Source: Flavipsychrobacter sp.
GTDB lineage: Bacteria > Bacteroidota > Bacteroidia > Chitinophagales > Chitinophagaceae
Reading direction: 5' to 3'
DNA length: 64,000 nt
Assembly: GCA_044224775.1 (NCBI GenBank)
Contig: JBGAJU010000004.1
Location: forward strand, 18,084-82,083
How positions within the stretch are numbered: position 1 is the first letter of the stretch; each line of letters starts with the position of its first letter. A program made the position numbers and the translations under genes. A model generated the notes under the pieces. It made no database searches and had not been told where the DNA came from. It was given only the letters and a program-made list of their open reading frames with translations. Positions 1-64,000 of the stretch are shown here, one piece after another.

Positions 1-261
1 TCTGCTGCAAGCTTCACAGTTGCAGGCCAGGCCAGCTACACTTACGCTATCACATTGCCATCAAGCTGCACAATAACCGATGGTGCTTCTCACAGCATGA
101 CCGTTAACAGCTTCACCAGCTCACCTTCTTCAACAGGTACTTTGAGCAGCGGTGGTACACAGACTTTAAACGTGGGTGCTACGCTTAACGTAACTGCAGG
201 CCAGGCTTCAGGTTCTTACACCAACGCAACAGGTGTTCCGGTAACTGTTAACTACAACTAA
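1..261 (+). CDS. C-terminal fragment of a secreted Ser/Thr/Gly-rich beta-strand protein, DUF4402-like. The 5' end lies outside the window.
   Basis: The frame is open from base 1 (SAASFTVAGQASYTYAITLP...) to the stop at 259-261. The pattern GTQTLNVGATLNV...AGQASGSYTN...VTVNYN resembles DUF4402 C-termini, recalled from memory. A strong terminator follows. Confidence 0.45.
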   Translation, partial: SAASFTVAGQASYTYAITLPSSCTITDGASHSMTVNSFTSSPSSTGTLSSGGTQTLNVGATLNVTAGQASGSYTNATGVPVTVNYN

Positions 262-284
262 TCTAAATTACATACAGATATTCT

Positions 285-317
285 AAAACGCCCCTAACGG
301 GGCGTTTTATTTTTTTA
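285..317 (+). terminator. Rho-independent terminator
   Basis: Perfect 10-bp stem aaaacgcccc / ggggcgtttt with loop taac, followed by a T-run (tatttttttatt). Confidence 0.75.
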
Positions 318-345
318 TTAATTTAGTCCTGCTCAAACCTTGTGA

Positions 346-894
346 ATGCAGACTATACGATCGAAAAGGAAAATATCCACCATTGCGCTAATGTTCTTTG
401 GCAGCATTTTCTTTATTGCATTGGACGCACTTTTAGTGTGGGCTACAATGCAGGAAGAAGAACTCTATAGAAAATTATTTGCTTATGTATTAACCGCTAT
501 GGTATTGTGGGGCATAGCAGAAACTATCTTCAACTATGTGAGGTACAGTCCCTATATAGAAATAGATGAAGAAAAGATAGTCTTTGGCGGAAAAGAAACT
601 TATTACTGGGAAGACCTTGAGAGTATTCATTTACATACAAGAAAAGAGTGGGGCTATTCAATGTTCATGGTCATTCTGATCTTCATTGTTATGATGGGCA
701 TAGGACTTTTTTCACCTTATAACAGTACCGAAAGCTTTGAGCTTGAGCGAAAGCGCAGAGCGATCTTATTGCGCTTCAAAGACGAAAAAAGAAAATTCAT
801 ATTTCACAGGCAGTATTCGAACACACAGGATATGAGTGCATTCCTTCAACAAATAATAGCTAGCAGGCAAAATGTTATTATTGAGCAAGAATAG
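346..894 (+). CDS. Hypothetical membrane protein with about 3 predicted TM segments
   Basis: 182-aa ORF with hydrophobic helices (IALMFFGSIFFIALDALLVWA; VLTAMVLWGIAETIF; MFMVILIFIVMMGIGLF). It is visibly lower in GC than its neighbours. No recognisable catalytic motif. Confidence 0.5.
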   Translation: MQTIRSKRKISTIALMFFGSIFFIALDALLVWATMQEEELYRKLFAYVLTAMVLWGIAETIFNYVRYSPYIEIDEEKIVFGGKETYYWEDLESIHLHTRKEWGYSMFMVILIFIVMMGIGLFSPYNSTESFELERKRRAILLRFKDEKRKFIFHRQYSNTQDMSAFLQQIIASRQNVIIEQE

Positions 895-919
895 CTATAG
901 TAGTTTGTATATTTAATCG

Positions 920-1621
920 TTGTTAACTCATATAAAAGAATTACGGCACGGACTTGTGCATTTATTTTACCCACGCCTGTGCGAGGGGTGCAGCAAGCCT
1001 TTGCTGGGTGCGGAGGATGTTTTATGCATTGGTTGCGCGCTTGAGTTGCCTGAAACGAATTACCACCATATTGCAGATAATGAAACGGCACTGCGGTTTG
1101 CGGGAAGAATACCTTTTGCGCACGCTACTACCCTTGCCTATTTTACAAATGATGGATTATTGCAACATTTACTACACGGGCTAAAATACCAGAACAAAAA
1201 AGAAAATGGCTATTACCTGGGAAGGCAGTTGGGGAGGCGATTAAAAGAAACTGAATGGGTCAATAGTATAGATGCGATCATCCCGGTGCCGCTGCACAGG
1301 GCCAAGGAGGCAAAACGGGGCTATAACCAGAGCTTACTGATAGCGGAGGGCATGAGCGAACAACTTCAAATAAAGGTTGTTACTAATGTTTTGGTTCGGG
1401 TGAAGGACACCGAAAGTCAAACGCACAAGAGCAGGGCAGAACGGGCTGAAAATATGCGCGATACTTTTGAGTTGCAGGAGAAAGGCCTGCTAAAAAATAA
1501 ACATATATTATTGTGCGATGATGTGCTGACCACGGGGGCTACCCTGGAGGCATGCTCACTAGCTTTATTGAAGGAGGAAAACATCAGAATAAGTATAGCC
1601 ACTATCGGGATAGTTTCGTGA
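920..1621 (+). CDS. ComF-family phosphoribosyltransferase-fold protein
   Basis: N-terminal Cys pairs (CEGC...CIGC) plus the PRTase motif ILLCDDVLTTGATLEA. The size is typical of ComFC. The start is a TTG and is uncertain. Confidence 0.8.
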   Translation: MLTHIKELRHGLVHLFYPRLCEGCSKPLLGAEDVLCIGCALELPETNYHHIADNETALRFAGRIPFAHATTLAYFTNDGLLQHLLHGLKYQNKKENGYYLGRQLGRRLKETEWVNSIDAIIPVPLHRAKEAKRGYNQSLLIAEGMSEQLQIKVVTNVLVRVKDTESQTHKSRAERAENMRDTFELQEKGLLKNKHILLCDDVLTTGATLEACSLALLKEENIRISIATIGIVS

Positions 1622-1788
1622 GTTTTTATATATAAAATCAGCTGCTCCGGGCTATAAAATAAGGTTTTTTTAATGTAGGTTTGCGCGGTAAATACGGAAG
1701 GGTATTGGTTTTATAAATATTTCGCCATACCTTAACCGATTAATGGCCTGTGGCTATCAGGCAAATTGTTTTTCTAACAACGAAAATT

Positions 1789-3027
1789 ATGAAGAAACGC
1801 GTATTAGCAGCATTAGTTTTATTGTCATCGATGGACCTGTTTGGCGCCGGTTACCAGATGAACCTGCAGGGAATCAGGCAGATGGCTACCGGTGGGGCGG
1901 GCACTGCCTGGCCGTGGGATGCTTCTACTATATTTTATAATCCGGGCGGGCTTGGCCGCCTGAAAAGTATCCAGGGCTACGCCAGCTTTGGACTGTTTAT
2001 GCCAACTACTGCTTACGGCAGCTCAATGTCGAGCTCGACCACACATTCGCAGACGTTTGTACCGTTCAACTTCTATTTTGGCGGCCCGATACAGGAGGAC
2101 AGCAAATTTGCTTTAGGCCTGGGCGTGTATTCTACATCGCATATGGGTGCCGAGTGGGATGATGACTGGCAAGGTTCGCACATGGTGCGTTCTATCCGCT
2201 TCAAGGCAGTTATGTTCCAGCCTACGATCAGCTACCGCGTGGGCGACTTCTTATCAGTAGGTGCGGGTTTTGTGTATGGTGCCGGCACATTTGATATGAC
2301 GTATGCACTGCCTTACCACGGGTTACTGGGCCCACAATCGAACCTGGGAGACAATGGTGAAGCGCGGTTGCATTCTAACGCAAATGGTGTAGGCTTTAAC
2401 TTAGGTATCCAGCTGAGGCCAAGCGATAACCTGCAATTCGGGCTTACTTACCGTTCTCAGGTTGTTATGAACATTGTAGGCGGTAATGCTTCTTTCACAA
2501 CACCTGCATCGCTTGAAAGCGCTTATCCGAATACTACATTCGATTCTTACCTGCCATTGCCACAGGTTGCCTCTTTTGGTATGGGTGTAAGGGCTAATGA
2601 GCATCTGACACTGCTGCTGGACCTGAATTATACAGGATGGAGCACACATGACTCTATGCGCATCAATTTTGAACAACATACTGACAGGCTGCAAAATATG
2701 CACACGCCAAGGCACTACAGGAATACCCTGAGCGCAAGGGTTGGCGCAAATTACAAGATCAGCAAGGTAGTATCTGTGATGCTGGGCGGTTATTACGACC
2801 CAACACCGGTGAAGAACGGTTTTGTTTCTCCGGACATGCCTGATGCAAACCGCGTAGCAGGTACTGCAGGTATAGCTATCAAGCCACTGCCACGCTTTAC
2901 GATACTTGCCGGTTTTGAAGCAATGACCTCGACAAAAAGGACAGGAACTTATAATTACGGAGGGTTCAGCGGCACATGGAAGAGCGAGTCTGCCACGTCT
3001 GCATTAGCTGTTTATTACAATTTCTAA
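1789..3027 (+). CDS. Outer-membrane transport protein of the FadL/OmpP1/Toluene_X family
   Basis: Signal peptide MKKRVLAALVLLSSMDLFG. Family-typical N-terminus YQMNLQGIRQMATGGAGTA...IFYNPGGL, alternating beta-strand pattern and C-terminal aromatic (AVYYNF). I prefer the ATG at 1789 over the upstream start at 1750. Confidence 0.8.
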   Translation: MKKRVLAALVLLSSMDLFGAGYQMNLQGIRQMATGGAGTAWPWDASTIFYNPGGLGRLKSIQGYASFGLFMPTTAYGSSMSSSTTHSQTFVPFNFYFGGPIQEDSKFALGLGVYSTSHMGAEWDDDWQGSHMVRSIRFKAVMFQPTISYRVGDFLSVGAGFVYGAGTFDMTYALPYHGLLGPQSNLGDNGEARLHSNANGVGFNLGIQLRPSDNLQFGLTYRSQVVMNIVGGNASFTTPASLESAYPNTTFDSYLPLPQVASFGMGVRANEHLTLLLDLNYTGWSTHDSMRINFEQHTDRLQNMHTPRHYRNTLSARVGANYKISKVVSVMLGGYYDPTPVKNGFVSPDMPDANRVAGTAGIAIKPLPRFTILAGFEAMTSTKRTGTYNYGGFSGTWKSESATSALAVYYNF

Positions 3028-3051
3028 AACAACGAACAAAAAATAGAAAGG

Positions 3052-4461
3052 ATGAGAAAAGTATATGTCATTGGCGCCGTAGCATTAATGTTTGCAGCTT
3101 GCAGGCCCAGTGTGAGCATAACAACACCGCCATCAGCCGGACCAACTGTGAATTTCAACAATATCCTTGTGATAGGTGATGATTATTCAGGCGGGTATTC
3201 CGACAACAGCCTTACCGTTCGCGGCCAGCTGAACTCTTATTCACAGATCTTATTTGAGCAACTTGCAAAAATACCGGATCCACGTGGTGCGAAAGGGCCT
3301 TTTGTTATTCCGTGGCTACACAGCGACAATGGCTACCCTGGCGCAAAGAAGATATTAGGCTATCACCGTAATTACTGCGACCTGACCGACTCAATGCTTG
3401 CACCGGTTGATTATCCTAACTTCCTGATGGACCCGGTTGACGATGAACCGTACCTGAGCGGTGTGAACAACAACCAGGTGAACAACATAAGTGTAATGGG
3501 CATACGTATGGTTGACTATCCTGTAGCCAACTATGCCAACATGATAGAAGCAAGCTACGGCCTGCCTTATGCAAGGAGGTTCTATTTTGACCTTGCTGCA
3601 ACACCACAGGCTGAACTAAAGCACAGGGTTGACGTACTATATCCTACTTTCTTCACGATGTGGATGGGTATCAACGATGTGCTGGGCTATGCGCTTTACG
3701 GCGGACAGGGCGATGGTACAGGTAATGCATTACCATTGCCTGGTTCGGGCAACTTCTTCAACCCAAGGGATATCAGCCGCATTGGTGCTTTTGACACTGC
3801 TTACCGTGCTGCGCTGAACCAGGCTGCAATCACAGGTGCGAGCGGTGCGTTGATCAATATTCCTGACATCACATTGCTGCCTTTCTTCAATGTGATCCCA
3901 TCAAACGGCCTGATCATTGACCGCGAAAGCTTTGCTGACTCACTAGTTAATTACTACTACTCAGGACAGGGATGGAAAAAAGTGTTTGAAGTTGGTGCTA
4001 ACCAATTCATCATTAAAGATCATAACAACCAGACAAGGCAATCTGTACCGGGTGAACTGATACTGATGACGTGCCCGATAGATTCTATCAGGTGTGCCGG
4101 CTGGGGAAGCATTAAGCCAATACCACAGGAATATGTGCTGACAACAGACGAGATACAGTTCATCAGGACGGCGACAGACAAATATAACTATACTATACAG
4201 ACAGAAGCATCGCTTCACCACCTTGCTTATGTGGATATGAACGCGTTCTTCAAAACGCTACCTGCAGGTGCACCATTCAATGGTATCAGCTATACCAATG
4301 AGTTCATCTATGGTGGTTTCTTCTCGCTTGACGGATTACGCCCGACACAGCGCGGCAACGCACTTATAGCTAACGAGATCATCAGGACGATCAACCAGTT
4401 CTATGGCGCAACAGTAAATACTGTGGATGCTAACAGATATCGCGGAGTTGATTTCCCGTAG
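3052..4461 (+). CDS. SGNH/GDSL-fold lipoprotein, apparently with a degenerate active site
   Basis: Lipobox MFAAC. Block I-like ILVIGDDYSGG, block III WMGINDV, block V-like SLDGLRPTQRGNALIANEI. It lies 24 nt downstream of the FadL-like gene. Confidence 0.65.
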   Translation: MRKVYVIGAVALMFAACRPSVSITTPPSAGPTVNFNNILVIGDDYSGGYSDNSLTVRGQLNSYSQILFEQLAKIPDPRGAKGPFVIPWLHSDNGYPGAKKILGYHRNYCDLTDSMLAPVDYPNFLMDPVDDEPYLSGVNNNQVNNISVMGIRMVDYPVANYANMIEASYGLPYARRFYFDLAATPQAELKHRVDVLYPTFFTMWMGINDVLGYALYGGQGDGTGNALPLPGSGNFFNPRDISRIGAFDTAYRAALNQAAITGASGALINIPDITLLPFFNVIPSNGLIIDRESFADSLVNYYYSGQGWKKVFEVGANQFIIKDHNNQTRQSVPGELILMTCPIDSIRCAGWGSIKPIPQEYVLTTDEIQFIRTATDKYNYTIQTEASLHHLAYVDMNAFFKTLPAGAPFNGISYTNEFIYGGFFSLDGLRPTQRGNALIANEIIRTINQFYGATVNTVDANRYRGVDFP

Positions 4462-4482
4462 CAGATAAAAGCTCTTCAACAA

Positions 4483-4519
4483 AAAATGCCCACGACTTAT
4501 CGTGGGCATTTTTATTTTT
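4483..4519 (+). terminator. Rho-independent terminator
   Basis: Stem aatgcccacg / cgtgggcatt with loop acttat, then tttttattttt. Confidence 0.75.
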
Positions 4520-4564
4520 AAATCGATGCCAGACCTAGCTAAAGCTATTGCCTTTATGTCGCGA

Positions 4565-6967
4565 TCAAAGCTTGCAATTGTAACCTACTCTAATAACCTG
4601 GGTCTCATAGTAGTCCGTACTGGTGTAATTGAACCCATTACCCTGAATCTCCTTTTTGATCCTTAAAGTATTAGCTATATCGGTTGCGTTAACAAATAGC
4701 TCGCCACGCCCCTTCTGTATTGTCTTTTTTAAACCCAGATCGACCGAAAATCTGGCATCAATTCGCCCCTGCGGAACAATATCGGGAGCCAAATATATTG
4801 CCGTCAACTGCCCATCAAATTTATTGGGCAAATGAAAAATACCGTTCAATTTAATGTTGCCGGAAAACAGGTCTTGTTTTGCAGCAGTAAACAAATTTTC
4901 CTTAGGGTACTTATTTACTACTGAAAATGCTTCTATTATGTTCCTGTACCCATTAAGGTTAAAGTTTAATGTTGCCCATTTTCCTGCAGTATGAGACACT
5001 AATATTTCTATGCCAGTATTATAACTTCTGCCCGCATTCTGAAATATATTGTAAATAAGCGGACTACCCGGAATAATACTGGAAATGCGGGTAATAGTAG
5101 CATCCATTATCTTATGGTAAACCGCACCATATACATAGGACTTCTTCAAACTCGTTTTGTAACCGATCTCAATGGAGTTGGTGAACTGAGGTTGCAGGGC
5201 CGGATTGCCGACTTTGATTATCTCCGCATCATCATACTTCGGAAATATCCTTATATCCACTTCGTTAGGACGATCAACACGGCGGTTGTAAAATATGGAA
5301 ACCCTGTTTCTCTCATTGATCTTATATGCAAGCCGAATATTTGGAAATGGTTGCGTATAGCCGTATCCGTCACTTTTATATGTTTTATGACCGGGGTTCA
5401 CATCATACTGCACAGCAACATATTCAACACGCAAACCTGCCTCTACTTCTATTTTCTTATTTTCAAACACATAACTGCCATACAGCGCCGGGATGCTTTC
5501 AGTATAATCTGCCCAGCCTCCTGCATTTGTGTCCAAAGGTGAGTTAATGCCGGGTTTGAACTGCATGTTTACCGGGATGTAGCGATAGCGGAATTTTACA
5601 CCGCCTTCTATCCGTCCGTACTTCAGAGGTTGCACATAATCTACATTGAAATCAGCAACATGTTCATCTGAGATCAATTTGAACGAATCTAAACCGATAT
5701 ACGTTGGCAGTATATTGGTAAAAAAATACTGCTCATTCTCACGATGATAAGTATAATTGAAACCCATTACCAATACCCTGCCCGGCCGGCTGAATTTATG
5801 CTGCCAGGTTGTAAACGTAGTTGCGGTAGTTTTCAACTCATCTTCTAAAAAGCGCCACAATCTTTGCCTTTGAGATATATCATTGTTAAAAAAAGGTTCA
5901 TCGCCTTCATCCAATATCTTTTCGCTGCTAAAAAGCCCGGAAACTGTGATTATGTTGCTGGCATCAGCGTAATAATCTATACCTGTCCTTCCTGTAATAA
6001 TATTTGTCGTTCTGTTTCTAACGGTTTGCTGCCTGATAACAGTGCCATTATCGTAATATCGATCTACAAATTCATTTTTGTTCAGGGCTTTTGTATACAG
6101 GTCATCGGCCTGAATAAAAACGTTTACTTTGCTCTTTCTATAGTTGAGCGATACAGTTGGGTTTAGCTTTGGTGTTGCAGTATACTGAGGGCGTATGTTT
6201 GGGTAATTTTCCTGCTTCAGCCACAACGCTCCCAAACCTCCTGTAAAACCTGCTTTTCCATGAAGGCCATCCTGCTTTTCCCTTTTGTATATAATATTGA
6301 TAATACCTGCATTCCCGTTAGCATCATATTTAGAAGACGGATTATTTATTATCTCAATTTTTTCAATTGCAGATGCCGGTATGTTATCCAAACCTGCTTG
6401 AGCACCCATGCCAGTTAAAGCAGTTTGTTTACCATCAATAAGCACAACAACTTTATCATTACCACGCAGCTGCACTTTACCATCATGAACAGTGACACCG
6501 GGAAGATTTTTCATGGATTGCAGAACAGATGCACCTGTTTGAGTGAGATTGTCGGCCACATTAAATGTCTTTTTGTCCATTTTTGCAGATACCTCGTCAG
6601 CTTTTCCTTTTACTGTTAGTTCCTGTAAAGCCTTAGTATCTTCTGCAAGAAGGATAGTACCCATGTCTAGATACTTACTTAACCCTCCTACCAGAATGGG
6701 TACTTTAACAGGTATGAATCCCATAAAATGTATTTCAACATAGTAGTTCCCGGTTGCCAGGTTGTTGAACGTGAACCTGCCGTTTTCGTCAGTCATTGTA
6801 CCAGTAACAAATATGCTGTCCTTTTCTGTTTTAAGAACAACATATGCGTATGCAATAACAATATCTGTTCGCTGCTCCTTTATTTGCCCTGATACCGTTA
6901 CGGTTTCAGATTGGGCATGAGTGAGATGTGCAATACATAATAGCACAGCCACAATAAACTGTTTCAT
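4565..6967 (-). CDS. TonB-dependent receptor with an N-terminal carboxypeptidase-regulatory-like domain
   Basis: Signal peptide MKQFIVAVLLCIAHLTHAQ. CarboxypepD_reg-like region VSGQIKE...TGNYYVEIHFMGF. Plug-like region LPGVTVHDGKVQLRGNDKVVVLIDG. A long beta-barrel follows. Confidence 0.85.
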   Translation of the reverse strand: MKQFIVAVLLCIAHLTHAQSETVTVSGQIKEQRTDIVIAYAYVVLKTEKDSIFVTGTMTDENGRFTFNNLATGNYYVEIHFMGFIPVKVPILVGGLSKYLDMGTILLAEDTKALQELTVKGKADEVSAKMDKKTFNVADNLTQTGASVLQSMKNLPGVTVHDGKVQLRGNDKVVVLIDGKQTALTGMGAQAGLDNIPASAIEKIEIINNPSSKYDANGNAGIINIIYKREKQDGLHGKAGFTGGLGALWLKQENYPNIRPQYTATPKLNPTVSLNYRKSKVNVFIQADDLYTKALNKNEFVDRYYDNGTVIRQQTVRNRTTNIITGRTGIDYYADASNIITVSGLFSSEKILDEGDEPFFNNDISQRQRLWRFLEDELKTTATTFTTWQHKFSRPGRVLVMGFNYTYHRENEQYFFTNILPTYIGLDSFKLISDEHVADFNVDYVQPLKYGRIEGGVKFRYRYIPVNMQFKPGINSPLDTNAGGWADYTESIPALYGSYVFENKKIEVEAGLRVEYVAVQYDVNPGHKTYKSDGYGYTQPFPNIRLAYKINERNRVSIFYNRRVDRPNEVDIRIFPKYDDAEIIKVGNPALQPQFTNSIEIGYKTSLKKSYVYGAVYHKIMDATITRISSIIPGSPLIYNIFQNAGRSYNTGIEILVSHTAGKWATLNFNLNGYRNIIEAFSVVNKYPKENLFTAAKQDLFSGNIKLNGIFHLPNKFDGQLTAIYLAPDIVPQGRIDARFSVDLGLKKTIQKGRGELFVNATDIANTLRIKKEIQGNGFNYTSTDYYETQVIRVGYNCKL

Positions 6968-7053
6968 TTATTTTAAGAATTTTGAGTTAATATTAATACA
7001 TGACTCATTACTCCACTTTTACTTGCGAGTAATTTCCAAATTTGCTTTTAGCA

Positions 7054-7482
7054 TTAGCTTTGGATGGGAGGCCTCAGAATATCGGCATGGAACCGGGATG
7101 AATAGCCATCACTGCTACCTGCAAAGTAGACCAGTTTTTTGTAGGGAAACAGACATCTGCCGGAAACATCAAATTGCAACAATGCCGGTGTGACGAATGT
7201 GATCAACGATATGGCCTGGGATGTTTGAAATGGATTGTGCGGGTGATCACCGGAAGGGTATTCTTGTTCTCCTTCTATGATATTCACTATTGATTCTAAG
7301 TTAAGGAAGTGCTCAAAAATGAAATCAAGAGGAGTTATATCATGATCTTCAACACTACAATGGTGGTACATTGTCCGCACATCACAACGTTGCATAAAGC
7401 CGCTTGGTTGGGTTAACCCAATACCCAATAAGAAGATAACCAACATTGCTATAAGCTTTTGCACGTTAGCAAATATAGTCAA
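7054..7482 (-). CDS. Hypothetical small membrane-anchored Cys/His-containing protein. Gene status and start are uncertain.
   Basis: 142-aa ORF just upstream of, and co-oriented with, the TonB receptor. N-terminal hydrophobic helix. Motif MYHHCSVEDHD. TTG start at 7482, with an alternative ATG at 7446. Confidence 0.3.
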   Translation of the reverse strand: MTIFANVQKLIAMLVIFLLGIGLTQPSGFMQRCDVRTMYHHCSVEDHDITPLDFIFEHFLNLESIVNIIEGEQEYPSGDHPHNPFQTSQAISLITFVTPALLQFDVSGRCLFPYKKLVYFAGSSDGYSSRFHADILRPPIQS

Positions 7483-7500
7483 GATACTACAGATAAAATG

Positions 7501-8631
7501 TTAATGCTTCTCCATACATTTTATCATGCTAACCCACAATTTTTGGGCAGAGGCATTCCATGAGAATTTTTTTATCTGCACACGGGCATTGGCTACCAGG
7601 CGGTTGCGCAGGGCTTCATCTTTATAAAGCTGGTGCATCTTATTAGCGATATCCTGCGGATCTGCAGGATCTACCAAAAGGGCAGCATCACCCGCTACCT
7701 CCGGCATGGATGATGTATTGCTAACTATTGCGGGAACATCGCATTGCAGCGCCTCGAGTATGGGAATACCAAAACCCTCGAACAGGGAGGTATATACCAG
7801 TGCATAAGCACCACCTATGACTTTTGACAGTTCGTCAACATTCATATAGCCCACCCACTTCACATCATCTTTGAATTGCATTTCAGCTTTCATCTGCTCC
7901 ACCTCATCATACTTCCACCCAAAACGGCCAACTATCACAAATTTCATGTTTGTATGCTGCCGCTTCTTGAATTCTACAAAAGCCTTCAGCATGTTGACAA
8001 TATTCTTTCGGGGGTGCAGTGCGCCGGCAAATACAAAATACTCACAGCCATCTGCATACTTCTTTTTTGTTTCCTCGCGCTCATCGGGCGACAATGGCCT
8101 GTACTCATCGTGTGCACCGTTGTAGACAACATCAATATTATCGGCGCTTATACTATAATGCTTTACTATATCCTGCTTAGAAAAGGTAGAAACGGTTGCT
8201 ATGCGTTTAGCCTTTTTTGCAAAAAGAGGAGAGTAATGCCTCCAATATAGTCGCTGGCTGAAAACAAAATGCTCCGGGTAATGCTCGAAAGCGAGATCGT
8301 GTATGACGAGCAAGGTGGGTACCTTAGTGCTTAATGATAAGAAGCTATCGGTAGAAAGAAAAAGGTCGGCCTTGTACTTGCGCAGCATGAACGGGATACT
8401 CCATTCAAACCACAAATAAAATAATATGGGGTGCCGTGCAGGGGGTGATACTACGACAGGGGTAACATTGGGTGCAAAAACAAATACCGGGTCGTAGGGC
8501 CTGTCGAAAAAAAAGATGAATTCGTGCTCCGGGTGAGCCTTAACGATCCTTTCGAGTGTTTGATAAGTGAACCAACCTATACCTTCCAGTTTCCCCTTTA
8601 ATAAGAGGCGTGTATTTACTGCAATTCGCAT
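7501..8631 (-). CDS. Glycosyltransferase, GT-B fold, family 4/1
   Basis: MRIAVNTRLL N-terminus and the C-terminal EGFGIPILEA motif typical of GT4 enzymes. ATG at 8631 preferred over TTG at 8646. Confidence 0.85.
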   Translation of the reverse strand: MRIAVNTRLLLKGKLEGIGWFTYQTLERIVKAHPEHEFIFFFDRPYDPVFVFAPNVTPVVVSPPARHPILFYLWFEWSIPFMLRKYKADLFLSTDSFLSLSTKVPTLLVIHDLAFEHYPEHFVFSQRLYWRHYSPLFAKKAKRIATVSTFSKQDIVKHYSISADNIDVVYNGAHDEYRPLSPDEREETKKKYADGCEYFVFAGALHPRKNIVNMLKAFVEFKKRQHTNMKFVIVGRFGWKYDEVEQMKAEMQFKDDVKWVGYMNVDELSKVIGGAYALVYTSLFEGFGIPILEALQCDVPAIVSNTSSMPEVAGDAALLVDPADPQDIANKMHQLYKDEALRNRLVANARVQIKKFSWNASAQKLWVSMIKCMEKH

Positions 8632-8685
8632 ACCTTCTGCCAACAAAAATATACTTTTACGGCTTAATAGACGTTAAAAACCGGG

Positions 8686-10143
8686 ATGCGCCGCTTTTTT
8701 GTAAAAAACATACTTTTTGTCATTACTGTGAATGCATTGGTAAAGCCAATATGGGTGTTTTTTATTGACCGTGTAGTGCAAAACAGGGTAGGTGAGGCTG
8801 CTTATGGTACTTATAGCTCGCTGCTTAGCTTATCTATAATATTTTCTATAATACTGGACTTCGGCATTACCAATTATAACAGCCGCACTGTATCTCAAAA
8901 CCCGGATGAACTGAAGACACTGTTTCCATCTATGCTCACGGCACGGTTGCTGCTGATACTTATCTATACAGGGATAGTTTGCGGGGTAGCTTTTGCTTCC
9001 GGTTACCAGTTGTGGGAAATAGGTATGCTTTGCGGGGTGCTGTTGATACAATCGCTGAACTCGCTGATGTTATTCATACGTAGTAATGTAGCTGCACTGC
9101 AGAAATTTAAAACAGATGGTATGCTGTCTGTTACCGACAGGTTCCTGATGATACTGGTGTGTGGGTTTTTGTTGTTGTTTCCGGGTACTGCAAGTAATTT
9201 CAAGATAGAGTGGTTCATTATTGCACAGATAGCCTGTTACTTCACTGCCTGTATCATAGCATATTTTGTATTGAGGCAAATACATGATATTAAGCTGCGT
9301 ATATCACTTCATACACCCACTCTCTTCAAAATAATTAAGGATAGTTCTTTGTATGCTTTGTTCATTTTCCTGATGAGTGTGTATATACGCTCTGATATGC
9401 AGTTGCTGAAATGGATAGGCGGTGCTGAGCAGGCAGGTATCTATACGGCATCGTACCGGTTGCTGGATGTGAGCATCAATATGTTTGGCTCTATGTTTGC
9501 GGCGGTGCTGCTGCCATTGTTTGGTAAGATGCTTGCCGAAAAGCAGGATGTGAACCAGATCGTGACCCTTTGTGTGAACATTATGCTGCCTATATCGTTC
9601 ATAGTATCTGTTGCGGCGGCTTTTTATGGTGCACCTATTATGCACTTGCTTTACCCCGCGGCTACCGATAGCTGGGGCACTATATTTGGCTGGGTAATGG
9701 CGGCCTTCCCGGGGTTCAGTATCATGTATGTGTATTCTACTTTGCTGACTGCCAACGGTAACCTGAAGATATTAAGCGCAATTGCCGGTGTTGGTGCTGT
9801 AGTTAATATACTGCTGAATATCTATTTTATTGAAAAGCAGCAGGCGCTGGGTGCTGCTATAGTATGTGCGATCACTGAAACACTGGTTGGCGTTGGCTAT
9901 ATTATCTTCTGTGTAAAACGTTTGAAAGTATCTATGCAGGTAAGGTGGGTATTGAGCCATATTACTTTCCTGTGCCTGATAACTGCTATAGGATATGGCA
10001 CTACTCTGCTGCACCTTAACTGGCTGTATGCAATAGCTATATTTGGTGTGGCCTGTTGTCTGCTTGTATTTGCGTTTGGTTTTATCTCTGTACAGGGAGT
10101 AAAGCAATTGATAAGTAGCAAGACAAATAGTGCAGCTACTTAA
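8686..10143 (+). CDS. Polysaccharide/oligosaccharide flippase, Wzx-like, MOP superfamily
   Basis: 485 aa, about 12-14 hydrophobic helices throughout. Divergent from the GT4 gene. Confidence 0.7.
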   Translation: MRRFFVKNILFVITVNALVKPIWVFFIDRVVQNRVGEAAYGTYSSLLSLSIIFSIILDFGITNYNSRTVSQNPDELKTLFPSMLTARLLLILIYTGIVCGVAFASGYQLWEIGMLCGVLLIQSLNSLMLFIRSNVAALQKFKTDGMLSVTDRFLMILVCGFLLLFPGTASNFKIEWFIIAQIACYFTACIIAYFVLRQIHDIKLRISLHTPTLFKIIKDSSLYALFIFLMSVYIRSDMQLLKWIGGAEQAGIYTASYRLLDVSINMFGSMFAAVLLPLFGKMLAEKQDVNQIVTLCVNIMLPISFIVSVAAAFYGAPIMHLLYPAATDSWGTIFGWVMAAFPGFSIMYVYSTLLTANGNLKILSAIAGVGAVVNILLNIYFIEKQQALGAAIVCAITETLVGVGYIIFCVKRLKVSMQVRWVLSHITFLCLITAIGYGTTLLHLNWLYAIAIFGVACCLLVFAFGFISVQGVKQLISSKTNSAAT

Positions 10144-10292
10144 TGTTGGTTGGTTGTTTTACACCGGGGATGGGATACCATATCCACTCTTTTGTTAAAC
10201 AGCTAACAATGATAGTGCCACCAGATCCCGATAGGTTTATAGGCTGTATGTATGAGCTTAGAAATGTATGAATTATTTCGCAATAAAGGCTT

Positions 10293-11201
10293 CTAAGCTA
10301 TATCCTGCGTTTCATTCTTGATGATGTGTACGGCACCCTTACCCACTTTAATGCCCCTGCCCCATTTGCGGGCATAGGCTTCTGTGAACTCTGCGCCAAA
10401 GTAGAGTATCATAGAGCAGTAGTATACCCAGGTAAGTATGAGGATAAAAGATGTTGCCGCGCCGTATGCATTAATACTTTTTGCCAGCCCAAGGTAATAG
10501 GCGATGAGCATTTTGCCAATGATAAATAATATACCCGTGAAAACGGCGCCAATAGCAGCATCTTTCCAATGAATTTTGGCATCGGGCAATACTTTGAAAA
10601 TAATAGTGAACACAATAGTAACGATGAGGAAGAGCACACCGGCATTTGCACCTTGTATCAATACTATGTTCACATCTCCCAAAAATTTAGGTAGCTTGTC
10701 TGCAATTATCCCGATAACAAAATTTGCGAAAATGGTGACCAGCAGGATAACCCCCATGCCTATAACCAGCAATAATGACAGCAAGCGGTCGAGGATATAT
10801 TTAAGCCAGCTTCTTTTTGGCTTGGCCCTGATGGACCAGATATAATTTATAGAGGTTTGTATCTCTGAGAATATGCCAGTGGCCCCGAAGACGAATACCA
10901 GCGCACCAATGATACCAAATAAAGTGGTGTTTGTCTGCTTACTCATATTGGTGAGTACGGTCTGGAGATCGGCAGTAGCAGAAGAGCCGATAATGGCAGC
11001 CACTTGTTGAAATACCTCGTTGGTTATTGTTGCTTTTTCGAACAAATTGCCCAGGATGGTTATGATAACAAGCAATAATGGCCCAATGGAAAAAATAGTA
11101 TAATACGCCAGCGATGCGCTGAGCTTAGTAGCGTGATCATCTACAAACTCATTACCTGCCACAACAATCAGGTCCCAAAAATTACGGACGCGGTGTCTCA
11201 T
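10293..11201 (-). CDS. YihY/BrkB-family inner membrane protein
   Basis: N-terminus FVDDHATKLSASLAYYTIFSIGPLLLV plus six TM helices, typical of the YihY (former RNase BN) family. Confidence 0.8.
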   Translation of the reverse strand: MRHRVRNFWDLIVVAGNEFVDDHATKLSASLAYYTIFSIGPLLLVIITILGNLFEKATITNEVFQQVAAIIGSSATADLQTVLTNMSKQTNTTLFGIIGALVFVFGATGIFSEIQTSINYIWSIRAKPKRSWLKYILDRLLSLLLVIGMGVILLVTIFANFVIGIIADKLPKFLGDVNIVLIQGANAGVLFLIVTIVFTIIFKVLPDAKIHWKDAAIGAVFTGILFIIGKMLIAYYLGLAKSINAYGAATSFILILTWVYYCSMILYFGAEFTEAYARKWGRGIKVGKGAVHIIKNETQDIA

Positions 11202-11278
11202 TTAACTAAAGTACGAATATATTAAACAAGTAGAGACGCAATGTGTTGCGTCTCTACTATATATACATTAATGTTTAT

Positions 11279-11779
11279 TTACCATTCGTATTCTTTCTCT
11301 ACTACTTTCTTAAGCCTGTCCACCAATGTAAGCGTGGCAGGACAATGGGGGAGGTTATTTGTAAAAGTCTCGTTATAGAGATCGAACGGTTTTTTGTTGT
11401 GGTGCGGAAATTCCGCACAATCGGCAGGGCGAACCTCGTATATAGAGCACATATTGTTAACGAGGAACTGGCAGGGTTGGGTAGTGTTCACCATATCGCC
11501 GGTATCTTCCTCTTTTTTGAGCCATTTGTCTATGAATTCTTTTGGTTGCATACCCAGGTGACCGGAGATACGTTTGATATCTTTTTTAGTGAAGGTAGGC
11601 GTCATTGTCTTGCAGCAATTGGCGCATTCCATACAGTTGACATCTTTCCATACTGTGGCATCGATCTTCGCCACAAGCTTAGGCATGTCTTCGGGTACTA
11701 TTTTATCGAGTTTAAGAAGGAATGCTGAAAGTGATTTTCTTTTGCGTGCAGCGGTTGCCCTAAATTTCTTCAAATCCAT
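11279..11779 (-). CDS. YkgJ-family cysteine-cluster protein (CxxCxxCC)
   Basis: Motif CMECANCC plus the second cluster C..F......CSIYEVRPADCAEFP. Confidence 0.75.
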   Translation of the reverse strand: MDLKKFRATAARKRKSLSAFLLKLDKIVPEDMPKLVAKIDATVWKDVNCMECANCCKTMTPTFTKKDIKRISGHLGMQPKEFIDKWLKKEEDTGDMVNTTQPCQFLVNNMCSIYEVRPADCAEFPHHNKKPFDLYNETFTNNLPHCPATLTLVDRLKKVVEKEYEW

Positions 11780-11868
11780 AGAGGTGTAAATATAAATGGT
11801 TTAATGAAATAGAACAAAAGAAAAACGGCTTCATGACTGAAGCCGTTCTATTCATCAACTATTTTCTG

Positions 11869-14415
11869 TTATCCTACGTTTGCTTCGCCTTCGATCTTTG
11901 CGGGCGAGTGGTGTATTGTGAAAACGATTTTGCTTTCCGCCTCATTATAGTCGGCTGTAACCAGGTCGCCGGCTTTAATGCGGTGGTTCAGTATCTCCTC
12001 GGCCAGCGGGTCCTCCAGGTACTTCTGGATGGCGCGGTGTAACGGACGGGCTCCAAACTGCTGGTCATATCCTTTCTCTGCAATGAACTTCTTAGCAGGA
12101 TCAGTAAGTTCCATAGTGAAACCAAGCGTATTGAGACGCTTCATCACATCCTTCATGATAATATCAATGATCATATTGATGTGCTTAGCTTCAAGCGAGT
12201 TGAAGATAACCACGTCGTCGATACGGTTCAGGAACTCAGGAGAGAACGTGCGCTTCAGCGCTTTCTCTATCACCCCACGGCTGGTATCTTCTGCATTAGC
12301 TGCTTTCGCAGAGGTTGCAAAGCCCACGCCTGTTCCGAAATCCTTCAACTGGCGTGCACCAATGTTGGATGTCATGATGATGAGCGTATTCTTGAAGTCC
12401 ACTTTCCTGCCCAAACCATCGGTCAACTGGCCATCGTCCAACACCTGTAAGAGGATATTGAAAATATCCGGGTGTGCTTTTTCGATCTCATCCAGCAGCA
12501 CCACAGAATATGGCTTGCGACGAACCTTCTCTGTAAGCTGACCGCCTTCTTCGTAACCTACATACCCGGGAGGCGCACCTATAAGACGGCTGAGCGAGAA
12601 TTTTTCCATGTATTCACTCATATCCACACGGATAAGGGCGTCCTCGCTGTCGAACATATAGCGTGCAAGCGCACGGGCCAATTCGGTTTTACCAACACCT
12701 GTAGGACCGAGGAATATGAACGAGCCTATTGGTTTGCGTGGGTCCTTCAGGCCCACCCTGTTACGCTGAATGGCCTTTACTATTTTGTGTATTGCATCGT
12801 CCTGGCCAACAACTGCACCTTTCAGGTCTTCGTCCATGCGGCGCAGTTTTTCACTTTCAGCCTCTACCATGCGCATTACCGGAATGCCAGTCATCATGCT
12901 GATCACCTCTGCTATTGCTTCTTCACTAATCGGATAGCGTTTGTGTTTCGCTTCCTCTTCCCATTCTGCTTTTGCGCGGTCCAGCTCCTCGCCCAGGCGT
13001 TTTTCACGGTCGCGGAGTGCTGCGGCTTCTTCAAAGCGCTGGCTCTTTACTACCTTATTTTTTTCCTGCTTAATGTCTTCTATCTTCTTTTCAAGATCGA
13101 GTATATTCTGCGGAACATTGATATTCTTGAGGTGTACCCGTGCGCCGGCTTCGTCCATCACGTCTATTGCTTTATCAGGTAGCAGACGATCGGTCATGTA
13201 ACGGTCGCTGAGTTTCACACAGGCTTCTATGGCATCTGCGTCGTAGATCACATTGTGGAAATCCTCGTATTTGGAGCGTATGTTGTTCAGTATTGTTATT
13301 GTTTCTTCCACACTTGGTGGCTCTACCAGCACTTTCTGGAAACGACGGTCTAACGCGCCATCTTTCTCGATGTACATGCGGTATTCATCCAGTGTGGACG
13401 CACCGATGCATTGGAGATCGCCACGGGCAAGGGCTGGTTTGAAGATATTGGAAGCATCGAGGGAGCCTGATGCACCACCCGCGCCTACAATAGTGTGTAT
13501 CTCGTCGATGAACAGGATAACATCACGGTTCTTTTCCAGCTCGTTCATGATCGCCTTCATACGCTCTTCGAACTGGCCACGGTACTTAGTGCCTGCAACC
13601 AATGCTGCGAGGTCAAGACTGATAACGCGCTTGTCGAACAATACGCGTGACACTTTGCGCTGAACGATACGTAAGGCAAGGCCTTCTACTATGGCGGTCT
13701 TACCTACGCCGGGTTCGCCTATCAATATCGGGTTATTCTTTTTGCGGCGTGATAGTATCTGCGATACACGCTCAATTTCTTCATCACGGCCTACAATAGG
13801 ATCCAGGCTGCCTAACTCGGCAAATTTGGTAATGTCGCGGCCAAAGTTGTCAAGAACAGGGGTTTTTGACTTGGTGTTGCCACCGGCTGGCTTACGCTGC
13901 TGCTGGAACTGACGACGCTCATCGTCTTCATCAAATTCTTCAGAACCCGGGTCGCTGTAATCTGCTGTAGGGTTATTGCCCTGCAGGATGCTCAATTCGT
14001 TCTTAAAACGGTCGTAATCAACTTCATGATTGTTGAGTATCTGCGTAGCCACGTTTTCTTTATTCTTCAAAATAGACAACATAAGGTGCTCCGTCTCAAC
14101 GGTTGTACTTTTCAGGGCCTTCGCCTCAAGAACAGTTATGCGTATCACTTTTTCGGCCTGCTTGGTTAGCGGCAGGCTGTTGATATTAGCCAAAGGCTTA
14201 TTGTTCTTGTCCTTTATAGCGACCTCCAGCTCCTTGCGCAGCTCAAAAAGATCTACCTGCATTGTTTGCAGCACTTTAAGTGCCATTCCATCTCCTTCGC
14301 GGATGAGGCCCAGCAGCAAGTGCTCTGTGCCTATAAAATCATTCCCCAACCTCAACGCCTCCTCCCTACTGTAGGATATGATCTCCTTTACCTTTGGCGA
14401 GAAATTCGAATCCAT
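11869..14415 (-). CDS. clpC: ATP-dependent Clp protease ATP-binding subunit, ClpC type
   Basis: Clp_N repeats ([20 protein letters not shown]). Walker A motifs GEPGVGKT and GPTGVGKT. A short UVR-like linker ([15 protein letters not shown]). I prefer the ATG at 14415 (MDSNFSPKV...); the 33 codons upstream look non-homologous. Confidence 0.9.
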
Positions 14416-14589
14416 TTGTTCTTCCTTAGTTTTAGTAAAGTTAGTTAAAATTAAAGGTATTTCAATATTGCCATTAACTATATGACTATCACCATTTTCA
14501 GTAATCAACTCCATTTATAAATACGTTGAAATGTTTTGTAAGGATTTGCTACTTTTAATCTTAGTTATCATTCTATCTAATACCGGTTT

Positions 14590-14964
14590 ATGGAGTTCAA
14601 AATTGATACCAAAGATACATTTACAATTATTGTGCCGATAAATGACCGACTGGATGCTAAATTGACAGGTGAACTAAAGCATAAGTGTGCGGAATTGGCA
14701 CAAAATGGGGTAAATAATTATATAATAAACCTTGAAAAATGCACTGCTACAGATAGCAGTGCGATAAATGGTTTAGTTGAACTGCACGAAGAATGTTACG
14801 GTAATGAGCGGTCACTTGTATTTACCGAGCTTAATAAACAGGGCGGTGCGGTGCTAAAAGAGCATGAGGCAGACCTGCTGATCAATCTGGCGCCAACCAT
14901 GAAGGAAGCTATTGACATAATAAGCATGGAGATACTGGAACGTGACCTTTTTCGCGAGGAATAG
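14590..14964 (+). CDS. STAS-domain protein (anti-sigma-factor-antagonist fold)
   Basis: MEFKIDTKDTFTIIVPINDRLDA...INLEKCTATDSSAINGLVEL follows the STAS pattern, including the DSS motif. No partner kinase or phosphatase is nearby. Confidence 0.6.
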   Translation: MEFKIDTKDTFTIIVPINDRLDAKLTGELKHKCAELAQNGVNNYIINLEKCTATDSSAINGLVELHEECYGNERSLVFTELNKQGGAVLKEHEADLLINLAPTMKEAIDIISMEILERDLFREE

Positions 14965-15016
14965 TTTTTGTTATTTGTAATTTTTCAGGCCCTGTAACCC
15001 CAATTCTTAAGTAACT

Positions 15017-15919
15017 ATGAAAGTAACCATACTCGGTAACAATTCGGCATTGCCTGCATTTGGCAGGCACCCGACAGCGCAGGCAGTAACTGTATATGGA
15101 GAGGTGCTGCTGATAGATTGCGGGGAAGGTACACAGTCGCAGATGCAGCGCTTCGGGCTGCGGTGGCGGAGCATGCATCACATTTTCATCAGTCATTTGC
15201 ATGGAGATCATTATTTTGGTTTGCCGGGGCTGATCAACAGTATGAGCTTACTGGGCAGAACTGCACCTTTACACCTTTATGCACCAGCAGAACTGAAACC
15301 AATACTTGATGCCATACTGAATGTGGCTGAGACCGTACTCACTTATCCGTTCTACTTCCATGCTCTGCCTGAGGGAACAGCGCTGCTGGTAGATGATCCG
15401 TCATTCAGTGTTACCTGTTTCCCGGTGAACCACCGCATACAGTGCCATGGTTTTTTGGTGGAGCGGAAAACAAGAGGCCGCAAGTTGTTGCCGGATAAAT
15501 GCAGGGAGTATGACATACCTGCTAATTTTTATGAGGGCCTGAAACACGGACAGGATTATACACGCCCTGATGGCACAGTGATAAAAAATGAAATGGTGAC
15601 CGAAGACGGTCCTAGTGAAAAAAGGTATGCCTACTGCGCAGATACCCTATTCACAGATAGCTTTCTGAACGTGGTAAAAGGTGCAGACACCATATACCAT
15701 GAGTGCACATATCTTGATGTGGACAGGGAGAAAGCAATGAAACGTTTTCACAGCACGGCTGCGCAGGCAGCAGAGTTTGCAAAAATGGCCAATGCCAAGC
15801 AGCTGCTTCTGGGGCATTTTTCATCGAAGTATAAAGAACTGGATGCTTTCCAGGAAGAGGCGAGTGCTATCTTCCCGAATACGCTGGTGAGCGTAGAGGG
15901 CACTGTTTATGAAGTCTAA
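15017..15919 (+). CDS. rnz: Ribonuclease Z
   Basis: MKVTILG...LLIDCGEGTQ and the metallo-beta-lactamase motif HLHGDHYFGLPGL. 300 aa. Confidence 0.9.
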   Translation: MKVTILGNNSALPAFGRHPTAQAVTVYGEVLLIDCGEGTQSQMQRFGLRWRSMHHIFISHLHGDHYFGLPGLINSMSLLGRTAPLHLYAPAELKPILDAILNVAETVLTYPFYFHALPEGTALLVDDPSFSVTCFPVNHRIQCHGFLVERKTRGRKLLPDKCREYDIPANFYEGLKHGQDYTRPDGTVIKNEMVTEDGPSEKRYAYCADTLFTDSFLNVVKGADTIYHECTYLDVDREKAMKRFHSTAAQAAEFAKMANAKQLLLGHFSSKYKELDAFQEEASAIFPNTLVSVEGTVYEV

Positions 15920-16019
15920 TTCGGCAATTTGCCAATTCGATAATGTGCCAATGGCGTAATTATAACGATTGCAGATAGGCATATAAATGCCAAGATCAAT
16001 ACTGCTGCTGAATAACAAT

Positions 16020-16027
16020 TATCTTTG
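16020..16027 (+). promoter_or_regulatory. Candidate Bacteroidota -7 promoter box (TAnnTTTG)
   Basis: TATCTTTG lies 24 nt upstream of the ATG at 16051. Confidence 0.3.
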
Positions 16028-16050
16028 TTAAGTCTTTTTCAAATTATACG

Positions 16051-16767
16051 ATGGTACCCCAATGGCAGTCAGGCATAGTGAAACGTATAGAACAAGCGAC
16101 GCATAATACACGTCGCTTTTGGGTGGAACTGCCTGAAACCAATCCATTTACTTTTAAACCGGGGCAATTTGTGACGCTTGACCTGCCAATACACGAACAA
16201 CGTAATAAACGCTGGCGCAGCTATAGCATAGCATCGATACCTGATGGTGGCAATGTGATAGAGCTGCTTATAGTCCATCTGCCTACCGGGCTGGCATCGG
16301 AATATATTTTTAACGAGATAAAGGTGGGCAGCACATTTACGCTGAGAGGGCCGCAAGGTGTGTTTGTATTACCTGAAGTACCCGATAAGGACCTGTACCT
16401 TATATGCACCGGAACAGGTATTGCACCCTTCCGCAGTATGCTGCAATACATCAGCGAACATAATCTGCCCCATAAGAATATACACCTCATCTTCGGCACG
16501 CGCACACAGGCCGATATATTGTACAGGGAAGAGATGACCGCATTGCAGCGATCGTTACCGGGATTCAATTTTCACGTTACGCTTTCGCGCGAGGGATGGG
16601 ATGGCAATACCGGCTATGTGCATAAAGTCTATGAACGTTTGTGTGCAGACAAACCCGATGCATTATTTATGCTATGCGGCTGGCGGGAAATGATAGATGA
16701 AGCAAAGCAAAAGCTGCTGGCAATGGGGTATGATAAGAAAGCTATTCATGCTGAGTTGTATGGGTAG
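16051..16767 (+). CDS. Ferredoxin-NADP reductase-like FAD/NAD(P)-binding oxidoreductase
   Basis: FAD motif RSYSIAS and NAD-binding motif CTGTGIAPFRSM. 238 aa. Confidence 0.75.
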   Translation: MVPQWQSGIVKRIEQATHNTRRFWVELPETNPFTFKPGQFVTLDLPIHEQRNKRWRSYSIASIPDGGNVIELLIVHLPTGLASEYIFNEIKVGSTFTLRGPQGVFVLPEVPDKDLYLICTGTGIAPFRSMLQYISEHNLPHKNIHLIFGTRTQADILYREEMTALQRSLPGFNFHVTLSREGWDGNTGYVHKVYERLCADKPDALFMLCGWREMIDEAKQKLLAMGYDKKAIHAELYG

Positions 16768-16834
16768 TTGACCAAATATTGGCACGAATTCCTTTTCAGT
16801 ATTTTCTTATTTTGAGTCTCTTTTCCAATACCAC

Positions 16835-18775
16835 ATGAAAAAAAGAGCAAAGCAAAACCTTGCACAAAGGACAATCCAGATAAATAAACCACCGGAAAAA
16901 ACTACCGCTACCCAAACGGGGATTTCATACCTGATGAAATTGTGCCTCTTTCTGGGAGTATTGTCTTTTGTGGTTTATGGGAATACCTTGAAGAATGGAT
17001 ATGCCGGCGATGATGAACTCTTTATTACGAATCATAGCCTAGTGAACAAGGGTTTGAAGGGCATTCCAGAATTATTGACCTCTTCTCGCATGAATGGCAT
17101 CCAAATTGACAATAACGACACCTATCGTCCCATCTCATTGGTCATGTTCGCTGTTGAAAAAGAATTATTTGGTTTTAATCCCACAGTCGGGCATCTTATT
17201 AATATCCTATTATTTTCTGCATGTGTCATACTGATTTTTTTATTCTTCGATAGATTGATGTTGGGGGAAAAAACGCCCGTGGCTTTTGTTGCGGCATTAC
17301 TTTTTGCTATGCACCCTATACATACAGAGGTTGTAGCCAATATAAAGAGCCGGGATGAGTTGTTATGTTTTTTCTTTGCTTTTTTATCACTTAACTTATT
17401 CATCTCTTATTTTTCAACCGGGAAAAATAATCGGCTGATAATTGGCTTAATAGCTTTTTTGTTATCGCTCCTTTCGAAAGAAACTTCCCTTTCTTTTATC
17501 ATTGTCATCCCACTAATTTTCTTCGCTTATCTTACCGGTGATAAGAAACGAAGTATTACGGTAACTGCAGTTTCTGTGATTGCTATTGCTGTGTTCTTGG
17601 GTATTCGTGTCTTAATCCTGGGAATACCGTCAGCGAATAATGCTCTATCTGCATCTGCCGATAACCAACTGGCAAGTGTTCCGTCTGGGGCTTCAGGCCT
17701 TGCCACTGCAATTTACGCATACGGATACTATGTTAAATTGCTGTTTATTCCTTATCCCTTACTTTTTACCTATTCTTTTTCGACGATCCCCTTCGTTAGT
17801 TTTAGTGACATAGGTGTTTGGAGTTCGCTCTTGGCTTACCTATGCTTAGTTATTATTGGGATTTATAGGCTTATTAAATTTAAGAAGGACTTTTGGGCTT
17901 TTGGCATTTTGTTCTTCCTTATTACTATCGCTCTTTTTTCAAATGTTCTTTTTCATCTACCTGCGCTCTTAGCAGAGCGCTTTTTGTTTTTTGCTTCTGT
18001 TGGATTCTGTTTATTAATGGCCCTTTTTATAGAAAAATGGTTTTTCAGAATACAAAAACCGGGAAATACAGCGAAAGACATATCTATTCTTTTAAAAACA
18101 AGGGTGTTGTTTTTATTGGTGATAGTTACATGTGTTTGGGGGTATATAACGATGGCGCGAAACAAGGACTGGGAAAATGACTATATTCTGAACAAAACAG
18201 ACATTGAGAAAGCTCCAAACAATATGCGGTTGCACTATAATATAGGTGTTGTATTGACCAATAATCTTAATAATGAAGATCTGAACCGTGATACAAAAGT
18301 CCGCATGGTCGAAGAAGGTATAAAAAGTTTTCAAAAAGCAATTGCTATATATCCAGGCTTTGCTGATGCACATTCGGGTTTAGCTCAGCTATACAATATC
18401 AAAAAAATGTTCGACTCTGCTGAGCTACATGCAAAAACAGCTTTGATTCTTGATTCATCGAATGTAATTGGATTGGATGTACTGGGCAATATTTACTTTA
18501 ACGCAAACAAATTTTCAGAGGCAATTTCCGTATTTGAGCAGGAAATGAAAATAAATCGCGGCTTGCGTGGAAAGTACCAGAATATCGGTACCTGTTATCT
18601 ACGCATGTTCAAATACGATTCTGCTGTGGCAAACTTTAAAAGGGAGTTATCCACTGCACCAGATAATCCTATAATTCTTTACGATGCTCTTGCTCAATCA
18701 TTTAGGGAAATGGGTTATATCGACTCTGCAAAAAGGTACGAGCAACTGATAAAAGAATTAGAACGCGCTGATTAA
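16835..18775 (+). CDS. Polytopic membrane protein with C-terminal TPR repeats (TMTC/PMT-like, possible GT-C glycosyltransferase)
   Basis: About 10 TM helices in the first 440 aa. TPR-like repeats follow (AIAIYPGFADAHSGLAQLY..., ALILDSSNVIGLDVLGNIY...). Strikingly low GC. Confidence 0.6.
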   Translation: MKKRAKQNLAQRTIQINKPPEKTTATQTGISYLMKLCLFLGVLSFVVYGNTLKNGYAGDDELFITNHSLVNKGLKGIPELLTSSRMNGIQIDNNDTYRPISLVMFAVEKELFGFNPTVGHLINILLFSACVILIFLFFDRLMLGEKTPVAFVAALLFAMHPIHTEVVANIKSRDELLCFFFAFLSLNLFISYFSTGKNNRLIIGLIAFLLSLLSKETSLSFIIVIPLIFFAYLTGDKKRSITVTAVSVIAIAVFLGIRVLILGIPSANNALSASADNQLASVPSGASGLATAIYAYGYYVKLLFIPYPLLFTYSFSTIPFVSFSDIGVWSSLLAYLCLVIIGIYRLIKFKKDFWAFGILFFLITIALFSNVLFHLPALLAERFLFFASVGFCLLMALFIEKWFFRIQKPGNTAKDISILLKTRVLFLLVIVTCVWGYITMARNKDWENDYILNKTDIEKAPNNMRLHYNIGVVLTNNLNNEDLNRDTKVRMVEEGIKSFQKAIAIYPGFADAHSGLAQLYNIKKMFDSAELHAKTALILDSSNVIGLDVLGNIYFNANKFSEAISVFEQEMKINRGLRGKYQNIGTCYLRMFKYDSAVANFKRELSTAPDNPIILYDALAQSFREMGYIDSAKRYEQLIKELERAD

Positions 18776-18789
18776 AGCACAATTGAAAA

Positions 18790-19533
18790 TCAAAGTACTG
18801 TCCACCAGATATTCCTGGGCGCCAGTTTGCCCCAGTCTTTAAAGCCATCGCGCACGGCATCTCCTAATTGCTGTTCGTTCACTTTTTTGCCTTTTTCGGG
18901 TATTACAAATTCTGTGTCTTTTGGTACCCCCAAATCTACTTTTTCTGCTACCCATGTGGTGTGCAGGCGCGGTATGGCTATCTCCAGTATCATGCCTGGC
19001 AGGCCTGAGAACATTTCGGGGCCACCGCTAACAGCTATGTCATCGGTATAAAAAGCTACTACATACACAGAATCGCACATGCGGCCTACTGCCTTGCGGC
19101 ATTTAAAATCAGCAATGGTGCGTATCTCGTCTTTTATCACCCAGTCCATTTTGCGCATGGTATCCTGCACCAGGAATTTCTGTTCATATACTTTCTTGGC
19201 GGCGATAACCTTTTCTGTCCTGAGATCGGTATAAACAATATTCTCCATAGCGGGGCCGCCACCAAACATCTTCAGCAGGCTATTCTGCTCCACCTCTCTG
19301 CCGGGTTTGTACAGGGTACGTACAGTATCGAACAGCAGATCGAAATAGCTGCTGCTGAATTTAGGTATCTGTGCTTTCAGCTTCTCGAACCACTCATTAT
19401 TATCCATCTCTGCCATTTGGGCGTAGATATTCACTTTGCGTTCGTACTCTATTTTGCCAGCCATAGTGAACTGCGCCTGCGCATTCATTATGAAGCAGAA
19501 CAGAATAGTATGTAATAAAAGTATCTTCCTCAT
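18790..19533 (-). CDS. GLPGLI-family protein
   Basis: Signal peptide plus the family signature SGLPGMILEI. 247 aa. Confidence 0.75.
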   Translation of the reverse strand: MRKILLLHTILFCFIMNAQAQFTMAGKIEYERKVNIYAQMAEMDNNEWFEKLKAQIPKFSSSYFDLLFDTVRTLYKPGREVEQNSLLKMFGGGPAMENIVYTDLRTEKVIAAKKVYEQKFLVQDTMRKMDWVIKDEIRTIADFKCRKAVGRMCDSVYVVAFYTDDIAVSGGPEMFSGLPGMILEIAIPRLHTTWVAEKVDLGVPKDTEFVIPEKGKKVNEQQLGDAVRDGFKDWGKLAPRNIWWTVL

Positions 19534-19538
19534 AACTA

Positions 19539-22361
19539 TTATTTGATGATCATCATACTGCTGTTTGACTGCGGAGCCCCTGCCGGTGTGTGTGTAAAGT
19601 TCCAGATGAGGTTAAGCATGCCGTAACGGCGGATGGTGTTGTAACTATCCTGTGTAATAGTATTGCCCTGCGCTGTGCGGCTGAAGCCAATGTTCTGATT
19701 CAATATATCGAATACGGACAGTCTCAGCTCCAACTGGCTTTTCTTCAAAAATTTCTTGCCTACCCATGCGTTCCATTTCACAACATTATTATTGGTGGTG
19801 AAAACCGCTGTCTTCTCGCGGATCATTACATCCACCGATGAACCTATTTCAAACTTCAACGGTAGTTGAACATTGCCACGGAAACCACACTCGTATGTGC
19901 TATATGTTGTGGAATTGGTGCCGATAGAAGATGTGTTGCTGTGATAAGTGTAGCGCGGCTCTAAAGTGAGCTCGTATTTATCAACCTTATTATGGCTAAA
20001 GTATGGGGCAATGCTGATGCTGCTATTATCTGTGCTATTGCGCCTGTAGGTGACCTTTCCGGACATGTCCTGCGTTCCGATGCTGTCGTTGGCATGATAC
20101 AAAGTAGGATTGAATTGCAGGCCTACATCCAGGTTCAGCTTTTTTATTTTGAATCCATAGCCTATAAATGCCCAGCCCATGTAGTTGCCCTGTACATTTA
20201 TATACTGAGTTGTATTTACACCGTTGATAAATGCCTGTTTTACACCTATGTCGTTATCCTTATAGGTGAAAGAAACATTGCCCCACAGATACCTGTTGCT
20301 CAGTACTTTGTAATCATTAAAGCGCAGATCAAATTTATGGCTGAATCCCTGAACAAGATCCGGGTTACCAATTGTTATGTTCAAAGGGTCTGTATTCTGG
20401 CGGAGCGGTTGGGTTTGTGCAAAAGTGGGTTGTATCGTTCGGCCTGCATATCTTATTTTAATGCTTGTCTGCTTACTCAGGTTGTAAGCAAAATCAACAC
20501 TGGGCATCAGGTTAACGTATGTGAATGTATGCGAGGTGTCGTGATAGAGTTTATTTGTCTGGCGATAATCTGTATTAGAAACATCGCTGCCTAAAGAGAC
20601 ATTGAACTTCTCTGATACATATTTGAAGTTAAGCCCTCCCGTATTGGACAGCACATTGTACGTGAAATGGCTGCTGAAGTTATAATCCAACGAATCGCCT
20701 TTATCAATGTCGTATGAGTAGTTGTGACCGTCATTATTATTAACATTTATGCCGTAATTCACTTCGGCATATATTTTTTTAGAAATCGGCTCGGTATAGG
20801 CTACCTTTGCAGCGACCCCAAGCGTAGTTGAGCTGATATCCTTTCGCTGATTAAAACCCGAATCGTTCACCCCGGGCACATCAAATGCTATATTTGAACG
20901 CAACGAACCTGTATCTTTCGAATTCCTGTATTCCTCCCTTACATCCAGAGAAATTGTACGGCCTTTTTTTGCAAATTTCTTTCTCAACAAAATATTTGCA
21001 TTCACATATTCTGCAGTTCCTTTACTTAATATACTGCGTGTATTGGTATTAATAGGCGTACGGACGTCACCGGTATCCAATATATAGCTGGCCGTACTGT
21101 CATTTGTATTGCTGTTTGTATTTTTTCTTCCCGCATCTGCACTGACCTTTATGGATGTATTCGTGTCTATTTTTATTTCGTACATCGCATCTATACTGTG
21201 CCGCTCAGCCCTGTTTGCCTGTGTTCTGCGCTTATCATATACGATCCTGGATGCATCGGGTAATACATTCTGTATCATATTACTTCCTGAAATGTCCACT
21301 TGTTGTTGCCCGTAGCGATAATTCTCTGTTGTGTGGTTTTTGCCCCATTTATCGGCAAAATGGGCACCCCCGGTAATAGTTTGCGGAAACCCCTGGCCGT
21401 TATACTTGCCGTTGTACCCACTGAAATCATTATTATCTGGGCTTCCGGTTGTGAACATCACCCCATCCACAAATTGCGCGTCCCGTCCGCCATTCCCGAA
21501 TTTATCGTTATCCTGCCACCCCAGGCCGGCTTTATCTGTATTTGAAGCTATGGCAAAAGCAGATGCCTGCCTCTTTGCTTTGAATGCGTTGATCATACCC
21601 TGCCCCTGGTAGTAATTGTCTGTACCTCCGCCGGCATCCAGCTTACCGAAGTAGCCCTTCTTCTTTTCTTCTTTCAGCTCCAGGTTAATGGTCTTGGTTT
21701 TCTGTCCGTCGTCAATACCTGTAAACTCTGCCTGGTCGCTTTTCTTATTATATACCTGTACTTTCTTAACCGCATCTGCCTGCAGGTTTTGGGTAACCAC
21801 TTTAGGATCATCAGAGAAAAATTCTTCGCCATCCACTAAGATCTTCTGAACTGTTTCGCCCTGTGCGGTAATGTTTCCGTTCTTGTCTACCTGTATACCC
21901 GGCAATCTTTTCAACAGGTCTTCAACTGTAGCATTCTCTTTCACTTTGAAGCTATCGGCCATATACTCCGTGGTGTCTCCCTTGATCTTGATGGCGGCTA
22001 CTTGCTGTGTAAGTACAAATTCTTTCAGCAGGTGCGCTTTGGATATGAGTGGTTTTTCGCCAACATCAGTTGTATTCTTTTTTATCTCCAGTACTTCCAG
22101 GTAATCAACAAAACCGGGGAACGATATGCGCAGCATGTACTTTCCTTTGTTGGAAACATGCAAATCAAATTTGCCATCTGGAACAGTACGCGTATGTGTT
22201 TCTATGACGGAATCTGCATAACGGATGACCACAATGGAGGCACGGTGCAGCGGTACATCGTTCAGCGTATCCTTTACCGAACCTTTTATGGTATAGTTCT
22301 GCGCTAGGGCGGGCAGAAATGAGCAAAAGAGTATGATTATTATGAAGGAGAGTTGCTTCAT
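19539..22361 (-). CDS. Outer-membrane beta-barrel receptor-like protein with an N-terminal CarboxypepD_reg domain
   Basis: Signal peptide MKQLSFIIIILFCSFLPALAQ. CarboxypepD_reg-like region IKGSVKD...GKYMLRISFPGF. Plug-like region LKRLPGIQVDKNGNITAQGETVQKILVDGEEF. A long barrel follows. ATG at 22361 preferred over 22436. Confidence 0.8.
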   Translation of the reverse strand: MKQLSFIIIILFCSFLPALAQNYTIKGSVKDTLNDVPLHRASIVVIRYADSVIETHTRTVPDGKFDLHVSNKGKYMLRISFPGFVDYLEVLEIKKNTTDVGEKPLISKAHLLKEFVLTQQVAAIKIKGDTTEYMADSFKVKENATVEDLLKRLPGIQVDKNGNITAQGETVQKILVDGEEFFSDDPKVVTQNLQADAVKKVQVYNKKSDQAEFTGIDDGQKTKTINLELKEEKKKGYFGKLDAGGGTDNYYQGQGMINAFKAKRQASAFAIASNTDKAGLGWQDNDKFGNGGRDAQFVDGVMFTTGSPDNNDFSGYNGKYNGQGFPQTITGGAHFADKWGKNHTTENYRYGQQQVDISGSNMIQNVLPDASRIVYDKRRTQANRAERHSIDAMYEIKIDTNTSIKVSADAGRKNTNSNTNDSTASYILDTGDVRTPINTNTRSILSKGTAEYVNANILLRKKFAKKGRTISLDVREEYRNSKDTGSLRSNIAFDVPGVNDSGFNQRKDISSTTLGVAAKVAYTEPISKKIYAEVNYGINVNNNDGHNYSYDIDKGDSLDYNFSSHFTYNVLSNTGGLNFKYVSEKFNVSLGSDVSNTDYRQTNKLYHDTSHTFTYVNLMPSVDFAYNLSKQTSIKIRYAGRTIQPTFAQTQPLRQNTDPLNITIGNPDLVQGFSHKFDLRFNDYKVLSNRYLWGNVSFTYKDNDIGVKQAFINGVNTTQYINVQGNYMGWAFIGYGFKIKKLNLDVGLQFNPTLYHANDSIGTQDMSGKVTYRRNSTDNSSISIAPYFSHNKVDKYELTLEPRYTYHSNTSSIGTNSTTYSTYECGFRGNVQLPLKFEIGSSVDVMIREKTAVFTTNNNVVKWNAWVGKKFLKKSQLELRLSVFDILNQNIGFSRTAQGNTITQDSYNTIRRYGMLNLIWNFTHTPAGAPQSNSSMMIIK

Positions 22362-22485
22362 AGATCTGGTGGTTCGTTTTTTATATGCTGAAACAGAACA
22401 TAAAACAACGAAATAAATCAGTGGTGGTGCTACCACTAAAGGGGTAGTTAAGAATAATTAACTTTTTATTAGATGTTTTACCAGC

Positions 22486-25400
22486 CTATTTCCCGGTGCC
22501 TACCTGTGCTTTGTACCCTTGAGGCCTTTCGTGGTTAACAGGGTAGCCGAGCGATTCATAAATGTAATCCTGTGCAGTGGTGCGCACGCTCAGTTTATTG
22601 ATCTTGGTATTGGAGCCCGAAGGATAAACGCGGTTAGAAAGGAACACAAATACAATACCTGTTCCCGGGTCTGCCCATACACAGGTGCCTGTGAAACCCT
22701 GGTGGCCAAATGCAGATGCCGTAACCCTGTCGCCGGCACCGCCACCATTATCCTCCTGTGGTAACGGCTTGTCAAAACCAAGTGCGCGGTGGCTCAACCG
22801 GCTGCCATAGGCCGTGAAAAGGTCAACCGTAGAAGCTTTAAAATAGCGTTTGCCGTTGAAAGACCCTTTGTTCAGCAGCATCTGGAAAATAGCAGCTACA
22901 TCCTGTGCTGTTGCAAACAAACCGGCATGGCCACCCACACCACCCAGCATAGCTGCACCGGGATCGTGCACATAACCACAAAGGGTCTGGTTCCTGAAGC
23001 CCTGATCGATCTCGGTGGGTGCGATCTGCGATTCGCTGAATTTCTTCAGCGGCAAATAAGTGATACGTTTCAGGCCCATGGGTTTGTAAAATTCGTCGTC
23101 TACATATTTATCTATTGTTTTGCCGGTTATCTGTTTTACCACTGCAGCAAGGAAATAGAAGTCAAGATCACTGTACACCATTTTACCGGTGTTATCTAAC
23201 CGGCTGGTATATATCTTCTCCCACATGGTATCAAGGTAGTCGGTACGCATCCACAGGTCTTTGGCAACCTCTATGCCGTACCCTTCCGTTTGTTTGTGTT
23301 TAAATAAGTCTGCCCGCGGGTCTCCATTGTCTTCCGATACATCTTTATAGAAAGGTATCCATCCCTTCAGGCCTGCCTGGTGCAGCAGAATGTCTTTTAT
23401 CTTCAGGTTTTCTTTGTTGGTGTTCTTTGCCTGTGGCAGGTAATCGCCTAATGTTCTATCAAGTGCAATCTTGCCTTGTTCATACAGCCTCATAACAGCC
23501 AGCGTGGTAGATAATACTTTGGTGCAAGAAGCAACATCGTAAAGGGTGTTGGTATCTACCTTCCGCTCTTTGTCGTATTTCATGTAGCCAAACGCCCTGT
23601 CATAGAATATCTTGCCATCTTTAGCTGCCAATACCCTGCAGCCGGGGAATACGCCATTCGCAATGTTGCGGGCCATGAACATATCAATCCTGTCGAGTGA
23701 CTTCTGATCAACAACACCTGCATCAGCCGGGTAGAATACTTTCCTCAGCCTATAGGCAGGCTCATTAGCCAGCTCAGGTATTTTGGTGGTTACAGGACAA
23801 ACGCTCTTGCCGCCTAAACAAGCTGTAACCGGCAGTTTGCCTTTCGGTTTTATTTTTTTGAACAATACATCAGCAACTGTATTTTCTGTGATGGTATCAT
23901 CTTCATACCCCACCATCACTGAACCGGCGCCACAGAAATATTGCATAGCGTAGGCATTGCCCATCAACACCACCATAGTGTTATTGCGGCACCCGGCATA
24001 TTGCAGGAAGGCTATTGCTTCATTGCTTAATCCGTAATTGTTACCGGGCGTGTAGTTAAGATTATGAACCGCAATTATAGTGGCATCGTAGTCTGCAATG
24101 CGGTCCAGCACTTTTTGGGTACTATCCAGCGATGTTCCTTTAGGCAACCAATGAGCACGTACATTATTGAATTTGTCGTTCAATGCCTCATACAGTGGTG
24201 TTGAGTTATTTGCGTTGATACCTACATAACCTACACGCATGGTATAGTTTATCTTGTTCATTACCTGATTGTCATCGCGCACCAGTGTTATAGCGCCTTT
24301 TGCAACTGTTTGGCGCATTCCATCCACATATTGGTTCAGGTCTTCCCACAAGCCACGCGTGTCAATATCTTTCCACCTTGATAATCCAACCTCATACTTA
24401 GCGGCAAGTATCTTTTTCACACTTGTTTCAACTGCATCCCACGAGGCTGCACCTTCTGCCAGCGCCGTTTTAATTCTTGCAATAGCTGTAGGGATATCCG
24501 GCGACATGAGTATCAGGTCATTACCTGCTTTGAATGCCATCAACTCTGCATCACCATCTTTGAAGTATTTAGTGATGCCCTGCATATTCATGGCATCAGT
24601 AATTACCAATCCTTCAAAACCTAACTTGTCTTTCAATAACCCGGTAATGGTATTCTTTGATAATGTCGTTGGCACATGTGGTTGCTTCTCCAATGATGGC
24701 ACTTCAAGATGCGCGATCATGATGCTCTTTATTCCGGCGCTGATAGCCTGTTTGAATGGTACCAGCTCCAAGGTATCTAACTGCGCTAAGGATTTTGGTA
24801 TCAGTGGCATGTCGTTGTGTGAGTCAACATGTGTATCTCCATGTCCGGGAAAATGTTTAGCACAGGCTATCACACCATTGCTTTGCAAGCCACGCATGTA
24901 GGCTACGCCCATTTTAGCCACCCATGTTTTATCCTCACCATAGGAGCGTGTATTGATGACCGGGTTCATGACATTGTTGTTTACATCAACATCCGGTGCA
25001 AAATCTATATTCACTCCCAGCCTGTTGCATTGGCGTGCTATCACACCACCAACACGAAACGCTGTGGCAGTATCGCGTGTGGCGCCTATCATCATCTGGC
25101 GGGGTAGTTTTTTTACACTATCCAGGCGCATACCTATGCCCCATTCAGCATCCATGGCAATAAGCAGCGGCACCTGTGCAATACGCTGATAGTAATTGGT
25201 TAGATTTGCCTGGCGCAACGGGCCACCCTGCATAAAGATGAGCCCGCCCACCTGGTGGTTATTGATGAGTTTCGTAACAAGCTCTTCATTATATTCTTTA
25301 GTACCCGAGTATGCAGCTACCATAAACATTTGCCCAATACGCTCATCTTCTGTGAGCATGTTGTAGACGCTGTCCACCCATTGCTTTTTCAATGCAACAA

Positions 25401-25497
25401 TATCCGGTTGCTTCTGTTTGCTTCTTCTTTGTGCAAAAGCACTCAGGCACAACAATAATGTAAGAGTAGTTAATAAGACACTACGGGAAACACTCAT
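22486..25497 (-). CDS. Fusion protein: GH3 N-terminal domain (NagZ-like beta-N-acetylhexosaminidase) plus a serine beta-lactamase/PBP-like hydrolase
   Basis: GH3 motif KHFPGHGDTHVDSH in the N-terminal half. SxxK motif (DVASCTKVLS) in the C-terminal half. Signal peptide present. Confidence 0.85.
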   Translation of the reverse strand: MSVSRSVLLTTLTLLLCLSAFAQRRSKQKQPDIVALKKQWVDSVYNMLTEDERIGQMFMVAAYSGTKEYNEELVTKLINNHQVGGLIFMQGGPLRQANLTNYYQRIAQVPLLIAMDAEWGIGMRLDSVKKLPRQMMIGATRDTATAFRVGGVIARQCNRLGVNIDFAPDVDVNNNVMNPVINTRSYGEDKTWVAKMGVAYMRGLQSNGVIACAKHFPGHGDTHVDSHNDMPLIPKSLAQLDTLELVPFKQAISAGIKSIMIAHLEVPSLEKQPHVPTTLSKNTITGLLKDKLGFEGLVITDAMNMQGITKYFKDGDAELMAFKAGNDLILMSPDIPTAIARIKTALAEGAASWDAVETSVKKILAAKYEVGLSRWKDIDTRGLWEDLNQYVDGMRQTVAKGAITLVRDDNQVMNKINYTMRVGYVGINANNSTPLYEALNDKFNNVRAHWLPKGTSLDSTQKVLDRIADYDATIIAVHNLNYTPGNNYGLSNEAIAFLQYAGCRNNTMVVLMGNAYAMQYFCGAGSVMVGYEDDTITENTVADVLFKKIKPKGKLPVTACLGGKSVCPVTTKIPELANEPAYRLRKVFYPADAGVVDQKSLDRIDMFMARNIANGVFPGCRVLAAKDGKIFYDRAFGYMKYDKERKVDTNTLYDVASCTKVLSTTLAVMRLYEQGKIALDRTLGDYLPQAKNTNKENLKIKDILLHQAGLKGWIPFYKDVSEDNGDPRADLFKHKQTEGYGIEVAKDLWMRTDYLDTMWEKIYTSRLDNTGKMVYSDLDFYFLAAVVKQITGKTIDKYVDDEFYKPMGLKRITYLPLKKFSESQIAPTEIDQGFRNQTLCGYVHDPGAAMLGGVGGHAGLFATAQDVAAIFQMLLNKGSFNGKRYFKASTVDLFTAYGSRLSHRALGFDKPLPQEDNGGGAGDRVTASAFGHQGFTGTCVWADPGTGIVFVFLSNRVYPSGSNTKINKLSVRTTAQDYIYESLGYPVNHERPQGYKAQVGTGK

Positions 25498-25569
25498 AAA
25501 ACAAATATAATCTTTTCCCGAAAGGAGGGATTTAAAAGTTTTGTGAAGGTTGGGGTTGTTGTGTAGAAG

Positions 25570-26658
25570 CTACCGCGCATCAAAATCTATCACCACGCGC
25601 TCGGTGCGGGGATGTGACTGGCAGGTAAGCACAAAGCCTTTTTCTATTTCGTCGTGCTCCAGGGCATAGTTCACTTCCATCTCCACTTCTCCTTCCGTAA
25701 CTTTTGCACGACAGGTGCAGCAAACGCCACCTTTGCAGGCATAGGGCAAGTCGGCGCCATTTTTCAGTGCTGCATCAAGTATACTCTCGTCGTTATAGCC
25801 AACTTCCATGTCAAAGGTCACCCCATCAAGCGTGATGCTCACTTTGCTCTTTGGCCCTTCGTCTTTTTTGTGAGCGGATGCCCATTTCTCGTGAGACGCT
25901 TTTGGTTGATCGGGAGAGGTGAATAATTCGATGTGCACATTACCCGACGGCATGCCCAGGTCTATAAGCTTCTGGCGTACGGAGAGGATCATTTCCTCCG
26001 GGCCACAGATGAAGGCTTCATTGATGGTACTAATGTCCACCAGTTTTTTGCAGAATTGCTCGCATTTTTCAGCATCTATCCTTCCGCTGAACAGGGGTAC
26101 TTCAACATACTCCCTGCTCAATACATGAAATATGCGCAGGCGCTGCATGTATTTATTCTTCAACCCCTCAATGGCCTCGCGGAAGATGATGCTGTTCTTG
26201 GAGCGGTTGCCGTAAATAAGCGTGAAACTGCTATTGGGCTCATCCTCCAGCACATGTTTCATGATACTCATGATGGGCGTTATACCACTTCCTGCTGCAA
26301 AAGCGAGGTATTCTTTATGTTCGGTTTTGGGCTGCTTGATGGTGAAATTGCCTAAAGGAGGCATAACATCCAGCACATCGCCGGCCTTTAGTTCGCTATG
26401 AGCATAGGTGGAAAATTTGCCTTGCTCCACTTTTTTTACCGCCACCCGTAATTCACCGTCTTTGGGGCTGGTGCATATAGAATAAGAACGGCGAACTTCC
26501 GCATCATCAAAATGGCGCCTGAAAGTGAGGTATTGCCCCGGTGCAAATCGGAATTGTTCGGCCAGTTCCGCAGGTACTTCCAGCGATACCGACACACAAT
26601 CAGCCGTTTCAGGGCGAACATCCTTAACCTTTAAGGGATAAAATTTGAGTGCAGACAT
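25570..26658 (-). CDS. PaaE-like ferredoxin reductase (FAD/NAD-binding domains plus a C-terminal plant-type 2Fe-2S domain)
   Basis: RRSYSICT FAD motif, GSGITPIMS NAD motif, and the C-terminal cluster CKGGVCCTCRAK. Confidence 0.8.
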   Translation of the reverse strand: MSALKFYPLKVKDVRPETADCVSVSLEVPAELAEQFRFAPGQYLTFRRHFDDAEVRRSYSICTSPKDGELRVAVKKVEQGKFSTYAHSELKAGDVLDVMPPLGNFTIKQPKTEHKEYLAFAAGSGITPIMSIMKHVLEDEPNSSFTLIYGNRSKNSIIFREAIEGLKNKYMQRLRIFHVLSREYVEVPLFSGRIDAEKCEQFCKKLVDISTINEAFICGPEEMILSVRQKLIDLGMPSGNVHIELFTSPDQPKASHEKWASAHKKDEGPKSKVSITLDGVTFDMEVGYNDESILDAALKNGADLPYACKGGVCCTCRAKVTEGEVEMEVNYALEHDEIEKGFVLTCQSHPRTERVVIDFDAR

Positions 26659-26718
26659 AAAAACGGGGGCAAATGTAAGAAAATTCTTTCCCTAAAACCT
26701 GTTTGTGGTCAGGGCAAG

Positions 26719-28566
26719 TTAACCCAGCATTCCTTCAAGTTCTTCCTTCTTTATCATCACAAATACTTTTTTGCCATCGGTTGTATATTCCGGTTGGTTG
26801 CAGGCAAAGAGTTCGTCTATTAATGCCTGCTGGCCTTCGGGTTGCATAATGGCGTTCTTGTTGCGGGAGAGGCGGCGGGCCATGTTGACAAGCAGTTGTT
26901 CCGTGCGCTTGCCAACGGCATCGGGCGATTCATGTTTCAGGTGCTCAACAATTTCGTCCAGCACATATTTTTCTTCACCATGAGGCAGGCCTGCCGGAAT
27001 ACCCTGTATCACAAAAGTATGTTGCCCAAAGGGAGCTATGTCAAAACCTATCCGAGCCATATCGGGTAATACTTCGGTCAGTAATAAGGCATCCTGTGGA
27101 GACAATTCATATGACGCCGGAAATAATACCTGCTGCGATGGTGCATCCTGGCTGTTCCATTGCTCCAGCAGCCGCTCGAACCAGATACGCTCTTGTGCCC
27201 GGCGGATATGAATGAGCATCATACCCGACTTAACAGTGGTAGCCAATATGCTACCGTGTATGAGCATTATGTTATTGGCTCCTTTATCCGCTGTTTCGGC
27301 ACCGGTGTCTAAACTTGATTGGAGTGGTGTACTATCACCTACCGGAATATTCAATGCAGTCTGTTGTGCTACAGGCGATTGTGCTATTTCATACAGATCT
27401 TTCCAACGTTTCAGGCTATCCTTCTTTTCTATAAAGTGCGCCTGGCCTTTTTCTGTGAACGTATTGTATAAATAGCCTTTCTGTGTTTCCTCTTTTTGTC
27501 TTTCAGTAAAGGGAAGGTTCACGGAAGATAGCTGCTGTATTTCAGGATTAAGCGTAAAATCCAGTGATGGCGCAATATTGTAGCGCGCAAGAGCGTGTTT
27601 TATGGCGGCATTTAAATATGCGTACATCATCCGGTCATCCTCGAATTTCACTTCCTGCTTGGTGGGGTGCACGTTAACATCTACCCTGGAAGGATCAACC
27701 TCGATGAAGAGAACATAGAATGGGAACGACTCTTTTTCTATCAATGTATCGTAAGCCTGAACTACCGCATGGTTCAAATAAGCATTGCGAATGAATCGGT
27801 TATTAATAAAGAAAAATTGCATGCCACGGGTACGGGTTGCCGCCTCCGGCTTTCCGATAAAACCGTGAATGGTTAGCATGTCGGTTTTCTCTTCAACAGG
27901 TACTAAATTTTTTGAATATGCATTGCCCAGCAATCCTACGATGCGCGTTTTTAGATTACCGGCTTCCAGGTGATATTGCTCGGCGCCATTATTAAAAAAG
28001 CGGAAAGCGATTCCCGGGTTTGCCAGAGCAACACGTGTGAATTCGTCTAATATGTGGCGCAGTTCGGTAGTAGCGCTCTTCAGAAAATGCCTGCGCGCGG
28101 GCACATTATAGAACAAATTTTTTACAGATATGCTGGTGCCGGCATTTATGGCACAAGGTTCCTGCAGCTTCACTTCTGTGCCCTCAATAACAATACGGGT
28201 GCCTGTCTCGCTTACGGCCTGGCGGGTTTTCAGTTCAACCTGGGTGACCGCGGCAATGGATGCAAGCGCCTCTCCCCTGAAACCCATGGTACGTATGGTA
28301 AAAAGATCTTCTATGCTCTTGATCTTAGACGTGGCATGGCGTTCAAAACTCATACGGGCATCGGTCGGGCTCATGCCTTTGCCGTTGTCTATAACCTGTA
28401 TCAGCTCTTTACCGGCATCCTTAATAACCAGTTGGATCTCAGTTGCTCCCGCATCCACTGCATTTTCCAAAAGCTCCTTGACAGCTGATGCAGGGCGTTG
28501 TATTACCTCACCGGCGGCTATCTGGTTAGCAATGTGGTCTGATAAAAGCTGTATTACGTCGGGCAA
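26719..28566 (-). CDS. mutL: DNA mismatch repair protein MutL
   Basis: GHKL ATPase motifs IAAGEVIQRPASAVKELLENAVDAGA, DNGKGM and GFRGEAL. 615 aa. Confidence 0.95.
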   Translation of the reverse strand: MPDVIQLLSDHIANQIAAGEVIQRPASAVKELLENAVDAGATEIQLVIKDAGKELIQVIDNGKGMSPTDARMSFERHATSKIKSIEDLFTIRTMGFRGEALASIAAVTQVELKTRQAVSETGTRIVIEGTEVKLQEPCAINAGTSISVKNLFYNVPARRHFLKSATTELRHILDEFTRVALANPGIAFRFFNNGAEQYHLEAGNLKTRIVGLLGNAYSKNLVPVEEKTDMLTIHGFIGKPEAATRTRGMQFFFINNRFIRNAYLNHAVVQAYDTLIEKESFPFYVLFIEVDPSRVDVNVHPTKQEVKFEDDRMMYAYLNAAIKHALARYNIAPSLDFTLNPEIQQLSSVNLPFTERQKEETQKGYLYNTFTEKGQAHFIEKKDSLKRWKDLYEIAQSPVAQQTALNIPVGDSTPLQSSLDTGAETADKGANNIMLIHGSILATTVKSGMMLIHIRRAQERIWFERLLEQWNSQDAPSQQVLFPASYELSPQDALLLTEVLPDMARIGFDIAPFGQHTFVIQGIPAGLPHGEEKYVLDEIVEHLKHESPDAVGKRTEQLLVNMARRLSRNKNAIMQPEGQQALIDELFACNQPEYTTDGKKVFVMIKKEELEGMLG

Positions 28567-28781
28567 GGAGGCGATTATTTTGAGCTTGTAAAGTTAATGG
28601 GTTACGGGCAATCAAAAACGAACTACAAATGTCAGAATCGCATATTCATAACACACTGAGATCATTCTGCCCCATATCTATTTAATTTAACCACAACCAT
28701 ATTGCATTTCAGGATATTTATACTTAATATTGTAAGCTTTATTTTAAGGAATGTTGTAATTTTTAATTAAACCGTTTTTAA

Positions 28782-31700
28782 ATGAAAAAAGTACGTTTAC
28801 TTATATCCTCTTTTTTATGTGTTTTGGGGGCAGCCGCAAGTAGTCATGCGCAGACGCTGATCATGAGGCCATATGCTGGTACAGGTGCCACAACACCCTT
28901 TACCGATAATGTTACTGCAACTGCAGCGACGATGAACAACCAGTACATGATCAACCTGGATCCGGCAGGCAATAACCTCTACATTGCCGATAACGGTAAT
29001 AACAGGGTTAGAAAGATAGACCTTAGTACACGTATCATAACAACTGTTGCCGGAACCGGAACCGGTGGTTTTACCGGCGATGGTGCAGCTGCAACTGCTG
29101 CACAACTGGGAGCCTCCGGCTTTGGCGTTCCAGGTGTTATAGGTGTATGTGCAGACGGTTCAGGAAACGTATTTATTGCAGACGGTTCAAACCAAAGGAT
29201 ACGTAAAGTAGATGCATCAGGTATCATCACTACTATTGGCGGTACAGGTACTGCCGGTTTCAGCGGTGATGGCGGTGCTGCAACATTAGCGCAGATCCGC
29301 AACCCAAGGGGCATGTGGGTTGATGGCGCAGGAAATGTATATTTTACGGAAGGCTCTTCGGGCGGTGGCGGTTCAACAACCCGCGTGCGGAAAATAGATG
29401 CTGCCGGTATCATTACTACTATTGCAGGAAATGGCACTGCAGGATATACAGCTGACGGCGTAGTAGCCACTACCACCAACCTGAATAACCCTCGCGGGCT
29501 ATGTGTTGACGGAGCAGGAAATGTGTACATAGCAGACTTTGGCAATAACCGCGTCCGCAGGGTGGATGGCACTACAAATATCATCACAACCATTGCGGGA
29601 ACCGGAACAGGTGGTTTTACCGGTGATGGCGGACCAGCCACGGCAGCAAGAGTTAATGGTCCACTGGATGTGAAAATGGACGGAGCAGGCAACCTTTATA
29701 TTGCTGATAACAGTAACTCGCGTGTGCGAAAAATAGATGCGGGTACTGGCAATATAAGCACTGTTGCCGGAAGTGGCACCGCAAATAATGATGCTGGAAA
29801 CTGGGGACTTGCTACAGGTGCGGCTATCAGACTTGCATCGCTTTCTTCTATCGCCGTTATGGCCAATGGAAACTATGTCTTTATTTCTGACAGGCAAGGT
29901 GGCGGCGGAACAACAGGTAACAGGATCAAGCAGGTTCGCCCGAACAGCCTTCCATACTTCACAGGTGGCAGCCGCCAGGGCTTCACTGCGTGTGAAGACG
30001 GGCCGGCCGTTGATTTCAGCACTAATGCTGCAGTAACTGATTCCGATTCTTACTCAGCTTCTGCCAACTCCCAGATCCTTACTTGGTCTATGGGCGCCTG
30101 GGCACCTTTGCATGGAACAGTTTCGGTAGGCGGTACTGCTCTCGCTAACACAAGCAGCGTGACGCCTGCAGGATTGACTTATACACCAGATGCGAGTTAC
30201 ACAGGAACCGACAGTTTTATTGTAACTGTATCTGATGGTTTCAATTCTACAAATGATACTTTGATCGTTACTGTGAATCCACTACCTGTTGTCAGCGCGA
30301 TCTCGGGTTCTACTTTCGAGGTTTGTGAAGGCTCATCCATCACAGTTACCAGCACCCCGGGTGGCGGTGTATGGGCTGCAAGCAACGCTAATGCAACGGT
30401 CTCAGGCGGAACAGTTACCGGCGTAACAGCAGGTACTGTGGATATCAGTTACACCGTAACGAACAGTTGTGGCCCACGAACTGTATCGCAGACCGTTACT
30501 GTAAATCCATTGCCGAATGCCGGCACGATCACGGGTGCTACCAACCTGTGTGAAGGCGGAACTACTGCATTATCTGATCCTGCAGGTGGCGGTGTGTGGA
30601 GCGCAAGTAATACTAACGCTACTGTTGATGCATTTGGTAATGTTACCGGTGTGACAATGGGTACAGTAACCATCAGCTACACAGTAACCAATATGTGCGG
30701 AACAGCCAACGCTACGCACGCGATGACAATAGAAGCTCTTCCTGCAGCAATTTCCGGATCAAATACTGTATGCGAAGCTGCAAGTATCATATTGTCGACT
30801 ACTTCAACCGGCGGCACCTGGAGTGCAAGCAACTCTAATGCAACAGTATCCGGAGGCCTGGTTACGGGTGTTACTGCGGGTACAGTAGACATCAGCTATA
30901 CGCTGATAAATGCATGCGGCACTAACTCGGCCGTAAAGTCGGTTACAGTAAATCCGTTACCTGTTGCAGGCACTATAACCGGGGCGACAAATGTTTGTAT
31001 ATCAGGCATCGTGCTGTTTACAAGCAGCGCGTCGGGTGGAACATGGAGCGCAAGTAATGCTAATGCCAGCGTAGACGGATCGGGCAATGTTACCGGCGTA
31101 ACTGCAGGATCGGTAGTTATTTCCTACAGCGTTACAAACGGTTGCGGCACAGCTGTTGCCACTTTCCCGGTTAACGTAGTTTCTACACCAACAGCAGGCA
31201 CAATTACAGGATTGTCAAACGTTTGTCCGGCTTCGGTTATTACACTCAGCGACCTGACCGCGGGTGGCACGTGGAGCGCAAGCAATGCTAATGCTACAGT
31301 TGATGCTTCCGGTAATGTTACCGGTGTAACAGCGGGTACTGTAGATATCAGCTACACTGTTACTGCATCTTGTGGTTCAGCGAGCACATTTAAAACGATA
31401 ACTGTTGACCCGCTGCCTGTTCCCGGTACAATTTCGGGATCTGCAAATGTTTGCCTCAGTGGCACAACAACACTTTCTGCATCTTCACCGGGCGGCACAT
31501 GGTCGTCGGCAAGCACATCTACGGCAACCGTTTCAGGTCTGGGTGTTGTTACAGGCATGACCGTTGGCTCAACAACTATCTCTTACGGAGTAACGAATGT
31601 ATGTGGTACTCTATACGCAACGCATAGCATAACAGTTGACCCGATACTTACTCCATCGGTTAGCTTCTCTGCAACCCCGGGCTTTAACACCTGTCCCGGT

Positions 31701-32981
31701 ACGCTGGTGACATACACTGCAGCTCCTGTTAACGGTGGCAGCTCTCCGGCATATGAATGGCGAGTTAATGGTTTTGTTCTTGGCGCAGGAGCAACCTTCA
31801 ATCATATTCCTGTGAACGGTGACAGGATTTCTGTAAGGATGACAAGCAGCGCACCATGCGTTTCTACCTCTATGGTTTATGATACAGTTGTTGCCGTTGT
31901 TTATCCTACACTAACGCCTTCTGTAAGCATTTCTACAGGCATAGTTGGTGATACGGTTTGTGTGGGTACACCTGTATCTTATTACCCGACACCTGTTAAC
32001 GGCGGCACAACTCCTGGTTATACATGGTACGTGAACGGTGCAGCTGCAGGCAGCGGAAGTCCTTTCACTTATGTTCCTGCTGATGGAGATATTGTCACTA
32101 CTGCATTGGCAAGCAGCTACGTTTGTCCATCAGTTGCATCGGTAATGAGTAACAGCATAACTATGACTGTTGATGTAACGCAAACGCCTGCAATAACTGT
32201 CACCGCAAGTCCTACATCTAACATATGCATAGGCTCAATGGTTACATTCTCAGCTCATCCATTGTATGGTGGCCTGACCCCATTATTCAGGTGGTCGAGG
32301 AATGGTGTTTATGTGGCTACAGGTATGACATTCTCTTACGCACCATCGAACGGTGACAATGTTAAGTGCCTGCTTGCCAGCAGCTCAACATGCCGCACCC
32401 TGGATACTGTGTTCAGCAACAACGTGCATATGAACGTTACCAGCCCACAGCCAATTTCTGTTACCATAAGCCAGTCTACGTCGCTGATAGGCGTTGGACA
32501 AAATGCCGTATTCACTGCTCTTGTAACAACAACATCGTTTACCCCAACATATCAATGGTATGTGAACGGAACGGCTGTGTCCGGTGCAACTAACAATACC
32601 TTCACCGTAGCAGGCGCCGTAGCAGGCACAAAAACGGTTAATTGCGTTGCCGGCACAGGCGATGCCTGTTATACTACTGCATCAAGTAACATACTTACTC
32701 TGAATGTTGCGCCTGCGGCTGTGAACGAACTGAACGGCGCAACGAACGAGCTGAAGCTGGCACCTAACCCGAATAAAGGAGTATTCTCTATGAATATGAT
32801 CTCTGAATTCAATGAGCCGGTGCATGTGATAATTACGAACATTATAGGCAAGAAAGTAAAAGAATTTACTGCATACACCAATAAAGACGTAGAAGTAATA
32901 CTTAGTCAGCCTGCAGGCATCTATATGCTGTCTGCGGCCACTGAACATGGCAACTACGTAGCTAAGGTTTACGTTCAGTAA
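28782..32981 (+). CDS. Giant T9SS-secreted surface protein: NHL-type beta-propeller repeats, Ig-like repeat arrays and a C-terminal sorting domain
   Basis: Signal peptide. About 6 units of the form YIAD.GNNRVRKID...IITT.AGTGT.GF.GDGG.AT. Six units of about 75 aa with the pattern VC.G......GG.WS.SN..ATV...G.VTGV..GTV.ISY.VTN.CG. Four units of about 89 aa. C-terminus LKLAPNPNKGVFSMN...IYMLSAATEHGNYVAKVYVQ is typical of a Por/T9SS CTD. Confidence 0.85.
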   Translation: MKKVRLLISSFLCVLGAAASSHAQTLIMRPYAGTGATTPFTDNVTATAATMNNQYMINLDPAGNNLYIADNGNNRVRKIDLSTRIITTVAGTGTGGFTGDGAAATAAQLGASGFGVPGVIGVCADGSGNVFIADGSNQRIRKVDASGIITTIGGTGTAGFSGDGGAATLAQIRNPRGMWVDGAGNVYFTEGSSGGGGSTTRVRKIDAAGIITTIAGNGTAGYTADGVVATTTNLNNPRGLCVDGAGNVYIADFGNNRVRRVDGTTNIITTIAGTGTGGFTGDGGPATAARVNGPLDVKMDGAGNLYIADNSNSRVRKIDAGTGNISTVAGSGTANNDAGNWGLATGAAIRLASLSSIAVMANGNYVFISDRQGGGGTTGNRIKQVRPNSLPYFTGGSRQGFTACEDGPAVDFSTNAAVTDSDSYSASANSQILTWSMGAWAPLHGTVSVGGTALANTSSVTPAGLTYTPDASYTGTDSFIVTVSDGFNSTNDTLIVTVNPLPVVSAISGSTFEVCEGSSITVTSTPGGGVWAASNANATVSGGTVTGVTAGTVDISYTVTNSCGPRTVSQTVTVNPLPNAGTITGATNLCEGGTTALSDPAGGGVWSASNTNATVDAFGNVTGVTMGTVTISYTVTNMCGTANATHAMTIEALPAAISGSNTVCEAASIILSTTSTGGTWSASNSNATVSGGLVTGVTAGTVDISYTLINACGTNSAVKSVTVNPLPVAGTITGATNVCISGIVLFTSSASGGTWSASNANASVDGSGNVTGVTAGSVVISYSVTNGCGTAVATFPVNVVSTPTAGTITGLSNVCPASVITLSDLTAGGTWSASNANATVDASGNVTGVTAGTVDISYTVTASCGSASTFKTITVDPLPVPGTISGSANVCLSGTTTLSASSPGGTWSSASTSTATVSGLGVVTGMTVGSTTISYGVTNVCGTLYATHSITVDPILTPSVSFSATPGFNTCPGTLVTYTAAPVNGGSSPAYEWRVNGFVLGAGATFNHIPVNGDRISVRMTSSAPCVSTSMVYDTVVAVVYPTLTPSVSISTGIVGDTVCVGTPVSYYPTPVNGGTTPGYTWYVNGAAAGSGSPFTYVPADGDIVTTALASSYVCPSVASVMSNSITMTVDVTQTPAITVTASPTSNICIGSMVTFSAHPLYGGLTPLFRWSRNGVYVATGMTFSYAPSNGDNVKCLLASSSTCRTLDTVFSNNVHMNVTSPQPISVTISQSTSLIGVGQNAVFTALVTTTSFTPTYQWYVNGTAVSGATNNTFTVAGAVAGTKTVNCVAGTGDACYTTASSNILTLNVAPAAVNELNGATNELKLAPNPNKGVFSMNMISEFNEPVHVIITNIIGKKVKEFTAYTNKDVEVILSQPAGIYMLSAATEHGNYVAKVYVQ
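28930..29940 (+). repeat. Coding repeats: about 6 NHL-like propeller blades (approximate bounds)
   Basis: The peptide unit ...GNVYIAD.GNNR.RK.D..G.ITT.AGTGT.G..GDGG.A... recurs about every 55-60 aa. Confidence 0.7.
30288..31649 (+). repeat. Six tandem coding repeats of about 227 nt (Big_2-like Ig domains with a conserved Cys pair)
   Basis: Units start VVSAISGSTFEVCEG, NAGTITGATNLCEGG, AAISGSNTVCEAA, VAGTITGATNVCISG, TAGTITGLSNVCPAS and VPGTISGSANVCLSG. Confidence 0.85.
31650..32714 (+). repeat. Four tandem coding repeats of about 266 nt (second Ig-like or PKD-like module type)
   Basis: Units start TPSVSFSATPGFNTCPG, TPSVSISTGIVGDTVCVG, TPAITVTASPTSNICIG and PISVTISQSTSLIGVGQ. Each contains the pattern Y.W.VNG......F...P..GD. 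Confidence 0.8.
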
Positions 32982-33001
32982 GTAGTAACTTTTTATAGCT
33001 G

Positions 33002-33036
33002 AAAGGCACATAGGATCAAACCCTATGTGCCTTTTT
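33002..33036 (+). terminator. Rho-independent terminator
   Basis: Stem aaaggcacatagg / cctatgtgccttt followed by ttt, just after the stop of the giant gene. Confidence 0.75.
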
Positions 33037-33077
33037 AGTAAATTTACTAGTAGTTGCGCTTTATTAACCTTAATAAA

Positions 33078-33848
33078 ATGGAATATTCAAAATCAATAGA
33101 TCGGCTTAGAAAAATAATGGATGAGCTGAGGGATCAGTGCCCATGGGATAAAAAGCAAACCATACATACCCTGCACCCCCAGACACTTGAAGAAGTTTAC
33201 GAACTATGTGAAACCATAGTGAATGAGGATTGGCAAGGATTGAAAGAAGAGCTTGGCGACATGCTGCTGCATATTGTATTCTATAGCAAGATCGGCAGCG
33301 AACAAAACCAGTTTACACTTGATGATGTAATAGAAGGTATCTGCAATAAACTCATTAACCGGCATCCGCACATTTACAGTAACGTAAAAGTGGAAGACGA
33401 TAATGATGTGAAACAGAATTGGGAAAAGATAAAACAGCAGGAAGGCAAGAAATCTATTTTAAGCGGTATACCATCAGGCATGCCTGCGCTTATTAAAGCA
33501 CTTAGGCTCCAGGAAAAAACGAAAAAGGTGGGCTTTGAGTGGGAAAATACCGCACAGGTAAGAAACAAAGTTGAAGAAGAACTGGGTGAGCTATATGAAG
33601 CGGTGGAGCAAAACAGCACAGAGGAAATGGAAAACGAAATGGGTGATGTGTTGTTTGCGTTGATCAATTATGCGCGTTTTATTAACGTTGATCCGGAGCG
33701 AGCTCTTGAAAAAACCAATAAAAAATTCATCCGCCGTTTTACTAAAGTTGAAGATATGGCTGCAGAGCAGGGAAAATCGCTGCACGATATGACCCTTTGG
33801 GAAATGGACGCATTGTGGAATAAAGTAAAAGAGACGGAAGCTAAATAA
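33078..33848 (+). CDS. mazG: Nucleoside triphosphate pyrophosphohydrolase MazG (tandem MazG domains)
   Basis: CPWDKKQT, EEVYELCETI, EELGDMLLHIVFYS and a second EMGDVLFALINYAR. ATG at 33078 preferred over TTG at 33054. Confidence 0.9.
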   Translation: MEYSKSIDRLRKIMDELRDQCPWDKKQTIHTLHPQTLEEVYELCETIVNEDWQGLKEELGDMLLHIVFYSKIGSEQNQFTLDDVIEGICNKLINRHPHIYSNVKVEDDNDVKQNWEKIKQQEGKKSILSGIPSGMPALIKALRLQEKTKKVGFEWENTAQVRNKVEEELGELYEAVEQNSTEEMENEMGDVLFALINYARFINVDPERALEKTNKKFIRRFTKVEDMAAEQGKSLHDMTLWEMDALWNKVKETEAK

Positions 33849-33851
33849 GCA

Positions 33852-36800
33852 ATGTTCAGGCGTTATCCATATTGGGGCTGGCTGCTCGTGAGCCTTATTC
33901 TCTGGTGTATGAATGGTTATTACTTCCATCTGCACGAGAAGGACACTATGCCCGAAAGTATGGCTGCAGCCGTGAATAGCGAACTGAATTACCAGTATGA
34001 AGCTTATGAAGATTTTATTATAGACCAGGAACTTGTGCGCAATGTATTTTCAGACTCTCTTTCGCCCGAAGAATTCAACGACATAAAAACCCTCCCATTT
34101 TATATTTATGCCTACCAACATGATTCTTTAACATTCTGGAACACTAACACCATCATAGCCGATATCAGCGACAGTGCTTTTATATCAGAAAGGCTATTGC
34201 GAAACGATAAAGGCGTATTTGTTGAGAAAAACATTCATCCCAAATTCCTGGACAGCAGCAAAACACTGGTAGTATTGTTCCCGGTCGCTATAACCTACCC
34301 GATAGAGAACAACTACCTGACCTCGCATTACATTGCTTCCGACAATATACCTGTAAATACCAGGATAACATTCACAGGAACCCATTCCCGAAATGAATTT
34401 CCAATAGGTATCGCTGAGCGAAAACCTATATTTTATCTCCAGTTCAATACGCAGGATATTGAAAAATGGACACCCGATAGCCTGTCGATAATGCTGCTTT
34501 TAACAGCGCTCATCGCAAGCATATGGTGGGTACAGCTGATCATTATACGCCTTACTCAAAACACTTCTGCATCGCTGGGGTTTTTCTTGACACTTGCTGT
34601 TATCCTCACCGTGCGTTGCATGCTCTACATATATGGCCTTCCTTTCAACCTGGATACATTAAAATTCTTCTCTCCGTCCCTATACGCCTCAAGCATCTAC
34701 CTGTCTTCGTTAGGAGACCTGTTTATCAATAGCATCTGTGTTCTATGGCTGGTTATATTCATTACAAGGCATACTCCCTACAAAGCGTATTTCAAGCCTG
34801 AAATGAGCGCCACATTCCGTCACACGATCGCTATAGTATTGACAACACTGCTGCTTGCTTATGTTTATCTCTATGTGAATATTATTCGCAGTCTTGTGGT
34901 GGACTCCAGCATCGCGTTCGATGTAAGCCATTTTTATTCTATTGACCTTTATACATTACTGGGCCTGCTTATTATCTGTATCATTACCGGCATTTCTTGT
35001 TTAATAATATACCTTTTCAATGTGCAGCTGAATGTGCTTATCAAAAGCAGGTTAACAAAGTATGTATTGGTTGCGCTCATAGGAATGGTACTGATAACGG
35101 TTGCCGGCATCACGCATCATTATGGCAAAAATGCAATGTCGTTCGAATGGCTGTTCTATTGCCTGCTGCTTGTTTGGTTAGTTGTGTTTATCCCGTTGTT
35201 GGACAACAAAAAGCTGACACTTGTATCTGACCTTTTTGAACCACACATGATATTCTGGGGTGTATTCATTTGCCTCTCTGGAACAGGGGTATTGTATTAT
35301 TACAACCAAGTAAAAGAGCGCGAAGCACGTATTGCCTACGTGAACACACACCTGATGCCTAAGAGGGACAACCCGATGGAATTTACTTTTGAAGAAACAG
35401 CAAGAAAGATACAACAAGACAAAAAACTTAAGGACTTCTTCAATGATCCTTCACTCACCGCCCGGAAAACACTAAATCAGTTATTCGACCAGCAATACCT
35501 TTCGCGTTTTGCTTTTAATCAATACCAGACCAGGCTATATCTGTTTGACGCCAGGGAAAAGAACCTGTTCAACAAGGACACCTCTACTGATTTTGCAGCA
35601 CTGATGGAAGAGAAAAACGAATCTTTTTCAACAAACTCGTCGTACCTGTTTTATAATGAGAACCTGCACGAGCGGCATTTCTACCTTTCTTATATACCTA
35701 TATACAGCGACGTTGTAAATAAGATATTGGGCTACGTTTTTATTGACTTCGACCTTAAAAAGGCCATCACACAGACCGTTAACACTGAGCTACTGCAGCC
35801 TCCATCGGGTGGTGTGAGCACAAAAGATGATGAATACGCCTATGCAGAGTACGTGAACAATAAGATATTTTCGCAAACAAATGACTATCCTTTTTCAGCA
35901 TACCTTAAAGACGATACGCTTAAAAAGGAACAGGACTACGTCTTTCACCGCAGGAACAACATCACAGAGCTTTATTATAAAATATCTGACAAGAGTACTA
36001 TCGTTATAGTCCGGCAGCACAGCCAGATCATCGAAATGATATCTCTGTTCTCTTACCTTTTTGTTATAGAGATATTGATCGCAGTAATTATCCTAGCATA
36101 CCAGCTCTATTTTTCATATTTCTCAGGCAAGCTTGGTAGTGAGAAGATCATCCGGTTCACATTAAGGCGAAGGGTGCACTTTTCTATGCTAACAGTAGTG
36201 CTCATTTCCTTTATTATCATAGGGTGTGTTACAATATTCTTCTTCAGTGTACAGTATAAGACAGCAAACAATACAAATTATCAGTCGGCGATGCAACTGG
36301 CGCGGCAAACGATACAGGATAACCTGAAGATGCAAAAAGCATTTTCGAGCGATGCCACATTCGATTCCGTAAGCAGGTCTAACAGCTTTAAATCATTTAT
36401 TACCACACTTGCCAACGGCCAGAAAATAGACATCAACATCTACGGGAAAAATGGCATGCTATTGAATACTTCGGAAGATGATATCTATAATAAAGGATTG
36501 ATATCCCATGTGATGCGCGCTGACGCTTATTATCGGCTTAACAAAATGGGAAGAACCATAGTGATACAAAATGAGAACGTAGCAGGACTTTCCTATTTGT
36601 CGGCCTACCAGCCTATGCGCAACGACAAGGGCATTGTATATGGTTTTATTAACGTACCATTCTTCACCTCTCAAAAAGAACTGAACTACCAGATATCCAA
36701 TATCGTTGTTACGCTTATCAATCTGTACGCATTCATATTCCTCTTATCTAGTGTTATTGCCATATTCATCACCCGTTGGATCACTAAATCGTTCAGCATA

Positions 36801-37622
36801 ATCATCCAGCAGTTCGGCCGCATCAACCTGCAGCAGAATGAGCGCATCACATGGCCATACGACGATGAAATAGGGTTACTAGTGAGCGAATACAATAAAA
36901 TGGTGAACAAAGTGGAAGAGAATGCAGCTATACTGGCCCAAAGTGAACGCGAAAGCGCATGGCGTGAAATGGCACGGCAGGTGGCACACGAGATCAAGAA
37001 CCCGCTGACACCTATGAAACTGAATATACAGCACCTGCAACAGGCTATGCGCAACGATAGCCCGAACATAAAAGAGCTCACAGACAGGGTATCTTATTCT
37101 ATTATTGAGCAAATAGACAACCTGTCCTACATAGCCTCCGAATTCTCCAACTTTGCCAAAATGCCAGAGGCGCGTGCCGAGGAACTGGAGTTGGTTGCCC
37201 TGTTGCACAAAGCCACAGAACTTTATACCAACTTCGACAATATAACGGTAACAATAAAAGAAAGTTCGCCCAAAATATTTGTGCAGTCGGATCATAGCCA
37301 GTTGCTGCGGGTATTTACCAATTTGCTCGAGAATGCAAAACAAGCTATTCCACAGGGGGCGGAAGGACGAATAGATGTATCAATATCCGTACAGGATGGA
37401 CATACCCTGATAACTATAGCAGATAACGGGGCAGGCATTCCTGACGATATAGTGAAAAAAATGTTCCAACCTTATTTTACAACAAAATCATCAGGCACAG
37501 GATTGGGCCTGGCAATGACCAAAAAGATAATTGAGTTCTGGAAAGGTGAAATATGGTTTGATACTAAAGAAGGTGAGGGAACTACGTTTTACATAAAGTT
37601 GCCACTGATAGAACAGGGGTAG
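33852..37622 (+). CDS. Large multi-pass sensor histidine kinase (NtrY-like catalytic core)
   Basis: H-box AHEIKNPLTPM, N-box LLENAKQA, G1 DNGAGIP and G2 SGTGLGLAMTKKII. More than 10 TM helices and two large extracytoplasmic regions precede the kinase core. No response regulator is adjacent. Confidence 0.85.
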   Translation: MFRRYPYWGWLLVSLILWCMNGYYFHLHEKDTMPESMAAAVNSELNYQYEAYEDFIIDQELVRNVFSDSLSPEEFNDIKTLPFYIYAYQHDSLTFWNTNTIIADISDSAFISERLLRNDKGVFVEKNIHPKFLDSSKTLVVLFPVAITYPIENNYLTSHYIASDNIPVNTRITFTGTHSRNEFPIGIAERKPIFYLQFNTQDIEKWTPDSLSIMLLLTALIASIWWVQLIIIRLTQNTSASLGFFLTLAVILTVRCMLYIYGLPFNLDTLKFFSPSLYASSIYLSSLGDLFINSICVLWLVIFITRHTPYKAYFKPEMSATFRHTIAIVLTTLLLAYVYLYVNIIRSLVVDSSIAFDVSHFYSIDLYTLLGLLIICIITGISCLIIYLFNVQLNVLIKSRLTKYVLVALIGMVLITVAGITHHYGKNAMSFEWLFYCLLLVWLVVFIPLLDNKKLTLVSDLFEPHMIFWGVFICLSGTGVLYYYNQVKEREARIAYVNTHLMPKRDNPMEFTFEETARKIQQDKKLKDFFNDPSLTARKTLNQLFDQQYLSRFAFNQYQTRLYLFDAREKNLFNKDTSTDFAALMEEKNESFSTNSSYLFYNENLHERHFYLSYIPIYSDVVNKILGYVFIDFDLKKAITQTVNTELLQPPSGGVSTKDDEYAYAEYVNNKIFSQTNDYPFSAYLKDDTLKKEQDYVFHRRNNITELYYKISDKSTIVIVRQHSQIIEMISLFSYLFVIEILIAVIILAYQLYFSYFSGKLGSEKIIRFTLRRRVHFSMLTVVLISFIIIGCVTIFFFSVQYKTANNTNYQSAMQLARQTIQDNLKMQKAFSSDATFDSVSRSNSFKSFITTLANGQKIDINIYGKNGMLLNTSEDDIYNKGLISHVMRADAYYRLNKMGRTIVIQNENVAGLSYLSAYQPMRNDKGIVYGFINVPFFTSQKELNYQISNIVVTLINLYAFIFLLSSVIAIFITRWITKSFSIIIQQFGRINLQQNERITWPYDDEIGLLVSEYNKMVNKVEENAAILAQSERESAWREMARQVAHEIKNPLTPMKLNIQHLQQAMRNDSPNIKELTDRVSYSIIEQIDNLSYIASEFSNFAKMPEARAEELELVALLHKATELYTNFDNITVTIKESSPKIFVQSDHSQLLRVFTNLLENAKQAIPQGAEGRIDVSISVQDGHTLITIADNGAGIPDDIVKKMFQPYFTTKSSGTGLGLAMTKKIIEFWKGEIWFDTKEGEGTTFYIKLPLIEQG

Positions 37623-37624
37623 TA

Positions 37625-38629
37625 TTACCACACCTGCACTTCTCTTTCCAACTCTATACCAAACTTTTCTTCCACAGAATCAAGTATTTGTTGAGATAAT
37701 GCCCAAACCTCGTTTCCTTTTGCATTGCCATAATTAACAAGCACCAGCGCCTGTTTTGTATGCACACCCGTATCGCCGGATCTGTGGCCCTTCCAGCCAC
37801 ATTGTTCTATCAGCCAACCTGCAGGCACTTTCACCAACTCATCACTTACTTTGTATGACGGCATATTGGGATGCGCAGCATGAAGCGCATCGAATTGAGA
37901 TCTATGAATAGTCGGGTTTTTGAAGAAGCTGCCCGCATTACCAATTTGTTTAGGGTCGGGTAACTTACTGATTCTAATATTAATGACCGCCTGTGCAATT
38001 GCTTTTACTGACGGTTCATGTACGCCCATGCTTTTCAGTTCCTGTTCAATTGCACCGTAGGTGGTATTGAACTGCGGTTGCTTATTTAATTTATATACCA
38101 CCGAAGTAATAAATACACTATCCTTTAGACCATGCTTAAAAACACTATCCCTATATCCAAATGCGCAATCCTGGTTGCTTAGGGTAATAAATGTTTTTTC
38201 CTCCCAGCTCCAGAATGTTACACTTTCAATAGTTTCTTTTGCTTCAACTCCATATGCACCGATGTTTTGCATAGGCGAAGCCCCCACCGTTCCTGGTATG
38301 AGAGCCAGGTTCTCAATACCACCCCACCCTTTGTCTATGGCGTACAACACAAAGTCATGCCATATCTCTCCAGAGGCAACATTCAGCCATACATTGTTTT
38401 CATTCTCTTTGACAACTGATATTCCTTTCAAGGTATTCTGTAGCACCAAACCCTTTACAGGTTGCGTTAACAGTATGTTGCTGCCTCCGCCAAGTATGTG
38501 TTTTTGATGCGGCAATGCGGCTACCTCTCCCAACAAATCAATACTATTCAATACGGCAAAGTACTCTGCCGGTACATTAACACCGAACGTATTATATGGT
38601 TTGAGAGAAATATTTTGTTGAAGTTGCAT
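37625..38629 (-). CDS. murB: UDP-N-acetylenolpyruvoylglucosamine reductase MurB
   Basis: GGGSNILL FAD-binding motif, AGWLIEQCGWKG, QALVLVNYGNAKG. 334 aa. Confidence 0.9.
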   Translation of the reverse strand: MQLQQNISLKPYNTFGVNVPAEYFAVLNSIDLLGEVAALPHQKHILGGGSNILLTQPVKGLVLQNTLKGISVVKENENNVWLNVASGEIWHDFVLYAIDKGWGGIENLALIPGTVGASPMQNIGAYGVEAKETIESVTFWSWEEKTFITLSNQDCAFGYRDSVFKHGLKDSVFITSVVYKLNKQPQFNTTYGAIEQELKSMGVHEPSVKAIAQAVINIRISKLPDPKQIGNAGSFFKNPTIHRSQFDALHAAHPNMPSYKVSDELVKVPAGWLIEQCGWKGHRSGDTGVHTKQALVLVNYGNAKGNEVWALSQQILDSVEEKFGIELEREVQVW

Positions 38630-38647
38630 TTTGCTGCAAATGTAATT

Positions 38648-39670
38648 CTATTTTTTGCCGGTAACTCTAATACCCAATCCACTCCTGCCTGATAATTTTA
38701 TTATGCCATTTGCATATTCCAGCCCCTCAGCCACGTCTTCTTTCAGCAGCAGTGGTCCGTCAGCATCCACCTCATCCAGCAAGGGGAGGAGATTAGCGAT
38801 AGCAGCCGAACCAATGGTACTTTCATTCATAGATCCTATCATTACCTTTAATCCTAGACTTCGTGCATCTTTAATCATCCTTAGTGCCGGGGTTATGCCG
38901 CCACATTTGGTGAGTTTAATATTTATGCCATGAAATCCACCAGCACACTTCTTTACTTCGTCCTCGGTCCGGCAGCTCTCATCAGCAAATAATGGAATTG
39001 CTGAAATAGCTTTCAACTCTTTCATTGCTTCATCCTCGGTTCGTGGAAGGGGTTGCTCTATCATAGTTACATTCAACTGCTGCAAGTCCGTCAGTAGCTT
39101 TTTTGCATCCTCAAAAGTCCATCCTTCATTCACATCTATCCGGAAGGGCGCATCAGTATGTTGTCGTAATGCGCGTAAAATATCTATATCTCCCGGCGCG
39201 CTGACTTTTATTTTATATATAGGCCATGGATGTGCTTTCACTTTAGCAACCATGGCTTCCTGTGTATCAATACCCAGGGTATAATCAGTGATCGGTATGT
39301 TTTCCCATTTCAGTCCCAACAATTGATAGAGCGGTTTACGGCTCATTTGTGCAAACAGGTCCCAGCCGGCTATGTCCAATGCAGCAGTAAGAAAATGTTG
39401 CCCGGGAATAAGATGGTGCAAAAAATGCCAGAAGCGTTGGGGTTCTGTGAGTGAATATCGCTCTATCATTTGTCGCTTAGCCTCAAGCACTTCTATCATT
39501 CCCGGCACCGTAACATCGTAATAATGAATAGCCGGTGCCTCTCCAAATCCCCTCAGGTTGCCTAAGCCCAACGATGTAACCAGCGTTGGCTGATGTGTCT
39601 TTCTTCCATGGTGTGTAACAAAAGGATATTCAAACTCCAGCTCAAAAGGGTAATAATTTAATTGCAACAT
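38648..39670 (-). CDS. Dipeptide epimerase (L-Ala-D/L-Glu epimerase type, enolase superfamily)
   Basis: Catalytic/metal ligand pattern KIKV (KxK), DVNEGW, IEQP, ADES, NIKLTKCGG. Confidence 0.8.
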   Translation of the reverse strand: MLQLNYYPFELEFEYPFVTHHGRKTHQPTLVTSLGLGNLRGFGEAPAIHYYDVTVPGMIEVLEAKRQMIERYSLTEPQRFWHFLHHLIPGQHFLTAALDIAGWDLFAQMSRKPLYQLLGLKWENIPITDYTLGIDTQEAMVAKVKAHPWPIYKIKVSAPGDIDILRALRQHTDAPFRIDVNEGWTFEDAKKLLTDLQQLNVTMIEQPLPRTEDEAMKELKAISAIPLFADESCRTEDEVKKCAGGFHGINIKLTKCGGITPALRMIKDARSLGLKVMIGSMNESTIGSAAIANLLPLLDEVDADGPLLLKEDVAEGLEYANGIIKLSGRSGLGIRVTGKK

Positions 39671-39686
39671 TCCATAAAATTGCGAT

Positions 39687-39694
39687 TATTTTTG
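39687..39694 (+). promoter_or_regulatory. Candidate -7 promoter box (TAnnTTTG)
   Basis: TATTTTTG lies 23 nt upstream of the ATG at 39717. Confidence 0.3.
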
Positions 39695-39716
39695 CATAGA
39701 ACACACTTTTGTTTTC

Positions 39717-41369
39717 ATGCCAAAGGTTCCCCCGTGGATTTTTATCGTTATAGCAATACTTTATTGCTGCGCCGTTGGCATAGACACTATGGACGTGGAT
39801 GCATCGCAGTATGCCGAAATGAGCAGGGAGATGATGCAAAGCGGCGACTACCTGCATATTTATGACCGCGGCCTGGATTACCTGGACAAACCTCCTTTCC
39901 TTTTTTGGGTCAATGCATTGAGCATGAAGGTATTCGGTGTAAACAATTTTGGTTACAAATTTCCGTCAGTATTATTTGCGTTGCTTGCTTTATACGCCAC
40001 ATACAGGCTGGCACGGCTATTGTATAATGAAAGCACCGGGCGAATGGCTGCATTGGTGCTCGCAACATGCCAGGGAATGTTCCTGATGACCAATGATGTA
40101 CGCTGCGACACAATTCTGATGGCTTGGGTAATTACTGCAATATGGCTGATACAGGAGTGGATAACAGGGAAGAAACTATACAACCTGCTTCTTGGTAGCG
40201 CTGCCATAGGTTTCGGTATGATGACAAAAGGTCCCATAGCGTTGATGGTACCGGTATTTTGTTTTGTTTGCGACTGGGCATTGAAGCGGCAATGGAAACA
40301 TTTTTTTTACCCGGCATATTTATTGGGTCTGGTAATAATAGCCGCGTTGCTCATACCCATGAGCATTGGCCTCTACCAGCAGTTCGATCTCCACCCTGAA
40401 AAATCTGTCAATGGGCTCACGGGTATTTCAGGCTTACGCTTTTTCTATTGGTCGCAAAGTTTCGGGCGCATCACCGGGGAAAGCCCCTGGAAGAATGAAG
40501 CGGATCTTGGCTTCCTGCTGCAGAATATGCTTTGGTCTTTCCTGCCGTGGATATTTCTGTTCCTTCCTGCGCTGGTCATAAATATTATTCAGTTAACAAA
40601 ACAAAAGTTTCGATTGCTGCCACAGCAGGAGTGGATAACAACAGGTGGATTCATCCTAACCTACCTTGCCCTGGGTTCATCAGCGTACCAGTTGCCGCAT
40701 TATATTTTTGTGGCGTTTCCCCTGGCGGCTATTATAACTGCAAAATTGCTTCATGATCTTATTGAACAGAAGAAATACAATAGACTTTACAAGGTTATGA
40801 AGCCTCTCCTCATCACTATATCAGCAATACTTGTTGTGGTGGTGCTGGCACTTATTACTTATGTTTTCCCATCCGGCATATTGTTCATCACATTATGGGT
40901 TATTAGCCTCGCCCTATGGCTCTTTCTTGCTTTTCGCAAGTCGCTTCGCGGTAAATTATTATGGCTACCGGCCACTTGTATGATCATTATCAATGTGTTC
41001 ATCACCCTGCATATCTATCCATCATTATTAAACTACCAGGTGGGGTCGGTTGTGGGAAAGTATACCACTGCAAATTCTATATCCGCCGACAAACTCACTG
41101 CCTGTAATGTGGAAGACCCTTTGAATGCACTGCATTTTTATGCCCAGGGTATTATACAACGTGTAACAAACATTGTAGAAATACCAAAAGGAAATTATGC
41201 GCTTGTAATGGAGCCCAGTCTTAATGAAATGAAAGAAAAAGGCATTGGCTTTGACATAGTGAAACAAGGACAATTCTTTAAAGTAAGTGAATTAACACCC
41301 GAGTTTTTGAACCCGCAAACAAGAGAGAAAGCTACGAAGCACTATTATTTAATAAAACTGAGACAGTAA
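39717..41369 (+). CDS. GT-C fold glycosyltransferase, family 39/83 (ArnT/PMT-like)
   Basis: N-terminus MDVDASQYAEMSREMMQSGDYL...DYLDKPPFLFW is typical of ArnT-like enzymes. About 12 TM helices. Confidence 0.8.
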   Translation: MPKVPPWIFIVIAILYCCAVGIDTMDVDASQYAEMSREMMQSGDYLHIYDRGLDYLDKPPFLFWVNALSMKVFGVNNFGYKFPSVLFALLALYATYRLARLLYNESTGRMAALVLATCQGMFLMTNDVRCDTILMAWVITAIWLIQEWITGKKLYNLLLGSAAIGFGMMTKGPIALMVPVFCFVCDWALKRQWKHFFYPAYLLGLVIIAALLIPMSIGLYQQFDLHPEKSVNGLTGISGLRFFYWSQSFGRITGESPWKNEADLGFLLQNMLWSFLPWIFLFLPALVINIIQLTKQKFRLLPQQEWITTGGFILTYLALGSSAYQLPHYIFVAFPLAAIITAKLLHDLIEQKKYNRLYKVMKPLLITISAILVVVVLALITYVFPSGILFITLWVISLALWLFLAFRKSLRGKLLWLPATCMIIINVFITLHIYPSLLNYQVGSVVGKYTTANSISADKLTACNVEDPLNALHFYAQGIIQRVTNIVEIPKGNYALVMEPSLNEMKEKGIGFDIVKQGQFFKVSELTPEFLNPQTREKATKHYYLIKLRQ

Positions 41370-41370
41370 C

Positions 41371-42090
41371 TTATTTAAACTGCTTCAGGTAATACTTTAT
41401 CCCATCATCTTCCAGTATCATCTCCCCGTTCTGGCATTTTATCACCTTCAGTATGCGTTTGTTCTTGCCATCGCAATCCAGCACCTGGTCGGCGCCTAAC
41501 GATTTGATGTACCACGACCACTTATTTCTTGGGTCGGTGCCGCTGAAAACGTAACCCTGCTTGCCGTCAGATGACGGGCCTGTTATATATACCGTTCGCA
41601 CAGCAACAGAGTTATCAATTATTCCCGATGCTTTTTCTTTTACCTCTCGTCTGTAAACAGACCACTTGCCTATCATCTGGTCTATATTGGTAACGGGCAA
41701 TAATTTTTCTTCCTTCTCCAGCACGATGGTCTTAACAGTATCAGACGAATCCCTACTGAAGTAAAAAATACCTTCGGGATTGGTAAGCACCAGGCTCAAT
41801 GGTTTGCGTTCTGCTATCCTGTAGCGTGCCGTCCCAAAATCCAGCAGGCTGTCTTCACTTATGGTATAGCCGCCCTTATATATAAATCCGTTCTTTAGAT
41901 TGTATTGAAAGGAATCTTTAGGCCTGAACCAGATAAACATAGTATCAGCAAAAGAAACAACTGTAGAATCTGTCTTCATTCTTTTTATCTCCCGCCACCG
42001 GCTCACCGGCATGGTTTTGGTTTTACGTTTGTCAACGCATTGTGCCGATACCGGTATAAGCAGCATGAATAAAAACAGTATATTTTTCAT
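41371..42090 (-). CDS. Hypothetical secreted protein, possibly a lipocalin-like duplicated domain
   Basis: Signal peptide MKNILFLFMLLIPVSAQC. Two GKWS/YKGGY-type beta-rich halves. No catalytic motif. Confidence 0.5.
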   Translation of the reverse strand: MKNILFLFMLLIPVSAQCVDKRKTKTMPVSRWREIKRMKTDSTVVSFADTMFIWFRPKDSFQYNLKNGFIYKGGYTISEDSLLDFGTARYRIAERKPLSLVLTNPEGIFYFSRDSSDTVKTIVLEKEEKLLPVTNIDQMIGKWSVYRREVKEKASGIIDNSVAVRTVYITGPSSDGKQGYVFSGTDPRNKWSWYIKSLGADQVLDCDGKNKRILKVIKCQNGEMILEDDGIKYYLKQFK

Positions 42091-42201
42091 ATTCAAAGAA
42101 ACCACGAGGGTTGCCCAATTCCTACAAATTTAGTCGAACAATACGTTATATCAATTGTAAATTGATGCTAATTCTTTAATTTCATTTGATCAAAAGCAGT
42201 T

Positions 42202-42876
42202 ATGCCCGGGGAACAGCTACATATAACGTTAATACAGCCCGATATAGTATGGGAAAATAAGGAGGCCAACCTGCAGCAATACGAAAAAATGATCGCAGGA
42301 ATCTCGGGCGTCAAACATGTGGTGGCCCTGCCCGAGATGTTCAGCACCGGTTTTAGTATGGCGCCCGAGCGATTGGCTGAAATGCTATGGGTGCAACCCG
42401 ACGGAAAAATAGGGACATACGACAAGCGGCATCTTTTTGCCTATGCCGATGAAGAAAAACACTACACCTGTGGCGATAAACGCTTGATAGTAAGTGTGAA
42501 CGGATGGCGCATAAACCTTATGGTATGCTACGACCTGCGCTTCCCGGTATGGGCGCGCAACCAGGGCGATGAATATGATGTGCTGCTCTACGTAGCCAAC
42601 TGGCCGGAGCCACGCAGCCTTGCGTGGCGCACATTGCTGCAGGCGCGCGCTATAGAAAATCAAAGTTATGTAGTAGGCGTGAACAGGGTGGGCAAAGACG
42701 GTAAAGATTTCAATTACCTGGGCGAAAGCAGCGTCTTCGGACCACTGGGCGAACAGATCTGGCAAAAAGCCGGCGACCCTGCTTGCCATACCGTGAGCCT
42801 TGAAAAAGAAGTGCTGCAAAAAGTGCGCACTAAACTTCCGTTCCTGAATGATGCGGACAAATTTTTGCTTTTATAG
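42202..42876 (+). CDS. Nitrilase-superfamily amidohydrolase (YafV / omega-amidase-like), shorter than usual
   Basis: Glu in ALPEMFSTGF, Lys in YDKRHLF and Cys in MVCYDLRFPVWARN. NWP.PR and ARAIENQSYVVGVNRVG are also present. Only 224 aa. Confidence 0.75.
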   Translation: MPGEQLHITLIQPDIVWENKEANLQQYEKMIAGISGVKHVVALPEMFSTGFSMAPERLAEMLWVQPDGKIGTYDKRHLFAYADEEKHYTCGDKRLIVSVNGWRINLMVCYDLRFPVWARNQGDEYDVLLYVANWPEPRSLAWRTLLQARAIENQSYVVGVNRVGKDGKDFNYLGESSVFGPLGEQIWQKAGDPACHTVSLEKEVLQKVRTKLPFLNDADKFLLL

Positions 42877-42933
42877 GCCGCGCTAATACTCGCGTATTGA
42901 TTTTTTCCGTAGCTTGATTATTAAATTATTCGG

Positions 42934-45159
42934 ATGAAACGGTTGCTGAAGGGTATATATTATTTTCTACCGGTACAGCTTTTGCTGCTTCACTTCCGTA
43001 AATACCAGCTGCTCTTATTATTCTGGATAATCCTGCTGCTTACCATTACCGGCAAATTTGCAGCACACTTTGGCGCTTCTTCTCTGTTCCTTGCGCCTGA
43101 ATATCTCGGCAAGATCAATTTCTTCAGCATGTTCCTGTTGGGTTGCGCTATGTGTGTATTTATCATGACGTGGCACATCACCACATTCATTATTCACAGC
43201 AAGCGTATACCCTATATGGGGGCTACGCGTCTGGCATTCGTGGTATATACATTCAATAACTGCATTATCCCAACTGCATTTCTTGTATTTTACTCGTTGG
43301 TTGCCATTCGTTTTCAATGGTATGACGAACATGCAACTGTTAAAGAGATCGTATTGTTGCTGCTTGGTTTTTACCTGGGCATCCTTGTTATTATTCTTAT
43401 CTCGTTCATCTATTTTTTCCGTGTGAGCCGTGATTTTTTTAAATCCATGCTCACCACCATAACCAACCCCTCCCGCATACGCGGCCTTATTCCCTACGAC
43501 TCCCTCGACTACGAGGTGGATATGATACCCGCCCGTTCGTTCATTTCCGTAAACCTGCGCGTGTCGGAAATATCAGATATCGAACCCTACCACCCACGCG
43601 TAATGAATACTGTGCTGCGCCGCCACCACCGCAATGTGATCTTTGCCGCACTTTTTGCATATATCCTCCTGCTGCTGATGGGCATATTCATGGAAAAACC
43701 CACCCTCAGGGTACCGGCTGGTGCTAGTTTCCTGTTGTTGTTCTCCATTATTATGGGCGTGGTTGGCGCATTCAAGTATTTCCTTAAAAGCTGGGAAACC
43801 ATTGGTTGGGTAGTTTTCTTCCTGCTGCTTTCATTGATGGTAAAATACCGCTGGTTCGACCTGCGCAGTATTGCCTATGGCCTCAACTACAGGCAGGATG
43901 TTCGCGAGCAGCCCGACTACAACTATGCTACGTTAAAAAACCTATTCAATAAGCAGCGATTTAACAACGATAAAAAACTGGAAGAGGCCCGGTTGCAATT
44001 ATGGAAAAATAAGCACCCTGCCGATACTGTTGATCCCCCATTAGTGGTCATATCTGTGAGCGGTGGTGGTTCCCGCTCTGCATACTGGACATTCCGCTCG
44101 CTGCAATATATTGACAGTGCGTCTCACGGGCAACTATTCAAAAATACAGTGCTCATCACAGGGGCATCAGGCGGTATGATAGGTGCCGCCTATTGGCGCA
44201 GCCTGCACGATGCGCATTTGCGCGGCTTGGTAAAAGACCCATATGCTGCTGCTTACCAGAAAAACATCGGCAAAGACCTGCTCAATTCCATTATATTCTC
44301 GCTTGCAAGTGTCGACCTGATCTCTCCTTTCAATAAAATTTCTGTTTCCGGTTATTCCTACACACGCGACCGCGGTTATGCAATGGAGCAGGAAATGGCA
44401 CGAAATACCGAAGGCTTGCTTGATAAGAATTTCAATTTCTTTAAACCCCGGGAAGCAACCGGCCAGATCCCGCTGATGTTGGTGTGCGGCACGATTATAA
44501 ACGATGGGCGAAAATTGGTGATGGCAGGTCAGCCGGTTGGCTATCTTACCCAGCCGGAGTATTCACTCAGCCAGCAGGCCCCGGTAATTGATGCGGTAGA
44601 TTTTGCAACCTTTTTCAACCGGCAGGACCCGTACAATCTGCGGTTGACTTCAGCGCTGCGCATGAATGCTACCTTTCCCTTCGTGCTACCGGTTGTGCGC
44701 CTGCCCAGCCAGCCACGCATGAATATAATGGATGCCGGTTTGAACGATAACTTTGGTGTGAGCCTTACCAGCAGGTACATATATGTGATGCGCGACTGGT
44801 TGCAGAAAAATACGCGCCGCGTTGTCTTCCTGCAATTGCGTGACACCCGGGAGAGCGACGTGGGCGTACCTTCAGACGAAACTTCACTCATCAGCATGAT
44901 AGCTGATCCCGTATTTGTGATACAACATAGATGGGAAGCACTGCAATCTTATTCCGGCAACTACGTAAAAGATTTTGCGCCACATTTTCTTAATGGCAAA
45001 CTCCAATTCGTCACCTTGCAATATGTGCCAAAGGAAGCAAAGAAAGTCGCATCACTTAACTTCCACCTTACGCAAAAAGAAAAAGAAGATATTTACGAGT
45101 CCATCCATAATGCCGACAATGTAATTGCTATAGATACTTTACTGAAAGTATTGAAGTAG
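42934..45159 (+). CDS. Membrane-anchored patatin-like phospholipase
   Basis: About 300 aa of N-terminal TM helices. Then the patatin motifs VSGGGSRSAYW (Gly-rich), GASGG (GxSxG) and MDAGLNDNFG (catalytic Asp). Confidence 0.75.
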   Translation: MKRLLKGIYYFLPVQLLLLHFRKYQLLLLFWIILLLTITGKFAAHFGASSLFLAPEYLGKINFFSMFLLGCAMCVFIMTWHITTFIIHSKRIPYMGATRLAFVVYTFNNCIIPTAFLVFYSLVAIRFQWYDEHATVKEIVLLLLGFYLGILVIILISFIYFFRVSRDFFKSMLTTITNPSRIRGLIPYDSLDYEVDMIPARSFISVNLRVSEISDIEPYHPRVMNTVLRRHHRNVIFAALFAYILLLLMGIFMEKPTLRVPAGASFLLLFSIIMGVVGAFKYFLKSWETIGWVVFFLLLSLMVKYRWFDLRSIAYGLNYRQDVREQPDYNYATLKNLFNKQRFNNDKKLEEARLQLWKNKHPADTVDPPLVVISVSGGGSRSAYWTFRSLQYIDSASHGQLFKNTVLITGASGGMIGAAYWRSLHDAHLRGLVKDPYAAAYQKNIGKDLLNSIIFSLASVDLISPFNKISVSGYSYTRDRGYAMEQEMARNTEGLLDKNFNFFKPREATGQIPLMLVCGTIINDGRKLVMAGQPVGYLTQPEYSLSQQAPVIDAVDFATFFNRQDPYNLRLTSALRMNATFPFVLPVVRLPSQPRMNIMDAGLNDNFGVSLTSRYIYVMRDWLQKNTRRVVFLQLRDTRESDVGVPSDETSLISMIADPVFVIQHRWEALQSYSGNYVKDFAPHFLNGKLQFVTLQYVPKEAKKVASLNFHLTQKEKEDIYESIHNADNVIAIDTLLKVLK

Positions 45160-45161
45160 TA

Positions 45162-46052
45162 TTACAACTGTTTGCTCAGGTCTTTCCAGTTATAGTTGGC
45201 CGGCTGCCATTTTTTACCTGACATAATACCTGATATATGCCTGTTGCTGTAAAATACCAGTTTCTCCTGCATCAGGTTTTCCATTTGTACCAGTGCACTG
45301 TAATGTACCAGCTCTTGCCAACTCTTATCTTTAAAATGATGAAAGAATGAAGAGAGTACGCTGCCCGCCTCTTTCATATTCCAATAGTGGAAAATGTACG
45401 GCGCGGCTGCTTTTATATCATCCGTATCCTGGAAGTAAACGGAGAATGCAAATTGCTCTACCACATGTTTCGGGAATTTAGGATATTCCCTGTCTGTAAA
45501 TGCGAGCACTTCGTCCAGCAGCTGCTTATGCTGTGTGTTGAAACCCAGTACACCGGCATTCCACATAGCCATTTCATTTAGTGGTCTGCCATTTTGTTGT
45601 AGTTGGGCTCCTTCCAGATAATTGTTCAGCTTTCGCAATACCGGGTTTACCTTATCACTCACCTTACTCTCCCGTATGTGCATGTACAATTTGCCTGCGT
45701 CTATATCTGCAAATATTTTTTCTATGCGGTGTGTGAATACTACATCCGTATCCACATACAGAATGTTACCTGTTTTGCTGCTTGTAAGGTCTTTAAGTAT
45801 CTCTATCTTCACCCGGTGCACAAAGTCAATAGAGCCACGCCATTTTTTAATAGTTGCATCGTCAACTGTCCTGTAGTTAAGTGCCAGCGTGCAATTCAGT
45901 GCTCTGAACCATTCCGGATTATCTGTGTATATCCAGATATCTTTGTTCTTCAGTTCATCTGTATGATACAACCGGCAAAGGGATAACAGTGCGTAAGCAC
46001 ACTCATGAAAAACCCTTTCATGACCATAACACAGAAAAACAATGTAGTTCAT
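45162..46052 (-). CDS. Hypothetical GT-A-fold (GT8-like) nucleotide-sugar transferase
   Basis: DxD-type motif ILYVDTDVVF and WNAGVLGF, reminiscent of GT8 enzymes. Its start is 2 nt after the hutH stop. Confidence 0.45.
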   Translation of the reverse strand: MNYIVFLCYGHERVFHECAYALLSLCRLYHTDELKNKDIWIYTDNPEWFRALNCTLALNYRTVDDATIKKWRGSIDFVHRVKIEILKDLTSSKTGNILYVDTDVVFTHRIEKIFADIDAGKLYMHIRESKVSDKVNPVLRKLNNYLEGAQLQQNGRPLNEMAMWNAGVLGFNTQHKQLLDEVLAFTDREYPKFPKHVVEQFAFSVYFQDTDDIKAAAPYIFHYWNMKEAGSVLSSFFHHFKDKSWQELVHYSALVQMENLMQEKLVFYSNRHISGIMSGKKWQPANYNWKDLSKQL

Positions 46053-46054
46053 AC

Positions 46055-47527
46055 CTACAGCACAGGTGGTTGATTATTCAAAAACTTTTCTGCAGCTATC
46101 AGCTTATCGTGCAGCACTTCGTCCTCTGCCATGAAGGATGCTTCTTTACGTAGCGCATTATATACTCCTTCCAATACCTGAGAAGACTTATGCGGCCGCC
46201 TCAACTCCAGCGCCTGTGCAGCAGTAAGCAACTCTATTGCCAGCACGCGCTGCACATTCTTTATCACCTGTCTCAGTTTTGTTGCGGCATTAGCGCCCAT
46301 GCTCACGTGGTCTTCCTGGCCGTTACTGCTCACAATACTATCCACCGATGCCGGTGTGCATAATTGTTTGTTCTGGCTCACTATAGCAGCGGCTGTATAT
46401 TGCGCTATCATAAAACCACTATTCAAACCTGCATTGGGTGCCAGGAATGGCTGCAGTCCACGTTGCCCGCTCACTAATAAATAAGTTCTGCGTTCCGATA
46501 TGTTTGCCAGCTCTGCCATAGCTATTGCCAAAAAGTCGGCATGCAGCGCCAGTGTTTGCCCGTGAAAATTGCCACCACTCATTATCTCGCCCTCATCATG
46601 GAACACTATCGGGTTATCTGTCACAGAATTAATTTCTGTTTCCACTATCCTGTTCACCGTATCTACCACATCTTTTGTTGCGCCATGCACCTGCGGCATG
46701 CAGCGGAACGAATACGGATCCTGCACCTGCGACTTATGTAGTTTCTGTATCTCGCTGCCTTTTAATAATTCCAATATCCTTGCTGCAGTGTCTATCTGTC
46801 CTTTATGCGGGCGCACACGGTGTATGGGTGATTTGAAAGGTTCATCCTTCGCCATAAATGCATCTGCCGATAATGCCCCTATCACATCTGCCCACACCTG
46901 CAATCTTTTTGCTTCCACCAGGCTCCATGTCATATATGAGCTCATGAACTGAGTTCCATTTAGCAATGCAAGGCCTTCTTTGGCAGCCAGCGTCATTGGT
47001 TTCAACCCTTCACGCTGGAATGCTACTGATGCCGCAACTCTCTCTCCTTTATAATTCACTTCACCTTTACCCAATATCGGCAGGCACAAATGCGCCAGCG
47101 GCGCCAGGTCTCCGGAAGCACCAAGCGAGCCTAGTTCATACACCACAGGCAATATGCCAAGATTATAAAAGTCAATAAGCCGTTGCACTATCTCGGGGCG
47201 CACACCGCTGTAACCCTGACTCAGACCATGCACTTTCAGCAACAGCATCAGCCGCACAATTTCCTGTGGCACTTCATTGCCCATGCCGCAAGCATGCGAG
47301 CATACCAGGTTTTCCTGTAGTTGTTCCAGCTCATGGTCTTCAACGCGCACATTACAAAGCGAGCCAAAACCGGTATTGATGCCGTAGTATGTTTTACCCC
47401 CCTTCAGTAAGTTATCGAGGTATTGCCTGTTGTGTGTTATGCGGCCTATAGCCCCAACAGACAGATCGAAGTTGTCTTCCTGCTTGCAGCTAAAAAAATC
47501 AATGGATAAATGCTCCGGTAATTCCAT
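46055..47527 (-). CDS. hutH: Histidine ammonia-lyase
   Basis: MIO-forming triad in GSLGASGDLAPLAHL. YGINTGFG motif. Ser-His selectivity pair in NLVCSHACGMG, which is HAL type rather than TAL/PAL type. Confidence 0.85.
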   Translation of the reverse strand: MELPEHLSIDFFSCKQEDNFDLSVGAIGRITHNRQYLDNLLKGGKTYYGINTGFGSLCNVRVEDHELEQLQENLVCSHACGMGNEVPQEIVRLMLLLKVHGLSQGYSGVRPEIVQRLIDFYNLGILPVVYELGSLGASGDLAPLAHLCLPILGKGEVNYKGERVAASVAFQREGLKPMTLAAKEGLALLNGTQFMSSYMTWSLVEAKRLQVWADVIGALSADAFMAKDEPFKSPIHRVRPHKGQIDTAARILELLKGSEIQKLHKSQVQDPYSFRCMPQVHGATKDVVDTVNRIVETEINSVTDNPIVFHDEGEIMSGGNFHGQTLALHADFLAIAMAELANISERRTYLLVSGQRGLQPFLAPNAGLNSGFMIAQYTAAAIVSQNKQLCTPASVDSIVSSNGQEDHVSMGANAATKLRQVIKNVQRVLAIELLTAAQALELRRPHKSSQVLEGVYNALRKEASFMAEDEVLHDKLIAAEKFLNNQPPVL

Positions 47528-47568
47528 GTGGCAAAAATAGTTATTTCGCTCTAACCTCGGGAACGCAA

Positions 47569-48087
47569 TCAGCGTCCCACTATCTTCAGCAGATCCCCCT
47601 CTACGCTTTTCTTCACAGTTTCTGTAATGCGGCCTTTCTCGTTGCCGGATTTGTCCAGCACTATAATGGTGGGCAGGTTGGCAATGTTATATTTCTTCAC
47701 ATCGCCGCTTCGGGTCTCTTTTTTGCGCTCCACGCCATACATCTCTATCTGGTGCACCGGGTAGTTTATCTCGCGCAGCACTTTAAAGAATTTCGGCAGC
47801 ATATCGTGCGTATCGCTGCACCACGTACCCATAAATACTACCAGCTTATAATTATCGGTAGTAAGGCGCTCTTTTAAATTTTTTATTTTTTTCGCCTTGG
47901 GGGTATAGCCATCTATACCTGCCTCCAGCCAGTTGAATGACGGCTCCCTTGTCAGCGACAAATAAGTTACAGGCCCCCTGAAGACCAGTTGGCCGTTCTT
48001 CGGGTCTTTCGAAACATCTGTCTCCTCCGTTTGCGCTATTGCGCCAACCGAAAACAATACCAGTAAAAAGATCGAAAAAAATTTCAT
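47569..48087 (-). CDS. Thioredoxin-fold (TlpA-like) secreted protein with a CxxT motif in place of CxxC
   Basis: Signal peptide MKFFSIFLLVLFSVGAIAQ. Motif FMGTWCSDTHDMLPKF at the position of WCxxC. ATG at 48087 preferred over 48132. Confidence 0.65.
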   Translation of the reverse strand: MKFFSIFLLVLFSVGAIAQTEETDVSKDPKNGQLVFRGPVTYLSLTREPSFNWLEAGIDGYTPKAKKIKNLKERLTTDNYKLVVFMGTWCSDTHDMLPKFFKVLREINYPVHQIEMYGVERKKETRSGDVKKYNIANLPTIIVLDKSGNEKGRITETVKKSVEGDLLKIVGR

Positions 48088-48131
48088 GACATCTTTCACA
48101 TTACCCCACATTCCATCACATTGCTTCCACA

Positions 48132-48695
48132 TTATGCCAGTTGGTTTTTGATAATAACCAGTTTGTTGCGCAGTTGCAACAGCGATTGTTTCAGATCTAT
48201 CGTTTCCACATCGCGTTTGTTCTGCGTTTTCAGTTTTGCTTTGGCGCCGGTTAGCGTAAACCCACGTTCCTTCACCAGGTGGTGTATCGCTCGCAGTTCC
48301 CGTATTTGTTCCGGTGTGTATAATCGGTCGCCTTTGCGTGTGGTGCGCACTTTCAGCTTGAACTCATTGGTCCAGAAGCGTATATGCGATGTCTTCACTT
48401 TGAACAATGTTGCCACCTCCCCTATCGAATAGTATTGCTTATCGCCCTTCCAATCGTCAGGCAGCTCAAACTTTTTTTCCTCCGGTGTAATTGCAACTTG
48501 CGGTGCTTCTTCTGCAACAGGCACAGGCTGAACTTCCACCACCGGTTCCACCTTCGGCTGCTCAACAACTTCTTCAGCAGGTGTCTTTTCCTCGGGCTTT
48601 GGTTCTTCTTTCTTCTTTGCACGGCTTTTCCCCACAGCTTTCTGCTGCTCAGGCACTATCTCTTCCCCAAAAAGCGTAAAAATACGTTCAGCCAT
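48132..48695 (-). CDS. MerR-family HTH protein with a Pro/Glu/Lys-rich N-terminal region
   Basis: C-terminal half YYSIGEVATLFKVKTSHIRFWTNEF...GDRLYTPEQIRELRAIHHLV matches the MerR HTH pattern. The N-terminal 90 aa are low-complexity. Confidence 0.75.
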   Translation of the reverse strand: MAERIFTLFGEEIVPEQQKAVGKSRAKKKEEPKPEEKTPAEEVVEQPKVEPVVEVQPVPVAEEAPQVAITPEEKKFELPDDWKGDKQYYSIGEVATLFKVKTSHIRFWTNEFKLKVRTTRKGDRLYTPEQIRELRAIHHLVKERGFTLTGAKAKLKTQNKRDVETIDLKQSLLQLRNKLVIIKNQLA

Positions 48696-48774
48696 TTCTT
48701 ACAAGTTACAAAATACTTTACAACTTAGGCATTCCTGCTGCAAAGTTGCATTTTTTTTAGCATTTCTTCTACGC

Positions 48775-48806
48775 AAAAGCGCCACACAATGTGTGGCGCT
48801 TTTTTC
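48775..48806 (-). terminator. Hairpin terminator, potentially bidirectional
   Basis: Stem aaaagcgccacac / gtgtggcgctttt with a T-run on the + strand and TTTT on the - strand. It lies just downstream of the ppiD-like stop. Confidence 0.6.
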
Positions 48807-48824
48807 TTATGGTTCAAATGCTTT

Positions 48825-51020
48825 TTAGAAATTATCCGCGTTATACTCCACCTCTGCTTTCTTCGTCATGGTCTGTTGCATCATCTGGGTTATAGAGTTC
48901 CTCAGCTGCCCCTCCAGCTGACCGCGCTGCTGTGGCAATATTGCATTCATAATGTTTGCATCAATATTGCCAATGTTGCGGGTCAATACGGTAATAAAGT
49001 AAACACCACCCTGCCCTTTTATACCTGCAGATACAGTGTTCGGCTGAAAGCCTGCGTTAAATGCATAACCAACAACCTTTGGCTCATAGCCCAGGCCGTT
49101 TATATATGCTGCGGCAAGCGTCATAGAATCAGCCTGGCCAACTGTTTGCCCTGATGCAGATGCTATACCATCCAAAGAACCCTGCCCGCCAAACTTCTTA
49201 ATAATCGCGTCAGCTTTTTTCTCATCCCTCACTTTCATTTCCAGCATGGGGCGGTTTGCTGCCGTCAAAGCTGGTAAACCTTTAGCTTGTACCGTTGCTA
49301 TCTTCGCAACCACATAGCGCTGGTCGCCCAGTTGGAACACAGAAGATACATCACCCACATTGCCTTTGTATACCCAACGAACTATTTCCCTTGAAGAGCC
49401 CAGGCCGTTAATGCTGAAGTTGTTTACTTTAATATTGTCGCCAACCCTTTTATCCAGACCTTGTTTTTTCACAGCCTCGTCAAACGCAGCTGATGTATTA
49501 TTTTTTCCTGCAAACTCGTTTGCTGTACCGTATATAGCTTTGTCCGTGCTGTCGCTTGGTGCCAGTATTTTAGCAATAGTACCCAGCTGCAACGATGGCG
49601 CCACACCTTTGTGGTCCATAATAACTATATAGTGGTATCCTGCATAGTTGTCGTTGCTCACGCTAACTGTTTTGCTCTCACCGGGTTTTCCTTCAAATAT
49701 AAAGTCGCCGAATTCTTTAGAGATGGTCGGGCGCTGCTGCAATGTAAACCAATACTCACCACCTTTGTCTTTGCTGCCCTGGTCTTCAGAGTAAATATTA
49801 ACTACAGAGTCGAATTTCGCGCCGCTGTTTATCAAAGCGATTGCGCTGTCTATCCTCTTCTTTGCTGCCGAGTCAGACAATATTTCCTGTCCGCGCTCTT
49901 TTGTGCGCACCAATATGTGTTTGCACTGTACTGAGTCCGGTAAGGTTTTCCTGTCAATTACTTTTGTCAGCCTGTATGAGCCGCTCTCGTAGTATGGGCC
50001 ATAAACTTCACCAACAGGCAGTGTCATGATCGTATCTGCAAACCTAGACATGAATGTCCTCTTATTCATATAAGCTTCAGAGAAAGCATTCACCTCGTCC
50101 GATTTACTGTTCACGAAGGTCTTGTTGTCTTTTGCAGCTGCAAAGTCGGCTTTTATTTCATTTAAAGCATCTACCTGCCGTGCAGTATCAGCAACTGCGG
50201 GAATGATATCGAATGATACATATTCTATGGTGCGTGTCTCCTGGTCTGTTTCATACTGCGCAGCATGCTTTTGCATGTAGGCTTTTATTTCCTCGTCAGT
50301 TACTTTAGCATCATTATCAGGTATAACAGAATATGGGATCTTCACATACCTGATAGCCGCCTGGCTGTTCTGCTCGTTCACATATTTCTTAGCCATAAAA
50401 GATGGTACATAAACAGAACCGGCAAACAACGAGTTGAATTTGTTTACCCTTGCCATGCGCTTCACATAAGACTTAACGGTCTCCCACTGCTCAATGATCT
50501 TTCCTCCCGATGGGTCTTGTGTAGGATCTTCAGCCATTGTCTTTTCAAATTGTTTGATGGCACCGGGGTCAAACTGTTGTGTTTGCGGGTTAACAAATAT
50601 AGGCTGGCCACCATATTGGAACTGCCTAACCAGCGGATCAGCATTTTCGCCGTAGGTCATTTCTTTTATTTCGTCGGCAGAAACTACTATGCCTAATTTA
50701 TCGCACTGCTCGTTCACCAGTTTTTCATAAACGATCATTTGCAGCACCTGCTCATTCATTTGAGAACGGGTTGCATCGTCAAGCGGGTTGTTCTTGTTGA
50801 ACATTGCATACAAGGTCTCATACTCTTTCACATGCTCCTGGTATTCCTTTGGGTCAACTTTGTCTCCGTTAACTTTTAATACTGTATTATCATTACTCTG
50901 GAAAAAATTTCCAAAAGAACCATTACGGGCATCCGATATGATAAATCCAACTAGCGCCAGGGCAATAAGTGCTCCGGCAATTTTGCCATACTTATTCCTG
51001 ATTGTTTGTATTACAGACAT
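48825..51020 (-). CDS. PpiD/SurA-like periplasmic chaperone (peptidyl-prolyl isomerase domain protein)
   Basis: N-terminal anchor MSVIQTIRNKYGKIAGALIALALVGFII. Central parvulin-like region (KHILV...). 731 aa. Confidence 0.8.
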   Translation of the reverse strand: MSVIQTIRNKYGKIAGALIALALVGFIISDARNGSFGNFFQSNDNTVLKVNGDKVDPKEYQEHVKEYETLYAMFNKNNPLDDATRSQMNEQVLQMIVYEKLVNEQCDKLGIVVSADEIKEMTYGENADPLVRQFQYGGQPIFVNPQTQQFDPGAIKQFEKTMAEDPTQDPSGGKIIEQWETVKSYVKRMARVNKFNSLFAGSVYVPSFMAKKYVNEQNSQAAIRYVKIPYSVIPDNDAKVTDEEIKAYMQKHAAQYETDQETRTIEYVSFDIIPAVADTARQVDALNEIKADFAAAKDNKTFVNSKSDEVNAFSEAYMNKRTFMSRFADTIMTLPVGEVYGPYYESGSYRLTKVIDRKTLPDSVQCKHILVRTKERGQEILSDSAAKKRIDSAIALINSGAKFDSVVNIYSEDQGSKDKGGEYWFTLQQRPTISKEFGDFIFEGKPGESKTVSVSNDNYAGYHYIVIMDHKGVAPSLQLGTIAKILAPSDSTDKAIYGTANEFAGKNNTSAAFDEAVKKQGLDKRVGDNIKVNNFSINGLGSSREIVRWVYKGNVGDVSSVFQLGDQRYVVAKIATVQAKGLPALTAANRPMLEMKVRDEKKADAIIKKFGGQGSLDGIASASGQTVGQADSMTLAAAYINGLGYEPKVVGYAFNAGFQPNTVSAGIKGQGGVYFITVLTRNIGNIDANIMNAILPQQRGQLEGQLRNSITQMMQQTMTKKAEVEYNADNF

Positions 51021-51055
51021 TGTAGGTTTGTGTTATGTTTAAATATTAAGGACGG

Positions 51056-51063
51056 CAAATTTA
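51056..51063 (-). promoter_or_regulatory. Candidate -7 promoter box for the ppiD-like gene
   Basis: The reverse complement reads TAAATTTG, 35 nt upstream of the ATG at 51020. Confidence 0.3.
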
Positions 51064-51777
51064 TGGGAAAAAATGAGATTTTGTAGCCTTACTCCTGTAT
51101 TTAAGACCTTTATTTTTAAATATAAAACTTCATATTATCTGCTTTCTTCTATTTATTGCTGGCGGTATTTTTTGCATGTGTTTTTTGTGTTGGTAAGCCG
51201 TTAGTTACCTCTTAATTCACAACTATTGTTAGCATCTCTATAAATATTAGTGTATTAATGGTGAAATATGTGTATATCTATATGAGTTATTACCATTCCA
51301 AGCCTTTTTTATTGGTAAATCATGTCATTTTGTTGAAATGTTGTGTAGTACGGATGTATTATAACAAATAATTACTGTGCGTTGAAGCCTCATTAAAACA
51401 GAATATTTTTTGCTAATGCGTTGATTTTGTCTTGTTATTACTCGCGCAGGTCGGAAAAATTTTTTTGAAGCTATTTTTCAAAGGACTGCCTGTGGATATG
51501 TCATGATTTCTACTGGAAAACAAGTCCATTATTTATCATAACTAATTAATAATCTTGTGAATTACGAAGTTGTTAGCTTTTTGCCGCGTTTTTTCACAGC
51601 CATCTACGAAATTCAGATTCCTGATTTTACCCACACTTCATTTAATTCACAATCCACACTATAACTGTTAGTTGTGTGTCTTTTCTGCTTTTTATAATAG
51701 TGTTTGTGCTTTGTAGGGTGTGAATAAACTTAGTTTCTCATTTTTGCAAGGAGAATAACTTTTTTCTTTCCTCGTTT

Positions 51778-51841
51778 CCACACTCCTAATAATAGTAGAT
51801 TTAGTTTTTTAAAAAATAAAATAGAATTATTAGGAGTGTGG
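51778..51841. repeat. Perfect 16-bp inverted repeat flanking a 32-nt tract of almost pure A/T
   Basis: Left arm ccacactcctaataat (51778-51793). Right arm attattaggagtgtgg (51826-51841). Confidence 0.9.
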
Positions 51842-51905
51842 GTAAGTTAGTTTTAAGGGTTTGTGAAAGATGTTTGCCATCATGTTTGAGGAAATGGTAT
51901 TTGAG

Positions 51906-51913
51906 TACCTTTG
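51906..51913 (+). promoter_or_regulatory. Candidate -7 promoter box for nadA
   Basis: TACCTTTG ends 9 nt before the ATG at 51923, which implies a very short leader. Confidence 0.25.
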
Positions 51914-51922
51914 TTGTTCGTT

Positions 51923-52918
51923 ATGCAGTTGAGTAAAATAAATGAAGTTGGTTTTCTTGATGTGGCCATTGACCCGTCTTTGGATATTTTTGAAGAGATA
52001 GAGAAACTGAAGAAGGAGAAGAAAGCGATCATACTCGCTCACTATTACCAGGAGCCCGACATACAGGACGTTGCAGATTATATTGGCGATAGTTTAGGAT
52101 TAGCACAAAAAGCTGAAAGCACGGATGCTGAGGTTATAGTATTTGCCGGTGTGCATTTTATGGCTGAAACAGCTAAAATACTGAATCCACATAAGAAAGT
52201 ATTGTTGCCTGATCTTAAAGCCGGTTGCTCATTAAGTGATAGTTGCCCGCCGGCTATGTTTAAAGTGTTCAAAGAAAAACATCCTGATCATTTGGTAATT
52301 TCATACATAAATTGTTCGGCAGGTATTAAAGCATTAAGTGATATTATCTGCACATCATCAAATGCACAATTGATAGTTGAAAGTTTACCTAAAGAACAGA
52401 AAATAATTTTTGCGCCAGACAAGAACCTCGGAGGTTACATAAACAAGAAGACCGGTCGGAATATGCTTCTATGGAATGGAGCATGTATGGTACACGAGAT
52501 TTTTTCATTAGAGAAAATAACAAAATTAAAGCTTCGTCATCCTGATGCAAAGTTGATAGCTCATCCCGAGTGTGAAGATGCTGTTCTGCAGATCGCTGAT
52601 TTTATAGGTTCAACTACGCAGTTGCTTAAATACACTGAAAAAAGTAAGGATAGTATTTTTATTGTTGCAACAGAAGCAGGCATACTACATAAAATGCGGC
52701 AAAATGCACCGGGTAAAACATTCATAGCAGCTCCTCCAGATAATGCATGCGCATGTAATGATTGTCCGCATATGAAGCTAAATACATTGGAAAAATTGTA
52801 TTTATGCATGAAATATGAGCAACCGGAGATCCTGATGGATGAAGAGCTGAGACTAGCCGCAAAAAAGCCGATAGACAGGATGCTCGATCTGAGCAAAAAA
52901 CTGGGTTTAAAAGCATAG
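51923..52918 (+). CDS. nadA: Quinolinate synthase NadA
   Basis: [30 protein letters not shown], and cluster Cys residues ([25 protein letters not shown]). ATG at 51923 preferred over TTG at 51911. Confidence 0.9.
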
Positions 52919-52939
52919 ATATTATTTGATAAAAAATAT

Positions 52940-52966
52940 TAACCCCTAACGGGTTATTTTTTTTTA
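52940..52966 (+). terminator. Rho-independent terminator
   Basis: Short stem taaccc / gggtta followed by a T9 run. Confidence 0.55.
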
Positions 52967-53013
52967 TTATGCAGATATTCCGTTAATTTAGCTCCAAAAT
53001 AAAAATTAATATT

Positions 53014-55014
53014 ATGAAGCATTTTAACGCGGTTAAAATTTTTTTACTTATTGCGATTGGCATAAGTGGCTCAGCTAACGGGCAAACATGGCATCCCTAT
53101 GCTTTTGATACAATTTTAAGCTCTGGGTTGAAAGTGAAGAACTGGTATAAAGATTATGTAGGCCAACGTGTTGCCTGCACTAATCCAAGTGTTGTGGCGG
53201 GTAACAAAATTTATACAATAACTAACGATGGTAGCGGTACTGCAGGCCAGTGGGGTGGTGCAATAACTACACCAATAGTTGATGATACTGTTGTTATGGG
53301 TATCCCTGATTCATTTGGTTGCAGCGCGTTCACGAACTTTGCGCAGATCAATGGTAACATTGCGCTTGTATGGCGTGGTCCTATCAGCGGTGCATGCGAA
53401 TTTGGTTTCAAAGCGTTGCAGGCACAAAATGCAGGCGCACGCGCTGTTGTTCTGATCAACGAATATCCCGGTGAAGGCCCAGTAGGTATGGGTGCAGGTT
53501 CTTCGGGTGCTTCTGTTACAATACCTGTTGTAATGATCGGAAACCTTGATGGTATTGCTCTTTCAGCAGCATATCACTCAAACCCACTGGGCACTGTTAG
53601 GATGACACTGACTCCATGGGGACAAAATTATGCGCACGACCTTAGCTTCTGCCCTGGTGGCATCGGTGTATGGCACGATTACGCTATACCATTCAGCATG
53701 TTAGGTGGCGAGAATCCACTGGCTTACAGGGCCCTTGGTGGTGGCTTCATAGCTAACTTCGGTTCAAACACAGAATCTTCAGTAAAATTAAAATCAACAC
53801 TTACCTGGAACCCATCTTCAGGTTCTGCATCTACCATCCACACAGATAGTATGTCGCTTTCAAGCTTCCCGCAAACAGACTCTGTTTGGGCTTTGTATGA
53901 AACAGCTGAGTACGACCTTCCTGCTATATCAGGTACCGGCCGTTATGATCTGACTTATAACCTTAGCGCAGCAACAGCTGATGACTTCCCATTTGATAAC
54001 AACATTACTCATAACTTCTTCGCAACTGATAGCCTTTTCTCTAAAGGCCGTTACGATTTCGCTAACGACCACGTTATTACTTCTAAGTATTATCGCGCAG
54101 GTGGTAACTACTTATGGGGCACACCTTACTACGTAACACGTGGTGGTGATGACTTCAAAGAGGTTAAGTTTAGCATCGCTGGCGCTATAGGCCCATTGCC
54201 TTCCGGCCTGACTCAGTACTTCTACATCTTCAAATGGAAAGACGGTACATTTGGTACAGGTTCTTTGGATAGCGCTCTTCAGGGTGGTGAACTTGAGCTG
54301 GTTGGTACTTGCTTAAGGACATTTAACGGTACCACAGATTCTTCTCAGGATTACTATACAACATCGCTTGTTACAGGTGACTCTACAGGTACTGCCTATA
54401 TCCCTGTAAAGATCGATTCTAACAGCTGGTATTATGTTGCAGCTGACGTTTTCCCGATTAGCTCTACTCAGCCAACTTTCCTTGGTGTTGACGGTGAATT
54501 GAATATGTTCCCACGTACGTTTGGTCGTAAACACTTCCATAACTATTGGGAGCTGTATAATCCTGCAATGGATACAGACAAGACAAACATGAGGTTGTAT
54601 GCTCAGAACCGCACATTCAGTATGCTGACATTTGGTGGTGGTGCAACAACAATTGACTCTACTGTGTACAACAGTCAGGTGGGCATCATTCCAAACCTTG
54701 CTATTCGCATATGGCCGCATACCGAGGATCACTCTGGTGTTTCTAACACAACCAAAGAAACAACTAAACTGGAAGTGTTCCCGAACCCGGCATCAGACTA
54801 CATAACTGTGGCGCTTGAGAATGCAGCTCCGGCGAAGAACATTTACTACACAATTATCGATGCGCATGCACGTGTTGTTGCCCGTGAAGCACACAACAAC
54901 ATTCAGAACGATAAGTTCACGTATTCAACCGCTAACCTGCCTTCGGGTAACTACTTCCTGATGGTTAATGTGGATGGTAAGCAAATGTTCAGGAAGTTTA
55001 CCATAGTTAAGTAA
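53014..55014 (+). CDS. T9SS-secreted protein with an N-terminal PA (protease-associated) domain and an unassigned central region
   Basis: Signal peptide. PA-like region NIALVWRGPISGACEFGFKALQAQNAGARAVVLIN...IPVVMI. T9SS CTD LEVFPNPASDYITVAL...GNYFLMVNVDGKQMFRKFTIVK. Confidence 0.7.
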   Translation: MKHFNAVKIFLLIAIGISGSANGQTWHPYAFDTILSSGLKVKNWYKDYVGQRVACTNPSVVAGNKIYTITNDGSGTAGQWGGAITTPIVDDTVVMGIPDSFGCSAFTNFAQINGNIALVWRGPISGACEFGFKALQAQNAGARAVVLINEYPGEGPVGMGAGSSGASVTIPVVMIGNLDGIALSAAYHSNPLGTVRMTLTPWGQNYAHDLSFCPGGIGVWHDYAIPFSMLGGENPLAYRALGGGFIANFGSNTESSVKLKSTLTWNPSSGSASTIHTDSMSLSSFPQTDSVWALYETAEYDLPAISGTGRYDLTYNLSAATADDFPFDNNITHNFFATDSLFSKGRYDFANDHVITSKYYRAGGNYLWGTPYYVTRGGDDFKEVKFSIAGAIGPLPSGLTQYFYIFKWKDGTFGTGSLDSALQGGELELVGTCLRTFNGTTDSSQDYYTTSLVTGDSTGTAYIPVKIDSNSWYYVAADVFPISSTQPTFLGVDGELNMFPRTFGRKHFHNYWELYNPAMDTDKTNMRLYAQNRTFSMLTFGGGATTIDSTVYNSQVGIIPNLAIRIWPHTEDHSGVSNTTKETTKLEVFPNPASDYITVALENAAPAKNIYYTIIDAHARVVAREAHNNIQNDKFTYSTANLPSGNYFLMVNVDGKQMFRKFTIVK

Positions 55015-55035
55015 AATAATTAATATATTAATTTG

Positions 55036-55066
55036 AAGACCGCGACTTGTTCGCGGTCTTTTTTTG
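55036..55066 (+). terminator. Rho-independent terminator
   Basis: Stem aagaccgcga / tcgcggtctt with loop cttgt, then a T7 run. Confidence 0.8.
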
Positions 55067-55231
55067 TGCCTGGTTTATTATTTCACGTGGAGCATAGCAC
55101 TATATTCATGTAGCTGCATCCAATGAGATAGAAGATTTCAATAGTTGCCCTGCCTTTAGGTCGGGAAATAATATAAATGAGTTTTTGGCGTTTGCCAAAC
55201 AATATTGCAAGCCAGGCGCCTATTAAATTAT

Positions 55232-55879
55232 TTAAGGAATAGTATAAACAATACCTATATTCAGGCCAATGGTTTTGTTAGCATCAGGAATAAAGAGCGC
55301 AGATTGGAACACCTCTATTTTGGTATTGATCTTATAGGTAACACCTTGTGTAAAGATGAGGCTGATATACTTTGTTCCGGCGTTCGCACTGTTGTTGGGT
55401 AAAACATCTCCGTTTGTTTGAGCAGACGTTCCTTTGCCATAATTGAAATTGTACTGGGCGCCCACGCCTACGTAAGCTTGTAATTTGCTCTTTGGTTTAA
55501 GCGGGTAGTATTGCATTGTAACAGGCAATGATATTTTAAAGGCATCTGCATCGCCCGGCTTGCGCCCGTATATTTTATCTATGCAGCACCGGTTAAGTAT
55601 CATGTTGTAGTTGATCATTGCTTCTGTTCGCAAATGGGTATTGATAGGTTTTGTAAACACAATACCCGTGCCGGATGTGAGGTTCGGAAAAGTTTTTTTG
55701 TTTGTGCTGAATAAAGCGCCCGTACTACTCTTGACTCCAATGCTGATCTTGTTTGGATTCTTTACATTGCTCCTCACCTGGCCATACGCATAGAACGATG
55801 GTGCTGAAACTATGCCTGAGCAAAGGATGAATAAACTCATTTTGTATAACAGCTTCACCATACTAAAATAACGATTCAT
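55232..55879 (-). CDS. Small outer-membrane beta-barrel (porin-family/OmpW-like) protein
   Basis: Signal peptide, alternating beta pattern and a C-terminal GLNIGIVYTIP-type strand. The start among M1/M7/M14 is uncertain. Confidence 0.55.
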   Translation of the reverse strand: MNRYFSMVKLLYKMSLFILCSGIVSAPSFYAYGQVRSNVKNPNKISIGVKSSTGALFSTNKKTFPNLTSGTGIVFTKPINTHLRTEAMINYNMILNRCCIDKIYGRKPGDADAFKISLPVTMQYYPLKPKSKLQAYVGVGAQYNFNYGKGTSAQTNGDVLPNNSANAGTKYISLIFTQGVTYKINTKIEVFQSALFIPDANKTIGLNIGIVYTIP

Positions 55880-55915
55880 TTCATAAAATATTGTAAAAGT
55901 TCGAGAGTATTGATA

Positions 55916-55931
55916 TGTTCCACGTGGAACA
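55916..55931. promoter_or_regulatory. Perfect 16-bp palindrome TGTTCCACGTGGAACA in the divergent intergenic region (candidate operator)
   Basis: Read directly from the sequence. It lies between the porin-like gene (start 55879, -) and mnmG (start 56014, +). Confidence 0.35.
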
Positions 55932-55999
55932 CATATACATCGGTAAGAGTTGGTGTAATTATTTGGGTACTTTTATATAGATATTACTTCTCTCCTTCG

Positions 56000-56007
56000 T
56001 ACCTTTG
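56000..56007 (+). promoter_or_regulatory. Candidate -7 promoter box for mnmG
   Basis: TACCTTTG ends 6 nt before the ATG at 56014. This is the same octamer as the one in front of nadA. Confidence 0.25.
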
Positions 56008-56013
56008 CGCCCT

Positions 56014-57882
56014 ATGTTTCCCGAGTATGATGTAATAGTAGTTGGCGCAGGTCACGCTGGCTGTGAAGCTGCCGCTGCCGCTGCCAATATGGGCTCAAAG
56101 GTTTTGCTTGTTACTATGAATATGCAGACCATTGCCCAGATGAGCTGCAACCCGGCCATGGGCGGCATAGCCAAAGGCCAGATAGTTCGGGAGGTAGATG
56201 CACTTGGTGGATATAGCGGGATTGTCAGCGACAAGAGCATGATCCAGTTCCGGATGCTGAACAAGTCCAAGGGACCCGGCATGTGGAGTCCCCGCTGCCA
56301 GAGTGATCGTATGCAGTTTGCTGCTACCTGGCGTGAGATGCTTGAGAACACTCCTAATCTTGATTTTTGGCAGGATATGGTGAAGGGCTTAATTGTTTCA
56401 CGTGGAACAATTCAGGGGGTTGTAACCGGAATGGGGCAGGAAATAAGATCAAAATGTGTGGTTTTAACCAATGGAACGTTCTTAAATGGCGTAATTCATA
56501 TAGGCGAGAAGCAATTTGGCGGTGGCAGGATAGGCGAGAAAGGAGCAACTGGCATTACCGAGCAACTGGTAGAATTGGGCTTTGAAAGTGCCCGCCTCAA
56601 GACCGGCACTCCACCCCGCATAGACGGCCGTAGCTTGGATTACACTAAAATGGAGGTGCAGAACGGCGATGATGAAGTGGTTGGCTTCTCTTATCTACCC
56701 ATAAAAAAGATAAAACCCGCGGAACAACGTTGCTGCTGGATAACCTATACAAGTCCGGAAGTGCACGAAATTCTTAAGACTGGTTTCGAACAGTCTCCTA
56801 TGTACCAGGGCAGAATAAAGGGTTCTGGCCCAAGATATTGCCCCAGTATTGAGGATAAAATAAACCGATTTGCCGAAAGAGACCGCCACCAGCTCTTCGT
56901 GGAGCCCGAAGGATGGAGCACCGTGGAGATCTATGTGAATGGTTTCAGCACCTCTTTACCGGAGGATGTACAATATAAAGCCCTGAAAATGGTGCCCGGT
57001 TTCGAAAATTGTAAGTTTTTCCGTCCCGGGTATGCCATAGAGTACGATTATTTCCCGCCAACACAGCTCAAATTCACGCTGGAGACCAAATTGATTCGCA
57101 ATTTGTTCTTTGCCGGGCAGATAAATGGTACCACCGGCTACGAGGAAGCCGCATGCCAGGGATTAATGGCGGGCATAAATGCCTCAAGAAATGCACAAGA
57201 GCAGGAACCCGTGGTATTGGAAAGAAGCGATGCCTATATAGGGGTACTCATTGACGACCTGATAAATAAAGGTACTGACGAACCCTACCGGATGTTCACC
57301 AGCAGGGCAGAGTACCGTACCCTCCTTCGCCAAGATAATGCTGACCTACGGTTGACCGAACTCGGCCACAAAATAGGCCTGGCTGCAGACGAAAGGATGC
57401 AGTTGATGACAGAAAAGAAGGAAAAAGTAGCCCAAATAAAGAAAATATTAACTGATTTCCCGGTAGACCCTACTATGGCTGAAGGTTTACTGTCCGATAA
57501 TGGCTTCTCTGGTCTGTCCGAAAAGACTCGGGCAACAAAGATCTTACTGCGCCCCGGCATTGGATTAAAGGATATGGTGCAGCAAATACCCGGCCTGAAG
57601 GAAGCCATTGGTACCGACGATGCGCTGATACTGGAACAGGTGGAGATTCAGGTGAAGTATGATGTGTATATCGAAAAAGAGCAGGAGCTGGTGCAGAAGA
57701 TGAGCGCCCTGGAAGGTTTGAATATACCGGAGAACTTTAATTACGAGAAGCTCACAGCAATTTCCACCGAAGCCCGCCAGAAGCTGAACAAAATAAAACC
57801 TCGCACGCTAGGGCAGGCAAGCCGCATCAGCGGTGTCAACCCAAGCGACGTGCAAATATTAATGGTGTATATGGGGCGCTGA
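56014..57882 (+). CDS. mnmG: tRNA uridine 5-carboxymethylaminomethyl modification enzyme MnmG (GidA)
   Basis: YDVIVVGAGHAGCEAA FAD motif, SCNPAMGG, GPRYCPSIEDK, GQINGTTGYEEAA. ATG at 56014. Confidence 0.95.
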   Translation: MFPEYDVIVVGAGHAGCEAAAAAANMGSKVLLVTMNMQTIAQMSCNPAMGGIAKGQIVREVDALGGYSGIVSDKSMIQFRMLNKSKGPGMWSPRCQSDRMQFAATWREMLENTPNLDFWQDMVKGLIVSRGTIQGVVTGMGQEIRSKCVVLTNGTFLNGVIHIGEKQFGGGRIGEKGATGITEQLVELGFESARLKTGTPPRIDGRSLDYTKMEVQNGDDEVVGFSYLPIKKIKPAEQRCCWITYTSPEVHEILKTGFEQSPMYQGRIKGSGPRYCPSIEDKINRFAERDRHQLFVEPEGWSTVEIYVNGFSTSLPEDVQYKALKMVPGFENCKFFRPGYAIEYDYFPPTQLKFTLETKLIRNLFFAGQINGTTGYEEAACQGLMAGINASRNAQEQEPVVLERSDAYIGVLIDDLINKGTDEPYRMFTSRAEYRTLLRQDNADLRLTELGHKIGLAADERMQLMTEKKEKVAQIKKILTDFPVDPTMAEGLLSDNGFSGLSEKTRATKILLRPGIGLKDMVQQIPGLKEAIGTDDALILEQVEIQVKYDVYIEKEQELVQKMSALEGLNIPENFNYEKLTAISTEARQKLNKIKPRTLGQASRISGVNPSDVQILMVYMGR

Positions 57883-57883
57883 T

Positions 57884-58339
57884 ATGCTGGAGCCGGCCAT
57901 TCTTCATTATTGCAAATACCAGGAGCGCTGCCATTCAGAGGTGCGCAACAAATTGTATGAGCTCGGTTTCACCACCGATACGGTAGAACTGCAAATTTCA
58001 GAATTGATTCAGAACGGTGTCCTTAACGAAGAGCGCTTCGCCCGCGCCTTCGCCCGTGGCAAATTCAGGATGATGCATTGGGGCAGGGAGAAAATAAAAC
58101 AGCAGCTTAAGCTCAAAAAAGTCTCAGATTACTGCATAAAAAAGGGATTATCTGAGATAAATGCAGTAGAATACGAAGAAACGCTATATAAATTATTAAA
58201 TAAAAAATGTGTTGAGCTTCGCTCTGAACGCAGTATTCCTAAGAAAAAGTCTAAACTCTATCGTTACTTGATACAGAAAGGCTTTGAGCGCGACATGGTA
58301 ATGGATGCAATAAACGAATGTATGAGTAAAAATAAGTGA
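57884..58339 (+). CDS. recX: Regulatory protein RecX
   Basis: YCKYQERCHSEVRNKL and three-helix repeat composition. 151 aa. The start is 1 nt after the mnmG stop. Confidence 0.8.
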   Translation: MLEPAILHYCKYQERCHSEVRNKLYELGFTTDTVELQISELIQNGVLNEERFARAFARGKFRMMHWGREKIKQQLKLKKVSDYCIKKGLSEINAVEYEETLYKLLNKKCVELRSERSIPKKKSKLYRYLIQKGFERDMVMDAINECMSKNK

Positions 58340-58377
58340 AAACTTTTCTATATCTTTGAATAAACAATCCTGCAATT

Positions 58378-58764
58378 ATGGTGCAACAGGTTACTGAGGG
58401 CGTAAGCATAATGGTGGAAACGTTCTACCAGCCCGCTCACTCCAACCCCGTAAATTCCGAATACCTTTTTGCGTATCGCATCACTATCGAAAATCTTTCT
58501 GCGCACCCGGTAAAGTTGCTTAGCCGCCATTGGCATATTGTTGATAGCAACGGCACACATCGCGAAGTTGAAGGCGATGGTGTTGTTGGCCAGCAGCCGG
58601 TAGTATCTCCTGGCGATAGCTATCAATACACATCCGCATGTAATCTTAACAGCGATATCGGAAAGATGTATGGCACATACCTGATGGAAAATTTGTTTCA
58701 CAAAAGGAAGATAACCGTTGCCATTCCAGAGTTCCAGCTCATAGCCCCCGCAAAGCTGAATTAA
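58378..58764 (+). CDS. apaG: ApaG (DUF525) protein
   Basis: FAYRITIEN.....VKLLSRHWHIVDSNG..REVEGDGVVGQQPV..PG..Y.YTS is the ApaG signature. Confidence 0.85.
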   Translation: MVQQVTEGVSIMVETFYQPAHSNPVNSEYLFAYRITIENLSAHPVKLLSRHWHIVDSNGTHREVEGDGVVGQQPVVSPGDSYQYTSACNLNSDIGKMYGTYLMENLFHKRKITVAIPEFQLIAPAKLN

Positions 58765-58867
58765 GAAACAAAAAAATAAACCGATGTCATGGTGAGCCTG
58801 TCGAACCATTGCTTATGACTTGCACAATCTCTGAGAAAAGGACTTGGTTTTTAAAACGCTCTTTCAT

Positions 58868-59227
58868 ATGAATGATAACAACACCTCCATCGCACTACAA
58901 TGGTTTGCTGCATTCAATGAGCAAAACCTTGAAAAGTTGCTTGCGTTGTACGACGATAACGCACAACACTACAGCCCCAAACTAAAGATACGCCAACCCG
59001 AAACTAATGGCCTCGTAACCGGCAAAGCCGCGCTGCGCGCATGGTGGCGCGATGCATTCGATAGATTACCAACACTCAATTATCAACCCACAACACTCAC
59101 CGCGAACAACGAACGCGTATTCATGGAATACATTCGCCACGTGGAACATGAGCCCGATATGCTCGTTGCCGAAGTGCTGGAAATAAAAGACGGATTGATC
59201 GTTGCATCAAGGGTGTATCACGGGTAG
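58868..59227 (+). CDS. SnoaL-like / NTF2-fold protein
   Basis: ALQWFAAFNEQNLEKLLALYDDNAQHYSP... is a typical SnoaL_2 N-terminus. ATG at 58868 preferred over TTG at 58844. Confidence 0.6.
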   Translation: MNDNNTSIALQWFAAFNEQNLEKLLALYDDNAQHYSPKLKIRQPETNGLVTGKAALRAWWRDAFDRLPTLNYQPTTLTANNERVFMEYIRHVEHEPDMLVAEVLEIKDGLIVASRVYHG

Positions 59228-59408
59228 CTGTTATTACACCTGAAAAAAGCTTGCAAATTCAATACTTTTTCTGTCCCAGGCGAGTCTGTACAGAGTAGCC
59301 TTGCTGTGGCAGCAATCGGCTGTTCACATAGAGCAAATTAACTTCCTTCAAATCGGTTCTTTTTTACACACAAAATCAGGCCAAGCCCTCGTCCACAGCA
59401 ACTATTTT

Positions 59409-59451
59409 CCATCATGGTACAGTAACGGTACCATCATGGATTTTTCTTTTT
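59409..59451 (+). terminator. Possible hairpin terminator
   Basis: ccatcatggtac ... gtaccatcatgg forms 11 of 12 pairs, followed by atttttcttttt. It sits about 180 nt after the SnoaL-like stop, so the assignment is uncertain. Confidence 0.35.
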
Positions 59452-59616
59452 GCCATCCCCAAAACAATAGTGAACTTTGCAACGTTACAACTCATTTTTC
59501 ATGCTGAAGAGTAGGAGGTATAGAACTAAGCATCTTTTCCTGCTGGTTTGCAAGCTCCATTGCACAGTGCATGCATTTACCTGCGTTTGTTCAGAACGAC
59601 AAAAAGAGATGGAAAA

Positions 59617-59647
59617 TGTTTAGTAATTGTTCAGTAATGTTCGGTAA
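59617..59647 (+). repeat. Three tandem copies of a 10-11 nt motif, TGTTYRGTAA
   Basis: tgtttagtaa (59617), tgttcagtaa (59628) and tgttcggtaa (59638). A further copy, tgttcagtaa, lies at 59707-59716 immediately before the pdxJ ATG. Confidence 0.8.
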
Positions 59648-59719
59648 ACAAAGCGTAACTTGTTGGTTATCAGCAAAAATGTTGTAAGAAAAAAATTTTT
59701 CAAAAATGTTCAGTAAACA

Positions 59720-60436
59720 ATGACAAAACTCTCAGTAAACATCAACAAAATAGCTACCCTGCGCAACAGCCGTGGCGGCAACAATCCCGATGTGGTAAAA
59801 GCCGCTATCGATTGCCAGCAATTTGGTGCAGATGGTATCACCGTTCATCCCCGCCCCGATGAAAGGCACATACGCTACAGCGATGTAAGAGAAATAAGCA
59901 AAATAATAACAACTGAATTCAACATAGAAGGCAACCCCAAAGAAGATAAATTCGTGCAGCTGGTGCTCGATGTAAAACCGGCACAGGTTACACTTGTGCC
60001 CGATACACAGGGCCAGCTTACATCTGATCATGGCTGGGACACGATAGCAGAACAAAAATACCTGCAGCAAATTATCGAGGTGTTCAAAAAAGCAGGCATC
60101 CGCGTTTCCATATTCGTAGATCCCGTGGAACGTATGGTCGAAGCCGCAGGCGATACGGGTACCAATAGGGTGGAGCTATACACAGAAGACTATGCAAGAA
60201 ACTATCACAATGATAGGGATGTGGCTGTTGCTCCATACGTAAGGGCGGCACAGATTGCCATGCACCGCGGGCTTGGCCTCAATGCCGGCCACGACCTGGA
60301 CAGGGACAACCTTAAATTTTTCAGACAGTCCATCCCGAACCTTTTAGAGGTTTCCATCGGCCATGCCCTCATCGCAGATGCTATCTATTATGGTCTGGAG
60401 AATGTTGTGCAGCTATACAAGCGCTGCCTGGTTTAA
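59720..60436 (+). CDS. pdxJ: Pyridoxine 5'-phosphate synthase PdxJ
   Basis: LSVNINKIATLRNSRGG, GITVHPRPDERHI, NIEGNP, AGHDL, EVSIGHALI. 238 aa. Confidence 0.95.
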   Translation: MTKLSVNINKIATLRNSRGGNNPDVVKAAIDCQQFGADGITVHPRPDERHIRYSDVREISKIITTEFNIEGNPKEDKFVQLVLDVKPAQVTLVPDTQGQLTSDHGWDTIAEQKYLQQIIEVFKKAGIRVSIFVDPVERMVEAAGDTGTNRVELYTEDYARNYHNDRDVAVAPYVRAAQIAMHRGLGLNAGHDLDRDNLKFFRQSIPNLLEVSIGHALIADAIYYGLENVVQLYKRCLV

Positions 60437-60506
60437 TGTGGCGAATATGAAGAATTTAGTAGTGTTGCCATCTGTTAATAGTAAAAACAGGAACGATTAT
60501 TGTATA

Positions 60507-60514
60507 TATATTTG
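60507..60514 (+). promoter_or_regulatory. Candidate -7 promoter box
   Basis: TATATTTG lies 59 nt upstream of the ATG at 60573. Confidence 0.25.
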
Positions 60515-60572
60515 TGAAGCGCCTGCCTATCAATATATCTTCTCAAGATCTTAATGTTTAAAAACAGAGCTG

Positions 60573-61985
60573 ATGCACAAGAAAATTATATTGTTATTTG
60601 CAGCCCTTGGCTGTCTGGCTTTTGGTGCTCAGGCGCAGCACTACTTAGGTTTGGCAACCGGTGAATACAGCGCTATCAACAGCCTCTACCTCAACCCGGC
60701 AAGTATATCGGGTGCAAAAGAGAAGATAGTAGTGAATCTTTTGTCTATGAACTTCTCGGTCGACAATAGTCTTGGCACCTTCAGCAAGCTGGGCGATATC
60801 GGCAAGAATAATACCGAAGCATTTAACTTGTCCGGCAAAAGAGACCAACCTTTCAGCATGGCGGTACCGGCGCTGGAACTGCGCTTACCTGCAATATTAG
60901 TTAGCCTCAATGATAAGCACCAACAAAGCTTTGCGTTGACCACACGTGTAAGGGCAATGAACCAGTTCAACCATTTTGATCCTTCACTGTATCAGAATAT
61001 CGTATCAGATGAGTATATAGATCAGGACTACCGTTTCACCACAACCAACTTCAATTGGACCGTGCATGCATGGAGCGAGATAGGCCTCAGCTATGCCTTG
61101 AAGGTATTTGACAAAGGCCCGCATAAACTGAGAGCAGGCATAACTTTGCGCTACCTGGGCGGTGTAAAATATCTTGGTCTCAAAGGCCGCAATTTTGATG
61201 CAGCCTATAAAAAAGGAAGCGATACGGTGTTTGCATCCAATTCCGACATTTCATTTGCGAGCAACGCTGTTAAGTCCGATGATGTTTTTTCCAACGGCGT
61301 CACCGGCGATGCAGTGCTTAGCTCACTATTTGGCGCAAAATCGGGTAGTGGTTTTGGTATGGATATCGGGGTTTCTTATACTTATCAATTGGATGGCGAT
61401 GATTTGTCAGACGACGATAATAGCGATGGGCGACGCATAACCGTCTCAGCGGCCGTTAGGGATATTGGTGCCATAAAATACAGGCAAGGTGAGAACTTTG
61501 TGGTGAACGTGACCGGCAATGGTTACCTCACCGGGCAGGGACTGGAAGATAAGCTGGGCAGCTATGAAGAATTCAGGAATTATGTGAAGTCCCAGGGCTT
61601 TACCGTTGATACAGGTTCTTTTGCCACAAAAGTCTACATGCCAACAACAATGGTGCTTGGTGCAGACTATCAAATAGTTAAACACATAGCAATAAATGCT
61701 ACGTTTATAGGCAATCTTGCCAACCGGCAGAATTATGGCAACTCTTACTACAGTCGCCTCACGTTTACTCCTCGTTTCGAGAACAAATTCTTTACCGTTG
61801 CCTTGCCCATAGGCTATAGTTGGCTGGCTAAGGATATAAAATTGGGTCTGGGCTTTCGCATAGCAGGCTTCTTCTTTGGTAGCGACGACATGCTGGCGGT
61901 GCTGAGCAGCAACCAACACGGCATGGGTTTTTATATGGGCGGCTATGTGCCCATATTCAAGAAGGCTAAAAAGAATAGATTTTAA
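60573..61985 (+). CDS. Uncharacterised outer-membrane beta-barrel protein, paralog 1 (possibly the DUF5723 family)
   Basis: Signal peptide ending AQAQ. N-terminal LGLATGEYSAINSLYLNPASI. Beta-rich sequence ending in ...KKNRF. Clearly homologous to the next gene. Confidence 0.6.
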   Translation: MHKKIILLFAALGCLAFGAQAQHYLGLATGEYSAINSLYLNPASISGAKEKIVVNLLSMNFSVDNSLGTFSKLGDIGKNNTEAFNLSGKRDQPFSMAVPALELRLPAILVSLNDKHQQSFALTTRVRAMNQFNHFDPSLYQNIVSDEYIDQDYRFTTTNFNWTVHAWSEIGLSYALKVFDKGPHKLRAGITLRYLGGVKYLGLKGRNFDAAYKKGSDTVFASNSDISFASNAVKSDDVFSNGVTGDAVLSSLFGAKSGSGFGMDIGVSYTYQLDGDDLSDDDNSDGRRITVSAAVRDIGAIKYRQGENFVVNVTGNGYLTGQGLEDKLGSYEEFRNYVKSQGFTVDTGSFATKVYMPTTMVLGADYQIVKHIAINATFIGNLANRQNYGNSYYSRLTFTPRFENKFFTVALPIGYSWLAKDIKLGLGFRIAGFFFGSDDMLAVLSSNQHGMGFYMGGYVPIFKKAKKNRF

Positions 61986-62072
61986 ATTTATCCATACAAC
62001 CATTTTAAATTCAAGATGTTTGTATTACTTTAGAGGCTGTATGCCCGATTCATCGGGAGAAAACTTATTTGA

Positions 62073-63731
62073 ATGAAAAGATCGTTATACACGCTTGCCA
62101 TACTTAGTTTGTTTTCGGGTGCGGCAAAAGCACAATATAATTTAGGTGTAGCAACAAGTAATTGGAGCGGCCTGAACAGCCTCTACCTTAACCCCGCAAA
62201 TATTGCGGACAGCAGGCATCGGCTGGCAATAGACATTGTTGGCATAAATGCCGGTGTTGATAATAACCTCGGTACGCTCAATACCAACGGTGGGATATTT
62301 GACCTTGTGAATGATGGAAATAGCAACAATATATTTAAGTACGGTAACAACAATACCTTTAGTCTGCTTGCACCATATGTGCATTTCCGCTTGCCCGGAG
62401 TAATGGTGAGCATTAACAGCCGCCACAGTGTAGCGTTGACAGCAGGTATACGCGGCATGAACCAGTTCAACAATTTCGATCGTTCATTATACCGTACGCT
62501 TACCGAAACAGATTATGCTCCTGAAGGCAATGTGGATCTGACATCAAGAATGTTCAATTACACAGCGCACGTTTGGAGCGAGATAGCAGGCTCTTATGGA
62601 GCAGTTGTTGTTGATGAATTTCAACACAAACTAAAGGTTGGTGTTACATTGCGTTATCTTGGCGGCATTGGTTACATTGGTTTGCGTGGCAACAACCTTG
62701 ATGCACATTATAAAGGCGGCGATAATGATACACTGTTCGTAACAAAGTCTGACCTTGAGTTTGCGAGCAATGCCATCAGTACAAGAAGCGCCGTGGTTAA
62801 TGGCATTTCTAACCACAACATTTTTGACGATTTCTTTGGTTCTAAAGATGGTCATGGATTTGGTGGTGATATAGGTGTGGTTTATGAATTCAATCCAAAC
62901 CCCACCGAACATGCAGATTACCACAATGCTAAAAAGGGCCGCAGGAATAATGCTAAGAATAACTACCTTCTGCGCGCTTCGGCAGCAATAGTAGACATTG
63001 GCTCTATAAAATACAGTCGCGATAACAACTCGAATGCACGTGTAACAGGTGATGGAGTTGTAGTGGGCAATGATTTTGAAAGCAAAGTGAGCAACTATGA
63101 GACCTTCAGGGAGTATGCTGTATCACATGGTTTCACCGCAGATTCATTCCACAGGGATACAAGGGTATATATGCCAACAAGACTGAACATGGCAGTAGAT
63201 GTGCGTGTTTACAAACGCATATACGTTAATGCGATGTTTGTTGCCAACCTTGCTAACCGCCAAAACTTTGGCAACTCTTATTACAACCAACTGACCGTAA
63301 CACCACGTTACGATTCAAAATTGTTCAGTGTAGGTATGCCTGTCACATATGGTATATTGTCTAACACCGTGAAAATGGGTGTTGGTATAAGGTTCAGCGG
63401 ATTCTATATCGGTAGCGATGATATGTTGGCGCTTGTTGCTGGTAACCAATCAGGTGCAAACGTTTATGTAGGTGGATTTATTCCATTAAACAAACGAGCT
63501 CCGAAAGAACATTATCATCGTGATGATGAAGACACTTCCGGTGTTGAGATAGAGCCAGACTACGATCATGGTGGCAGCAATGACGAAGATGATGCTGATC
63601 GTTCCAGGTCAAACAGACGTGGCGGTGGAAATCCAGAAGAAAAGTCTTCTCCCCGAGACAGGGACGAAATGAACAATTCTTTTTCAGGCCGCAAAGAAGA
63701 GATGAACAGGGAGATCGAAAAAAAAGATTAA
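62073..63731 (+). CDS. Uncharacterised outer-membrane beta-barrel protein, paralog 2, with a charged disordered C-terminal tail of about 75 aa
   Basis: Shares NSLYLNPANI, RLPGVMVSIN..H..ALT.G.RGMNQFNNFD.SLY, LRYLGG.GY.GL.G.N.DA and ANLANRQNFGNSYY with paralog 1. The tail is HYHRDDEDTSGVEIEPDYDHGGSNDEDDADRSRSNRRGGG... Confidence 0.6.
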   Translation: MKRSLYTLAILSLFSGAAKAQYNLGVATSNWSGLNSLYLNPANIADSRHRLAIDIVGINAGVDNNLGTLNTNGGIFDLVNDGNSNNIFKYGNNNTFSLLAPYVHFRLPGVMVSINSRHSVALTAGIRGMNQFNNFDRSLYRTLTETDYAPEGNVDLTSRMFNYTAHVWSEIAGSYGAVVVDEFQHKLKVGVTLRYLGGIGYIGLRGNNLDAHYKGGDNDTLFVTKSDLEFASNAISTRSAVVNGISNHNIFDDFFGSKDGHGFGGDIGVVYEFNPNPTEHADYHNAKKGRRNNAKNNYLLRASAAIVDIGSIKYSRDNNSNARVTGDGVVVGNDFESKVSNYETFREYAVSHGFTADSFHRDTRVYMPTRLNMAVDVRVYKRIYVNAMFVANLANRQNFGNSYYNQLTVTPRYDSKLFSVGMPVTYGILSNTVKMGVGIRFSGFYIGSDDMLALVAGNQSGANVYVGGFIPLNKRAPKEHYHRDDEDTSGVEIEPDYDHGGSNDEDDADRSRSNRRGGGNPEEKSSPRDRDEMNNSFSGRKEEMNREIEKKD

Positions 63732-63735
63732 CCCA

Positions 63736-64000
63736 ATGACGGCTACTATCTTCTCCGATCATCATTTGAACGATGAGATTAAAAGATTTGCTCGAACAAA
63801 GAAAGTAAGCCGGGATACTGTGCTTATGCAGCCCGGAGATGAGATAGTTTTTCTGCCCATAGTCCAAAAAGGTGTGCTCCGGATCACCAGACAGGACAAA
63901 GAAGGCAGGGAAATTTTCCTTTATCACTTGTACCCGGGGCAAACCTGCGCTATGGCTATCAACTGCTGCCAGTCGCACAAAAAAAGCATGGTAAAAGCCA
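63736..64000 (+). CDS. Crp/Fnr-family regulator, N-terminal cNMP-binding-like domain. The 3' end lies outside the window.
   Basis: My own translation from the ATG at 63736: MTATIFSDHHLNDEIKRFARTKKVSRDTVLMQPGDEIVFLPIVQKGVLRITRQDKEGREIFLYHLYPGQTCAMA... This follows the beta-roll pattern of Crp/Fnr effector domains. The frame is open to the window end. Confidence 0.65.
   Translation, partial: MTATIFSDHHLNDEIKRFARTKKVSRDTVLMQPGDEIVFLPIVQKGVLRITRQDKEGREIFLYHLYPGQTCAMAINCCQSHKKSMVKA

Follow-up and report, generated by a model that had tools for sequence, protein, structure and literature searches.

A gene-free gap beside nadA as a probable DnaA-dependent chromosomal replication origin in a Chitinophagaceae bacterium

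The window analysed here is a 64-kb stretch of a Chitinophagaceae genome, and its largest inter-ORF gap, at positions 51021–51922, lies between a ppiD-like gene and nadA. An initial annotation had proposed this gap, described as about 0.9 kb between two divergent genes, as a candidate chromosomal origin of replication (oriC). Its coordinates were reproduced, giving a length of 902 bp with a G+C content of 277/902 (30.7%), and its hand counts of 18/60 G+C at 51301–51360 and 13/60 at 51781–51840 proved exact. Two small ORFs lie inside the gap, one of 43 aa on the plus strand and one of 70 aa on the minus strand that overlaps the start of nadA; the latter is the single shadow ORF of at least 60 aa already recognised. 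A search for tRNA genes found none, and a scan of the gap for sigma-70 and terminator consensus sequences gave no more sites than were found in shuffles. The features of the locus, in order of position, are as follows.

48825–51020, minus strand: ppiD-like periplasmic chaperone gene, left flank, with SurA_N and rotamase domains
51021–51922, no strand: candidate oriC (whole gap), flanked by the ppiD-like gene and nadA and richer in DnaA boxes than any other 900-bp stretch of the window
51188–51277, both strands: left group of weak box-like 9-mers with two mismatches each, TTACCAACA at 51188–51196 (minus), TAATTCACA at 51213–51221 (plus) and ATATACACA at 51269–51277 (minus)
51491–51499, minus strand: DnaA box ATATCCACA, one mismatch
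51556–51598, both strands: two-mismatch boxes, TAATTCACA at 51556–51564 (minus) and TTTTTCACA at 51590–51598 (plus)
51627–51658, plus strand: three same-strand boxes, TTACCCACA at 51627–51635 (one mismatch), TAATTCACA at 51643–51651 and CAATCCACA at 51650–51658
51712–51728, minus strand: inverted-orientation box pair region TGTAGGGTGTGAATAAA, containing TTATTCACA at 51719–51727 (one mismatch)
51739–51746, plus strand: promoter-like element CATTTTTG, aligned with the family-conserved TAATTTTG (consensus TTTTAATTTTGCAA in alignment A1)
51766–51782, plus strand: tandem DnaA boxes anchoring the unwinding module, CTTTCCTCG at 51766–51774 (four mismatches) and GTTTCCACA at 51774–51782 (two mismatches)
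51778–51841, no strand: perfect 16-bp inverted repeat, CCACACTCCTAATAAT at 51778–51793 and ATTATTAGGAGTGTGG at 51826–51841, with a 32-nt A/T-rich loop
51783–51785, plus strand: G+C spacer CTC (CCC or GCC in relatives)
51786–51797, plus strand: DnaA-trio-like triplets CTA ATA ATA GTA, bottom strand 3'-GAT TAT TAT CAT-5'
51798–51827, no strand: AT core, the presumed DNA-unwinding element, with 3 G+C in 30 nt
51819–51845, minus strand: mirrored module, with box TTACCCACA at 51845–51837 (one mismatch), spacer CTC at 51836–51834 and CTA ATA ATT CTA TTT at 51833–51819
51923–52918, plus strand: nadA (quinolinate synthase), right flank, ATG at 51923 (NadA match, E = 7.5e-140)

Gene orientation changes at the gap. 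The five consecutive minus-strand genes reported on the left (45162–51020) are all present, and on the right 9 of the 10 verifiable genes lie on the plus strand, rather than the 10 of 11 originally counted; apaG (58378–58764, plus strand) is a real gene, and the minus-strand ORF overlapping it was rejected. Several housekeeping genes surround the gap (mnmG, recX, murB, mutL, a ClpB-like gene and pdxJ), and such neighbours were counted in favour of a chromosomal origin. The gene mnmG does lie about 4 kb to the right, with its start at 56005, 4.1 kb from the gap, but as an argument for an origin this is weak, since nadA, an M36 peptidase gene and a small minus-strand gene intervene and the side and orientation of mnmG relative to nadA vary among relatives.

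The gap contains four DnaA boxes with no more than one mismatch and 12 with no more than two, and is the densest 900-bp stretch of boxes in the 64 kb. The four one-mismatch boxes first noted, at 51491 (minus), 51627 (plus), 51719 (minus) and 51837 (minus), were all recovered in place and on the same strands, as were the five two-mismatch boxes; three further two-mismatch boxes were found at 51188 (minus), 51269 (minus) and 51590 (plus). The perfect box TTATCCACA is absent from the gap. Against the four observed, the expected number of boxes with at most one mismatch is 0.27 if the shuffle rate of the whole window is used (19.33 per 64 kb) and 0.34 if the gap alone is dinucleotide-shuffled 2000 times; a rough figure of about 0.2 had been put forward at the outset. 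Four or more were reached in 1 of the 2000 shuffles. For boxes with at most two mismatches the shuffle mean was 3.9 (sd 1.9), and 12 or more were seen in 0 of 2000. The cluster is thus beyond chance and lies in non-coding DNA, as is expected of an oriC.

The right end of the gap forms a complete module (51766–51827) in which DnaA boxes, spacer, DnaA-trios and AT core follow one another in order. A basal unwinding rule has been described in which a box with no more than two mismatches lies 0–16 bp from at least three consecutive 3'-NAN-5' trios, with a second tandem box of no more than four mismatches (Pelliciari et al. 2021, PMC8287927). In the window, GTTTCCACA, with two mismatches, ends at 51782 and the trios begin at 51786; four triplets are present, each keeping the middle adenine on the bottom strand. 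The second tandem box, CTTTCCTCG, is borderline with its four mismatches, and relatives have better boxes at the homologous site, the pair as a whole being homologous to their TTTCCACAAATTCACA. The AT-rich element stands next to the boxes, as in an oriC, and no 40-bp duplex in the 64 kb is less stable than the one beginning at 51790, at -37.6 kcal/mol compared with a window mean of -52.7 (sd 4.1). The element at 51739–51746, which lies upstream of the tandem boxes, is likely to be the nadA promoter, a prediction made from its sequence and conservation; we take it to resemble the Bacteroidota -7 promoter element TAnnTTTG. Its conserved position suggests that transcription of nadA may run through the unwinding region.

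The same module directly precedes nadA in 53 related Chitinophagaceae loci, at distances of 68–220 nt from the gene, and an equivalent module is present in Sphingobacteriaceae loci. A family profile built from 33 sequences (nhmmer) has one significant match in the window, at 51766–51829 (E = 1.6e-7, 27.5 bits). The gene order ppiD (minus), gap, nadA (plus) is kept in about 28 Chitinophagaceae loci, and the window shares both this order and the module sequence, with the module reading towards nadA. In a 17-sequence alignment (A1), which leaves out the left box group at 51188–51277, the conserved blocks coincide with the boxes, the trios and the AT core. The boxes at 51627–51658 coincide with the conserved blocks TTTTCCAC and TTATTAAC of the relatives, the region at 51712–51728 aligns to the family consensus TGTGGATnAnnGTGGATAA with columns G121 and A125 invariant, and the trio columns T188/A189, T191/A192 and T194/A195 are invariant in all 17 sequences. 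A lack of the box cluster in orthologous regions had been named in the initial annotation as a result that would count against an origin; the boxes instead occupy columns conserved across genera. On this sequence evidence nadA is a conserved neighbour of the predicted origin in the Chitinophagaceae lineage.

A comparison with DoriC, also proposed there, places the module at origins that have been predicted already. Unwinding 32-mers are listed for the DoriC origins ORI93020100 (Chitinophaga pinensis DSM 2588) and ORI95030423 (Niastella koreensis GR20-10) (PMC8287927, supplementary file 3); DoriC origin calls are computational predictions that use the whole-genome Z-curve, the test asked for in the initial annotation, here as carried out by DoriC on relatives. 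The two published strings match three of our loci (L019, L028 and L015) with 2/32 mismatches, and the matched modules in these congeners lie 86–101 nt upstream of nadA, so that the module is the published unwinding sequence of two Chitinophagaceae DoriC-predicted origins. The published string of Pedobacter heparinus is found within 280 nt of nadA in the Sphingobacteriaceae locus L062; for P. heparinus the published pick differs from the homologous module. The published strings of C. hutchinsonii, Dyadobacter fermentans and Sphingobacterium sp. 21 have no match among the compared loci or in the window. Our literature search found no explicit description of a nadA-linked origin in Bacteroidota, and a paper on Bacteroidota fitness landscapes (PMC13440311) makes no mention of an origin.

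With the C. pinensis and N. koreensis origins the window shares tandem boxes, a 3-nt G+C spacer, four nTA triplets and an AT core in the same order, as well as the ppiD/gap/nadA arrangement, and its module fits the family profile. It differs in the degenerate upstream tandem box, with four mismatches, and in its distal box, which is inverted and sits within the perfect 16-bp inverted repeat. In addition, the trios of the window are 137 nt from the nadA ATG, whereas most relatives have an AT core abutting the start codon.

Of the elements of the locus, only the inverted distal box holds out the prospect of a new insight. Read on the minus strand, the mirrored module at 51819–51845 is the second-best match to the family profile in the window (E = 0.12), and an inverted distal box is also present in L082 and in the Sphingobacteriaceae loci L055 and L062. 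As single-stranded DNA the repeat at 51778–51841 folds at -18 kcal/mol (z = -7.2). Most relatives are without the full repeat, yet keep a box at an equal distance beyond the AT core; in the Sphingobacteriaceae the distal box is inverted and there is no long stem. The nearest relatives available for this comparison have at best 81% NadA identity among genomes and 84% among metagenomes. One possible reading is that the window, L082 and apparently the Sphingobacteriaceae have a two-sided unwinding system, together with a promoter-like element of nadA that sends transcription through the unwinding element. Convergent box/CTC/nTA units (51774–51797, plus; 51845–51819, minus) would then flank a single AT core, DnaA filaments could form on each of the two strands, so that the bubble would open symmetrically and each helicase would have a loading platform of its own, and transcription through the unwinding element would tie origin opening to expression of an NAD-synthesis gene. 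We offer this idea tentatively and think it unlikely.

It is unlikely, too, that the repeat acts as a regulatory hairpin of the nadA leader RNA (an attenuator or a riboswitch-like element) with no role in an origin, an explanation that concerns the repeat only and is compatible with an oriC at this position. Its placement between the promoter-like element and the nadA ATG and its strong folding are what such a hairpin would have, but no Rfam family, the NAD+ riboswitch included, matched the window at gathering scores, and at E values up to 1 the gap gave just microRNA-hairpin look-alikes far below the thresholds. Moreover, no T-run follows the stem, and both arms of the repeat consist of a DnaA box, a spacer and trio-like triplets. 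The relatives also speak against a leader hairpin, in that most of them retain the distal box and lack the full repeat, and the inverted box of the Sphingobacteriaceae has no long stem.

Strand asymmetry was considered both within the window and across relatives. The minimum of the cumulative total G/C skew of the window falls near 51 kb, but this largely reflects gene orientation. The pooled top-strand skew at third codon positions is -0.136 on the left (28.7–51.1 kb) and -0.099 on the right (51.9–64 kb), with no change of sign at the gap, and the leftmost 28 kb have a positive skew, the wrong sign for DNA to the left of an origin. A single-breakpoint model fitted to the 64 kb (third-codon and all-position skew) placed its best break at about 28–35 kb with the wrong sign, and not at 51.5 kb, so that the window alone cannot show a skew switch. 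Between 28 and 64 kb the all-position term is b = +0.049 ± 0.015, and the GC3 side term, +0.059 ± 0.039, is positive and not significant. A regression pooled over all loci with a single orientation term gave b = 0.021 for the Chitinophagaceae, not different from the controls, and was replaced by a regression in which orientation was corrected per locus and nadA was excluded. In this final form the switch is b = +0.023 in the Chitinophagaceae (positive in 24/27 loci, p = 8e-5) and b = +0.044 in the Sphingobacteriaceae (positive in 9/10 loci, p = 0.001), and control nadA loci without the module show none (b = +0.007, p = 0.39). There is therefore a small but significant skew switch of the sign expected at an origin across the relatives, and it is absent from the controls.

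For the gap as a whole, the principal competing explanation is a DnaA-binding regulatory or titration locus, either a DnaA-controlled nadA/ppiD promoter or a site of the datA/DARS type, with the true origin elsewhere, for example beside dnaA. None of the scanned ORFs of the 64-kb window has a Bac_DnaA match, and there may be a second box cluster beside dnaA, outside the window. The unflipped third-codon skew of the window and the promoter-like element among the boxes would also suit such a locus, as would the relative L028, which has 18 phased DnaA boxes near nadA that are clearly not an origin. A regulatory or titration site would not, however, be expected to carry the full ordered module or to fall on the weakest duplex in 64 kb; in two complete genomes of the Chitinophagaceae, DoriC locates the origin at this module through whole-genome asymmetry, and the skew switch in relatives, absent from controls, has the sign of an origin. 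We therefore hold this explanation to be very unlikely. A reading of the gap as an ordinary divergent promoter region, AT-rich and with box-like 9-mers arising by chance, is scarcely credible and effectively refuted, for while AT-rich intergenic DNA makes TTAT/ACA-type words commoner and no perfect box is present, dinucleotide-preserving shuffles almost never reached the observed counts, the boxes lie in columns conserved across genera and the family profile match is highly significant.

The gap is thus most probably the DnaA-dependent chromosomal oriC of this Chitinophagaceae bacterium, orthologous to the nadA-adjacent origins predicted by DoriC in Chitinophaga and Niastella; we put the probability of this reading, made from sequence comparison, at roughly 0.85. 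It builds on what was observed directly, namely the elements and their order, the statistical excess of boxes, the conservation and the identity with published predicted origins. The oriC proposal of the initial annotation, which drew on the box cluster, the AT-rich composition, the flip in gene orientation and the proximity of mnmG, is hence supported, and much more strongly, by the unwinding module, family conservation, the match to published origins and the skew in relatives.

If the gap is an oriC, DnaA would bind about a dozen degenerate boxes across it, mainly in the conserved right-hand 260 bp (51590–51845). The tandem boxes at 51766–51782 may anchor a filament of ATP-DnaA, which would cross the CTC spacer onto the bottom-strand trios (51786–51797) and both stretch and melt the adjacent AT core at 51798–51827, within the weakest duplex region of the window. 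Loading of the replicative helicase would follow, with forks departing in both directions. The inverted box at 51837–51845 would close the far side of the bubble and could carry a further DnaA assembly, this one placed on the opposite strand.

The order and orientation of the elements are those of the Bacillus subtilis oriC, in which boxes 6 and 7 are followed by DnaA-trios and an AT-rich region (Richardson 2016, Pelliciari 2021). The middle adenine of each bottom-strand trio and the placing of the better box no more than 16 bp from the trios are likewise shared; against the B. subtilis trio consensus 3'-GAT-5', the window has GAT as its first triplet alone, followed by TAT, TAT and CAT. The B. 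subtilis module differs in lying between dnaA and dnaN and in having been tested experimentally, that of the window being known from sequence. Like the Escherichia coli oriC (mnmG/gidA–oriC–mioC), the gap is apart from dnaA and has mnmG in its neighbourhood, and flanking transcription may contribute to origin function in both. We know of no inverted distal box in the B. subtilis oriC. An E. coli-type mnmG-adjacent oriC does not describe the locus, however, as mnmG is not immediately beside the gap but 4.1 kb away beyond three genes, in a position that varies among relatives. Within the same phylum, the oriC of Cytophaga hutchinsonii is cited as experimentally confirmed, the DoriC prediction having been borne out by autonomously replicating oriC plasmids (Xu et al. 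2012, cited in PMC3531139). It is DnaA-box-rich, as is the gap, but its published unwinding string matches neither the window nor any locus compared.

The origin proposed here is of a kind already predicted computationally in related genomes, a sound but ordinary case, and it does not overturn current views of bacterial initiation. What it adds is a nadA-linked origin with a box/trio/AT-core module common to Chitinophagaceae and Sphingobacteriaceae loci. Defining the unwinding site by homology is, moreover, cleaner than searching single genomes for patterns, as the example of P. heparinus illustrates. Placing the origin would give the replichore layout of an uncultured or poorly studied Chitinophagaceae genome, and could be of use in estimating growth rates from metagenomic coverage, in orienting assemblies and in constructing oriC-based shuttle plasmids for a group in which genetic tools are scarce.

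The 902-bp gap at 51021-51922, gene-free and 30.7% G+C overall, is the largest inter-ORF gap of the window, and we regard it as the chromosomal replication origin, oriC, with a probability of roughly 85%. Its only ORFs are one of 43 aa and a 70-aa shadow ORF, in line with the initial annotation, whose hand counts of G+C in two segments of the gap (18/60 and 13/60) were exact on recount. The flanking genes are:

48825-51020, minus strand: ppiD-like chaperone gene with SurA_N and rotamase domains (left flank)
ATG at 51923, plus strand: nadA (NadA model, E = 7.5e-140; right flank)

The nearest NadA sequences come from Ferruginibacter and other Chitinophagaceae (identity up to 81% in genomes and 84% in metagenomes), and window proteins such as a T9SS-sorted M36 peptidase indicate Bacteroidota. 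The housekeeping genes around the gap (mnmG, recX, apaG, pdxJ, murB, mutL and a ClpB-like gene) identify the DNA as chromosomal. ApaG (DUF525, E = 1e-33) is encoded by the plus-strand ORF 58378-58764, which overlaps an opposite-strand ORF, 58348-58809 (minus); the latter, longer but without a family and with weak tblastn matches in three loci, was rejected as a gene and is considered a shadow. Adjacent plus-strand genes at 60573-61985 and 62073-63731 are apparently tandem DUF5723 paralogues (E = 2e-31 and 2.5e-32).

All nine DnaA boxes previously listed were found where they had been placed, and three further two-mismatch boxes bring the total in the gap to 12. This compares with 3.9 ± 1.9 expected for boxes with at most two mismatches, and 12 was reached in 0 of 2000 shuffles. 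For boxes with at most one mismatch, of which the gap has four, the expectation is 0.27 by the window-wide shuffle rate and 0.34 by dinucleotide shuffles of the gap, 1 in 2000 of which reached four or more. Nowhere else in the window do 900 bp hold boxes at this density. The box excess is real, and pure chance is excluded as its explanation.

An ordered module occupies the right end of the gap; towards nadA it reads:

51766-51774, plus strand: upstream tandem box, CTTTCCTCG, 4 mismatches
51774-51782, plus strand: proximal tandem box, GTTTCCACA, 2 mismatches
51783-51785, plus strand: spacer, CTC
51786-51797, plus strand: trio-like triplets, CTA ATA ATA GTA; bottom strand 3'-GAT TAT TAT CAT-5'
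51798-51827: AT core, 3 G+C in 30 nt

The published search rule for basal unwinding systems specifies a box with at most two mismatches, no more than 16 bp from at least three central-adenine trios, and also a second tandem box with at most four mismatches (Pelliciari et al. 2021, PMC8287927); the module at 51766-51827 has each of these elements. By nearest-neighbour energy, the least stable 40-bp duplex of the 64 kb starts at 51790 (-37.6 kcal/mol; mean over the window -52.7, sd 4.1).

The order ppiD (minus), gap, nadA (plus) is kept in about 28 Chitinophagaceae loci. The neighbouring mnmG, to which the initial annotation had drawn attention, does lie within 1-10 kb in relatives, but its side and strand vary. 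Most Chitinophagaceae and Sphingobacteriaceae loci (20 kb each) have their densest box cluster immediately before nadA; those of Saprospiraceae and Lewinellaceae do not. Besides the window, 53 loci (33 from genomes and 20 or more from metagenomes) have the ordered module, for example TTTCCACAAATTAACAC-CCC-TAATAGTAATAG and then an AT core, at 68-220 nt from nadA on its upstream side. In the window, a profile made from 33 of the modules has a single significant match, at 51766-51829 (plus strand, E = 1.6e-7); next best, at E = 0.12, is the mirrored copy described below. When 17 sequences were aligned, the conserved blocks fell on functional elements of the gap:

51627-51658: boxes
51712-51728: inverted box pair
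promoter-like TAATTTTG
tandem boxes
TA positions of the trios, invariant in the 17 sequences
AT core

The alignment consensus also holds TTTTAATTTTGCAA (window 51739-51746), a conserved element with the inverted box pair on one side and the tandem boxes on the other. It is similar to TAnnTTTG, the -7 promoter motif of Bacteroidota; should nadA be transcribed from it, boxes, trios and AT core would all be part of the nadA 5' leader.

Unwinding sequences inside DoriC-predicted origins, the predictions being based on whole-genome Z-curve, box distribution and neighbouring genes, have been published (supplementary file 3 of Pelliciari et al. 2021, PMC8287927). The top strands given for Chitinophaga pinensis DSM 2588, GTTTTCACATATTCACAGCCCTAATAGTAGTG, and Niastella koreensis GR20-10, TTATCCACTAATTCACAGCCGTAATAGTAATA (PMC8287927), differ at 2 of 32 bases from the modules that precede nadA in L019 and L028 (Chitinophaga) and in L015 (Niastella populi), and the Pedobacter heparinus string lies at most 280 nt from nadA in L062, a locus of strain S10_4.1. 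The comparison with DoriC suggested earlier, made here on relatives, supports the proposal; the gap is therefore orthologous to a class of origins that databases list as predicted. In L062, the published program's pick (9725-9754, opposite strand) is ~150 nt upstream of another module (TTATACACAGTATCCACACGCTAATAAACAATAG, about 9868-9905) laid out like that of Chitinophagaceae; homology with the latter suggests that the functional site may be a different one from the pick.

The main rival, which we consider improbable, is that the gap serves DnaA titration or regulation and the true origin lies elsewhere. The ORFs scanned in the 64-kb window encode no DnaA protein, and the flat third-codon skew also fits this rival. 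The skew minimum expected at an origin is present near 51 kb in the cumulative total skew of the window, but is largely a gene-orientation effect. Pooled top-strand third-codon (GC3) skews are:

0-28.5 kb: +0.056
28.7-51.1 kb: -0.136
51.9-64 kb: -0.099

A single-breakpoint model of the window did not choose 51.5 kb. Over 28-64 kb, the side term b of the skew regression has the origin sign (positive), significantly so for all positions (+0.049 ± 0.015) and not significantly for third positions (+0.059 ± 0.039). GC3 skew changes sign near 28.6 kb, at the divergent mutL/NHL-repeat-protein junction, being positive to the left and negative between 28.8 kb and the gap. For DNA left of an origin, the positive skew of the first 28 kb is of the wrong sign; it may be the trace of a past inversion or of DNA acquisition.

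Skew side term b at nadA loci, with orientation corrected per locus and nadA left out
Chitinophagaceae: all positions +0.023, b > 0 in 24/27 loci, p = 8e-5; GC3 +0.034, p = 0.011
Sphingobacteriaceae: all positions +0.044, b > 0 in 9/10 loci, p = 0.001; GC3 +0.083, p = 0.003
Control nadA loci without the module: all positions +0.007, b > 0 in 8/15 loci, p = 0.39; GC3 +0.003, p = 0.87

Compared with the controls, then, skew at the nadA gap switches in the manner of an origin in this lineage, with a small amplitude in Chitinophagaceae. A titration or regulatory site would leave this family-wide switch, the full unwinding module and the DoriC placement in relatives unaccounted for.

A titration function may be seen beside nadA in L028 (MAG Chitinophaga sp., NZ_JAFAIX010000012.1), where 11976-13016 holds 18 boxes with at most one mismatch, five of them perfect, on one strand. 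They lie downstream of nadA by 1-3 kb, within 5.6 kb of ORF-poor DNA that separates it from mnmG, and are spaced by 61-63 bp, about six helical turns, with two gaps of 52. Similarity between repeat units is only 65-82%, which leaves the box as the conserved part, and the whole may be a datA-like titration array adjoining the origin. Among 160 loci such an 18-box array occurs in L028 only; L037 has a smaller one (six boxes, 18152-18606).

In most Chitinophagaceae the AT core adjoins the nadA ATG, and an extra box-like 9-mer in direct orientation (GATATTAACA, GATATCCACC or GTTATGAACA) lies 40-44 nt past the trios, overlapping the start codon in one of two registers (loci L002, L006, L011, L015, L016, L022 and others). 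Part of the sequence thus belongs both to the origin and to the start of nadA, and the use of two registers points to a DNA-level constraint. In the window the distal box is inverted (TTACCCACA, minus strand, 51837-51845) at an equivalent distance (+38), and has its own CTC spacer and then nTA triplets on the minus strand. It is part of a perfect 16-bp inverted repeat (51778-51793/51826-51841) which, as single-stranded DNA, folds at -18 kcal/mol (z = -7.2); no Rfam family accounts for the 51778-51841 hairpin, and no terminator-like T-run follows it. The mirrored layout is also present in L082, and of the inspected Sphingobacteriaceae modules, those in L055 and L062 have a terminal inverted box about 100 nt before nadA; it is thus a recurring variant, not unique to the window.

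From the observed presence, order and conservation of these elements we infer how an origin here would work. DnaA would occupy the degenerate boxes, the tandem boxes would seed a filament onto the bottom-strand trios, this filament would melt the AT core, and helicases would be loaded after melting. The sole element that is potentially instructive is a possible two-sided unwinding module, with nadA transcription possibly passing through it.
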